From Entomortierella parvispora E1425 (Eukaryota; Fungi; Mortierellomycota): DNA of 64,000 bases. The position numbers were made by a program, and so were the translations under genes. Under the pieces are notes generated by a model. The model searched no databases. It had not been told where the DNA came from and worked only from the letters and a program-made list of their open reading frames with translations. Where the stretch lies: contig BQFW01000015.1 in assembly GCA_020891255.1 (NCBI GenBank), positions 372,001 through 436,000 on the forward strand, written 5' to 3'. Below, in pieces: positions 1 through 64,000 of the stretch (positions within the stretch are counted from its first letter, which is position 1; every line of letters starts with the position of its first letter).

Positions 1-358
1 GGTTGTCAATGGCGGTGATTATGGGGATCTTTGAGACGTTGCCGACATTACAACACAAGAGTTTAATCCAAGGAACGTTGACAAAGATCTTTGTCGACTG
101 AGAAGAAAGGAGTTGTCTTGATCTTTTTTTCTTGAACCCAATAAAGCTAGTCGACATCCACGCGTCGCGTCCAAGGTATCTCCAAGCCCAAGGGGAAAAA
201 AAAAAGAAAAAAAGTGACTGCTTCTTTGAAAGTAAACAGTGGTGTTTTTGAGTGCATGTTCATTCAGTTCATCCATTCACTCTGCTTCTTGTTCTCTACC
301 CACCATCCATTCCATCCATCTATCCTTCATCACCTTCCCAAGGACCATATAATACACC

Positions 359-1436
359 ATGAGACTGAAGCGATCGAAAGACTACAAGCGGTACATGAAC
401 ATGTACTGCCAAACATTTCATTTCCGCAAGCCATTCCAGGTTCTAGGTGAGACACTTGGACTTGCGCCACTGTACTTTGGAGCAATGACAACAGCAGGCT
501 TTGAAAGAAAGATTGACCCCTTTAACAAATGCCTTCCCTTCTTTGTTCCCCTTCTTCGTTCTCAGTGGATGCCGACTTTATCCAGGCCGCGTTGGATCAG
601 AGGATCGATCTCCGTACACAGATCCCCAAGGTCCTGTGCGATGCCTCCAAGCAAAGTAAGCAAAACTTTGAACATGAATCAAAGAGCATTGGCCCTGAAC
701 AGGCCCCTTCTCTTTCAGGACTAGAAAGACTGACCCCGTACCTTCTTTCTTATTCTCAATAGTGGTTTCGCCCTGTACCATGGCGCTGTTGAAATCTCGC
801 GGTGAGGACGCCTCGGGCGCGTTCCTGGCCTCGAAACGCTTTGAGAAACGTCGCTGCAAACATCAAACGGCCGTGGACGAGGCCATTTGTCTGGGCCAGA
901 TCATTGGAAACTCCAACCCTCACAACTATGTCGTCGCTTCCCAGTCCAAGAAGCTGCGTTCCCAATTCGGTCAGATCCCCGGTGTACCGCTGTTGTACAT
1001 CAACCGGTCCAATTTGATTCTGGAGCCCCCTTCAGACGCCAGTATGAACAAATCCAAATCGATCGAGACGGCCAAAACACATGCGTCGACCAGGGAGTTG
1101 CAGACTTTGAAGGCCGTCAAGGTCACAGGAGCAGGCAAGGTCTCGGTGGATACGGGCTTGGTGAAGAAACTGGAAAAGAAACAGGAATCCAAGAAGGAAA
1201 AGAGAGAGCTGTTGAAGGCCAAGATCTTGAAGAAGCGGATGGGTCCCAAGGAACCTAACCCGCTCTCGGTCAAGAAGAAGAAGGTCGTTGCTACCCCCAA
1301 ACCTGCACCCAAGGCTACACCAGCACCATCATCAACAGAAGGAGACGAGTCGACGGAAAAGAAGAAGACGAGGAGGAGTAAAAAGTCAAAGGCTGGAAAG
1401 GCGTCCACAGAAGCAGGCAACGAGTCGTCATCATGA
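359..1436 (+). CDS. UTP23: rRNA-processing PIN-domain protein Utp23 (SSU processome), 3 exons: 359-446, 566-655, 763-1436
   Basis: MRLKRSKDYKRYMNMYCQTFHFRKPFQVL|VDADF...RRCKH...NPHNYVVASQ...IPGVPLLYINRS..LEPPS and a Lys-rich tail with PKEPNPLSVKKKK. GT-AG introns 447-565 and 656-762 keep the frame (852 nt total). Confidence 0.93.
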
Positions 1437-3894
1437 GAGCTCTGTGCCTCTCCTAGACATAGTAATATACACGCATTCGAAAACACGTATGATCCTTCTT
1501 TCTGGAACGTTGTGGACATAGCATCCACTTTATTGCGCACAAACAACGCGTTTTGTTTTTATGTCTCTCCATTGCCTCTCAAGCGTTTCACAGCCTCTTG
1601 TGCATCTCATCTTTCGAGTCATGTTTTGCAGCTATCTTGAATCTTGTTTCTCGCCTTTTGTCATCGGTAAATGTTTTGCGAGACCTGGCAGCTCCCCTTC
1701 TATAATTTTTCCCATCATAGAGAGTGTCAAGTCAGAATGCCCATTTTCCCTGGCGTACTCCTGGCAATGACGAAGTTTGGCCTTCGGACATCGCCTCAGA
1801 ATTGCTTGTGGTGGTGGTTCGGATGTTGAGTCCACACGACATGGACCTATGGAAGTTTGCCGTCCAGGCATTTGATACCGTTCTTTTCGCAGTATGGTCA
1901 AATAAGAAAAGAGACGGCTTTGTCCAAGTTTTCGTTGTTCCACGTCGGGCAGTGTGAATGCAGTGTAATTGGCTCGAACGCGCGCCTTCATTTCGATCTG
2001 TGGCGTGGTGGTTCAGAAGACGATCGTGGTTCTGCCGATCCATTTTCTGGAGGAGGAAGGTCAAGAGGGGCTTTCCGACCCCACAGAGTATAGAAAAATA
2101 CCACTATCTTTGCTGAGTCGCGATGGTAGGTGGGGGTGCCGATATGCTGAAGCGCTAGACTGAGCCATGGATCGAGCAAGGTCGTGGTGGTCCAGATAAC
2201 CAGGGACTCCAGAGCCTCGCACAGCGAAATGACACGATTTGTCACTATGTCATAAAGAGTAGAGTAAAAAACGTTGAAGGTCGATCCCCCCTCATGCGAT
2301 AGATGAACCTGTGCAGAGCCACGCAAGCCAACAGTCACCGGTACCATCCTCACAGCCAGCAAAGGGTATGCGGTCTTTCGAGATACCAAAGTCAGTTATA
2401 TTGGGAGACGAACCCACTGATAGTTGGACATCAGTTCAAAGCAAAACAAAAAAAAAAAAAAACCCATCGACTCGACCCACACTGTAACTGCAATTATGAG
2501 GGCCCAGTCCGCATCCTTTCTTTCATCTCTACCCACTTCATTAGTATCTCCCATCGTCTGTGCTACACCCACCCTGTAATATATACAACGCCCCATGATT
2601 GATTCTTAACTACAAATGAGAATGGTGATAGAGAGGGTGATAGAGGGCTTATAACGCTCATACCATACCGATGGAAAAACCTCTATATTCCAACACACCA
2701 CTCGAGAACAACCAGTTCTCGAAAGGGATGCACTCCCTTGCGTCGACCTCGATAACGGGGCCATGTGGCCTCGGAATTGGTATCTATAGCTACACTTAGG
2801 CAAAGCCATCTTGACCAATTTCGACCTTCGATTCAAGGAGAATCCAATGGATATAGAAAAGAGCGTGGCAAAAGGAGTAAGTTCAATCACCCAAACACTG
2901 CCAGAGTGTGATAGGAATATATCCAAGCACCTACAATGGATGGAAATCCTTGCTTTGGACAGCAAGTGGTATTGTACACAGCTTTCAGAGTAGTAGGATC
3001 AGGAACTGGTATTCTGGGATGGCCAAGGATCTTTTCTCACTTGTCGAACGACCCGGCTGCCTCTTGTTATCTGACCTCAAGAGTTTCCAGAGGCCCCAAC
3101 CATGGAGTCTCGGCCTAAACCTCCCTCAAACACACCGACATCAAGAATGCATTTGGGCCTCAATCAGGAAGGATGAAACAACTCCATGCGCCGTGATAGC
3201 CGAAAATGACTACCGTCAGCATAAAAAATATGTTGTCAACCAGTCACTGTCGGTTTTGACGATCCAAGTCATTTCATGGTGCCCTACTCTTCAAGGTGGA
3301 AAAATGACAAGTATCATTGCATGATAAACAAGTCAACGACATGTTCCACCACCCTCACAGAAACACCCGCACCAGAAGTGCAGTCTGCAGAAGTCGTCCA
3401 ACAGTTCACTGAACACCAGCGTCAAAGTTGACATCCAGGCAATCCTCCACAGTTCAAACTTGATATCCATGCAATCCCCATAAAGTGCTTGGAATCACTC
3501 TGGAACACAATACACGACCAAATAAATCAACATGCTGACCTTCGCGTTGGTTTGCGATTTTTTTTTATTTATTGATAGATCTAGCTGACAGGGTGTTTGG
3601 ATGTCACTGTCGAAAAGAATGAGGATGCATGTCTCGTAGCGTGGTGGATGTCGAGGATGCGAACTGTTGATGATGATGATGATAGGTGGGTGGTTGGGTA
3701 TGTATAGTACAAGAAAGCGGATGTGAAGCATGCAGGACAAAAAACGGGAAAAACAGAGAGACAAAAACAACAGAAATAGACAACGAAACAAAAAAGTGAA
3801 CGCCATTGGAGACAACAAAGAAGCGCCAAAGGAAGAGTGCGTGGAACTGGATGCAAAGAAAAGAAAGAGCCGAGTCGGACCGCGATTTCTTTAT

Positions 3895-6800
3895 CTAGGC
3901 AGTTTGGGTGCCAATGTAATGCCAGAATCCACGATTGCCTCGAGCATAGTCGTAAACGCTGACAATATTCCGTGTCATGGATTGCAGACCCCAAAGACCA
4001 ACACGCTTCAACTTTCTGTTTCGTTCCCGCTCGTCAGCAACAAGGTTCGCCCATGCCTTTCCAACCTCGGTCGAGAGATTGTTCATCAAGTTGGAGTCGT
4101 AGATTGTCCATGAGCCATCAAATTCAGACTAGAGAAAGAAACGTGTAAAAGTGGGTTAGGTAAATGACCGTAGGATCGTAAATCTCAAGAATCAAAAAGG
4201 GATCACAATGCAAAGCACTTACCAGATCCATCTCAAGTCGGCAACGGATAGGAGTGACTGTACGATTGCTGTTCATGAACGCAACAATAGGTCGGACCAT
4301 GGCATTGGAGAGATAAGACATGCTCTCAGTCTGCAATGGGATCGAAGCCTTCGTGTCATTGAACCGGAATTCAAAGTCCATGACCAGAGCCGGCTTCTTT
4401 GACTTTGTCTTGGGCGGGTGTACCTTCGCCATGTGAGCTTGGTGTTGTTGTTGCTGCGCTGCAGTCGGGTATTGGGAGAGCTGCTGCTGCTGCTGCTGCT
4501 GTTGCTGATGGTACATTTGTTGGACTTGCTGGTGGTACTGTTGGCTCTGATGTTGACCGTGGTTCATCTGCCGTAACCGGTGATGCTCCTCCGCTGGAGT
4601 CATTCTCTGAGCCCGAGCCTGCAGAGCCAGTAACCGCTGCTCTTCTTCCTCTTCCTCCTTCATCTTCTGATGCAGAGCTGCAGCTGCTCGGTTAGGGTAC
4701 ACAACAATCTCCTTGCCGCCGATCGTTCCAGTACCAAAGACAATAGGCAGAGGAGCGAAGTCCACAACCTCGTCAATCTTGTCCACAATATCGTTGACAA
4801 GCTTGCGCAACACATCCTCCTCAGGTTCATTGGGGATTCGGACGTCGCACGTCACATCCACAGTACCGGCATAGATCCATCCGAAAGGTCCCTCCACGCC
4901 GGCATTCAGATGATCAATCTTGACATCATCAATCTTGAAGCGCGTGGTCCTCTTCCACTTTGTATCCGACTGACTGTCTGTGTTCTCCCTTTGAGCCGTG
5001 TAACAACTAAAGAGACAACCGTCAAACATGCCAACCATTGAATCTGCGCAGAGCATATCGTAGCAGATCCATTGTTTCCGGAAGCAGGGGAACTGGGCAT
5101 TAAAGATGGAGACCGTGTATGGACGGAATCCATCCGGTTGAAGGACTGTCACGAGCATGTCATCCAACTCCAGGGACTCGAGCTCAAAGTCGCCTGGCAC
5201 ATGCTTTCTTCTGGCTTCTTCAGGAATGTACTCCACATCAGGATCCCACCAAACATGTGTTCGATCTAGTTGTATCAGACAAAAAAAAAAGGGGTGAGTT
5301 TTGAGCAATTGAGTAAAATATATAAAAGCGACTTTTCATAAATCCACTTTACCAATGACTCCACGAACTCCCTTGATGGACGCATCCTCAATAAGTCCCT
5401 TGCCATCCAACCATCGCCTTGCTGAAAGTGTAACATCGATTTCATCAATAGTAAGGTCAAACATGGTAAAATTGGTGTCAATCTCCTCTTGAGACGGATG
5501 GTCGCCCTCGCCGTCGTGCTCGTGGCCATGACCAGAGTGATCCTCTCCCTTATGGCTGAGAAGATGCTGAGCGTCACTTGGCTCTTCGGCACGTTTGGAC
5601 ATGACAACGTTCCTGAGGGTGATCCGTCCATCCTTCCAGTTGGGTACGATGGCAGCCTCGAATTTGACCTTGACGCCAGTTGATGCCGTCAGATAATCGC
5701 TGATCTTGGACGCAACAAACCCTGGAAGAGGAAGACACCGTTGGCAATGTTAGTCTCGTGACAACACACAGACCACCCAAAAGGCAGTCACCCGAAGGGC
5801 GATGAACGCATTTTGACACAACAGGAATGCTTAATTGGTGTTTTGTGTTTGGGCTTATTTTTTTTTTCTTTGCTTACCTTGGAACTGCAAACTGTTGGCC
5901 GTTGCAAGCACCAGACTGAAGAATGTCGTCGTGCCCAGCAATACGAAGGCTACATTGGCAATGAAGGCCCAAGAGAACATGGCAATAAAGTCATCCACGC
6001 GCCAAGGTCGAATTTGTCTCATCAACAGCAGCTTCAGTCGGATTCGAAGGCGAGCCATAAAGTTGGGAGCGGCCGACAGCAGTTTGGCTCGTCCGACTCT
6101 GTCCAAAGGGCCAATCGGAGGTGTATACTTGACCAACGCACTCTGTGAGGACGCCGAGCTGCTGGAGCGACCAGTCTCGGTGGCAAACGTCCTTTTGGAC
6201 ACTTGCGAACGGACCCCACTCGGTGCGAGTTTTGTGCGAGTCAATGTAGAAGCAAACACCCGTTTAGCTTGCACTGAATCCTGTACATGACGACTCTGAG
6301 ACGAACCACTTGCCAAAGACGATGCTTCCTGCCGGGTTGTGGTATGCAGAGAACGACGGAACTGTTGGAGATGAGGCTGCAGAGATTCGCCAAGGAGAAA
6401 GTTTTGACTATCCTGAGCAGGTCCGGTCTGGAGGTTGGTCCTTGGCTGAGGTTTGGAGAGAATCTGGGCAGTGCCCTTGACCATGCGTTTGCTGAGGTCA
6501 TTCATGATTGTGTGTACGCCTCTCGCCCGAGGAGCTGAGCAAGCAAACGAGTTGGAGACAAGACCTGCACCCGTCCGATTCATGATGACTTGCTGTGTTG
6601 TCTGGTTGACAGCCACAGCTGCTTCACCTCCATAGAGTCCTCCATTGTTGTAAACCCAGAGTCCTGGGGCCAGTCTGCACAAGAGTTGTTTGGATGTTGT
6701 GGTCCGTCCACCTCCTGTTATTGACGAAAAAAGTCGAGAGGCTCTACTGGAGATAATAAAGCATAGAAGGAGGTTAGGCGACCGTTAAAGACGAAGCAAT

Positions 6801-6985
6801 CGTTAGCAGTGATCCAGGCAAGCGAATGGGGTAATGTCTTACCTGCGATGACCAGACAAGGCGCTGGCGCTGTTAACAAGGATGAATCGCGTACGATGCA
6901 CGGACGCGACATGGTTGCTGGCCAGCGTCCTAGTCAGGATCAGTCCGCGCATGGGTCCTCTCTGGGCCAGACAGGTGGCCTGCAT
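3895..6985 (-). CDS. MDM31: Mitochondrial distribution and morphology protein Mdm31/Mdm32 family, multi-exon
   Basis: Presequence-like exon MQATCLAQRGPMRGLILTRTLAS (ATG 6985). Family motifs RQIRPWRVDDFIAMFSW..LGTTTFFSLVL, FTMFDLTIDEIDVTLSARRWLDGKGLIEDASIKGVRG, GDFELESLELDD, and C-terminal KRVGLWGLQ ending at TAG 3895. Confidence 0.92.
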
Positions 6986-7681
6986 GGCGATCGGTTATGG
7001 ATTCAAAATTTCTGAGGAGAGGGATGTCAGGAAAGAGAAAGGGAGAAGAACGGGAGATGCAGCTTTGACCAAGGCCACGATGAAGAGTGTCGGATCAGCA
7101 GCGAGGGCACTCCTTTTTTTTTTTTTGTTTGTTGCTTGGTCGACGTGGTCGTCTGGGTCCTGGAGACGAGGGAGTCGGAATCAAGCAGCAGGGGAGGAGG
7201 AGAAGGATGGCGAGTGATCGGGGGTTGAATGAATGAACAAAGGAAACAAAAAGGAGCAAACGAACAAAGGGAAAGGAGGGGAAAAGGGAAAGCGAAGGCG
7301 GATGTTTGTCGGGAGACCAAATCCGATGATGCGATGGCTTCTGAGTGTGTGTGTTTTCTGCGGGTGTCTTTCTGTCTGTCTGTCTGTCTGAGTGTCGATT
7401 GGGCGAGGAGCGATCGAAGGAAAGAAAAAAAAAAAAAAAACGAAAATGCCCTTTCTCAGCCCGTGGCTTTGGTGAGGGACAGTCACTCTTTCTTCATGAC
7501 ATGATGGCGCGTGTGAGTGTGGAGGTGTGGAGAGAGAACGGACCTGTCTGTCTTTGGAGCAATCGACCTTCATCATCAGCAACACGGACCCAGGAGAAAC
7601 AAAGCAAGGACCCACTGGACAAGGACACACTGACTGGCCTTGAATTCCCTTCATCATCATCTCTTTTTCGAGACCATGACC

Positions 7682-9602
7682 ATGGCCACCGTCATCTCTG
7701 ACCTCGACTCTTACACAGGTACAGTCGCAATGGACAATGCATAGGAGCCCTATTTGGTGTTTCCAATGACTTCAGGACAAATATAGATGGAACTCGGACC
7801 TGACAAAAGCCCCACCTCTCGTCTCTCGTTCTCCTCGCAGACTATGACTCGTTCTTGGTCGACAAGTTTGACCCAAACACCCATGCAAACTCCATCATTC
7901 ATCAGTCTGCAAAAGGTGACTTGGATATTGCAACATCTCTGTCCAGTCTATCCTTTAGTATCGACAGCCTCAACAAGCAGCTGCATGAACAGGTAAAGCC
8001 GGAGTAAAATGGCGGCGTTTCCCTTTTCATTTGGTCGCCAGGACTGACTCTTCAACTATGTCCTTTCTAGGTCACAACCCATTACAATGATCTCCTAAGC
8101 CAAGCAGCAGGGATTCGGGAACTGGAGGCTGTCCTAGGAACCGTCAAACTCGGCCTCAAAACACTCAGCGCCTCAATGGAACGCCTTTCTTTTAAAATCA
8201 AAACCCCATTTGAACAAATCCAGACATATACCATTCAACTAGAGAGACTCCAGGTCGTTTCCGAGATGTTGCGGCGAGTTTTGCGGTTCCTTTACCTAAG
8301 CAAACGTCTGGAAATGCAAATGCCCGGTGGAGACCTCGAGTTGACAAAGGCAGCGTTGACTTTGAGCGAAGTCGGTTAGTCACCTTGCTTTGGATTCAGC
8401 AGCCTTCGTTATGATATGGTCGTGCAATGCCTCTGACATTTGACGTTTAATAGATGCCTTGCTTCAGGAATCAGACTTGACCGGAATCCATGTTGTGGAT
8501 CGGGAGGTCAAGAACCTGGAGTCTGTTCGGGAAAGGATCATTGACTCGGCAGACAGGATGTTACAAGACGGCATCACCGCGCAGAATCAGGCTCAGGTTG
8601 GGTCAGCCCTTCAAGTCTTTTACTCGCTCAAAGGAATGAATATCAAGGTCATGGCAATCACGTCCAGCCTGTCCAGTAGTTTACATGCACAGATCAAGCA
8701 GGCTGTTGACATTCAATCTATTCAGCGGGAGGCCAAGGGTATGACGGATGTAAAGGAAGAGTTTAGAGGAAACTTGTTTTCAGAAGCTGACTATTTAAAC
8801 CCGTGCACCTCTTTTAGAATCAGGGATGAATGCCTCCGGGTTCGTAGGCGGGGGAGTACGAAGGAACAACGGAGAGCCAAGCGTAGGAGCTTCAGGATTG
8901 TGGACATCCATTCTCTGGAAGAGGATGGAGCGCCTTATCGATGAGATGTATAATGGCTGTGTCAAGGTACTGAGATGAAGGGTCGTGTGACCTGTAGCAT
9001 GGTTTGGTCAGAGAGTGCTGACACGAGCAACATTCCTTTCAAAACTTTTTTAGATTTACTTGCTGGAACGAGTACTTGCACGAAAGAGAGATCCATTGAC
9101 TCAGATTTCGTTTCTGGAGATTGTGTCAAACAATATGGACGGCAACATGGTTCATCGGTTTTGGCAGTCGCTGTCAGCACATCTGGAACAAGAATTGAAG
9201 AACTCTGCTCGGTGTAAGAGACTTGACACGGAACTAAACTCAACTGCCAAGTCATCCTGTTCACGATAGAAATTAACCCTCCTCTCCTCGACTGTAGCTT
9301 CCCAATTCTTGCACCATACATTCGTTGAAGGGTTCCCTCGCTTACTGAACTTGTTGCACGAGTTCTTTTCAAGGGTGTCTGTCTACAGCGCCAACACAGC
9401 ATCAGAGGACGTACAGAGGTACGTTTCTAAAATTAAGGAGAAAGGCCGTAGTTCGAGCTTGCATCGGTTTCTGACCAATTTTTTTTTTATATATATTATT
9501 GTGGCCGATTTTAGCCCGGAGGTTGTATTGATGTTGCGAGCCATTGCGTCGTTTGAGAGTGCATACAAAGCCAGGACAGTCCAGCGAAGCGCACAGCATT
9601 AG
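7682..9602 (+). CDS. COG5: Conserved oligomeric Golgi complex subunit 5, 8 exons, ~431 aa
   Basis: Exons 7682-7718, 7841-7992, 8071-8374, 8454-8738, 8818-8966, 9054-9213, 9298-9418, 9515-9602 splice in frame. Motifs FDPNTHANSII, VTTHYNDLLSQA, QNQAQVGSALQVFYSL, LLERVLARKRDPLT, FVEGFPRLL. Confidence 0.88.
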
Positions 9603-10478
9603 GCGGTTGAGCCAACCGAGCGACGGCAGCCATCCGTCCCCGGTGGGGATAAATAAAGCCAATAGAGATTGAGTCATCCCACGCCGCGCGCCCCACTTTG
9701 AGGAAGGATGAAACGACAGGGAGCAGCGACGGGCAAGGAATGAGTGAACAAACAACACAACAGCCTAGCAGAACAGGGGACGTTACCGGGAGTGGGCTCG
9801 AAATCGGCCGCCCGCCCCCCTGACCAGAGTCCCAATTGTCCAATTGTCCAACTGCTCTCCTGTGCGTTCTGATTGGAAAGGCAGGAAAGAAAAAAAAGAC
9901 AAAAAAAAAAAAGCGCGCAAATTTCAAACGAAATTGACACAGGGCGGCAAAACCCCCTTCCTTGGCCTCTGAGTGGGCTATGGGTCTTGGGTCCACTCAA
10001 CCCACCCAAGCCGAAGGAGAGATTCGACTCGATGCGGAAAAAAGTGTCCATCGGTTGGGTTCATTCCTTTTGTTTTGTTCTCTTCCTTCCCTCCTTCTTT
10101 CTTCCTCCCTTCGTTCCCTTGACCAGTTCATCCGCTCTTGTCTCTTCTCTCTTCTCTTCTGTCCCATTCATTTCATTGCACCCGCTTTCCCGCTTCTCCA
10201 GATCGCACTGGTCTCGGCCTCTTTTGTTTTTCTCTTTCCGACTGCCTGCCTGTCTCCCTGACCTGCGTTCTCTGCGTACTCTGCTCCGGACAAGGTCGCT
10301 CGCTCCACCCTTTATCCGAGAAAACCCCCTGTCCCGAAAGGATCGCCTTTGCCAAAGGGTCCAACGTTGTTCCTTTGACCTTATATTTCCCTCATTGATC
10401 TTGGATCTTATTCCGTCCAAAGTAGACACCCACTCCACCTCTCCGCTCTCTTTTTCTTTTTTCTTCTTCTCTTTCATA

Positions 10479-12670
10479 ATGGCCTCCATCCACGACCTTT
10501 GCAACCCTGAAGCAGAAGAAGCCCCTCAGCAACAACGCCCAGACTATCGCTCTTCGCAAGATCACCATCGTCCTGAGCCCCAGTCACCTCCCATGCATCC
10601 CCACTACGGAGGTCCTCCTCCCCCACCCCATGGCAGACCCTACGGAGACTATCCTGAGCCTCCACCCCACCCTTCCTCTCGTCCACACTCCTCTTCGTCC
10701 TCATCTTCGCGCCCACATCCATACGATCGGCATGCTGCTCAGCATCGCTCTGGCGGCCCTCCTCCCCATCCTGCCTATTACCCGCCTTATCCACCACCAC
10801 CTCATCATTATGATCATCCATACGATCCCCGCTCTGTGCCTCCTCCACCCCATGGTCCGCCTTACCCTCCTTATCCCCCACCTCCACCTGCCCATATGGT
10901 AGAGAGAGATCACAGGGACAGAGCAAGACATGGTGCTGGAGCGCCAGCGCCTCACCCTTCTTCCTCTAGCCACGGCCGTCATGGGTCACACGACTACGAA
11001 CATGGGCCTTATCCACCACCCCCCCATCATCACCATCATCCATATGGTGGCAGCAGTGCCAGTGGCAAGTCCTCCTCATCCAAGAGCCAACCTTCTGCCG
11101 GTGCGTCGGCTTCAAGTTCTCATGCCCCATCCACTGCCCACTCATCATCACACTCGTCATCGTCCAGAAAAATATCGTCAGCTGGATTGCAGCCGCAGTC
11201 GCAGTCAGATCATCATCACCACGCTCCACCTCATTCCAGCCATCCTGATCCCGCCTCAGCTGTGGATGAACATCGCCGGACGGCCCCAATGGCACCGTCT
11301 GCTGCTTCTCTGGCGAATATCCCTGATGATCAAAGGTAAGCAACAAAGAATGAAGATGACGGAAGGAGGGAGCAGCTAGATGGACTCTATTTGCTCCCTA
11401 TTTTTTTTCCTTCTTTGGGAAAAGCCAGTGCATTAACGTTAATATCTTTGTTTTTTTAATGCCGCATTCTAGACCAGCAAAGATCAAGATTGTGCAACAG
11501 CCCTTGCATGCACGCATGTGCGGATTTGGAGAAAAGGACCGTCGACCAGTGGATCCCCCACCTATTGTGCAACTGCTCTTGGATGAAAACCATTCCCAAC
11601 ATCCCGCCAAGCGCCTCTTGGCCCAACAGCAGCAGCAGCAGCAGCAACAGAACCGATCGGATGCTGCTGCCGCCGCAGCTCTTTCTCAAAATCATGGCTC
11701 GACTCAGCATCGGGACGAAGGCGATGCATCTCTGGACAAGGAGAATGAGGATGAAGATGGCAAACAAAAGAAGCGTCAACTGCCCGAGAGGTCGACCCGT
11801 GCACGATCTGGATCGTTGAAACAGGAGGGTGAATCTTCTCCTAGTCTTGGAAAGCGAAGCCGGTCTTCTTTCGCCAAGAATGAGGGCGAAAACGACGACG
11901 ACAGTGACGCTCATCATTCGAGTGATGATGAGGATGACAAGGACGATGGCGAGGGCACCCATGGTGGATTGGGCCAAGGTCTTCAAGAACAAGACCCTCT
12001 GTTTGTGCTTCATGTCTCACTCTGGTCCCAGGACGGAACCGAGGTCCGGAATATGATTGCCACCCCAGGACAGTCAGAGCCCCCCAAATTGACACGCATC
12101 CTCATGGGATCCTTGGTCGTGTCACCTATCCTGCTGAACAACGCAGAGGGCGTGCCCGGATGGTACTTTAGTTTCCCAGACTTGAGCATCCGAACGGAAG
12201 GTGTTTACACGCTCAAGTTTTCGTTGATGCGTTTCGGAAGGTACATTGCCGATTTCTTTCTTGTTGCTACTAACGACTTTTTTGAATTCATTGCGCAAAG
12301 GATTGCTGGATGCTAACATGGTATTGTCTTTCTCCCCCTCCCACAATCTTGTGTAAAATAGCTTTGACTTCTTGAACAATGACGACGGACATGCCTCGAC
12401 CCTGGTGGCCGAGGAGATCAGTCAACCCTTCACTGTCTTTTCAGCAAAGAAGTTCCCAGGAATGACAGGTAACAAACAACTGCATGTCATGTTCTACCGT
12501 TCTTTATTCTTTTTTCCCCTTGTTTTTTTAGCAAAACGATCCTCATCGAAAACTTGTTTTTTGTCTGTGCAACATTAGAATCCACTGACTTGTCCAAGGC
12601 ATTTGCAAAGCAAGGACTCAAGATCCCTATTCGCAATGATCTCCGTGCTCGCAAGGCCGATCGTGATTAA
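10479..12670 (+). CDS. Velvet-domain transcription factor with His/Pro-rich N-terminus
   Basis: IVQQPLHARMCGFGEKDRRPVDPPPIVQL, GWYFSFPDLSIRTEGVYTLKFSL, SQPFTVFSAKKFPGMT|ESTDLSKAFAKQGLKIPIRN are velvet hallmarks. Introns near 11337, 12241 and 12469; stop TAA 12668-12670. Confidence 0.92.
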
Positions 12671-13287
12671 GACCCAAATTGATATGTTCCGCATGTGCTA
12701 TGGACACTTGACAAGAGAAGGTACTCCTCGACTAAAGAACATAGCGAGAAATAAACTAAACATTCATCGACAGAGCAAAGAAGGGGATAGAAGTACTGGT
12801 CCCACTCAAATCAGGCGTCAAGAGAAGAAATAGGGCAGCATCACCGTGTCTCGTCAGAAGTAAAAATCAAACTCACCACCGCTCGCAATCGCCCACCTCA
12901 GTCATTCCTTGCCCATTTCTTGCCCATTCCCTGCCTCGATTCCCCATCTCCGTCCTTCATTCTCGCATCGCCGTCATGCGGGGTGAGGACACTGCACCCA
13001 CAATAACCGTACGCAAGAAGAGCCGAAGGCAAAGCACGAGGCGAAGTAAATCGACCAGCCATGTCGCACAAGTCTCTCTTCTGCCTACAGCCGAACAAAA
13101 AGGCTCTTGTCCTTTCACCTCTGTCCACAACACTTCCCCTCTCCTCCTCCCCCGCAATCCCAGTCCTGCTGTTTACACTGATTTTCTCATCGCAGCCTTG
13201 AAGGTACTGTCTCCTGCAGTTGCAGATTGCATGACTCCAGGCCTGGGAACTGTATCTAATCCATAATGGCGGTACACTAGGTTAAGC

Positions 13288-16200
13288 ATGTCCATATCTG
13301 CTCGGGATGCCTTAAGACAGGCAAGGACCCACATTGATCTAGCTCGAAAAGCTCGAGGGTCCAGAAAGACGATTATCAAACACTATCACGATGCGAAGAC
13401 TGCCCTTCATAAAATCGACGTTCAAAAAACAAATGATGAGTATTTGGAGATGATCTCTATATTCGAGGAACTTGCAGACGTGCTGGATGGTTCGGGAGAG
13501 AAACTAAAAAAACAGAGTGCCAAGTGCAGAGACAGAGCGAATGGCTTTAAGTAGGTTACTGCTCTTGTTATGTAGAGTCACTGGCGCTTGTCGGTCACTA
13601 ACATATGCTTCTGCTGCAATATACCTTACTAGGCAAACACTTGAGGAGAGAATGAAGGAGGACACAGATGCCACTTCACCATCTACGGTCAGTTCAGGAG
13701 TTTCTCGAGCAGGTTCTCAAGCAGGAATCGCTCATCACAACTCTCCAGCGAACGTATCATTGTCATCCAGCAACACCACTTCAGCTCTGATTTCTATCAA
13801 CACCTCAACCACAACCGCCACAACTACACCCAACGCTACTTCTCTTCAAGTACCGCTTCCTCCCACAACCCAAGCAGGCATCTCTGTCTCTGCGGCCAGT
13901 ACTATGGCAGCACCTTCTCTGTTTTTTAGCAGGAACGTGGAACCTGAACCCTTCGTCTATGTGCTGCCCGGTCCAAACGAGCCTCTCCAAAATACTCGTC
14001 AACTTGCCCACTGCCTTGCGCTGTTACAGCCTTCGACTCCAGAGGACGGCCTCCCTCCAGTAATGCTCAAGTGGCGACGCGATACCCAGGCTAATTTGGA
14101 TGAGAAGAATCGACTGGAGGCGTTGCCTGTTCAAATCATTGAGACATTTGACACGGATGCTAGGAAGGATGCTTCAGCTGTGACCGAGGTTGTCCAATTG
14201 ACCCCGGTGCTCAGCAATGACCATTTTCGGTTTGTGCTCAAGACCCTCACCAAGAGTGTTAACGATTCAGAGATTCTCCCTTTCCACTTGCTGGACGGGC
14301 TGGCTAAAGTGATCCAGGGAGCTTCTCCAGGATCCATCGACTCGGATGACATCGTGACTATTCTCCGGTCCCTGCACAGTCGACTCCAATCCATCCACTC
14401 AGCTAGTCACCACCACAGGCTCCATCTGCTCCTTACAGTTTCGCGAGTGTTGGATGCGATGGCGGATGCCCATACTGAAGATGTTGACCGTATCGACCTC
14501 TATGAGCCGTTGACGGATCTTCTTCGAAAGTCCGGGTCAAAGGTGAACCCATACTTGACCTTCCAGGCCGCATACGCCACACAGGCTCTGTTGAATGTGT
14601 CTGATGATGAGAATTTTTGGCGCACGGTATTCAGACACATATGGCTCGTATTGAAAGACGGCACAGGAATCGTCAAAATCTCTGATCCAACTGAGATAAA
14701 AGACGCGCTCGAGAGTCTAGAGAAAGTTTACAAAGCTGCCAAAGGTGGTGCTCTGTTCCTCATGAAGGCTTTAGAGGCGATCAAGGATCGTGAACCGCCC
14801 ACATTCACAGTCAGGGAGGGCCTCAAGTTCAGGAGAGCCTGGTATCGCGCTATTCGTATGGCTGAATTGTATATTCAGGCTGGTAGACTCGTCTTGTTCA
14901 AGGAACTGGTTACCACCGTGTCGTGTCGAGACCAATTTCTGTTTCAGTGGGGAATATGTCAATTGCTTGGACAGTTTGCTGCTGATACTCGATGGAATTT
15001 GGAGGCACGACGAGAAGCAGTCGCATTTCTTGAAGCACTTTCCAAGGACGACAGTCTTTGGAAACGGCAAAAGGTTGACCAAGTGATTTTTGATGTGCTT
15101 ACCAACTTGACATCCAAGCACGCCCAACATTTTGAAGGTATGCCCATCCCATTTGCTGTCCGTATAAAATGGTTGCCAGGCAGAACGTATCCATGCCAAA
15201 TGTATCCGATCTTAATACTCTTTACTTTTTTAATCTCCAAATAGCAGCCAAGCCCGTGCTAGAGGAGATGAGAAAACAAAAACCCTCCCTAAAACATATC
15301 GCCGACTTACAATCGCCAATTTGGAGCAGTATGAGACCTGCAGATCCAACTAGGCCCACCGCCTCAAATGTCACCTTGCTGAAGGCTGCTCAGGATAAAA
15401 TCACTCGACGCGCGAAGTTGGCGAGTCTACCAGCCCCCTTTCCTAAGCCTAGTCTTGACGACATTCATTCCGCGCTCAACGCCTATCATGCGCCGGACCT
15501 CGTTATTCGCAGAGTCTCTGGAGATGAACTGGATCTGGAAACATGTTTTATCAATCTTGCGATTGTTGAGGCATCGGCACAGCGAGAAAAGGAAAAGGAG
15601 AACCTTAAGGAGCAAGCGACAGCCTTTCATCGTATGAAGAGCTTTGAGAGTGTGAAGAACACCAACAAGGAGTCGTTAATCCCGTTAGATCGACTGTTTG
15701 ACAAGCACAAGTTACGCAATGGAACAGAGAGCACTCCCCGACGAATTCTGGTCCAAGGACGAGCAGGCATTGGCAAAACAACACTATGCAAAAAACTTGT
15801 CCATGCATATCAAAGTGGACTGTGGGAGGATAAGTTCGACTCTGTTCTATGGATTCCATTACGCCGGCTTAGGGGATTCAACGACAGCACTTTAGAGCGT
15901 TTATTTCGCAAGAAGGTTTTCATCACACAGGGTAGCGAGGAACATCAGCAGGCCATGGCTAAAGCTCTTGTAACCTGTGCCGAGAAAGGCAAGGTTCTTT
16001 TCATCCTGGACGGCATGGATGAGATTGTGGCAGATACAGAGGGCGATGACCGCAGTACCTTCAGATTGTTTTTAACGACTCTGCTCAATCAACAACATGT
16101 CATTATCACCTCAAGACCTTCCGGCCTGGACACCAAACTATTACCACAAATTGATCTGGAACTGGAAACGGTGGGATTCAGTCAGCAGAATGTCAACGAC

Positions 16201-18356
16201 TTTCTTGTCAAAGTGCTGGAACCCGATGCAGCGAGAACAGTGCAGGACTTTATTCGTCACACGCCATTGATTCAAGGACTTGTCAACATCCCTGTGCAAC
16301 TTGATGTGATATGCTTCAGCTGGGATTCGCTTCCAACGGACGGCGCGGCCGTCACCATGACAGGATTGTATCAACTGATGGTGCGGAAACTTTGGTGCAA
16401 GGACGCGCTTCGGCTCAAGAAGACTACTGGCGGAAGGCATCTGACGGAACGACAAATCTACGCGCTCGAAAAAAACGAAATTGATGAATTGATGGCTACT
16501 GAGTTGGAACATCTGGGGTATCTTGCATTCAAAGGGATGAACAATAATCATCAAATCGAATTCGAGGAAAAGACCTATTCTGCGCGTTTCGGGATCTGAG
16601 GGGCGCAACAGCAATTGACCAGAAGCTTTTGGCCCCTCAACTTGTGGATATCATGAAGCAAACATCTTTTTTGCACACAGCTGATACAAGTCTGGATTCG
16701 AGTAACTGTGCTTCCCGACCCCAAGCCTGGCATTTTCTGCATCTTACATTTCAGGAATACTTTGCAGCAACGTGGATAGTCCGCCATTTTCATCGTCAGC
16801 GACAGCCGTACCCCTCAGCAGGAATGATGACCATGGAAAAGATGGCCTCATTTCTTCAACAACACAAATGCAACCCTCAATTTGAGATTGTATGGTCAAT
16901 GGTGGCAGGATTGCTGGAAGGAGAACTGCTGAGCGACTTTTTTGAACTTTTGCAGGGGTCGCCGCGCGATTTGATCGGAGGTCGCCATCAGCTCATACTA
17001 GCATCCTGTCTGAATGAGGCTCGGGCTCGACTGAACTCTACTGTCGTGGCGGCATTGGATACTGAGCTTGCGAGTTGGATGCACTTTGAGATGGAGACGT
17101 GTCAACATAGTAACGTTAGTACCAGTATTCTAGGCAGTCAACTATCGTTCCCAGAGGCCCCTCTGGTTAAGGCATTGAATTCAGAATGCTCGTGGAGATC
17201 GACCCTCGCCAATACTTTGCGAGCTCGCTCTGTGTTGTCAGATTCAGCCATCCAGTGCCTCATTGTATTGCTTAAAGACGACGACGAAAGGGTCAGACTC
17301 TCAGCGGCAACGGCATTAAGTGAACAGCCCACATTGTCGGAATCAGTCACCCATTATCTCATTTCTGAAGCCGCAAACGATGATAAGCGGTTCCCATGGT
17401 CCTCTGCAGCTATGGCATTAGGCAGAGAGACCTGTTCAAGTTTTATTTTTGATCAACTTATGGATGACATAACCATCGATAATGCATGGATGTTCGAGTT
17501 AGAAGTGATGTACGTACTCTGTGAGGTGTATTCGAAACAAACTATTCAGTACCTCACAGCACAGCTCACCTCCGACGATAAGACAGAGAGATCCTCGGCA
17601 GCTTCAAGATTGGGCTTGCATATCACTTTGCCGAGATATTCTGTCCAGTCTTTGATTACTGCACTCCAAGACGATTATGAGGAAGTTAGGGGCTTGGCGG
17701 CTTTATCATTGGGCCGTCAGTCTACTTTATCAGAATCAGCCGTCCAGTCCCTCATAGCAGAACTCAAGCATGGCTATACGGAAATCAAGCCGAGAGTAGC
17801 ATTGATTTTGAAAAGCCATCCTTCAAAGTTGGGAGCCCACATCCCACATCTCCTCGTTGCACTCAAGGACGATGACTGGGAACTCAGGTCTTCTGTTGCA
17901 TCTGCGTTAGGCGGCCTGTCTGAGTTGTCGGAAACAGCCCTCGAGTCCCTTGTTGCTGCACTCAAGGATGAAGTTGCTAGAGTCAGGAAGTCGGTAGCAT
18001 CGGCATTAGGCCAACAGCCCAGGTTGCCGGTGTGGGTAATCCAGGCCCTCATCCCTGCACTCAAAGACGAGGATGAAAGTGTCCGAGATGCTGTTAGAGA
18101 CGCTCTTCAGCGTCACTGCATTCCGCTAGGCAATTCGCTCCCATACTTGACGAAGGACGAGATATCGTGTTTTTACGAGCATCATCTATTTATCTATAGT
18201 TGCAGCCATGTCCTCACGTTGCAAGAACAAGGCGACAACTTGTGCGTCTACACGGAGCAAGGCGCGACGCAGTTGGGACCTATTACCAACGATCAAAAGG
18301 AAATTATAGTTTCTGCTTTTAGGACCGTTCAACGCAAAGCAGGAATAAAAACATGA
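13288..18356 (+). CDS. NLR-like protein: N-terminal helical/Arm-like region, NACHT NTPase, HEAT repeats; carries a 1-nt frameshift at ~16568-16571
   Basis: Walker A RILVQGRAGIGKTTLCKK, Walker B VLFILDGMDE, VIITSRP, WHFLHLTFQEYFAA, and C-terminal repeats such as ALKDDDWELRSSVASAL and ALKDEDESVRDAVRDAL. Introns ~13551-13633 and ~15139-15244. Confidence 0.88.
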
Positions 18357-18741
18357 AGATCGCGCAACCTCTTGCAGCTGACCACCCTTGGATCAAACAA
18401 ACAAAAAAAAATGGCCCGAACCATGTGGCAGAATGCACGCCACCAACCCACCGCCACCAAAAATCAACAGGCACCACAACCTCCCCTGTGTTGAACAAAA
18501 AGGACTTGATCTGGAGTTGTTCGGAGGGCAACTTTTCACTCTACGACAAACTGTCATTGCGAATTGGTTACTACGATCTCGGGATCATGTTTAAAAATGG
18601 TTTATTCTAGACTACAGTGCGAGGCATGAAATGGATGAATGAAGCAAAATAAGAAGGGAAAAGGAATAAAAGTAAAGGGGAAAAAAAAACAAACTGGAGA
18701 AGAGCTTTTCTTTTGGCCCTGTAAAAAGAGTTATCTCCCGT

Positions 18742-19452
18742 TTACTTCTTCTTGGAGGTCTTCTTGGCAATGGTCTCATCGCCAACAAAGATACCCTTCT
18801 GGTTATAGGGCTCTGGGGGTCTCCATTTCCGGATCTTGAAGGCAAACTCCTTGACCTTTTGGATATCATTTCCCTGAAGCATGATCTTGTTGGGCAGAGG
18901 GGCCGTACATTGGATACCTTCTGGGATCTCAACCTCGACCTGATGAGAGTAACCCAACTTCATGGACAACATCTTCTTGGAGGGGTTGCCGGTCAAGGGT
19001 TCCACCGTAGCACGGTAACCGACACCGACCAGACGGACAGGGACGGTGTAGCCCTCCGTAACACCGGTGATGGCGTTGGCAATCAAAGCCCGGGTGGTAC
19101 CCCACATGGATCGCTGTTCCTTGAGGGTCGAGTCCTGAACGGTGACAGAGAGGAGAGAGTCGCCTTGTTCCTTCTCAAACTTGAGGTTGACGAAGGGTTT
19201 GATAGGCAAGGTGTGCTCGCCCAAAGGTCCCTTGATTTTGAGGGTGGTCGAGTGCAAGTCGGCAGCCACTCTGGGGGTCATGATCGGGGTGGGGTCATGG
19301 GTAATGACCACGTCTGAGCCGTAGGGAAGAGACTGCTTGCCAATGTGGGAGAGGATGGCAGGGGTGGAGGAGAAGGTGCGACGGGCCGAGAGGGAGAAGG
19401 CAGGGGTGGCGTGCAAGCACATGCCCATTCGCCTGGGAAGGATGCCGGCCAT
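18742..19452 (-). CDS. MRPL6: Mitochondrial ribosomal protein L6 (uL6m)
   Basis: Presequence MAGILPRRMGM...RRTFSSTPAILSHIGK, KGPLG, WGTTRALIANAITGVTEGY..LVGVGYRA, KIRKWRPPEPYNQKGIF. Intronless. Confidence 0.95.
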   Translation of the reverse strand: MAGILPRRMGMCLHATPAFSLSARRTFSSTPAILSHIGKQSLPYGSDVVITHDPTPIMTPRVAADLHSTTLKIKGPLGEHTLPIKPFVNLKFEKEQGDSLLSVTVQDSTLKEQRSMWGTTRALIANAITGVTEGYTVPVRLVGVGYRATVEPLTGNPSKKMLSMKLGYSHQVEVEIPEGIQCTAPLPNKIMLQGNDIQKVKEFAFKIRKWRPPEPYNQKGIFVGDETIAKKTSKKK

Positions 19453-20204
19453 GGCTTTATGTGAATATGAACGGAGGAAAGGAGAGGGAGGAGACAAAGA
19501 AGAAGAAGCGGATGTCAAAGGTTGCTTGAATGTAGACAATGTGAGGTCCGAGGGAACTGATCCGCTGTGTTGCCTTTCGGCCCTTTCGGGCGCGGTTATT
19601 GCGTCACCGAATTATCTGGCCGACTCAGTTAGCGTGGATTTAACGATTCGTTATTTCCACGCACACGCGCCCCGCGCACGCGCAGCAGCGCTCTTTCACA
19701 TTTGCCACCTGACTGACTGTAGAGGTGGATGCGGCTCTGGCAAGATCCCATCTTGTGTCACCCATCAGCCTGGCTCAGTGATTCGCTATTTGCGAGAGGT
19801 TCGCGCAGATGCTTCTACGGGCCTCTGAAAGTACTGAGTGCGTTGGCGCGCCGAAGCAAAGTGACCTCGGCCTAACTTGGAGTACCTCTGTATTTCATGT
19901 TACAGTTACGGTGCAAATGTTCGTCTTGTGATAACCGCCCTCCCTTATTCATGCATTAGATTATTTACCTTGCCGTTCCTGAGTTACGTTATACTTCCAT
20001 CTGCTCTTGGCTCTTGGCTCTTGTCTCTTGCCTCTATCCGTTCTCTCCATTGGGTTTTGCGCTTGTGTTTGTTCACTTCTAGTCCCCCCTCCCCTCCCCC
20101 CCTCTCTCTCTCTTGGGAAACATAGTCTAAAAATTCTCAATGAAATGAAAACTGTATCGGAAGGTGTAACTAACTCTGAATACTTGACATCGACGAAGCC
20201 ACAG

Positions 20205-20611
20205 TCATTACGAAGTGCGATTGGAGTAAATGTGAGCATCTCAGCGACTTCTCTTGTTGCTGTCCTCGACCCGGGAAGCAGGTAGAATATCTGGAAAAAG
20301 CCTCTGTCGTTGGATTGTGCTTCAAGACCGACAGCAATGGTCATGAAACTTCCTTGACTGATCAATGCTGCGGTGCATTTGAGGGGACCTTAAATCACGG
20401 GGCCTGCATTATCGCCAGCAACAGTAAATCGAGCGGCAGAGGACGCGATAGTAGTCCTATTATCTCTGCAGGTGAATTCAAAAGGAAGTGTAGCGCGCTC
20501 TCAGGATGCTGGGAACTTGAATACTACTATCCCGACCAGTCAAGTTCCGACTGCGTTGTTCGTAGCTGTCGAAGAGCACCAAAGAAATCAGCCCTGAAGG
20601 ATTGCTATTAA
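20205..20611 (+). pseudogene. 5'-truncated (or cryptically spliced) paralog of the Cys-rich secreted protein at 22273
   Basis: Open frame KCDWSKCEHLSDFSCCCP...VGLCFKTDSNGHETSLTDQCCGAFEGTLNHGAC...RAPKKSALKDCY* is collinear with 22273-22779. In-frame TGA at 20177-20179 and no signal-peptide exon found. Confidence 0.65.
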
Positions 20612-20848
20612 TCCGCTATTGCTATGTAATTAGAAATCGTGGATGATTATCTACACGAGAAAAGAGAAGGAGGGAGGAAAAAACGATTAAATATTTTTGA
20701 GAATCTTAGATCATCCCTTGATCGTCCTGGCGGCCTTGTTCCTTGCTCTGCACATACTGTGAGTCTGTGGTCTACTCTCTCTTGATGAGTCCCACTGGGT
20801 CTTTATTTAGTGCAGCATTTGCGATAGCAGATGAATACAGTGTGTGTC

Positions 20849-21237
20849 TCAATTGGGCATCAGAAGAGTGGCATCGAAAGGACCCGCATGGTTCTTGGAC
20901 CGCTCAATGGCTTCCTCAACCTGATTCAGCTTGAATATCGTATGTTGGATAAAAGTTGGATCGAGTAATCCTGTCTCCAGCATGCCAATGAGGTTCACAT
21001 TCGCCTCTCGTGCAAACATGTGAGAGCCCTTGACCGTCAAATTGTTTCTCATGATGACCTGGTATGACAACTCGACATTGCTCTGGATGCCACCCATCAA
21101 CACTGCGGTGCCGCCAGATCGAAGAGCACTGATGGCCGGGCATGATTCGAGGGAGTCATCGATCTAGAACCCTCCCTGACTGCCTTCCTGAAATTGGCCG
21201 TGTCTTGACCCTCATCCCCCGTGGCAACCAAGGGGAG
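20849..21237 (-). pseudogene. 3' fragment of the MDR dehydrogenase gene at 23021-24239
   Basis: GGIQSNVELSYQVIMRNNLTVKGSHMFAREANVNLIGMLETGLLDP...NHAGPFDATLLMPN* matches the full copy. Internal deletion/frameshift near 21135-21160 and no 5' half. Confidence 0.85.
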
Positions 21238-21603
21238 AGCCATCACCCAGTCTGCTCGTTTGCATCAGGTGCTCTGAGAGACACCTCCAAGAACTGAGAT
21301 TGAGGAAACTCAAGGGTTAGAGGAGGGAGCTCGACTTGGGATCTTTTCTTTACAAACTGGGTTCCTTTTCCTTTCACAGAGCCTTTCCGTTCTGCAGGAC
21401 TCACCCCTTGCGATATGAATCCGGGATGTAAGTCCTGCTCGTCTTCAACTAAAAATCGGAAAAGGTGGTTGACCGCCGCGTTCTGGCACCGATTGTAGGA
21501 AGTGCTGTAGTCATACTCATCTCATGTTCCCTACTATATGAATATGACAGTAAGAGGGTCGAAGGATCACCAAGAAATGTTGCCATGAATCCTTAATCCC
21601 TTT

Positions 21604-21835
21604 ATCATTTTCTATGCCAATCTTTTTTTTTTTGCCCCCTCTTGACTCTTCTGGTGTCCAACCCCTTGATCATCTTCTATGCCAATCTTTTTTTTTTTTT
21701 TTTTTTTTTTTTTGCCCCCTCTTGAGTCTTTTGGTGTCCAACCCTTGATCATTTTCTACGCCAATGCCCCCCCTTTTTTTTGCCTCCTCTTGAGTCTTCT
21801 GGTGCCCATTTTATTTTGTAAGCCCTTGATCATCT
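21604..21835. repeat. Minisatellite, about 3.5 copies of a ~65 bp unit with a variable poly-T tract
   Basis: Unit ATCATTTTCTATGCCAATC(T)nGCCCCCTCTTGA(C/G)TCTTCTGGTGTCCAACCCCTTG starts near 21604, 21669 and 21748, with a partial copy near 21823. Confidence 0.85.
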
Positions 21836-22272
21836 GTGCATCCCCTTGGGCTTTCTGGGCTCTATCTCCCGTCTTTTTTCTTTCATCTTCTCAATTGCTT
21901 ACTGTGGGAGCCCCTCCTGTTTGCTTTCTCTCCGCGAAATAGTGCTGCGTTAATGAGTACAGTACCAACTTCCTCTCTGCCCTGCAATTATAAAAGACAC
22001 ACATCTTATCCTCAATGGCACTCACTTCCAACGACAACTACAAGAACCATCGCAAGCACCGTCGCAAGAACGCTCATAAGAACACCCTCTCTCTCTAGAG
22101 CCATCATTAACCGCTAGAAACCCTTTTCATGGACCTTTGCAACAAAATCTGCTCCTTCGCCATCTTTTACTCTCGTAAGGCTACGTAAGAAACTTTGTAA
22201 TTGGTCTTTAAGTCTTACATGATTATTCATCAACTCCCCTCTGTGATAGTGAGTACGTAGTGCGAGCCGATC

Positions 22273-22779
22273 ATGAAGTTTATCGCTTTACTCCTCACCC
22301 TCTTTGTCGCTAAGCAGGCAATGGCAGGATGTGCCGCAGGCACTAAAGAGGTCTTTCTGCTACAGTGCGATTGGAGTAAATGTGAGCATCTTAGCCAGTT
22401 CTCTTGTTGCTGCCCCACCAAGACAGAACCAAAACAGCAAACCTTCGCCCGTCCCGTTGGATTGTGCTTTAAGCTCGACAGCAATGGTCAGGAAACTTCC
22501 TTGACTAACCAATGCTGCGGTGCATTTGAGGGCACCTTAAATAATGGAGCATGCACTATCGCCAGTAAGATTGCATGGCCTAACAAAAAACCGATGACAG
22601 GACGAGGAAACCTTAAAGATGCTATTTTATCAAGAAGTGAATTCAAAAAGAAGTGTAAAGGACTCTCAGGATGCTTCGAAATTGAGCAATACTATCCCGA
22701 CAGCCCAAGTAGCAATTGTGTTTCTCGTAGCTGTCCAAGAGCACCAAAGAAATCAGCCCTGAAGGATTGCATTTTTTGA
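22273..22779 (+). CDS. Small secreted cysteine-rich protein (168 aa, 15 Cys), unknown family
   Basis: ATG start, signal peptide MKFIALLLTLFVAKQAMA|G, CCC and CC motifs, intronless. Coding conservation with the paralog at 20205. Confidence 0.85.
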   Translation: MKFIALLLTLFVAKQAMAGCAAGTKEVFLLQCDWSKCEHLSQFSCCCPTKTEPKQQTFARPVGLCFKLDSNGQETSLTNQCCGAFEGTLNNGACTIASKIAWPNKKPMTGRGNLKDAILSRSEFKKKCKGLSGCFEIEQYYPDSPSSNCVSRSCPRAPKKSALKDCIF

Positions 22780-23020
22780 TCCGCTGTTGTTGTGTAATTT
22801 GCTATCACGGATGATTTATCTACACGAGAGAAGAGAGAATAGAGAAGAGACAACGATAAAATATCTTTGATATCATCCTATCATCCCTTGATCGCTTCGG
22901 AAACCTCTCCCCATGCGCTGCACAGCTGCGGATCTGTGGTCTATGGTCCCCTGATGAATCGCACAGTGCTTTTATTTAGCTCTCCATTTGCTGATGGCAG
23001 ATGAACACACTCTCTGTGTC

Positions 23021-24239
23021 TCAATTGGGCGTCAGAAGAGTGGCGTCGAAAGGTCCCGCATGGTTCTTGGACCACTCAATGGCTTCCTCAACTTGATCCA
23101 GCTTGAATGTCGTATGTTGGATCATAGTAGGGTCGAGTAATCCTGCCTCTAGCATGCCAATGAGGTTCACATTTGCCTCTCGTGTAAACATATAGGAGCC
23201 CTTGATTGTCAAATTGTTTCTCATGATGACCCGGTAAGGCAACTCGACATTGCCCTGAACGCCACCCGTCAACACTGCGGTGCCACCGGATCGAAGGGCA
23301 CTGATGGCCGCACGGGCTGTCGAAAATGGAGCTGTGGGGGGCAAGATGTCAAAGGTAACATCGATCTGGAACCCCTTCCCGGCAGCCTCCCTGAAATTGG
23401 CCGTGTCTTGATCCTCGTCCCCCGTGGCAACCAAGGGGAAGACACGTGGACCAAACTTGGCGGCAAAGCACTCCAAGACTGCCGCATTGCGACCTGATGC
23501 AATGACGCGGCGAGCTCCCATGGCGAGAGCGACAGCCACAGCAGAGGCACCAAAAGGGCCAGTGGCGCCTGTGATGGCAATGGTCTGACCGGCTTTAAGA
23601 TCAGCTGAGAGAAAACCTCCATAGGCGACTGCATAGTTGCCAATGCATGTTAGATGCGCAGTGCTATACTTTTCCTGGAGAGTGGGAGGTACTGCGTACT
23701 TTTTTTTTTTTTTTTTTTTTTTTTTGGTTAATGGGTCCGAAGTGAAGTTAGTAGACGTCTCTGGCTTCGATATCCGTCTTCATCAATTGTTGATCGGAAC
23801 CCACCAAGTTCTCGACAGGGATGATCGTTTTTTCAGCCCAAGTACCGTGATGCCAGACCTCTTGGAGTCTCTGAGATCCAGGACCACCGGCAATGAGGCC
23901 AAGAAGCATAATGTCGGGCGAGATGGCGTTGTCGCGAGCGCGAACAGTTGGATCAATCACCACCAGTTGACCGGTTTGTAGTGTTGTGTTCCCAGGACCA
24001 ATGGATCGAATGATGCCCATGCCACCTACCCCAGGGACGAAAGGGAGGAGGTTCGGGTAAGGACGAGTGCCATCAAAAAGCTCATGTGCGTAGGTGAGAA
24101 CACGCGCTGCTAAGATCTCGACCACCGCTTCTCCCGAGGTGGGTTCACGAAGGGGAAGCTCGGAGATTGTCAAGAAAGGAGCGACAGGCTTGGGTCCATG
24201 GAAGACAGCGGCTTTGGTGGTATAGGTTGGGGAAGCCAT
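23021..24239 (-). CDS. Medium-chain dehydrogenase/reductase (GroES-like + Rossmann; alcohol dehydrogenase-like), one intron ~23700-23804
   Basis: KAAVFHG...EAVVEILAARVLTY..FVPGVGGMG..VIDPTVRARD..GTWAEK; Rossmann GQTIAITGATGPFGASAVAVALAMGARRVIASGRN; GGTAVLTGG..IKGSYMF. The exact acceptor site is uncertain. Confidence 0.88.
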
Positions 24240-25269
24240 GTCTGATTCGTATCAGCGAAAGGGAAGAGGCGAGGAAGTTGTGGAGAAAAAGAAGCGATGG
24301 AACTTTTTAAACATTTTTTTTGTTTTGCCTTATCGAGTTTTGTCTGTCCATCCCCAATTTTCGGTCCTCCGAGGGCTACGATATGTCCAATCGGCTTCAA
24401 CGGGCCCGCGGCAATGTTGTCTGTGTGCAGGATAAAGACAATGGGTGCTGGCTATCAAGTCCAACAAACAGGCGCAGCACATTTTGCATGTATCGTTAAG
24501 GATCGGCGTTCTTCTGTTCCAGACTTCTTTTGTGGTCCAGACGCTGAGGTATCTGTGACAAGGTCGATTCAATAGATAGTGCTCCACGACCATGTGAGGT
24601 TTCGGCATTTTCATAAGCGGCTGCGCTGTTGAAAGGTGAAGAATAGGTGATCTCGAAGGTGGTCAGGCAGGCGCGGGCTTGAACACTATGGGCGCAGCAC
24701 AGGGATCCGCTTTGAATCCATGTCTATCCATATTGAGAATTGGAGCATTGCCCTTGCTCGCTCTACTACCGTTGCAGCTATTGTTGTTAGTGGTGTTGTA
24801 CTGTCGATGTCGTTAGCGCCGTCGCTTTTGTTATATTTGGTGGTGCTGGTTGTGGTACAATGCTTTTCGGGAGAATGGATTACCCTTGACTTGATCTGCA
24901 CTGGTGACAAGTTGCGATGGGCTCTGCTGGTGGGTCTGCCGCGACTGTGGCTGAAAGACGCGTCTCTCTTGGCGGTGGGACAGTGCAGCAGCAGGTTTGG
25001 GGATGAGGAAATGATGTAGAATTGTTTTCCTGATGCTCCTGTCCGCGATTAGCGTATTGGTAGAGACGAGATCAGGACTTTGAGGGTATTGTTGCTCATT
25101 GGAAAAAAACACGCCTCTCTCTCTCAGAAAACTCCAGCCCTTCCTTGTACCACTCAGAAAATGAACCAGAGAGAGTCGGCCTTGTGGGCTGTCAGTTGTT
25201 TTTTTTTTTTTTTTCTTTTTGTTTTTTGCTCAACTACTTCATTGTTGATTGCGACACGGACCTTGGCGG

Positions 25270-26100
25270 CCCCTTCCTTGGCTCCACTCCTCTACTTCAA
25301 GAAGGTAATCTTTCATTGGCAGTTGATCGAACTTCAAAATCGGATGGGTTGACTACCTTACTTGGTTCTCTGCTTGCAGCAACAACAATTCGATATATGC
25401 CAAAAGGAAGAATTACAGGCTCAGCCACTGGATCCATGTCTTGGACAACTTGTCCATTCCACTGCTACGTAGGGAAGTTGCTAGCAGAAGTGAAGCGACC
25501 CTCTATATCTGGTTACTGTACGCCCCCGGATCGTACCCTTTTTCGTCTTCGAAAGAGCCCTACAGGAATCCAGCACGTGTGCCAGTTTCATCGTTAAAGC
25601 TAATGGACAGATTCGGGGATGGTGACCCTATGCGAATGGCAATTACAGGCAGCGAAACGTTTTCCTTGGAGAAATCAAAGATGAAATTAGGAGACGTTCC
25701 AGCTTGTCGGGACGTAGTCTTGTGTCTTGCGTATTTTCGGGTAGCCACCATCACTATCAACAATGGGAACTCTCGAGACATCTCCTTTGACCCCAGGGAA
25801 CACGATAAGTAGGGGCATCACGATATATCCAGAATAGAAAGGCCATTCCTCGGTCTCTCCGGTTTTTGACTCGCCGAATGTCACAGTGATGTTCTTGGGG
25901 GGGGATTGGGCTCCACTTCATTGATCAGATTCGAAAAGGAGACGTTCGCGTGACCCTCTTGACCTGCGTACGAAAGGACAATATCTGAGAACGTCTCGCA
26001 GTTGTAATAACCATTCGCAGATCGAACAGGAACAAACGACGGCGTGTAACGTTTGGTTGTAGATCAAAAGTTTTGAAACTCAATGTGACATGCTCGCTTC
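25270..26100 (-). pseudogene. Degenerate C-terminal (Fn3-like) portion of an S8 subtilisin-like protease
   Basis: Fragments YTPSFVPVRSANGYY, ANVSFS, ITVTFGESKTGETEEWPFYSGYIV, GVKGDVSRVPIVDSDGGYP, QWNGQV, LPFGIYRIVVAA..NPSDFEV, interrupted by stops and frameshifts. Resemblance is from memory of fungal S8/fn3_5 proteins. Confidence 0.5.
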
Positions 26101-26729
26101 AGAAGTTCACAGAGACCAGAAGGTCAATATAATCCGGTGACAATCCAACATCTGCACAAAAAAAAAGGAGTGACTTAAGAACTCTACCGTCAGTTCGATA
26201 GAGTAGGTTAAGTAGTTGTCCAGGACATGAAAGACTGTATTGGTAAACACCGTGAACGTTCTGAAGATCAGAGCCGTGAATTTCGAAAAAAGGACGTGGG
26301 ACGGAGTAGACACGAAGAAAAAAATATCAGAAAGTTCTCTCCAAATTCGAACAGCACTCACAGCGCTGTTCGACATAAGATGAGATATTGCTCGCATTGT
26401 TTCAAAAAGGGGTGGGACGGACGAAGAACTCCTTCTCCCCCTCCACAATTGCCGCAGATCAACAACTGTGTAACAAGGGGCAACCAAATTGAAAACAGGC
26501 ACGCCACCTACACTTTGCAGACACAACATCCTGAAAACTTTTAGAAGCCTCAATCACCTGTGACTAAGCTTTGGAAACGGGTGTAGAAGGCACCTCAACC
26601 CGATGATGACCAGATAGAATGGGGGCAGGAGATCGGCTGTTCAGATGACTATCAGGCCCCCTCCACGTCTATTTTTTAATCCATCCAACGTAAGATCTAG
26701 ATTGAAAGAATAAAAGCTTGATAGCATGT

Positions 26730-27164
26730 GCTTCATTCGGTGGAATTCTTTGTACATACAGTAGTGACTATCTGAAAAGAGTATCCGATGTCTAACACAT
26801 GTTCAAATGACTATGGTTCCGGAAAGCAAGTCATATTGCAGTGGGGGTGCACGAATATTACACGAGTAGCAGGTGCCCGCGAGAGAGCTGTAACCTATTT
26901 CTCAAAGACAAGGGGAACAGGATCAAGTTCTGCTCAGGTTGCAATATCTACTTTGACCGCGACCAAGTCGGGTCTGAGAACATTGCTAGGGTGTGCGTGG
27001 CCTTTCTGGATGGACTTGAGCGACCAGCAAAGTTCAAGCCCGCGCCGCCTACACCACCAGCAGCGGCGTCCTCTTCATCAGCGCCACCAACAGCGGTCCG
27101 AGCAGGACCAAGCACACGGTCGTTGTCAAGAGCTACCCAGCCTTCCATTCGAACGCGCCTATAG
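26730..27164 (+). mobile_element. Fanzor/TnpB-like nuclease relic (RuvC-II, Zn finger, RuvC-III end), degenerate upstream
   Basis: AVGVHEYYTSSRCPRESC...RIKFCSGCNIYFDRDQVGSENI matches the TnpB/Fanzor pattern ExxTSxxC..C...CxxC....RD..A..NI. The upstream frame is broken by stops. Confidence 0.68.
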
Positions 27165-27183
27165 CGTCTCTTTGCCTTTCAAA

Positions 27184-27278
27184 ACTGTCGGGACCTGGCA
27201 AGCCCAACACAGTGTTCTTGTTCACTAGGAAGGTACTCTGAACCTGGAAGCGATTCGGCAGAGAGACGCCAGAGTACC
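27184..27278 (+). ncRNA. Candidate omegaRNA-like structured segment 3' of the Fanzor-like ORF
   Basis: Stem GGTACTCTG (27232-27240) pairs with CAGAGTACC (27270-27278). An upstream hairpin ACTGT..GGG..CCC..ACAGT spans 27184-27213. Position fits omegaRNA; no expression evidence. Confidence 0.25.
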
Positions 27279-27864
27279 GATTTCTTGTAGAAAGAATAAA
27301 CGATGGTACTAGCAAAGGACAAAGCAATGATGTCATGTATGGCCGGACGTCCTCATCCTATCAGGAAGCCTCTGCTAATGGCCCTCTGAAAGGTAGACAT
27401 CCAATCGAGACGGTCAGAACGACATGGCGACCTCTTCTTGCAACATATCGAAGCAAAAGGTTGCTGAAAGAACGCGCTGAAAACCAGCACCATCTCCCTA
27501 CCGTTTTTGGCGGACTCTACCAATGCTTTTTAAAATGAACAATTCTATATAGATGCGACTGCTGAGTAAAAGATAGATGGAATGGGGCGTGACATCGTGG
27601 TTGGCGAAAGCCAAGGAGGTAGGAGGGGTCGATGGTGGCCGAAAGTAACGAGGGTCATGTGAATTCTGCTGAAAGGTGAAGTTGCGCAGATAACGCGAAG
27701 CCAGAGGTGTATCGACCTCAGTTCTAAAAATACGGTGACGTTTATTAGCGCTTAATATGCCGAATCAAGCCCGATCCCATGCGAAACTGATCACATTCAT
27801 TCATTCTGTTCATGATTTTCGTCTGTCTGTCCTTCTCTTCTCCAACCATACACATTGACACATC

Positions 27865-28167
27865 ATGCCTCGTGCCCGTATTATCCGTGACATGAAGGCA
27901 AGGGCCACCGTGGCCTCTTCAGAAGTTGTCCGCCAGGCCTTCCGGTACTTGACCCACAACACGGCCTTGCCCGCCAAGGTCCGAGCCCAAGCCCAGCTCC
28001 AGCTCAATGCCTTCCCTCGGGATGCTCGTCCTACTGCCATCCACAACCGTTGTCTAGAGACGGGCCGTGGTCGTGGTGTCCTCCGTGCCTTCCGTCTCTG
28101 CCGATTCCAGTTCCGTCTCAAGGCCTTGGAGGGAGAGATTCCCGGCGTTAGAAAGTCGACCTGGTAA
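27865..28167 (+). CDS. MRP2: Mitochondrial ribosomal protein S14 (uS14m)
   Basis: IIRDMKAR...VRAQAQLQL...IHNRCLETGRGRGVLRAFRLCRFQFRLKALEGEIPGVRKSTW*. Confidence 0.96.
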   Translation: MPRARIIRDMKARATVASSEVVRQAFRYLTHNTALPAKVRAQAQLQLNAFPRDARPTAIHNRCLETGRGRGVLRAFRLCRFQFRLKALEGEIPGVRKSTW

Positions 28168-28532
28168 ATCAGGAAAAAAACAGTCGAGATTCAGGAACGA
28201 TCCACCGTCGGCAAAGGAAGGCAAACAGGAACTGCTTGTTTGCTATCTCGGAAAGTTCGGATCGACATACATACACATAGACACAAACATCACAACACAA
28301 CACAGACACGGCTTGTATTTCTACTCAGACAGATGTCCGAATCCGCCAGCGGGATCCATGAACATAGATCAGCATCTGCAACCCTCCGTTCTTCAACATT
28401 AAAGCATTTTTTAAGGGTATACGCCACCAATGTGTGAACAAGGCAACATGCAATGGGCTCGTCTTGTTTTCTTCATTCCTTTGTCTTTTTTCCTTTTCTT
28501 CCGTTCGACATGAATGAACTCATCACTTTGCC

Positions 28533-30203
28533 ATGAAGAGAGCAAGCAAGCAATACTACTTTGAAGGAGACCACCGCTCCGTCCACGTCAAAGTACTCGA
28601 GGTACAAAAGACAGAGCAGAACAGAGGCATTTTTTTCGTGCTTTCTTTCTGTCCCCCAGTTCTTTCTAACTTGGTCCCATCCTCCTTTCAGCTTTTAGAT
28701 CCCAATTTCGGGCTTTATGTCTGGCCTTCATCTCTGGTCCTGGCAGAATACATCTTTGACCGTCTTGATCTCTTCCAAGCTTCTCTGACTCCTCCACCTG
28801 CCAAGACCATTTCGCATACGCGTCCTCATGCCCAGGTTCCCTCGTATTCACCCAAAATTGTGCTCGAACTGGGTGCAGGCACGGCACTTCCGACCTTGTT
28901 ACTCGCCAAAGCGACGAATCCCAGGGACACTTTTCTGATCGCAACGGATCGACCAGATGTACCGTCGATTTTGGAAAACATTCGAGAAGCCCTAAAAGAG
29001 AATCAGATTCCCGTGTTTGATCGGTCTTCTTTGATCCGAGGTCAACAACAGAAACAGCGACAGAGGCAACAGGAGCTACAAAAACAGTCCTTGGATACAA
29101 GCCAGGAGCATGATCTGAGTAGTCGTATTGAAGCTGGAAATCCCAGGGTCGAGGTACGAGGACTTGGCTGGGGAGATTTTACATTCTCAGAAGACTCTCT
29201 AGGAGACCAACAAGACGACAAAGAGGCAGCAAGCAGAGGTGGAGGGCTCTTGCAGTTGCTCGAGGATGTTGGGCAGTCGGTCTTTCAGGAACGGGAAGGC
29301 AGTCTTCAACCTGGACGGATTGATATTCTTCTCGGAAGCGATACCTTTTACAATCCCCCTGGTAAGAAAGAAAAAAAAATCTCTGACAAAAATGGAAGAA
29401 AATAGTCGTAAAATTGTACCAACTGGTGTCTTCTTTGTCTAGATTTCGAACCTCTTCTATCGACCGTGGCGTACATTATCCATCGTCATAACCCAGACTG
29501 CGTGTTTCTCACCAGCTATCAAAACAGGAGTACGAAGCGGAATATTGACCATTTACTCCGGAAGTGGGATCTGGAAGGCCGGGAAATTGATTGGCAAGAG
29601 TTTGGATTTGACACATCAAAGTATGTCGCTGATGGAGACGATGACCTTGAAGGGTACCCGGGTAGTACAGGTGACGACGATGATCTGGATCCGTTGTCAG
29701 ATCAAGGAGCGAGGCATGATTCTGAAGATGAAGACGACGACTATGAGGATACCGATGAGGTGAGAGAAGGGGATGGAGAGAGCGGGGTGCGCGGGAAAAG
29801 CATGGATCATTGGATGAAACTAGCTAAGCAAGAGATTGAGAACCAAGTTCAATCTTCTGTCAACGGACTGTCGCCATCACCGCACACCGCTCAGATCGCA
29901 ACCGCGACAAAGATATCTCCTCTGGTCAATTATGGATCCTCCGGCTCTGACGACGAGGATGAACCCTGTCTTGTCGCCCGACCCCAACTTTCAGCAAAGT
30001 CAACCAGGGGCACAACAGACGACGTAGATCAAAGTGACAGTGACTTTGAAGTGAAACCCGAAGCACAAAGTCAAGACCACCCCACGAGTAGTCATCAATT
30101 GGGTGATGGCGGTGCTCTGAACAGTGTCCATCTCTTGTGGATCTGCAAACGAGGGCGAGCCGAGTCCCTGTTTGAATCATGGAGATCCAAGAAATCAACG
30201 TAG
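28533..30203 (+). CDS. Methyltransf_16-family protein methyltransferase (METTL23-like) with an acidic C-terminal extension, 3 exons
   Basis: FGLYVWPSSLVLAEYI, IVLELGAGTALP, GLGWGDF, DILLGSDTFYNPP|DFEPLLSTV, YQNRS..IDHLLRKWDL. Introns ~28602-28690 and ~29362-29442. Confidence 0.85.
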
Positions 30204-30486
30204 GAATAAAAAGACAACTGCGGGACCTCTTTTTTTTTTTTTTGCTTTTTCTATGATGAACATTTTTTTATTTTATACATGTTTGAACGAGAAAAATAAG
30301 AGGAAAACCAAAAAGGAAAGAAGGATGTGATGATGGAGAGGTAGAGTGAGGGAGGGTATGATGGAAGGGAGGGAGGTTGGGGGAAAAAAAATGCAAGCAA
30401 CGAACAAGAAAAACGAGATTGAGAGAAGAGATTTTTTTTTTTTGGCAAAAAAAAACCTTTTTGGACAGGCTCCCGCGAATGTGCAC

Positions 30487-31916
30487 TTATTGGGCCTTCT
30501 TCTGGGCAGCGGCGGCACCACGCTTGGAGTAGGTGCGCTTAGCAAAGTCGACGAACAAGTAGGTCAAGGGGAAGAGGTAACCGACGTTGATCCAGACAGC
30601 CATCTGGGCGCCGGGGGTGCGGATGCAGCCAGGGACGAACAAGTAAGAGACAGCGATGGTCATGCCGACGAGGAACTGGGTGATCTGCATGGAAGTCAAG
30701 TACTTCTTGCCTGGGGGGTGAAGACCGATGGAGGTGGCGGCGTAGTAGGCATACATGATGGAGTGAATGAAAGAGTTGAAGACGACAAAGATCCAGATGG
30801 GGGTGGCCTGGTAGTTGATGCCGGACCACATGGTGATCATGGCACCAGCATGGTGATAGGTCTGGAGAAGGGAAGAGCGACGGCCCTTGAGGATGATGAT
30901 GATAGTGTCAATGACCTCGTAGAACTTTGAGAGGTAAAAGATGTAGCCCCAGTAACCGAGCGAGCCGTTCCAGAGAGACTGGTCAGTGTCGCAGTACTAG
31001 AAAAAAAGAAAAGAAAATGGGGTAGGGTTGTTAGTTTAAAGTGGACAGGATCAGTTTTTCGTTTCCTGGATCGCTCGCTATGGTGATAAAATGGTCCATT
31101 GTTGGTGCGTGCGCACAGATCCCGGTCTGCCCTCTCGATGCAACGTTGGGGAAAGAGAAGAGATAGATAAAAAAAAAAGTTGGCGCGTTCTCGCGTGGCA
31201 CAGAGAAAGCGAAGCAAAGGAACAAAGACAAAAAAAAAGGAGAGCCACTTTTTTCTCCGCTTCAAAGCTGGATGTGGGTGGGAAAAGGTGTATGTCTCCC
31301 ACACAGCCCCAACGAAAAAAAATTATAATCCTGATTATGATTGAGAAATTTTTTTTTTTTTCTTTGGGGGGTGGTGGTTGTGCTTCACCTCCGCTGTGTT
31401 TGCTCGGTTCCTTTTGGTCGATCCCTCCCAAGGGTCATTCCTCTCCTTGTTGTGATTGTGGATCCACCCGAAAGAAAGAGAGGTATGCAATTGCTCCTTG
31501 CACCCCTTTGTCGTCCGTGTTTTGTCCAGTTGTCCAGAATGCATGCTTGTTCAACGGCAAATCCAATCCCTTTGTCACACCAAGCTTAAAATACTTACTG
31601 CATCATGAAGGGTATGTGTGCTAAAGTTGCGGATCATGGCGGGGAACATGTTGTAGAAGGTGATGGCCGAGTAGATGCACAAGATCAAGTTGTGGACAAA
31701 GACAAAGGCGGTCATGGCAGCGCCGGATTGAGACTTCTCAGCAGGCTTGGCGTTGGCCGACTTGGCGACCACACGGGAGACCTTGCCGACCTTGGGGTTG
31801 AAGAGACCGACAGAGACGCAGTAGGTGGCAGCAATGGCCAAAGGCGTCTTCCAGTTCATGAAGAAGTCATAATATTCGGGGAAGGGGATGCCGGCAGGCA
31901 TGGGTCCTGACTCCAT
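30487..31916 (-). CDS. MALCE1: Long-chain fatty acid elongase (ELO family), 275 aa, exons 31916-31599 and 30996-30487
   Basis: MESGPMPAGIPFPEYYDFFM start; KFYEVIDT, QTYHHAG, NSFIHSIMYAYY, TSMQITQF motifs. Sequence and length match M. alpina MALCE1 as I recall it. Confidence 0.92.
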
Positions 31917-32874
31917 AATGGCGTGCATGGCTGTGATGTGATGTGATGTGATGTGAGGAGGTGTTAAGAGAGAAACCCGCAGATAACAATTGCACTGCTG
32001 GAAGAGAGAGCGAGAGGAGGGGGGGGGGGGGGGGGGGAGGGAGTGAAGGGTGAGGAAAAAAAGAAGAAGAGAGAGAAAAGAGAAAAAGAGGGGTCCTATT
32101 CATCAAGGCCGAGTTCTTATATCAATGATTCCCCACAGCTGAAGGGAACTGAAAAATCTAAGTGTCGAGGAACAAAAAAAAATTAATAAGGCCCATAAGG
32201 CCCGCTTGTTGTTGGGAGAACGAGTCGAATTCGTAGTCCGTCCAAGGAAAGAGGGGTGCATTTCGCCCAACCGACGTCTAATTGACGGTCCATCCTTCCT
32301 TCATTACTTTCCCCAATCCCACGTCGTCGCTATAGTCAAAATCCATGCAAACAAATCGTGTCTATCTCATCGCTCCCCGTCAGACAGGGGGACCAGGTTA
32401 AACACAAGGGAGTTTTGTTCCTGGCAAGACTACACACACCAAGTCAATGGCCAGTCCGGACGTGACACCATTGGGTCTGTCTCGCCTAGAGACCGATATC
32501 AAAAAAAAAAAAGCTAAACCCATTGAATTTTTGATGGGTCCGCATTTGGACAATTGTCCTTTGTCATCCCGCCCAAAAAAAAAAGTGTCGTGACTGTCTA
32601 TTGCATCGGCCCTTCCTCCCTGTGGGAGACTTTTCCAATGCTCCCTGACCGAGATAACGGGCCTTGGGCTGCGTCGGGCTGTGTGAGCTTGTCCGGACTT
32701 TGGGGCTGCATCACAAGGTTTCGGCCATCGAACGCACGTTCCGCGCACATGCCTCCAAACAGAGAACAGAGCTGCCCCATTACTGTTCTTTCTTTCCGTG
32801 AAAGGTTTCTTGTTTTTTTTATTTCAGGGGTGATATATGCAGTTGCGATGCAGGAAAGTGAGAGGTACATGGTC

Positions 32875-35800
32875 TTAGCGTCCAGACTTGTTCCAGAGAA
32901 CGTAGGCACCGATGCCAACCAACATGAATCCGCCTGACATGAGAATCGTGGAGGGCTAAGCATAATGAATAATATTAGAGTCAGGGACGTGCAATGAAAG
33001 AGAAAAAAATTGGTGGCAAAATCAAGTATTTTTTTACCTGGTTCAATTGCCTTGGGTTCTTCTTGTCAAGAGGAAACACAAATTGTGCCCATGAGAACTC
33101 TGATTTTGACAGGTAAGGTCCATGCGTCGTCGTCGTTGTGGTTGTTGTCAAGGATCCGTTCTGACGCTGAGTCACTTTGGTAGAGGAAGAGCCTGTAGTT
33201 GAGGTAGGTGTCATAAGCGCCAAATTCTCCTCGACCTTGGCCTTTTCTACAAGCTGACGCTCTGCCACCTTGAGGCTCTGCGTGGTCGAAGCGAGCTCGT
33301 TCTTGGTGTTGTGCAACTCCTTGGCGAGGGTCGCCTTCTCGGTCTCCAAGGCTTCCAGGGTCTTGGTCAAGTTCTGCAGGTTGCTCTGAAGCGTCTTGGA
33401 CTCTGCATCCAATTCCGAGAGCTTCTTCTCCAGCTCCAGAGTCTCTTCCACATTGACAACAGGTTCTGGTGCAGGTGGGACAACAACAGATTGAAGGGCT
33501 TGAGCCAAATCCTCCTGGTGCTTGGCCACCAACAGTTCTTGGGCGATAGCTCCCTCACGGGCCAGACGCTCCAAGTTCTCCTTATGGACCTCTTCCAAGA
33601 CTGCGACCGCTGCCTCTTGCTCACGACGCAACGTCTCCATCGCCTGCTGATGTTCATTGATCATATCGTTCATGCTGTCCTTAGCCAGATCCCGCTCCAG
33701 TTTGACTTGGGTCAATTCTGTAATGCTTTGAGCCAAATCCCGACGCAAGATCTCGTCCTCTACCACCAAGGGCTCCAAAAGTCGAGTCTTTTGAATATAA
33801 GCATCCAGTTCTGATTGAGTTTCATCCAACTGCCTTTTCAATTCTGCCAGCTCTGCTGCGTGTGCCTGTCAAAGAAAGGAGAAAAAGATCAAAAATGGCA
33901 TTAGAGGCTGGATCGCAATTTGAATCATTATTTTCTAAAGTACACACATTCAACGTCTATTCACCTGGGTATTTTGCTCCAAGAGCTTTTGGTATTCGGC
34001 AGCAGCTGCAGCCGTGGCAGCTGTAGATGCGGCGGCCGCGGTGTTGTCCTGGGTCACTGCTTTCGTAGTGACCTGGCCATCCTCGGACCCATTCGAGACC
34101 AATGCCCTCTCCAGTTCTCCGAGTCCCTGCTTCAGGACACCCAAGTCCGAGTTTGTTTCCTGAGATCGAGAAAGCTCGCTCTGGAGTCTGGAAATGATCA
34201 AATCGATGTTGGTACTCTGTCCACTTCCCCCGGAGGAAACAACTGTTGTGGTCGATCCAGATTGATGAAGTGAGCTGGGTCCTGAACCTGTAGGGGATCC
34301 ATTTCTAGACTTGGCGAGAGAACTATAGATGAATGGAGTCAGAAGTGAAGTTGCAGAGATATGGATCCTAATTCAATCAAAATATTCTTTAAAAACTTAC
34401 TCTTGTGCACCCCCTGCCTTGTTTGCATTGCCGTTTGTCCGCGAAATATAAATCTTGCATGCAACCTTCTCATGAAGAACTACCAGAATCATAAACAGGA
34501 GAGCATGATCGTTATTAGCTTGTAAAGATAATAAAACAAAAAAGAAGCGCGGGACGCGTTTTTTGAACACGACTCGCTAAAGATGCCATGTTTTGTTCAT
34601 ATCTCAATCTCATGATCCTCATCCTCTTTGTCACACTGTCACTCCAGATGGCCTTGTGGTCGGCCATGCCGATAGCTATCCATGTTTGTCTGTTTCGGAC
34701 ACTTACGAGCGCCTGACTCGTCGAGGATATCGATACCAAACTCAAGACTGTCATTCTGGTTCAAAAGGAAGGGTTCGCTCTCCACATTCTCGGCACAGAG
34801 TCGTCGTCCGTTCAAAAAGGTGCCGTTACTTGACTTGAGATCGCGAATAAAGATCTAGAAATAAAATAAAAAGGGGGGCAAGAGTGGTGTTAGCCATGGG
34901 ATCAGGACGAGAAACAGGACTGATTGAAAGCTTTTTTTTCTTCTTTTTACCTTTCCATTGTCCGCCCAGACCTCGGCATGGACTCGACTGAGCACCTTGG
35001 AATCAAAATATCCATTAGAAGGATGAGGTGCGGTTGTTACGCCTGTTTGACGACCAATCTTGACTGGCGTCTGATCTTGGAGTTCCAGCGACTTGATTGC
35101 AAACGAGTTGTTGGTGGGCTCGAGGACGAGGATCGGGTTGGCCGAACCTCCGGTAGAATGTCCGTTCATGGTTGTGGTGATGGTGGTATACTTTGTACCG
35201 TTGACTGAGGAAGAAGAAGAGGTAGAGGAGGTGGGGGATGAGATGGTCGCGCTAGCAGGGGAAGAGTGCGAGAGCGAGGCCGTGGCGGAGGCCGTGGTCA
35301 GAGAAGGGGCGACAGAGGAGGTCGAGGCTTGACGCTTTGGCAGGAGGATTCCGTTTGAAGTCTGGAGCAGATTGTGGATGGGCTGAGTGATTGTCGATGT
35401 GGAGCTGACAGATGGAGCTGATCGGATGAAGCAGGGAGCAATGAGAAAAGAATGGAGCAGCAGGAAGAAAAAGGAGAGTCGGGGGTTGATATTGGTTAGC
35501 AAGGGGCTATAGATTTGCAAAGACAGGAGAAGGAGAGATGCAGCACGCGAATGGCACCGAGGAAGAGAAGAGAATGACACGAAAGAACAAAAAGAACGAA
35601 GGGGTCAAGGAGGGAACGAGCGAAGAGGGGCGACTTTTCCCGAGGCACCAAGCAAAGGATAATGTCTCTCTTGACAGAGCACTGGCACCCGCACAAGGAA
35701 AGGAAAGGCGCGTATTCTCTGTCTCTCTTGCGGACACAGCGGGGAGGATGACCATGGCCCTCTCTCTGTCTCGGTCCGTCTGTCTGTCTGTCTGTCTGTG

Positions 35801-37087
35801 CCCAGGGCAAAACTGGGTCCTAGCACCCACCCTGTCTCTCTCTCTTGCTCTCACGCACACAAAAACATCTCCAGAGGACACGAAGGGAGGGAAGAAGAAA
35901 AAAAGGGCCAGAACAAACGGTAGCAAATAGAGCGGGTTGAATGAGTGTGGTCCTGTACAAAAATGTCCCTTTGTTCACGCAATCCAGTCTGATCTTAAAT
36001 AACCTCTGTCTGTCTGGATGGCTGTCTTTCCAATAACCAGAGAAAATTGTATTCTTGTCCAAGGATACAAACCAAGGTACACCCACCATCCAGCCCATCA
36101 TAATAATGACGCCAAACACTCACGTATTCGAGCCATCATGAAACGACGCCGTTGCTGTTGCTGCTGCTGGTGTTGTTGTTGTTGCTGCTGCCGCGTTATT
36201 GTTGTATTGCTGTATTACTATTATTGTTTGTTTGGTTTGCCTCTCTCTTTCTTTCTCTCTGTCTTTGTGGTTGTATGAACGATCGGGGATGAAATAAGCA
36301 AGGCCAACGGAATGGGCAAAGGGCAAGAGGCCAGACACAAAGACAAAAAAAAGAGAGAGAGGAAAGGTCTGAGCCCTGGGTTGAGAGCACTTGTCTTTTT
36401 CTTTCATTTTCTAGCCCTTCCTCAGTGCAAACGCGCAAAGCAGCGCAAAAGGACGACTCCAAAGGCATTTAGCACTCCAAAGGGCAATTCAGAAAACATA
36501 CACAGACTGAGAGCGATCGCAAAAAAAACAGCGAGGAGAAAAAGTCAAAGGCAGACAGAGAGACAGACAGAGAGGCAGCACTGAGGAATGCAAGGCAGCA
36601 AAGCAAGGCAACCATGAGCGCAAGGCAACCACGAACGCAACCACTCTTCGCCTGCACAGTCCCATCTGCAAGGATATTCCCACATTCACACACACACACA
36701 CTCCTCTCTTTTCTTTCTCCCCCTTTCACCCCCTTCTTGTTCTACCCCTCAACGGACAATGCAAGAAGAAAAGAAAAAAGGGCAGAGGAAGAAAAAAAAG
36801 GAAACTAAGAAGGAAGGAGACTTGTCTCTTTGTCTTTCAAAAAATAACTTACTCCTGGACTTGTTGCGGATGGGGAAGGCTGGGTAATAGGTCGAGGAGG
36901 CGGTGGCGACGGGGCTATGATTGCCATTAGTGTAGCCATTGTAACCTTGACCGTTGCTGAGGACGTTGGTCGTGGACGTGTTCGAGGCAACGGTCGCAGT
37001 GGTAGTATGCGAAGGGGGTGGAGGGCTGTATGAGCCACTGCCACTGCCCGTGCTGCTGGTGCTGTTGCTCCGGGAGGTCTTGAACAT
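32875..37087 (-). CDS. VPS64: FHA domain + coiled-coil + C-terminal tail-anchor protein (SLMAP/Far9/Vps64/PRO45-like STRIPAK subunit)
   Basis: FHA motifs VKIGRQT..NGYFDSKVLSRVHAEVW..|IRDLKSSNGTFLNG, long heptad region, terminal TM GGFMLVGIGAYVLWNKSGR*. ~1.4 kb intron 35419-36852. The 5' end is uncertain. Confidence 0.78.
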
Positions 37088-37451
37088 TGGTGTGGTGTGT
37101 CTAGACAAAAGAGCTTTGCCTTGTTTTTGAGGGAGAACGAAAGCGACAGAGAGAGAAAGAGAGAAAGGAGGACAAAGAAGGACGTGAGAGCGTAATGTAA
37201 TGAACCAACAGGATTAGGCAGAAGCAAGGGCTAGTGAATGCTGTCGTTCACTTTCGGAATGAAGAGTAAGAATAAGCGAGGGTGGAGAGAGAATGAGAAG
37301 AGAGGGAGAGAGAAGAGAGAATGAGGAGAAAGAGAATGAGGGAAAGAGAAAAAGAGAAAAGAGAATGACACGCAGGGCGACGAACAAAGAAAGAGAAAGA
37401 GAAAGCGCGGGATCTTGCTGCTTTCATCTCTTGCATCGTCTTACTCAATTG

Positions 37452-37482
<31 letters not shown>

Positions 37483-37897
37483 TCTCTCTCTCTCTTTGTC
37501 TCTTTCCCTCCACTATCGCAAGGCTCTCGTTTCCCTCCAGCTGCCAGGTGCACTTCTCTGCATCGTATCGCTCTTGCTCCCTTTCAGCACACATGTACCC
37601 TTCCTGCATAGGTTGACATCTCAAAGTCCGATGATCCTCTCGATCCAACAAGCTTTGGATCCTCTCCAGGGTGCAGATTTCAGTCAAAAAAGACAGCACG
37701 ACACCCGAGAACCGCATCCCCTCTCCTCCTCTCCCTCTCCACTTTATTGCCCAGCCTAGCCCAGCCCAGCCCAGAAGTAGATCAGACTTCTTTGTCATCA
37801 TCATCCTAACACACATGCACCTCACTTTCAGTTCAAGATCATGTTTTGATTTTCATTATTTCTGAATAGGGTGAATGATTATATGGTACATGGGGTG

Positions 37898-39792
37898 TTA
37901 TGCGGACACCTTGACAGGTCTTGTCGTCGTCATCGTCGTCTTGAGCAGTGGCTTTTCTTCTTGCACCTGCGTGGCATCTTCCTCTTCTTGCTCCTTCTCC
38001 TCCTCTTCCTCCTCCTCGGGCTCCTCCTCACTTCGCACATCCTCGCTGTTTTCGCCCTTGAGCACCTTCATCACCACGCGAGCAATCATGGCCAGCCAGA
38101 ACAACAACAACGCATACAGCGCACAGAGCAAGATTTGGAATCCTGTCAACACCCTCGTCGTAAGATAATAGCCCTCGGCCGGGTTCCACTCGTTCGTAAA
38201 CTTGGGTGCCTCCACAAAGCAGGACCAGATGATGATGCCATAGTAATAGTGTCGAGACATGATCCAGGTCACCACAAAGAACACAAACCCGACATCCGCA
38301 GTCTTGTCCTTGTGCATGTACTTGAGCATCTTGCACACCGCCAACACGATGTCCGAGAAATCCATCGCACAGAGCACGGCATGCCCAACCGATGTCAAGT
38401 TGAAGGAATACGAGAACCCAATGAGGAGACAGGTCACGATATGATGGATCATAAACTCCAAAAAGTCCTTGCGCCGCTTCTCAATGCCCAGGATCGCCAA
38501 CAGGAGCTGTTGCAGCCAGAACGCAAACTGGATCAGATAGTACCATTTCATTGTCCCGCTCAACAACGTCTTTGGGTAATCGTGCCAGTAGAAAGAGGTG
38601 TCGGACCAGTACTGGGAATGGTACAATAAGCACTATTTTGCATCAAGAGGGAGGGGGAAACCGTTAGAGGCTGGGGGATCTTCACAGCTATCCCTATTCA
38701 ACGCACATTGAATAGAGTAGAGGGAGCAGATAATAGAAGAAAAAAAGTGCGGCAGTCGGAACAGGAATGCAAGATGAGCAACGGAAAAAAGGTACTTACC
38801 ATGCCAAACGTCCACATGCAGCCGTCGTAAATCACCAACCAGCCCTGCTCAGCAAATCTCAACAGCTTTCCCTCGCGTGCATGCTGTTCCTTCTTGAGCT
38901 TCATTCTCGCCTCCCTTTGTGATTTCTCCGATGGGGCCTTCTTGCCTACACCAGTGGACGACAATGTGGGTGAGGAGACGGAAGCGGGAGAAGAGGCCGC
39001 GGCCTTCTTGGGAGGTTTGCCCCCGACTCCGAACGCTTGACCCAGGGGGATGAGCAGATAGGTCATGGCCGCCTCTCGGACAGCAGTCCAGATCATAACC
39101 CAGACGAGAACCATGTATAAATCATCCCAGCCCTTGCCGTACAGCACCTCTGTCTCGCCCGTCTTTGGATCCTTCACAATTTGTTGATACTGCAACGCCA
39201 GCGCTCGTGAGGACCAGGCTTTGTTCGGATCATAGGCGCCTGACTTTGGCGTCCATTTCTTGACCATGGCATGACCGCCCAGCGTCACATTGGTCCAGCT
39301 CAGAGGCAAGCGCTCCCACAGTGGAGGCGGGATCAACGCATTCATGCTGCCAATCCAGTCGACCGAGTGTCCATCTCGGGCTTCTTTCGAGACAATGAGC
39401 ATATGGGAGGCCACGACGGCCAAGATGACGGAGCAGGAGAGGACTAGTTGATGTTGGATTAGGAACGAGGCCCAGGTCTGATCGGGGACGGGTCGCTCCG
39501 TGGGGATCAAGAATCCATCGACGTTGTACTTGTAAATGGGCTGCGTAGGGTCGACCTCGTGGCCGTGATCGACCTCAATATAACGGGGGGCGCCCTCTGG
39601 CGGGGAGGGAGAGCGTCCTCTGGTGGGGTCGTGGTGATGATGCCTCCTGTGGTGGTAGTGGTGGGGCTGTCCGGTCTCACTGTCGATACTTGCTTTGCGA
39701 CGGAACGAGTTGGCTCGATCGCGTGCTGTCATGGGAGGGCGCAGGGAGGGCGAAGACGACGAGCCCAGGCCCGCGTCTTGAAGATTGGCCAT
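37898..39792 (-). CDS. LAG1: Ceramide synthase (TLC domain, Lag1/Lac1 family), exons 39792-38800 and 38632-37898
   Basis: YGKGWDDLY, RFAEQGWLVIY, YYLIQFAFWLQQ, Lag1 motif RRKDFLEFMIHHIVTCLLIGFSY...DFSDIVLAVCKMLKY. The LAG1 versus LAC1 subclade is not resolved. Confidence 0.9.
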
Positions 39793-40473
39793 TGGTTGAA
39801 TACGGGGCTGCTATTCAGCGAGAGACGGAAGGGGGAAGAGATGAAAGAGGACAAAGGGAGGAGAAGAGGAGATGAGAAGAAGAGAGGGAGAGAGAGTGGA
39901 GAGAAGGGAGAGTAGGGAGGCGAAAGAGAAGTAAGAAAGAAAGGAAAAAGAGAAACGAACAAGAAAGTTGAAGGAGTGCTTGCGAATGGAGAGAATAAAT
40001 GTAAAAAAAAAAAAAAAAAAAAAAGTTCGCGACATCCCGCTTTGGGTTCGTCATCATCGTCGGTTTTTCTTTTTTGTCTTTTCTTGCTGTCCAGTCCCCT
40101 TGCTTCCCTTGTCTTTACCAAGTCTCTTGCATTGTCTTTGCGCAGAAAGTGGTCTTCCTCACCAAGGGGGGAAGAATACTTTATCCCTCGTCTTCTTTCT
40201 CTCTACCCGACACCATTGCCTTGCCATGTGCGTTAGCGCCTTTGCCCCCGCGCTCAGGTCCCAACCTTGCGATCCTCTCTGTCCTCTCTCTCTTCCTATC
40301 TGATTCCCGCCCTCGTTATTTGCCCTCGTTCCCCTTTCCACCCGTTCAGTGGCATTCCCCCGTCCTTGAATTCACTTATTCATTATTGTCCTGGCTTGCC
40401 CTCACTTCTAACGGGCGACGGCAACAAAAATACAAGTGGTTCACAATCCTCAATCATCCTAATCCTCCTATTC

Positions 40474-40504
<31 letters not shown>

Positions 40505-40844
40505 GTTTCCTGAATCTTCACTTGCTTGCTGAAAAGAACTGTCTTCTTCCTTCCTTGCCTGCCTGCGCAATGATCCCTTTCATCTCGTTTCCATCCCTCG
40601 GCCTCTCTCTTTTGTTTTTCTTTTCCTCTTTTCCCCCCTCCCGAGTATTTGTCACCAAGTAGCGCAGCTCTTTTTGTTGTTCGTTGATTTCCTTTTTTGC
40701 GCCATCCTTTTCAACTTCTTTCTCCGCAAAGTCACCTTGGTGATTGTCGGTCGCATTGGGGAACAAGGTTCATCGTGCTTCCGGACAGTTTTTATCCGAA
40801 AACTAAAAAAACCCTCGGCAAAAAAAAAGGAGCGGAAAAAGAGC

Positions 40845-43418
40845 TCAGTCCACCATGGCGATGGTCGGCGCTGGCCGTTCTTTATTGTAAGGGTGCGGCA
40901 ATTGAGCAGTTGATGACAACGGCAAACTGGATTGCTGCACAGGGGCTGTTGCTGAGAGATTCCCAGGCTTTGGCTTTGTCTCGATCCCCTGACTCTCCTT
41001 GCCTGTCAATTGCTTGCCAATTTCAATAGCAACGTTGCGTGCCACGGGGACACCCGACTTGATCTGCATCAACCAAAAGAAATAAACAAAAGGAGCGAAC
41101 AAACAAATAAATGGCCCATGGTCAGTTACCCCGCTAAAGCAACCAAAAATCAACTTTCCGGATTGTGTCGTTGCTATTCCTGTTCTTGCTGCTGTTGACA
41201 AGGTTATGTGCTTACCACCAAATCTGCCATCTCAAAGATCTCGGCCTTGAGTTTATCATTGGCTGCAATCGGTTTCAAAGAGTCTGCAGAGACAGCGGGG
41301 TCAGCTTGACCCAAGAGAAGACCAATAACATGTAATCGCACGAATGGAGGGAGTTCTTTCTATGAATCCACCATCAAAGATATCCGGAGAGTTTGTTTTT
41401 AGTTCATGTATTTTGTGGAGAGGTACCACAAAGACTGCCCCGAGATAGCTCGACATACCTGATCTACTGTTTCTCTGACACGCCTCCTCAATACCGAAGG
41501 GCTGGAGAGTATGCCTGCTTCGGTGGGATAGAGAGCAGCTGATATTGGTGCCCAACATTTCGCAAACGACTTTACAATTTCTCTGAACGGAGGTGGTTTT
41601 GGCGGACTATTGCCTATCATTGTAGCCCTCGCTATCTCTATGTCAGCTTCTTCAAACTGCCTTTGGTAATGGCGATGAAAACGTGACAGCATATCCAAGG
41701 TATCATCTAGAGCTGCCTTCATCAACGAACTCTTGTTCCGATTCCACTAAAAAGACGACAGGGCAACGAGTTAGAGCAAAGGCAATAAAGTGGATATCGG
41801 AACTGTGAAGATCCGCCTTCTTAAGTAGCATACCATTTTCAGATCTTCAGTGACGCCCCGTATGCATCCCATACACTTTGCAAAGCTCCAACGCAAAGAC
41901 GATTGATCTTTAGCATTATCTGGCAGGGAGGGAGTTTCGATCGAATCTGAATCAAGCTCGATGATAAGTGGTCCTCTCCTGGGTATTGTCTGCGTGACTG
42001 AAGATTTCTTTATCCGCTCCTCTTCCTCTTCTTCGAGCTCAATCTCACGCAACGCTCCCTTGGTCAAGGTCTGGGACAAAGAAATGGCTAGTTGGAAAGC
42101 GAGGCCAGTCAGTCGTGTCATCGAAGAAATTCCGTCGCTTGCAACGGCCCTTCATATGGAAAATAAAAAGCCGCTAAAGTTAGATATTTGGGTCAATGCG
42201 AGCATCCTCCAAGGCTCAAGGCCATACACAAAAGACGAAGTTACCCGTCATGTCGTGTGATATGCGAGAGATGTGAAATCAGATTCGCCAAGATTGGTCC
42301 GTCGAATGGAGCACACATATCTTCTCCGGTTTTCATGCTTTTCTTCAGCTCCTGCCCCTTCGTTCCAGCAGTCAGATCCTCCTTTGGTTCAATGATCTCA
42401 ATTGCACTCCCTTTTCCTCGTTCTCCACGAGTTTCGGGTATATCCAAGAAGTTGACACTGTTTTTGGATTTGTCTGACTCCTTTGGTGGCTTTTCCATGG
42501 CGGTGCGGGGCTCCTCCTTGTCATTTTCCAACATTCTCTTGTGTCGCGTGGATAGAGCGTGTTCCAATGCCAAAAGGGCAGATAGCTTCCGCTTTTTGTC
42601 TTCTGTTTTAGGTCCCATTTCCAGAGCCAGTCCTTGAATAATAATAGATCGACAGGGATGATCAAGCAACTGCCAATCTAAAAGCAAGAACGAGATCTTT
42701 TTCGCATTCTCATCCGATTTCTTCATTATCTAGTAGAAAATGGTGGGAAATAGAGATGTAAATAAGCTGGGAAGAGGAAGATCAAGACTATGACTCCAGT
42801 GGACAGTTTTCCTTCCATCCTATTGTTCCTAGTTGACTTCATTATCCCCATGCACATCTGAACTCACCTTGTCCAGAAACGGCCTCAAGATTTCCGCTGA
42901 TCGTATTACAGCCAAGGGTGTATCCTGCTCCGCGTACTGGACATAGTCTACCAAAGTCTGAAGCGATTTGGACAATACATCTACAAGGCAGATAGAAAAA
43001 GGAACTTCAGAACATGCTAATTTCTACTTGGTCCAGTTCCTACTGGACTGAAGGGAAGACGTCAAATATAAGACTCACTGTCTGTATCCAGGGCCAGTAA
43101 GGCCTTTCGAATAGTCGACCTTGTCGCTTGAAAAATAACAAGGAACGCCTGCCCTAGACTTTGTGATGGGACCTTTGGTGCTGTCCTCACTGATGATGGC
43201 GTTACTGTTATCGTTTGTTGCTGTACTTGTTGTTGCGATGGACTTTGCTCCAGTTTGCTGATGGGCGATGGAGTAGTGGACTGAATCAAAGTAGGCTGAC
43301 TGGCGGAGACAGATGGGGTCCTGCCAATGCGGGTTGTTGATCTCGCCTCCAGTAAAAATCCAGTGTCCGGGGCCCTGTCCTTGTCGGAGCCTATCTCAGA
43401 GATGAGAAAGCGATTCAT
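40845..43418 (-). CDS. Multi-exon hypothetical, predominantly alpha-helical protein (~600 aa), function unknown
   Basis: Seven segments join in frame through GT-AG introns: MNRFLISE...DTD|NVLSK...FLDK|IMKKS...HDG|AVASD...LKM|WNRNK...VDQ|KELPPFVRLHV...DLV|IKSGV...MVD*. No family recognised. Confidence 0.62.
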
Positions 43419-43709
43419 GATTCCAGAAAAGATGGAAGGAAGGAATGCAGTTGCATGCTTCCATGCAAGTGCGCGGAGGCAACTGATTTTTTTTTTTATT
43501 TTTTAGTGGCGCACGCGCGAGTTGCGTCTTGGGGCTGTGCCGTGCCTGGCTCGATTTTTTTTTTTTTTTTTTTTTTTTGTGAATGCAATGGTGCCGGCGT
43601 ATCCCGCGTGCCTTCGTCCTTACTTTTCATGAAACGTTTTACGTTTTACTTTTAGATCATTGGAGATTATGGAAGAGAGTTATGGACTGGGGTCATGCCA
43701 GGCGCAGGC

Positions 43710-45000
43710 CTACTCCTGGAACAGCGCTGCAGCAATCTCCGGGTTCTTTTGGTGACCTTTTTCAACGGCTTTTCTCATCTTCACAATCGCCTCCGCTGTC
43801 CAGTCAAACTTGATATCAGGAGTCGCAAACGACAACGGTCCATCCACCACCTGGTCCTTCAAATGCTTTCTCTCTTCCGATGACTTGTCGACCAGTCCAC
43901 CCTCTGATAAGGTGTCATTCAGCAGCCCACCAATATCCCCTTGATAAAAATGACTCGGGTTGCGAGAATGCCACTCTGAGGACAATCGAATGGAAAACTC
44001 GTAAAAAAAATCTTGTTTTATCTTGTACGCTGCGTTGCGATCCATGTAGTTATCGCTCTCGTACCCTCCCAAATCATCCTTCAACTGGGCCACAGTGACG
44101 TGCGAGACACCTTCGCAGGTCAGGAGAGATCTCACCTTCTCGTGAAGAGACTGGGTCTGTTGCATGAACCCAATCTCCTCCAGTCCCTGTTGCACAGGGT
44201 CCGGCGCAAACTTGACGACGTACGGAAAGAGGGCCATCGCTTTTTCCAATCGTCGAAGACGAAACTTGTATAGAAGCTGAGGCTCGTTCTTTTCAGTCCA
44301 CGTTCTCGGGCGAATATTTGATTGCATCTTGCTTAAGCGCATCCTCTCCTTTCGGCGCATTTTGTACTCAAGCTCAAGGGGTGAGGAAGGGTTCTCTTTC
44401 TCTCTTCGCTCCTCCTCCTCCTCTTCCTCCTGGTCCATCTTCTTTTCCTCCTCAAGCTCTTCATCGGTCAGCTCTACTGCAAAGTGAAAAGTCTCGTCCA
44501 TCATCACAGATTTGGCAAGAGGTCCAATGACAGGTTCGAACAGGTCGAACGATCTCTTGGTCAGGAAGATCTCCGAGGCATACTCCCGAAGAGTATCGAT
44601 CAGGTCGAGGGTCGAGCCCAGGATGCTGGCGCAATGGTCAGAGGCCACCTTTTCCGAAAATTGGCGGAAAGCCACTCGTTGCTGTTGAAAGAGTTGCTCT
44701 TCGTGGGGATTGCCAGGAATAATATTACGAAACACGGATTTCAGAGGACCTGTCGTCACCTCTCGCTCTACAATAAAGGACGTGAAGACCGATGAAGAGT
44801 TGAATGCGAAAATACAGGACAAATGGTTATTTTTGTTGCTCGGTTTTTCTTTCAGATAAGAGTCTTGGTCCAATTGTTCACAAACCGGCGTAGTAATTGC
44901 CACAACACAGGTCTCTCATAGGCATTGGAGCAGCAAGAGCTGAGGTCGCGCACACGAGTGCCAACGAGAGAAGAAGGACCAGGTTCTTGAAAAGGGGCAT
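43710..45000 (-). CDS. Secreted array protein copy A (signal exon + phase-1 intron + ~355 aa exon)
   Basis: Exon 1 MPLFKNLVLLLSLALVCATSALAAPMPMRDLCCGNYYA G|gtttgt; acceptor ttgtag|AG CGA GAG gives E-REVTTGP; open to ALFQE*. Confidence 0.82.
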
Positions 45001-45429
45001 CGTGTATTCTTCAAGCGTATTCTTTTGACCGTTATCCAAGTAACTTTGAGTTGATGAAGGGAGGCGCGGTTGACACAGGGAGAGGAATGAAGATGAATGG
45101 CATGAGGTATTTCTCCCATTGCTCTCTTGAATGGGGCGCGCGACATGTTGTCATCTGACCCTCTTTTTTTTTTTTTCTTTCTTTCTTTGGAAAGCGCCCC
45201 TTGTCGCGTCGCACAGTCTGTTTGCTTTCACGACTGGAGAGAAATCAACAAAGGTACTTTGAGAATAGGAGAAAACACTGTAGAGGAGTCGGGAGGCGAC
45301 ACAATGGTCATCTGCAAGACCAGGCTCAACGGTGCGGCAAAAAGAGTACTGCCGCTCGACACATTTGAATAGTCAACATCATGGAGTACATTCTCGTAGA
45401 AATTGGATAGGTGGGTCCTTATCTTCGGC

Positions 45430-46642
45430 CTATTCCTGGAACAGGAGGGCGGCAAGTTGTAGGTTCTTTTGATAACTTTTGAATGTAGCCCTGTATAGTT
45501 GCACCAACGCTTCCAAGGTCCACGAAAACTTGACTTCTGGTACCGAAAACAATGGCGTATATTCAATGGCCCGGTCACTTAGCTGCAGTCGATCTTCTGG
45601 GGGCGTTATGACTGGTGTCCAATCATTGAGAATGTTTCTCGCTTGGTCGCTCACCAGCACTTCATATGCAGAATGAAAAGATCTAACAGCCTTGTGTGCC
45701 GCATACCGATCCATGTAATTGTCGATCTCATATTCCATCCTGTCCTTCCATTGAACAGCTGTTAAGTGTGGTATACCCTCACAGGACAAAAGAGACCTGG
45801 TATCGTTCCGCAGGGCCTTGGTTTGTTGAATGAACCCACTGTCTTCCAACGCTTGCCGAACTGGATGAGGTGCAAACTTGAGCATGTAAGGGAGGATAGC
45901 CATATGTTTTTCCAAAATCCGGAGACGAAACTTGAACAGGAGCTGAGGGTCATTCTCCTCTGTCCAAGAGTACAAGCGTCGAACATTGTCATCCTTGTAT
46001 GCCTATCTTCTTTCTCGCGTTCTTTTTCTTCTGGAGAAAGAAAAGGTGGATAAGGGGTTCGTCTCTCCTCCTCCTCCTCGTCCACAATGTCCTCCCTTTT
46101 TCTTCCATCCCCAATCTCTACCTCCGATAAGAACTCCAAAAAGTTGGTTGTCTCGGCCATCGACAAAGATCCGACGAGAGGTTCAAGAACAAGCCTTAAG
46201 AAATCATACAATTCCTTATTCTGCAAGCAATCGTGGACAGAATCTCGTACAGGGTCGAGATGGTCAAGGGTGGATTTCAGGATGGTTGCGCAATGACTAG
46301 AGACCTCTTTTTCCAAAAAAACGATGGAACGCGGCCCTTTCCTGCTGCCAGCGTTGCTCTTTATGGTCACTCCATCTAAGAGTGCTACGATGTTTGAAAG
46401 GGCCGATTAATTCATTCAAGTCTACAGGAGGGAGCGTGAAAGGGGAAGCCAAGGGAAGAGAAAGATTGAAAGCATTGGTAGGAAAGGCGGTCAATATTGG
46501 TTGTCAATTGCTGCCTCCAAGAGAATATGGATAAGAGAATATGTGATAGAAGATGGTCAATACCAATGATGGTGGCGGTGGGTGCAGTTGGGGAAAAGAT
46601 CGCCAATGAAAATAGCAGAGCGGGGTTCTTGAGAAGGAGCAT
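45430..46642 (-). pseudogene. Secreted array protein copy B with two frameshifts
   Basis: Exon 1 MLLLKNPALLFSLAIF; exon 2 DLNELIGP...WQQERAAFHRF. Extra base in the T/A run at 46315-46321 and a second shift near 45975-46000. The remainder aligns to the family through LLFQE*. Confidence 0.8.
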
Positions 46643-47049
46643 CGCGCTTGCACGCGTGAACACTTTTTATAGAAGTGCAAATCACTTTGAGAGGGATGAA
46701 GAAACAGAATGGTGAACATGAGGCTTTTTCATTCTCACCCATTGGGGCGCGGGCGATCGCCATCTCTCCCATTTCTTCATTGGTCCATAGTCGCACAAAC
46801 GGGCTCGCTGTGCCTTGCTTCATTTTATGGTTGCAAGCCAATGTCGCGGGTTTACGTGTCCGTCCTGCGCTCTCTTCTCTCTCCGAACAACTGCTTTTCG
46901 AGGCGCACTGAGGCAACAACGTTCAACTTTGTTGGAATTGAAAACTCGACCTTGTGGAGAGGTCAAGAACATTGATCAGCCCCTTTTTTGAGGCATAAAT
47001 AATATCATTTAAAAATGTTAGACTAATATTTATTACAATATTTTATGGG

Positions 47050-47130
47050 TGATCATATTTTGGTGCACATCAAAAAATCGATCTTTGGTGCAAAAAAAAA
47101 TATCTAAGCCACCGAAGTTTGGTGCACAAT
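47050..47130. repeat. Three TTTGGTGCA direct repeats in an AT-rich block; possible transposon subterminal region
   Basis: tttggtgca at ~47059, ~47084 and ~47118 after an AT-rich stretch (46995-47060). No matching opposite end found. Confidence 0.35.
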
Positions 47131-50100
47131 TTCGACGTGTCATCGGTCGCGTCTCTCGGTTCTATGTGTCTGAGCCTATGTGAATGAACAAGGACTCGAT
47201 CCTGATGTTAGGGTATCATCCTTCAAGACCGCGATCAAGGTCATGGAGAAACTCCACAAGACTTTTTCTCGCGCAGCTCGCGTAAATCTCGAAGCCATGG
47301 ACTATGTTGAAGCGTTCTGCGATAGAAAGCCTGCCAACATCAGCACGGTGAAAAGGTCTACGTGCTCGATCAAAATGAGCACCCCCCCCCCCCACACACA
47401 CACACACCCCTCTGAGGCGCGACATGTGTGCTCATGGCGGTCTCATGAAATGAAGCATGCTCGCATGAACCCATGCTAGCGGCTGATTGTCAATGACGAT
47501 GGCCAAAAGGAGAAACGAGTGGAGAGTGCATCTATGTCAGCCATGGGAGGGCGAGTGGCTGCACAGATCGGATCCCAGCGAGGAGCGAAAGAAAGATAAA
47601 GTGGAGACGTTCCTCACGAGCTCCACAACAGTCTTGACTCTGTCTCCATTCTGCATGACAACACGCATTAGCCCAGAGAGTGAGAGAATCGCACGCCAAC
47701 ATGTCAGTCCACCATTGATATGGCTGGTTGCGTTGATGCGACGGTCATGCAGCACAGGGATATCCACACCGAGGCCGTGGGCTCGTGGAATGAACCTGGC
47801 ACGCGTTGTTGACAATTAAGGAGCGCTGGACCCTTGCACCCTGCTTGCATGGTCATCATAAAAAGCCGTTTTTTTTCTCTCCTTCCTTTTCCTTCCTTTC
47901 CTTCTTTCTTCACCCATCCCACCTTCCACTTCCCAACTACCTACCACACATCTTCACTTATACTTTAAGTTCTCTGCTTGCACATACTGTCTGTTACGTC
48001 TTGGAGATCCTTGTCTCTGTACTTACCTTGTTCTCGCGATACTCGGTTCGTTCACTGCCATGCTCCAAGACTCGGCAAGAAAGCCTTCAGGGAAGCACCA
48101 AAGGTAACTTCACGCTCCCCTCTCTACCCTACCCCGGACAACACCCTTCTCTGTCACAACCTTTGGTCGGTAGCTCTTCCTTTGAGCGTGGCGGGAAGTG
48201 TGGGCTGGTCCCTTGTTGAAAGTCAACGGCTCTGGGGTGATGCCCAAGCCCAGTGATCTTCTACTCGGGGCCAGTTTAGATCTTTGAGGATAATACCCAA
48301 GTCTTTGTCTGGTTGAGAGTCGCAAGGCCCAAGTAGATGTGTGAGTATCTACTTTGACCTGAAGTTCACCGGTGTGAGTTGAAGAGAGCTCCTGTCCTTT
48401 TTTGTTGTGCTTTTTTGAGGACGAGCTCTCTTCTCTCCAATACAAAGTAAGGGTGACAGCTCTGTGTGGCTGACCGTGGACTTTTTGAGGATTCCCTTTT
48501 CACATGAGGGAGTATGAGGACTTCATTAGTGCGGTCAGAAGGTATGTCTTGAGGGAAGAGTTTGTATTGTCGGCGAGTTCTTTCACGGCCACTGCGTAGC
48601 GGCGCTGAAACGAGCATCCTCGTATCCCAGCCGAGCTGACGAGAGGAGTGCGGTGTGCTAGTTGCCAGTGTAGTATGTTCCTCTCGAAGGGCTGCTCACT
48701 TTATTATTGAGGCTTCGGACCCGATCACCACTGCCGATTGTCAGAAGAGTTACCTGAACAAGGACGTAAACCTCCCTCCTTGGTCGATGATACAAATGAC
48801 CTATGCACTATTGACATGAAGGCGCTACGTCCGCCGGATCTCTACTTGACTTAGGGGAAGGTCGGGTATAAGGTGGCAAGGTTGTCGGCGAGATCAGTTC
48901 TCTGAGAAGGATACCGGTCAAACGGTTCCAGAAGGAGCCTCGTAAGTTCATGAAGGAGATGAATCGTCTGAACAAGACACGTCCTTGATGTTCCTCACGA
49001 TGATGGGTTGCCACCCCACATTTTTTGGGATGCGAAAGGTCTGCCGCCTGCTCGTTGGCGCATCCTGCACAGCTTCGGTTCTTTGATCAAAAGAACTGGG
49101 GTTGACTGAGAGCAGACCACTAGATAGAAATGACAAATACAATAAACATACAGACAGTTGAACAATGAAACTACTCTTGGTCCCAAAGAATGCACTCGCT
49201 GTCAATGAGCAACAACAATGGCGACATGAAGGTCAATGTTCATGTGGGATCAGCTCCATTTCGCACGCACGCATAAGCTGAAAAGCCATTTTCTCACGCC
49301 ATGTGAAAGCTGAAATGTTGAAAGAATGGCAAGAGTGCATTGCATTACCTCGTTCTGAATGAACATTCCCCCTCGAGGTTGCCATGCATCCATTGTCTGT
49401 CCCAGGAACGGTTCATGTGCCTTCCATTCCGAAACAAGCGACTTCGCCCAAACGAGTGTGCTCAGACCGCGTGGCTCTCCGCCCAGGGTGTGGGGTTAGA
49501 ACTGATTCTTGATCCGCACGTTTATTTGCATTAAGGTGATGAGTGTGTTCCCTCTTTTGAACGAAGGCGGGGTTCGGCGGTGATGAGCCGTTAAAAAGAG
49601 GCGGCTGCAGTGGGGAAGAGATTTTGCTATCAGAGCTATGAATCTGAGTCCCATCTGTGTCTCGCAGCATCATCTCCCTGCAAGCATCTTGATTGTCTTT
49701 CACTTCTTGGATGCAACCTTCGATCGCAACGCTCTTGCTGGAGTACCTGTGAATTCGCCCTCAAAGAAGAGAGGGTTTCTTAAAGAGCAGTATCATGTTT
49801 TGCTCATCCAGTGAATGATTGATTGGTTCGAGAGGACTGATAAAGACAAGATGAACAAGGCTTCTTTGCTAGTGAACGCGAGTCTCTGGGGTCCAGCGGA
49901 CTTAATGTTCATCCATGTCTTCTTCAGTTCCACGCACTTCCAAAGGGGAGGTAGAGCAGTCCACACCTTCTCTTGGTTGTCCATATCTTCCAAGACTAAG
50001 AGATTTTAAAACACACGCCGGCTCTCCAGGCATTACGCTGAGGCTCGTCGGCGAGGAAGACTGACGGCAAGATTGTCGTCAACACCAGTTTTTTCAATGT

Positions 50101-50578
50101 GAAGCGTCGGCACCGAATCCAGGGCCTCTTCATCTCCACAAAAAAAAAAAAAAAAGGAAGGGGAGGGGTTTAGAACAATGAGAAGAAAAAGTGTTTAAGT
50201 TCACAGCTCGACTGATCATCTACTCGAATCAATAACATCCAGACGTGAATCTCCTCGTGCAGGGGCAGTTGCTGTAGTCAGGACAGGACTTGGATTCTCG
50301 AAGGGTGTTGTCGCTTGAACGCAACTTTTTTTTTTTTTTTTTTTTTTTTTTTGCAGGCGAGTCGTACATGGAAGTATCTGCTATGCATTTTTAGGGCCAT
50401 GAACGCTTCCTTCCTCTAAAATGGCGAGTTGATCGAGGGTAAATGTGATGTGACGAATAAGGACCTGTTCATCTCCAAACAACCGTCCACCTTTAACCGC
50501 ATTCCTTTATTTCTCTTCCTAACTACGATGGTATTGTTCTACACGAGAAGGGCAGGGAGTTATGGTTGGATGGGTCGC

Positions 50579-51908
50579 CTATTCTTGGAACATCAGAGCA
50601 GCAATCTCTGGGTTCAATTTGCGATCGTCATTGCCGTCAGTGGCGTTTGACAGTTGAACGATCGCTTCCCAGGTCCACACAAATTCAGTTTCAGGAGTTT
50701 TGAACAACACCGTATCTTCCGCACTTTGATCTTTCAATTGCTGTCTGTTGTCTAACCCCCCCTTGACTAGTTCGTGGTCCACAGCGCGGGTCACGTTCAG
50801 GATTTCACAGTTCTTTCCCCAGGTGGGTATCAAGGGTACCATGGGTGCCGCGTGGGAGTGCATTGACTGAAGGAGTAATCGTGCGCGGTAGTGGATATAA
50901 TAGAGCGAAATTGCAGTGGTTGCAGAAGACCGGTCCATGTGGTTGTCGCTCCCACGCTCCCCCATCTCGTCCTTCAACTGGGCCACAGTGATGTGGGGGA
51001 CACCTTCACAGGTCAAGAGGGATCTGACCTGCTCCCTCAGAGCCTTGGTCTGTTGAACAAACCCACTCTCTTCCAGTTCCTGTCGCACAGGGTCTGGTGC
51101 AAATCTTAGCACGTATGGGAAGACAGCCATCGTCTTTTCCAACAGTCGAAGGCGAAACTTGAGCAGAAGCTGAGGCTCGTTCTCCTCTGTCCACGATCTC
51201 ATTCGAGTATTCGATTGCCTGTTAAAACCCCGGATCCGTTCTTCAAGCTCCTTTTCTCTAGGGGAAAGATATAAGGCCGGGTTTCTTCTCTGTTCCTCTT
51301 CTTCGTCTTCGTCTCTCTTCTTTTCTTCTTGAAGCTCCTCTTCAGTCAATTCGACAGAATAGTGATAGTCATCGGCCATTTTCAAGCTCGGGGTCAGCGG
51401 CGCAAGGACGGGGTCCATGAAATCGAACGATTCCTTGGCCTGGAGTCGGTCATGGACAGAATCTCGAATGTTGTCGAGGAGGTCGAGCGTGGATCCAAGG
51501 ACACCAGTGCAATGAGCGGAGACCATTTTTTCCGAAAACTGACGGAACGCGACCCTTTCCTGTTGCCAGATTTCTTCCTGCTTGTCCTTTTGTTCAGGAC
51601 AACGGTGACTTGGGTCAACCCATCTTGATTGGACAGGACCTGTCAATGCGTCCACGCCTACATGAAAGGGAGGGAAGAGTCAATGAAGTGAGTTCATAAG
51701 CGCTACAGGCCCCGCTGTATCCATTTCATTTGAAACGAAAATGTCGAGATGAAGAGAGATAACGTCGGGTGGGATATGTAGTTCAATGGGGCTACAAACC
51801 TGAATCGTCAGCAACATCCAGGCTTGGATAAACTATCAATGTAAGGACAGCAGTTGCACAAAGGATAGCCAGCGAGATGTGCAAAACTGGATTTTGGAAG
51901 GGTGCCAT
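50579..51908 (-). CDS. Secreted array protein copy C
   Basis: Exon 1 MAPFQNPVLHISLAILCATAVLTLIVYPSLDVADDS G|gtttgt; acceptor catgtag|GC GTG gives G-VDALTGP; 358 aa open exon ending LMFQE*. Confidence 0.85.
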
Positions 51909-53272
51909 TGCTTAAAGATCAGACAAGATGAATTGAAAGGGAAGTACGAGGTTAGAAGAAAAGAAGAAAAAAAAAAGCGATGACAATGACTTGCATGGAG
52001 TTCTCCCATGAATGCTGGCAAATGGGCGTTTACGATCTCTCCATCTGCTGTGTTCTCTTTGAGTTGCACAGGCTCATTTCTACCATAGAACAAAACTGGG
52101 GCATGGCTCTCAAATCGATGCGAAGTCAAAAGCACAGGCAGTGCGAGGAAGGACAACTTTGGCTGGGAATACGGTCGCCGGGTAAGATGCCTGCTACTCG
52201 GAATTCAGTGAGCCAATCTAGCGGCTCAAACGGTCTGCGATTGAAACTGCTCCTCAACAAGTCAAGATATCGGCTGTCACTAACAACGATTTGGCCTTCA
52301 AGTAGCGGAGAACAACCCTTCAAGGTACCAAGGATCACTTCAATGATCTCGGAGTTGGTTTGCCCTTTGTGTAACATGAACTTGTGGAAAGGAAAAAAAA
52401 AGCCCAATCAAAAAAAGTGTTCCTCTGAATCTCGATCGAAGGAAGTGGGCTGTAGTGCACTTCGCATCTGGGATTGCTTGATGCCCTTGCCCTGATGGTC
52501 CATCGCAAAAGCTGATGGCTTCTTGTCGTTGTGGGTGTTTTCCAAAGGAAGAGGACTCAATTTTGGAGTCGATTTCCACTTTTCACTCAGGAAGAGAGCG
52601 GAACACAGGGTAAACAGACATTCATCGATGATCATGTACTCCTCGCGCTTGACAACTACCCTTTGATTATAATGAGGCGATTGCAGTGCAGGGTGACAGG
52701 CCTGTTGTGAGACGATTCTCCGAGCAAGATCTCTCGCGTGTTTTTATTGCCCTCTGATCTTCCGCCACCTTTCCTCTCCCTCTCATCTCTTTCACTGCCT
52801 CTTCTCTTCTTGGCCTCCCTCATCTTCACTGCTTCTCCTTTCATTGAATTCAATGCCTAGAAATAGAGCTAGTACGGGTGCTACCCTTTTCCAGGTCAAT
52901 GCTCTGTCACCTGTTCTCTGTTTGGCAGCGCTGACGAACAGGGGACAGCTGTTCATGTCGCAAACTGGCTGTACATGTACAACCTTCTGATTTTTGATCC
53001 AGTCTTCAGTGATGCCTTCTGTTTGATTAAATTTGACGCAGGAAAACTGTAGGTCTTTTCTGACCGCGTCATTGTTGCAGGTCTGGTAGTCTGGGAATGC
53101 ACGCTGGGAAGGTATTTAATTAAACTGGCAAACAAATGCCCCAGAAGCTTGACCCTGCAAGAAGGGTTACTGAGAAACGACAAAACTCAAGAAATCGACC
53201 GACATTTTTTTTTACTTCTCACTAAAATAGAATAGGTGCAAAGAGCTATGCGCAAGTTCACTAGCCGATTGT

Positions 53273-54585
53273 TTACTGGAACAATACGGCAGCAAGCTCC
53301 GGATTATCCAGGTAGCCATGTCGAGTGGCCTTCCAAAGTTGCACGATGGCCTCCCAAGTCCACTCAAACTTGACGTCGGGAGTCGCGAACAACAACGTAT
53401 CTTCTTCCTTCTGGACCTTCAATTGCTGTTTATCCTCCAGTCGCTTTTCGGCTGACACACGGTCGACCACCTGAGTGATGTTCCGAGGCCGGGCAGCAGG
53501 CCGCATAGATCCCATACGAGAGTTCATCTCATGATTGAGTAATCTAGAGTAGTAATCAGAGGCAAAGTCTTCGGTGGCCCTTCGTGCCGCCTCCCGATCG
53601 ATGAAGTTGTCGCTATCATATCTTCCCAGCTCTTCGTCCAGTTGAGCCAGAGTTACGTGCGAGGCACCTTCACAGGTCAAGAGAGACCTTGCCTCCTCCC
53701 GCAGGACTTTGGTACGTTGAATGAACCCACTCTCTTCCAGCTCTTGACGGACGGGGTCCGATGCAAAGCGAAGGAGATATGGGATGAGGGCCATATTCTT
53801 TTCCAATAAGCGAAGACGATACTTGAATAAAAGCCAAGGCTCGCTCTTCTCTGTCCAATATATAGGACGAGTGTACGACATCCCGCTTTCTCGCAGGTCT
53901 GCAGTTCCATTCAACGGAGATGCAGGTGAAGAGGGAAAGGGACCTCTTACCTCTTTCATCTCTTCCTCCTTGGACCGTCTCTTTTCCTCCTCAATCTCCT
54001 CTTCAGTCATTTTCACTCTTAGGTAGAAAGTATCCATCAAGCTAAATGGCCATTGAAGGTGGCCAATGATAGGTTCCAGGAGATCATTTGATTCCTTGAC
54101 CAGCAGACGATCGTGTACATGGTCTCGAACAAAATCGAGATGGTCGAGGGTGGGTCCCAGGAGGTCGAAGCAATGGCTAGAAACTGCCTTTTCCGAGAAT
54201 TGACGGAACGCCGCCCTTTCTCGCTGCCATCTTCGCTCTCTGTAGTCCTTCGAGGAAGACCGGCCGCGACTTGGATCAAGCCATCTCGATGGAAGAGGGC
54301 CTGTCTTTGCCTCCAAGTCTATATGAAATACGTAAGGGAGGAGAGAAAATGGATTTGTTAAGACCATGCAGTGATCGCTTTCAATCAATTCAGGGCAGGG
54401 GCAGTTGGGGAGGGGTTTGGGGCAGGAAGTTCAATTGACCACTCACCAGAGTTGTCAAGAGTAAAAAGTAAACCTGGTACCGGTGTGGGGACTGATGCAT
54501 CCCCCACTGGTGTCGGAACGGGGTTTGCAGTTGCGAAAATGACTCCCAGCGAAAGGAGCAGCACTGTATTCTTGAGAAGTGTCAT
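53273..54585 (-). CDS. Secreted array protein copy D
   Basis: Exon 1 MTLLKNTVLLLSLGVIFATANPVPTPVGDASVPTPVP G|gtttac; acceptor catatag|AC TTG gives D-LEAKTGP; ends AVLFQ*. Confidence 0.85.
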
Positions 54586-55236
54586 CACGAGCGGGGACAC
54601 TTTTTTTTTGTCTGTAGTAAACGTTGAATGAAGCGAAATGGAGAGGAGAGGATGGAGCAATGACAATGGTCAGCAGCATGTCCTCTTCCATTCTCGCTCG
54701 CCAATGGGGGTAAACCCGTCCCCAAATGCCGCGCCCTTTTGCTCAAAGTTCAGCCCTCATTGTTGACACGACAAAGACACGGTTAAATTGCCACCATTGC
54801 GTGTATGCAACAGAAAAGACAAAGGATTTGAGCGCACCAAGCGACCAGTCATGTTCGCAATGGCGTCATCTTTTCTTTGTGCTGTACGAACTGCGGGATG
54901 CAACAAAGAAACAAAAATGTCGGTCAGTCGAAGCCGATAGAACTACTGCGACCGATGGGCCAAATATCAAAAAAACCCAAATAGCCATAGAAGCGTGAAA
55001 AAAAAGGCGTCTTTGAACCTGTGTCGCCAAGAGTAGGAAGTGAAAATGTTGGCTCTGCCTCAGGAGTAAGGACTGCGGTGCGAAGAGTAGTCAGTTAGGT
55101 CAATAACGCGCTTATGATCAAAAAGAGAACTTCCGCCTTTATTTTTTTATTTTTTTATAACAAGGCCATAAAGACCTCGTACTATACGATGTTGGTGCAA
55201 GGATCCTCGGGTGAGTGGGCAGTTTGGGGATTTGAA

Positions 55237-56553
55237 TTACTCCTTGAACAAGAGGGCAATCACCTCTGGCTTCATACGGTAATCATTCTCGTGTCCAGTA
55301 GCCTTCCACAGTCGCACGATCGCCTCCCAAGTCCACGCAAACTGGACTTCAGGAGTTTTGAACACCACTTGACCTTCCACGTCCTGATCCTTCAATTGCT
55401 GTTTATCGTCCGACATGTTCTTGGCGGGCGCGAGGTCCTCAGTGCAGGTCGTGTTACTGAGTTCACAGCTCTCTTCCCAAGAATATGGCCTGGATGCCCG
55501 GCTAAAAGTCGAAACCTCCATGAACAATCGCAAGTGGTAATCGCTGTGGAAAATGTTAATCGACTGGCTTGCAGCAGACCGATCCATGAACCTGTCACTC
55601 TCGAAATCTCCATCGTACGCGTCCTTCAGTTGAGCCACAGTGACGTGCTGTACGCCCTCACAGGTCAAGAGAGACCTCACCTCCTCCTGTAAGGCCCCAG
55701 TCTTTTGAACGAACCCACTCTCCTCCAGCTCTTGTCGAACGGGATCGGGTGCTAGCCCGAGAACAAACGGGAAAACAGCCATCATCTTCTCCAAGTGTCG
55801 GAGGCGATACCGGAGCAACAGCTGAGGTTCATTCTCCTCCGTCCACGATACTGAACGAGTTCTGGATTGCCTCTCAAAATTCCAGATCATCTCTCGATAT
55901 TTCTTTTCTTCTGGGGAAAGAGACGGGAATGAGGTTCTTCTCTCCTCCTCTTGTTCTTCTTTGTCCTTTCTCCTCTTTTCTTCAAGCTCCTCATCGGACA
56001 GTTCCTCCTCAAAGTTGAACTCTTCGTTCATACGCAAAGGACCTTTCAGCGTTGCGAGGACGGGCTCCAGAAGATCGAACGATTCCTTGACCTCTAGGTG
56101 GTCGTGCACAAAGTCTCGAACACTGTCCAGGAGGTCGAGGGTGGATCCCAGGACACTGGAGCAATGAGTGGAGACGACCCTTTCCGAAAATTGACGGAAC
56201 GCGACTCTTTCTTGTTGCCATTCTCGTTCCTCTCTCTCTTTCCATTCAGGAGGGAGAAGGCCTCGGTCTCTCCAGTTTGAACTGATAGGACCTGTTAATG
56301 CCTCCATGTCTACGGGGGATAGAAAGAAGTAGAGGAAAAGTTAATTAGGTACATTCCATGTTCCTTGCCATTCCCAAAAAAAAGTCAAGGTATGAGGAAA
56401 TAAAACTTGGATATGATATTCATTTGGCCACGAACCTGCCTCGGAGATAAATTTTGGAACCACTGGATCTACCACAGGCGTGGGGGCAGCGGTTGCAGTT
56501 GTGCAAAGGATTGCCAACGAGATGAGCAGAACCGGATTCTTGAGGAGTGTCAT
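55237..56553 (-). CDS. Secreted array protein copy E
   Basis: Exon 1 MTLLKNPVLLISLAILCTTATAAPTPVVDPVVPKFISEA G|gttcgt; acceptor ccgtag|AC ATG gives D-MEALTGP; ends LLFKE*. Confidence 0.87.
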
Positions 56554-57462
56554 TGTGTCTGTTTTAGATGCTGCGGGTAAGTGGGAATGGAGTGAAATGT
56601 GTCCAGGTAAAGAAGAATAGAAAAGTCATGAGTCCCAGAGCAGCGGAACGCTCTATTTATATGTCCTTTGACCAAACTGCTGGGGGCTGGGTATAACTCT
56701 CGAACAAAATTTCAAGAGCCACTGTGCAACAATCCTCGGTGTACCTTTTTTTTTTTTTTTTTTTTTTGAGGAATCCAACAACCCAAGAGCCACGCAACAG
56801 CCTGCCTCCTTTCTTCGAGTCCAAGAGAATCACTTTCTTGATTCTTTGAGTTGATTGACCCTTCTTCGTTTTTGTTTAACTTGACTCTCGCTGGAAAGCA
56901 GAAAAAAGCAGATTTCCAGAGAGAATCAAAAAGTGATTCTCTTGGGCAGGAGGGCGGCTAATATGTCACAGTCGACCCGGAAGAGGATCCAATTCAGGGG
57001 CATGCAGTCTGTGAAAAATATCGATTGTCCAGGATTCCAAATGAGAATTGGCGCTCACCAACCATCTCTTTATCTGCTTTGCCTTCTGAAGGTCCTTTAT
57101 CGTTGCACAAAAGTCGAGGAAGAGAAAAACGGTCGTCTGTGAGGCACCTGCATGCATCAGGTTTAATTCATGACACGACAATTCCCAAACTTGTACAGTT
57201 AAATGCAAATGAGCTTCAAAAATTAGCAAGCAACATAACTGGAAGAAGGATTTGGGAACACATGTGACTCTGGAACGAATGGCCCGAGAAAGGTAGTCCA
57301 AGCATGCTAGTGAGCAGGTTGCAGAGGGCACAATGCTGATGAGGTCAGAACTTGCACTTTGCACAGTCTGATATGACGAAGTCCAAAAAAAAAAATAACT
57401 CTGAATCAGGTACAGCCTTGAGTATTTCGAGGCAGGGAGCAATAGGCAGGATCGCTAGTCTT

Positions 57463-58080
57463 CTAGTTATCAAACAACACTGCAGCACGTTCTGGGTTCT
57501 CTTGGTAACCATCTCGAGTAGCCTTCCACAATAAAAGGATCGCCTCCCAGGTCCACTCAAACTTGACGTCGGGGGTCTCAAACAACAATGCATCCTCTTC
57601 CACCTGGACCTTCAACTGGTATCTATCTTCCAAGGGCTTCGTGTCTGATATACGGTCGGCTATCCGAGTGAAGTTCCGGGGTCCCACAGCGGGCTGGATA
57701 GATATCATGCGAAAGTTCTTCTCATGATTGAACAATCTTAAATAATACTCGTTTGAAAACCCCTCAGTAGCTCTTCGAGCCGCCTTCTGGTTCATGAAGC
57801 TGTCGCTCTCATGCCCTCCTAACTCGTCCTTCAGCTGTGCCAAAGTGAGGTGCGAGGCACCCTCACAGCTCAGAAGCAACTGTGTCACTCCCCCGCAAGG
57901 CCTCGGTTTGCTGCACAAACCCACTCTTCCCCAACTCATGTCAGACAGCATCCGGTGCGAATCGGAGCACATACGGGAACATAGCCATATTTTTCTCCAA
58001 CAACCAAAGTTGGTACTTGAACGACAGCTCAGGGCGTGTCTTCTCTGTCCATTTTCTCATACGAGTATGAGACCTGCTCC
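57463..58080 (-). pseudogene. Secreted array protein copy F, 5'-truncated with an internal stop and a frameshift
   Basis: RMRKWTEKTRPELSFKYQLWLLEKNMAMFPYVLRFAPDAV*HELGKSGFVQQT, a shift at ~57895, then LLSCEG...FEWTWEAILLLWKAT...AVLFDN*. Confidence 0.82.
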
Positions 58081-58397
58081 TCGAAGGTATGATATCGTTT
58101 CCAGAGGGTTGCTTGAGCAGCAGTTACGACACATGTTCTGCAAAAGGCATGAACCCAACTGGGTCGGGTGGTTGCTCGACGGGTACTTGGACCTGCTTGT
58201 ATGAAAATGATGGCGACCTACCCGCTTTCACCAATCAAATTAATGGCTGCATGGTTAATAAGGATGGCTGCAAGCAATTTCCTAAGACTGAATAACTCAG
58301 TGCTTCTCTCGGCAAGGACGCATTTGTGTTGCCGTCTTTTTTTTTTTTTTTTTTTTTTTCCTGATCTATCGAAATTCAGCCTTACTTTAATCAAGTT

Positions 58398-59764
58398 TCA
58401 ATGCTGGAACAACGCGACAGCAACCTCTGAGCTCTCCTTGTAACCTTGTCGAGTGGCCCTCCACAGCCTCACAACTGCTTCTGCTGTCCATATATACTTG
58501 ATTTCAGGTGAAAAAGGCTGGTTTTCTTCTACCTGATCTATTTTTTGCCTACTATCTTGCCTAGCCCACTGAAACTTGATATCCGGTGCTGACAACCCAG
58601 CCAATGTGTTCTTCAATTGCTCTATTCCTTCTCGATAACCGACCGACCAGCGACTCTCCACTTGAGTAGTGTTCACAGTCTTCTGAAATATAGACACTGC
58701 ATGCTCATCGGGCATGCGGGCACCCATCCGTTGAAAGAGTAACCGAGTGTGGAAGCTACGGGAAAAGTCGTCCATAGCCTTGCGCGCCGCATTGTGATCC
58801 ATGAAATCGTCGGTCTCACGCCCTCCTAGCTCATCTTTCAACGTCGCCATGGTTACATGTGTAACACCCTCGCAAGTCAAGAGGGACCTCACGTTTGTTC
58901 GCAAGTTCTTTGTTTGCTGGACGAACCCTCTCTCTTCCAGTTCTTGTCGGACTGGATCCGGTACAAACTCGAGCACGTACTGAAAGGCTGCTAGCCTTTT
59001 TTCCACGTTGCGCAGACGGTACTTGAACAAGAGTTGAGGCTCCTTCTCCTCCGTCCACGATGTCAAAAGTCGTTTCGATTCCAATTCATGTAGCCGAAGT
59101 GCTCTTTGGCGCGTTCTTTCCACCGTAGAAAGCGATGGGGTTTTTTCTTCCTCCTTCTCTTCCTCCTCGACCATTTTCTTCTCTTGTTCAATTTCCTCTG
59201 GAGTCAGTTCTACGTAATAGTAAAAGGTCTCGGTCATATCCAGCGAATTGGTAAGGGCGTCTAGGACAGGATTCAAAAGCAGGAAGGCTTCCCTGGTCTC
59301 CCTGCTGTCGCGAATAGCTTTCCCAACTTTGTCGAGGCCATCAAGGGTGGGCTGTAGGATGCTGGCGCAACGGGCAGAGACCACTCGTTCTGAAAAAGGT
59401 CGGAATGCCTCTCTTTTAAGTTGCAAGGCCCGTAGTTGCTCCTTGTCTTCAGAAGTTCGGAGATTTGGGTCAAACCACATAATCTTGAGAGGGCCAGTCA
59501 AGTCCCCCAGCAGGAAATCTACACAGCAGCCAGCAAAGAAGATGATAGCTCATGGGTGAGACTTGCTCTGAACCACAAAAATGGATCGTCAATGGTATTA
59601 CCTCCTGGGAACTCTGACTGTGCCCTAGGTTGGCGGAAAGCATTTTGGGTGGTCCAGTTGTGGACTGTGTGAAGCGACCTCAGGATCCACGCCCAGGAGA
59701 AGACTGCAGCCGCGCAGAGGAGCGCTAGCAAGACGATCAGAATTGATTTCCTCAAGAGAGACAT
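58398..59764 (-). CDS. Secreted array protein copy G (divergent, longer exon 1)
   Basis: Exon 1 MSLLRKSILIVLLALLCAAAVFS...QSEFPG G|gtaata; acceptor gtgtag|AT TTC gives D-FLLGDLTGP; ends ALFQH*. Confidence 0.82.
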
Positions 59765-60351
59765 CGTTTTTCAGGTCACTTGAATGGCGTCTTTGTTGTC
59801 GCGGGTGAATGAGGCAGATGAGAGGAGGAGGGGATGAATGATGAATAGCATTTAGTTTTGCTCATGCCTCCATGTTGCTTTGCCATTTCGTTTTAAAAGA
59901 GCGGTGTTGCACAAACAGCCCTCGATCACTAACGGTGCTCAATTGCTTAGCCCTTTCGACGACTCGATCGCAGAGACGACACAATGACGGAGGACACGTA
60001 GGAATAGAGCGTGTGAGAAGCTGCTACCGGCTCTTCAATTGCTGCCCGTCTTTCATAGGGACTAGAGACTTGAACAATACTGTTCTATTGAATTTGTCCA
60101 TGGACCTAGCTGCGTTGAAGTATCTTCAAAAAGCTGATGCACACCCAACAGCCGATCAGAAACGGACCATCTACACCCAACGCTGACCATCGAGTACAGC
60201 CGCTGTGGGAAGCAACCTTCCACTAGAGGCTGGGTCTCTTGACCTCACACCAAGCCAACGTTGTCTAACAATTGGTATAACAATGTGACTGATTTATTCA
60301 ATTCTGCTTCAAAGCATGGCCCTGAACATTGGACATGAGTAGATGATAGCT

Positions 60352-61696
60352 TCATGCTTCAGCTTCCTCTTGGAACATGAGGGCAGTTACTTCTGGATTC
60401 CTACGGCGACCGTGGCCGGTATCAGTGGCCTTCCACAGTCCCACGATCGCCTCCCAAGTCCACACAAACTGAACCTCAGGAGTTTTGAACAGCACTGGAT
60501 CTTCCACGACCTGATCCTTCAATTGCTGTCTATTATTTTCGGGCGTTCTCTCGGCCGACGTAGAGTTCACAGCGTGGGTCGTGTTCACGAGTCCACAGTT
60601 GTTTCCCCAACCATTTAGAGTGGGTGCTTTGCGAGAAACTGCGACCTCCCTAAATAATCGCATGCGATAATCTGTGTTGTAACTGTGCAAAGAATGCCTC
60701 GCGGCAGACCGATCCATGTATCTGTCGCTCTCATAGCCTTCCTGGCACTTGTCCTTCAGTTGAGCCACAGTGACGTGCTGTACGCCTTCACAGGTCAAGA
60801 GAGACCTCACCTCCTCCCGTAAGGCCCTGGTCTTCTGAACGAACCCACTCTCCTCCAGCTCTTGTCGAACGGGATCGGGTGCGAACTTGAGCACGTACGG
60901 AAAGACAGCCATCGTCTTTTCCAACCGTCGAAGGCGATACCGGAGCAAGAGCTCAGGTTTGTACTCCTCTGTCCACGATCTGGTACGAGTGTTGGATTCG
61001 CTGTTTCGACGCCACTTCCTTTCTCGATGTCTCTTTTTCCACTGGGGAAGCGTTGTGGACGGGTTTCTTCTCTCCTCCTCTTGTTCCTCTTTGTCCTTTT
61101 GCCTCTCCTCTTTAAGCTCCTCGTCGGTCAACTCGACTTCAAAGTGGAAATGATCATTCATCTTCAGAGGCCAGATCAACGCAGCAAGGACTGGTTCAAG
61201 AAGATTGAACGACTCTTCGACCTGGAGGCGGTCGTGGACGTAATCCCGGATGCTGTCAAGGAGGCCAAGAGTAGTTTCTAGGGTGCTCGTGCAGTGGCTG
61301 GAGACCACTTTTTCCGAGAATTGACGGAATGCGATCCTTTCCTTTTGCCTAGTCCGTTCCATCTCATCCCTTAGTTCAGGATTATGGCCACCCAGATCCA
61401 TCCATCCGGACCGGATTGGGCCCATCAATGTCTCCATGTCTACATGAAAATGGAGGTAAAAAAAAGTTGACAAGGCAGAGATGTTTAGGTGCTTTATCAT
61501 GCTCCATTGCAGGGCTGACAAAAGTTATAGGAACAAAGGGAAACATTTGGGTATGTGCTTCAAACGATCACGTACCGGAGTCGGAGATGTAGGTAGTTGA
61601 GGTCATTGGATTGATCACAGGTGTAGGAGCAGCAAGGGCGGCTGTGCAGAGGATCGCCAGCGAGAGGAGCATAGCTGGATTCTTGAGAGGGGCCAT
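60352..61696 (-). CDS. Secreted array protein copy H
   Basis: Exon 1 MAPLKNPAMLLSLAILCTAALAAPTPVINPMTSTTYISDS G|gtacgt; acceptor catgtag|AC ATG gives D-METLMGP; ends LMFQEEAEA*. Confidence 0.87.
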
Positions 61697-61925
61697 ATAT
61701 CTTGATTTTTTTTATTGTTGTGTCGTTGGGGAATGGAAGGGCAGGACAAGGTTCGAGGAGAACAATACCATGGCCCGCAAGGGATATATACCAATGTCCT
61801 AAACTACTGCGCCTCTGTTTTTCCAGAACTTGAACAAGAGCACGAGCCAAGAGCAGATGTATCAGCCCTCTGCTCTTTTTTTCTTTTAGAAAAATGAGAG
61901 CAGGGTAGATATGCTAGGCATCAAC

Positions 61926-63280
61926 TTAGTCCTGGAACATGAGGGCAATCACTTCTGGATTCATGCGATCTTCTCCATCGCTTTCAGTGGCCATCCACAG
62001 TCGAACGATCGCCTCCCAGGTCCACACAAACTGGACTTCAGAGGTTTTGAACAGCAGTTGATCTTCTGCGACTTGTTCTTTCAGGTGCTGTCTGCCGTCC
62101 GACGCTTTCTTGGCCAGCGTGTGGTCGCTAGCGCTGGTCGTGTTCCGGAGGCCATCGCTCTTTCCCCAGGCATGTGGCGTGGCTACCCTGCGAGAAGTGG
62201 CCACCTTCCTCATTAAGCGAGTGTAGTAATATCTGCTGAAATTGGTAATAGATGAGATGGCAGCATCCCGATCCTTGTAGCTGTCGCTCTCAAATCTTCC
62301 CCACTTTTCCTCTAGCTGGGCCCTAGAGACATGCGAGACACCTTCACAGGTCAGAAGGGACCTCACCTCCTCCCGCAGAGCCTTGGTCTGTTGAACAAAC
62401 CCATTCTCTTCCAGTGCCTGTCGCACAAGATCAGGTGCAAACTTGAGCACATACGGAAGGACAGCCATCATCTTTTCCAATCGTCGAAGGCGGTACCTGA
62501 ACAAGAGTTGAGGTTCGCTCTCCTCTGTCCAGGAGATTCTATAGCTATTCGATTCCCAATCTCGCGATTTCTTTTCTTTGGGGGAACGAGATGGCGATGG
62601 GCTGCCTTTTTTCTCCTCCTCCTCCTCCTCCTCCTCCTCCTCCTCCTCCTCCTCCTCCTCCTGTTCCTCCTTGGCCCTTTTCCTCTCTTCTTCAACCTCC
62701 TTTTCAGTCAAGTAAACAGTCAGGTGGTACTCTTCCTTCATACTCAAAGGCTGGGTCAGCGGCACAAGGATAGGTTCCAGAAGATCGAACGACTCCTTGA
62801 CCTCTAGACGGTCGTGAACAAAGTCTCGAACGTTGTCCAGGAGGTCAAGGGTGGATCCCATTGTCCAGGAGGTCAAGGGTGGATCCCAAGAGACTTGAGC
62901 AGTCAGTGGAGACGACCCGTTCCGAAAATTGACGGAACGCGACCCTCTCTTGCTGCCAGGTTCGCTCCTGGCTATCTTTCCATTCGGCACCAAGGCGATT
63001 GGGGTCGAACCATTGAGATCGAACTGGGCCTGTCAGTGCCTCCACCTCCGGGTCTAAATGAAAGACGCGAGACGGAAGTGAAAGGGACAAAGCTGTTTAG
63101 GTACTATGACTCGCTCCCTTTCAATAAAACGTGAGAATGTTATCCGATAGACCACATGCCTGACTTGGAGACAAAGTCTTCTAAAGACGATGGATCCACC
63201 ACTGATGTGGGGACAGCGGTTACGGCTGTGCAAAGAATAGCCAGTGAGAGAAACACAATTGGATTCTTGAGAACGGTCAT
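61926..63280 (-). pseudogene. Secreted array protein copy I, frame broken by a 28 bp tandem duplication; GC-AG intron
   Basis: Exon 1 MTVLKNPIVFLSLAILCTAVTAVPTSVVDPSSLEDFVSKS G|gcatgt; exon 2 D-PEVEALTGP. TTGTCCAGGAGGTCAAGGGTGGATCCCA is duplicated at 62833-62860 and 62861-62888. Confidence 0.8.
62590..62662. repeat. (CTC)n/(GAG)n microsatellite encoding the poly-Glu linker of array copy I
   Basis: Uninterrupted ctcctcctc run giving about 20 consecutive Glu codons on the minus strand. Confidence 0.9.
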
Positions 63281-63840
63281 CGCCTTAACGTTGAAAACAA
63301 GAAAAAGGAGAATAAGACTTAAGGGTGAAGGACAAGGTTATGGAAGAAAGGAATCAATGATGACGATTTGCATGAAGGGAGCTAGAGAATGGGCGTCATC
63401 CCATCTCCTCATCTGCTGCGTTCTTTTTGGGGTGGCATGTTTGTTGCACAAACAACAGAAAAGAGTCGACTTTGAACCCGCTCGGTCTCCCTGCTCAAAG
63501 AATCCTGTTGGTGCAGACGAATCGCGCTTGAATGAAACGCGACACCTTCCAGGACGTGCATTTCAGGGGGATCTTGAGCACGAGTGAACTCCGCGAACCC
63601 CCCACCTCACCTCACAAGAGGGCGAGGAGAGGAGCGACATTCTTCACTCGCCTTTCATAACCTGTGTGGCTGGATACAACACGAGTCGGATTTCACCATC
63701 TCAAGATGAGTTTAGTCATGTTATTGTGCAGTAAAAGCTCGGATCGTGTTTTTTTTGCCCAGGTGTTTTTAATAATCTATTGGGGTGAGTAGATACCACT
63801 CATTCCTTCTTCCTCTATCTGGTTTGCTCATAATCCTGAA

Positions 63841-64000
63841 TCACTCTGCGCTTTTGTTGGCACAGCAGAACTCAATGTCGACAACTTCCTTGGGGGCAGT
63901 GACACTCAGAATCTGAGGTACTGTCTTGCCAATCATAACATTATCCTCAATCCGGATACCGATGCCCTGGTATTTCTCTGGGTAGGCAGGGTCTCTTGGG
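63841..64000 (-). CDS. ICP55: 3' end of an aminopeptidase P / intermediate cleaving peptidase (M24B), runs off the window
   Basis: PRDPAYPEKYQGIGIRIEDNVMIGKTVPQILSVTAPKEVVDIE...* carries the M24B GIGIRIED(D/N)V metal-ligand motif. The ICP55 assignment rests on this fragment alone. Confidence 0.75.
   Translation of the reverse strand, partial: PRDPAYPEKYQGIGIRIEDNVMIGKTVPQILSVTAPKEVVDIEFCCANKSAE

What the first reader, a model, noticed from the sequence alone, without database searches (positions are those of the whole stretch)
43710..63280. ~20 kb tandem array of at least nine paralogs of an unrecognised secreted protein family, hidden by a conserved intron
The sequence shows nine same-strand copies between a multi-exon hypothetical gene and ICP55. 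In all eight copies with a 5' end, a short exon encoding a signal peptide (consensus MxLLKNPVLLxSLAILCxxAxAAPTP) joins a ~350 aa exon through a phase-1 intron at the same position. The ORF track lists these as separate small and large ORFs, so automatic annotation would miss the secretion signal. Conserved blocks are TGP..W..ERxAFRQFSE.VVS.HC..LG.TLD.LD, WTEExEPQLL..RLR.LEK.MA..PYVL.FAPDPVRQELEESGFVQQT..LR..VRSLLTCEGV.H and F.WTWEAIV.LW.AT...PE..A..FQE. I recognise no known domain. Inference: local birth-and-death expansion (six intact, three disrupted copies) of a secreted family is typical of effectors or antagonism toxins, which would suit a soil or endophytic Mortierellaceae fungus.
Basis: partly seen in the sequence, partly recalled or inferred. 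Interest (0 to 1): 0.88.

Follow-up and report, generated by a model that had tools for sequence, protein, structure and literature searches.

The report
Tandem array of orphan secretory proteins
A 20-kb stretch of the soil fungus Entomortierella parvispora carries nine old tandem copies (six intact, three broken) of a gene found only in Mortierella-type fungi, encoding an export-signal-bearing helical protein of unknown function; the array is real, but it is already in the public annotation and shows no sign of a toxin or an arms race.

Summary
Nine minus-strand paralogs lie at 43,710-63,280: six intact and three broken. A tenth, intact copy lies on another contig. All eight copies with a 5' end have a short signal-peptide exon joined through a phase-1 GT/GC-AG intron to a ~350-codon exon.

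The intron is not hidden. The window is E. parvispora E1425, and GenBank model EMPS_10802 is identical to my spliced model. The same intron is annotated in Gryganskiella and Linnemannia orthologs.

The family is restricted to Mortierellaceae: 13 clusters among 1.8 billion representative proteins. It has no Pfam domain and no PDB sequence match. Two AlphaFold models (pTM 0.73 and 0.74) give an all-alpha bundle with no structural relative above noise.

Members share:
- an N-terminal hydrophobic signal with A-x-A before Pro;
- no other membrane segment;
- two invariant Cys;
- a conserved N-x-T sequon;
- net negative charge.

The duplicates are old (dS 0.7-2.2) and under purifying selection (dN/dS 0.19-0.35). 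Metagenomic orthologs pair with individual copies. Tandem arrays also occur in three other sources.

Best reading: a lineage-specific secretory-pathway glycoprotein family of unknown role. The effector or toxin reading is unsupported but not excluded. No RNA run could be listed, so splicing was not tested with reads.

The parts
43710..45000 (-). Copy c1, intact (EMPS_10799; the GenBank model starts at an internal Met of exon 1 and lacks the signal). Exon 1 44886-45000, intron 44768-44885, exon 2 43710-44767.
45430..46642 (-). Copy c2, pseudogene. Signal exon 46564-46642, intron 46422-46563, exon 2 broken by frameshifts near 46315-46319 and 45987-46074.
47429..49539 (.). Dispersed ~2.1-kb repeat with no long ORF, inserted in the array between c2 and c3. 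At least 10 other copies in the genome at 84-96% identity. Not a family member.
50579..51908 (-). Copy c3, intact (EMPS_10800). Exon 1 51800-51908, intron 51658-51799, exon 2 50579-51657.
53273..54585 (-). Copy c4, intact. Exon 1 54447-54585, intron 54319-54446, exon 2 53273-54318.
55237..56553 (-). Copy c5, intact (EMPS_10802, 396 aa, identical to my spliced model). Exon 1 56436-56553, intron 56310-56435, exon 2 55237-56309.
57469..58078 (-). Copy c6, a 3' fragment covering profile positions 161-361 only. It has a frameshift near 57876-57944 and no 5' half or signal exon.
58398..59764 (-). Copy c7, intact and the most divergent. Exon 1 59602-59764, intron 59519-59601, exon 2 58398-59518. It has a long N-terminal hydrophobic stretch without the A-x-A-Pro motif.
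60352..61696 (-). Copy c8, intact (EMPS_10804; the GenBank model starts at the second Met of exon 1). Exon 1 61576-61696, intron 61440-61575, exon 2 60352-61439.
61926..63280 (-). Copy c9, pseudogene. Exon 1 63160-63280, intron 63054-63159 with a GC donor, exon 2 frameshifted by a 28-nt tandem duplication at 62832-62887. It also has a long GAG (poly-Glu) run.

Best explanation
The locus is an old tandem array of a Mortierellaceae-restricted gene family. It has nine local copies (six functional, three decayed) plus one intact copy on another contig. Each gene has two exons. A short first exon encodes an N-terminal signal sequence, and a phase-1 intron that is ancestral to the family joins it to one large exon. 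Inferred mechanism: the nascent protein is translocated into the ER. In most members signal peptidase cleaves it after a small-x-small motif (ATA/ALA/AHA before Ala-Pro). It is N-glycosylated at the one conserved N-x-T sequon, which lies in a disordered loop. It folds into an acidic all-alpha bundle of about 370 residues, probably stapled by a single disulfide between the two invariant cysteines (C89 and C256 of EMPS_10802). With no ER-retention tail, GPI signal or second membrane segment, it most likely leaves the cell or stays at the hyphal surface, where it acts as a non-enzymatic binding or structural protein. Shown: the copies, the gene structure, the taxonomic restriction, the lack of any known domain or fold relative, the age of the duplicates and purifying selection. 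Inferred: cleavage, glycosylation, the disulfide, secretion and the extracellular role.
For: Copies and gene structure.
Identity with GenBank EMPS_10802 and the Mortierellaceae-only hit list.
Exhaustive profile search: only 13 clusters among 1.84 billion representatives.
Genome-wide count of nine plus one.
No Pfam domain and no PDB sequence match by single sequence or by profile.
Signal features: a K/R n-region, a hydrophobic core (8-residue Kyte-Doolittle maximum 2.4-3.8), A-x-A before Pro, and no later segment above 1.2 in a 19-residue window.
The N-x-T sequon is at the same alignment position in nearly all members, two Cys are invariant, and net charge is -1 to -27.
Age and selection: pairwise dN/dS 0.19-0.35 with dS 0.7-2.2; helical core omega 0.08-0.35.
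Tree: metagenomic orthologs pair with c4 and c7, so the duplications predate the species.
Tandem copies with signal exons occur on a metagenome contig (three copies), in Gryganskiella (three) and in L. elongata (two).
The same phase-1 intron is present in Gryganskiella and Linnemannia gene models.
Against: No transcript or protein evidence was obtained here, because no RNA run was listed. No signal-peptide predictor was available, so the signal call rests on my own hydropathy and -3/-1 heuristics. c3 and c7 have longer hydrophobic stretches (about 22 residues) without the A-x-A-Pro motif and could be uncleaved anchors. Many orthologs have a third Cys. The extracellular binding role is a default inference, not a result.
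Confidence: 0.6

Rival explanations
1. One reading: the proteins are secreted effectors or antagonism toxins, and the array is the product of an arms race with bacteria, fungi, nematodes or plants.
For: Signal sequence, lineage restriction, tandem expansion with pseudogenes, and copy-number differences between species (10 here, 2-3 elsewhere). The disordered loop 313-354 approaches neutrality or more in one pair (omega 1.38, n = 42 codons).
Against: Whole-gene omega is 0.19-0.35 and the duplicates are old, with orthologs of single copies in another organism. That points to long-term retention rather than rapid turnover. The mature protein is large, Cys-poor and acidic. It has no hydrophobic or amphipathic insertion element. 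It resembles no known toxin or effector fold, and no alpha-pore-former appears in the top 50 for either model.
Confidence: 0.15
2. Another reader's idea (s1-193997): the proteins are Kex2-processed precursors that are cut in the acidic insert into two chains held together by the C89-C256 disulfide, a killer-toxin-like layout.
For: A dibasic [KR]R followed by x-Pro sits in one alignment column, at the end of the acidic helix and before a lower-confidence loop. It is present in 9 of 12 members of the Entomortierella-type clade. The two invariant Cys lie on either side of it.
Against: c4, c7 and one metagenomic member lack the site. The whole second clade (Podila, Linnemannia, Mortierella, Gryganskiella, E. 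chlamydospora) lacks both the acidic insert and the dibasic site, so processing cannot be the family's core mechanism. Dibasic pairs are expected by chance in a K/R/E-rich stretch. AF2 models the insert as a helix packed after a small hairpin. No sequence or fold similarity to killer toxins was found.
Confidence: 0.12
3. The N-terminal hydrophobic segment is an uncleaved signal anchor in some or all members, or the proteins stay in the ER, Golgi or vacuole. In that case they are luminal or membrane-tethered proteins of the endomembrane system and are not secreted.
For: c3 and c7 have hydrophobic stretches of about 22 residues without the A-x-A-Pro motif. UniRef auto-names EMPS_10800 'Transmembrane protein'. 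The extreme C-terminus (L-F-Q-D/E) is conserved and could be a sorting or retention signal.
Against: Most members in both clades keep a short h-region followed by A-x-A before Ala-Pro, the classic signal-peptidase pattern. No H/KDEL tail is present.
Confidence: 0.12
4. The repeats are not a cellular gene family but relics of a transposon or virus, or chance ORFs.
For: A dispersed repeat sits inside the array.
Against: That repeat is unrelated to the copies. The copies have a conserved exon-intron structure, purifying selection, orthologs across six genera and only one copy outside the array. They have no transposon or viral Pfam hit.
Confidence: 0.01

Closest known systems
Lineage-specific secreted protein families in tandem arrays of fungal genomes (candidate-effector clusters in general)
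   Same: Signal peptide, no known domain, restriction to one fungal family, local tandem duplication with pseudogenes, and copy number that varies between species.
   Different: The mature protein is large (~370 aa), has only 2-4 Cys, is acidic and helical, and is under purifying selection with old duplicates. Typical effector clusters hold small, Cys-rich, fast-evolving proteins. The organism is a saprotrophic soil fungus with no known host.
Ferritin-like / R2-like di-iron four-helix-bundle proteins (e.g. 5uxg, 4mud, 2uw2)
Plant invertase / pectin-methylesterase inhibitor four-helix bundles (1rj1, 1x8z)
   Different: They are a third of the size with a different Cys pattern (two disulfides). 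They show no sequence similarity, and the match is within noise.
Kex2-processed two-chain yeast killer-toxin precursors
   Same: A signal peptide, a dibasic site between two Cys-bearing halves in most Entomortierella-type members, and an N-glycosylation site.
   Different: The dibasic site is absent from a quarter of that clade and from the whole other clade. No sequence or fold similarity was found, and processing is untested.

Membership tests
Sec-type cleavable signal peptide (secretory-pathway protein) | Positively charged n-region followed by a 7-15-residue hydrophobic h-region at the N-terminus | tested here: met
   K/R occurs within the first 6 residues in most members. The 8-residue Kyte-Doolittle maximum is 2.4-3.8 in all 14 N-termini examined. 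This is my own heuristic, not SignalP.
Sec-type cleavable signal peptide (secretory-pathway protein) | Small uncharged residues at -3 and -1 of a cleavage site after the h-region | tested here: inconclusive
   A-x-A before Ala-Pro (ATA, ALA, AHA, VYA) is present in c1, c5, c8, the solo copy and the orthologs of the other genera. It is absent or unclear in c3, c4 and c7.
Sec-type cleavable signal peptide (secretory-pathway protein) | Call by a trained predictor, or experimental N-terminus or secretion | not testable with these tools
   No SignalP or DeepTMHMM here, and no proteomics.
Ferritin-like di-iron carboxylate superfamily | Two E-x-x-H motifs plus two further carboxylates on the four core helices | tested here: not met
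   H261 is the only invariant His, and no E-x-x-H is conserved.
Ferritin-like di-iron carboxylate superfamily | Significant structural match | tested here: inconclusive
Alpha-helical pore-forming toxins (ClyA/Hbl/Nhe/Cry6 type) | Hydrophobic beta-tongue or amphipathic helical hairpin for membrane insertion, plus fold match | tested here: not met
   The small hairpin (137-142 / 190-195) flanks a highly acidic insert. No 19-residue window in the mature part exceeds Kyte-Doolittle 1.2. No such toxin appears among the top 50 VIA rows of either model.
Kex2-processed two-chain killer-toxin-like precursors | Conserved dibasic cleavage site between the chains | tested here: not met
   Present in 9 of 12 Entomortierella-type members and absent from all members of the other clade.
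Kex2-processed two-chain killer-toxin-like precursors | Inter-chain disulfide | not testable with these tools
Small cysteine-rich fungal effectors | Mature size under about 300 aa with high Cys content | tested here: not met
   The mature proteins examined in full are about 340-400 aa with 2-4 Cys.

The most novel reading that the evidence does not exclude
The family is a new fold class of secreted interaction proteins specific to Mortierellaceae, either effectors or antagonism factors. Under this reading it was expanded and sub-functionalised in the Entomortierella lineage, and that clade gained an acidic insert with a Kex2 site that turns the protein into a disulfide-linked two-chain molecule acting on bacteria, arthropods, nematodes or roots.
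Probability: 0.1. Interest if true: 0.6.

Novelty: new member of a known kind. Interest (0 to 1): 0.3.

Why it matters
Mortierellaceae are among the commonest soil and root-associated fungi, and almost nothing is known of their secreted proteins. This is a clean, well-delimited orphan family with a confident predicted all-alpha structure and no recognisable relative. It would justify a new domain-of-unknown-function entry. It is also a tractable target for secretome and knockout work, because one locus holds nine of the ten copies. As it stands, it is an ordinary case of a lineage-specific secretory gene cluster that is already annotated as hypothetical proteins. It is not a hidden or surprising system.

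Tried and rejected
- RNA evidence: the look-up of sequencing runs on 53200-59190 listed no run and its cap is one. Read laying could therefore not be used, and splicing is supported only by sequence logic, the GenBank models and cross-genus conservation.
- Pfam on five copies gave only sub-threshold noise.
- PDB sequence searches with one protein and with the profile found nothing.
- Foldseek PDB, VIA-wide and ESM Atlas shape searches on two independent models found nothing above noise.
- The ESM Atlas feature search gave no usable hit.
- I looked for extra decayed copies in the 46.7-50.5 kb gap and found none. The gap holds a dispersed repeat.
- I looked for conserved synteny with the ICP55-like gene. 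L. elongata has a Peptidase_M24 gene about 7 kb from its two copies, but with a different architecture (Creatinase_N type). The Gryganskiella contig shows P450 and unknown neighbours. Conserved synteny is therefore not shown.
- Literature searches on E. parvispora and on Mortierella secretome or effector topics found no paper on this family.
- The transposon-protein and di-iron-enzyme readings were considered and rejected (see rivals and membership tests).
Full report
**Where the window comes from.** A protein search with the large exon of one copy returns a 100% identical GenBank protein, EMPS_10802 of Entomortierella parvispora. The window is contig 15, bases 372,001-436,000, of that 38.9-Mb assembly. 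The strain is E1425, a forest-soil Mortierellaceae fungus that hosts a Mycoavidus endobacterium. Its genome was annotated with AUGUSTUS using cDNA derived from RNA-seq (PMC8759367).

**The observation.** All long ORFs of the family lie on the minus strand. tblastn with one copy and a six-frame hmmsearch with a 26-sequence family profile both find nine copies and nothing more in the window.
- Six copies are intact: c1, c3, c4, c5, c7 and c8.
- c2 has at least two frameshifts.
- c6 is a frameshifted 3' fragment (profile positions 161-361) that begins just downstream of c7's stop.
- c9 is frameshifted by a 28-nt tandem duplication at 62832-62887.

Upstream of each of the eight copies that have a 5' end lies an ATG-initiated exon of 79-163 nt encoding M-x-L-L-K-N-P-hydrophobic-A-x-A-A-P-like peptides. 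I placed the splice sites by eye from the aligned upstream DNA and tested them by translation. Every exon 1 ends in phase 1. Introns are 83-142 nt, with GT donors (GC in c9) and AG acceptors, and the join restores one frame in each of the six intact copies.

Three sequence facts make the intron necessary rather than optional:
- Read-through from each ATG meets a stop inside the intron.
- Intron lengths are not multiples of three.
- In c1, c3 and c4 the first Met of the large exon lies 44-94 residues inside the conserved region, so the large exon cannot be a stand-alone eukaryotic CDS.

One correction concerns the ICP55-type gene (AMP_N plus Peptidase_M24). It lies beyond the window's end, not inside it.

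**Is the gene hidden?** No. EMPS_10802 (396 aa) is identical to my spliced c5 model. EMPS_10800 (c3) also carries the signal exon. EMPS_10804 (c8) carries it but starts at the second Met. Only EMPS_10799 (c1) starts at an internal Met of exon 1 and so misses the signal. The locus tags 10799-10804 fit six models for the six intact copies, although I saw only four of them directly. In GenBank models of Gryganskiella cystojenkinii and Linnemannia elongata the single intron is also phase 1. It sits at the homologous place, five or six residues before the conserved P/T-G-P/x-L-x-S-x-W motif. The intron is therefore ancestral to the family and is routinely found by eukaryotic gene callers. Only prokaryote-style ORF tracks split the gene.

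**Distribution.**
- The word-indexed search finds 30 proteins. The named ones all come from Mortierellaceae: Entomortierella, Podila, Linnemannia, Mortierella, Haplosporangium and Gryganskiella. A few come from unnamed metagenome contigs.
- A full HMMER profile scan of 1.84 billion cluster representatives finds only 13 clusters. The named ones are again all Mortierellaceae.
- Within the E. parvispora genome there are the nine array copies and one more intact copy on contig 7, with the same signal exon and phase-1 intron.
- Tandem arrays recur elsewhere. A metagenome contig has three copies, each with its own signal exon. Gryganskiella has three and L. elongata has two.

**Age and selection.** Nei-Gojobori estimates over the large exon of the seven intact E. 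parvispora genes give dS 0.73-2.16, at or near saturation. dN/dS is 0.19-0.35 for all 21 pairs. By region, the helical core has omega 0.08-0.35. The disordered loop 313-354 ranges from 0.18 to 1.38 on only about 40 codons.

In a maximum-likelihood tree the E. parvispora copies and the metagenomic sequences form a fully supported group (100/100). Within it, metagenomic sequences pair with c4 and with c7 (moderate support), and c5 pairs with c8 (also moderate support). The other genera, including E. chlamydospora, form a separate clade. The array is therefore old, predates the species, and has been kept under purifying selection while three copies decayed. That is birth-and-death evolution, but not a fast arms race at the level of the whole gene.

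**What the protein looks like.**
- No Pfam family reaches threshold.
- No PDB sequence matches, by single sequence or by profile.
- AlphaFold2 with the family alignment gives confident models for EMPS_10802 (pLDDT 76.5, pTM 0.73) and for a Podila ortholog (pTM 0.74).
- Both models show an all-alpha bundle of long helices with a small beta-hairpin. The signal region and one loop (313-354 in EMPS_10802) are disordered.
- The Entomortierella-type clade has a Glu/Lys-rich helical insert between the hairpin strands. The other clade has a short Ser-rich, low-confidence linker there.

**Evidence for the secretory pathway.**
- All complete N-termini in both clades have a basic residue near position 5 and a strongly hydrophobic core.
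- Most then have small-x-small followed by Ala-Pro (ATA/ALA in the array, AHA/VYA in other genera).
- No later segment approaches transmembrane hydrophobicity.
- A single N-x-T sequon is kept at the same alignment position in nearly every member although it lies in a variable, disordered loop. Such a sequon is functional only in a protein that enters the ER lumen.
- Two Cys are invariant. c4 and c7 have only these two, which fits one structural disulfide.
- There is no H/KDEL tail and no C-terminal hydrophobic GPI signal. The extreme C-terminus L-F-Q-D/E is conserved and unexplained.

These are inferences from sequence, because no predictor or proteomic data were available. c3 and c7 have longer hydrophobic stretches without the A-x-A-Pro motif, so they may be anchored rather than cleaved.

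**The Kex2 idea.** Another reader of the same stretch proposed Kex2-processed two-chain precursors. I found a dibasic [KR]R followed by x-Pro in one column at the end of the acidic insert in 9 of 12 Entomortierella-type members. It is missing in c4, c7 and one metagenomic member, and in the entire other clade, which lacks the insert altogether. Processing may be a clade-specific addition. It cannot be the family's basic mechanism, and it is untested.

**Verdict.** The array, the intron and the signal exon are real, and the family is uncharacterised and confined to Mortierellaceae. The most likely account is a secretory-pathway, N-glycosylated, disulfide-stapled acidic helical protein that acts outside the cell or at the hyphal surface by binding rather than catalysis. 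It is maintained in multiple old, diverged copies. The effector or toxin reading remains possible but has no positive support and some evidence against it.

Splicing and expression could not be checked with reads. This is a sound candidate for a new DUF-type family and for secretome work, but it is an ordinary kind of fungal gene cluster.

Noticed in passing
window 47429-49539: A ~2.1-kb dispersed repeat without long ORFs sits inside the array between c2 and c3. At least ten other copies at 84-96% identity lie on contigs 2, 6, 7, 9, 10, 13 and 15, including one 96% copy about 48 kb away on the same contig. It is probably a non-autonomous transposable element.
   Followed up: partly
G000 contig 7, L014:4205-5500 (minus strand): A tenth, intact family member outside the array. 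It has the same signal exon and phase-1 intron, and it keeps the C-G-L-R-N-V-T sequon context typical of the other genera.
   Followed up: partly
window 55237-56309 versus 60352-61439 (c5 versus c8): Synonymous divergence between c5 and c8 is much lower in the 3' half (dS 0.34-0.47 for residues 195-396) than in the 5' half (0.74 to above 3). This hints at partial gene conversion between these two copies. The numbers of codons are small.
   Followed up: no
window 62832-62887 and the GAG run in c9 (about 62,500-62,600): c9 is inactivated by a 28-nt tandem duplication (27/28 identical units). It also carries a run of Glu codons about 25 codons long in its acidic insert.
   Followed up: partly
L015 (ENA metagenome contig ERZ27249417 k141_896434), 2408-7948: Three tandem same-strand family members from an uncultured relative, each preceded by a signal exon. 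The prokaryotic gene caller read one intron through in frame, giving a 510-aa product.
   Followed up: partly
window 37898-39792 (minus strand): A two-piece ORF whose 3' part is a TLC (TRAM/LAG1/CLN8) domain. It is likely a ceramide-synthase-type gene with an intron, followed by a long low-complexity poly-T/CT-rich intergenic stretch at about 39.8-40.7 kb.
   Followed up: no
window 51800-51908 and 59602-59764 (exon 1 of c3 and c7): These two paralogs have hydrophobic N-terminal stretches of about 22 residues and lack the A-x-A-Ala-Pro motif that the others keep. They may be membrane-anchored variants of an otherwise secreted family.
   Followed up: no
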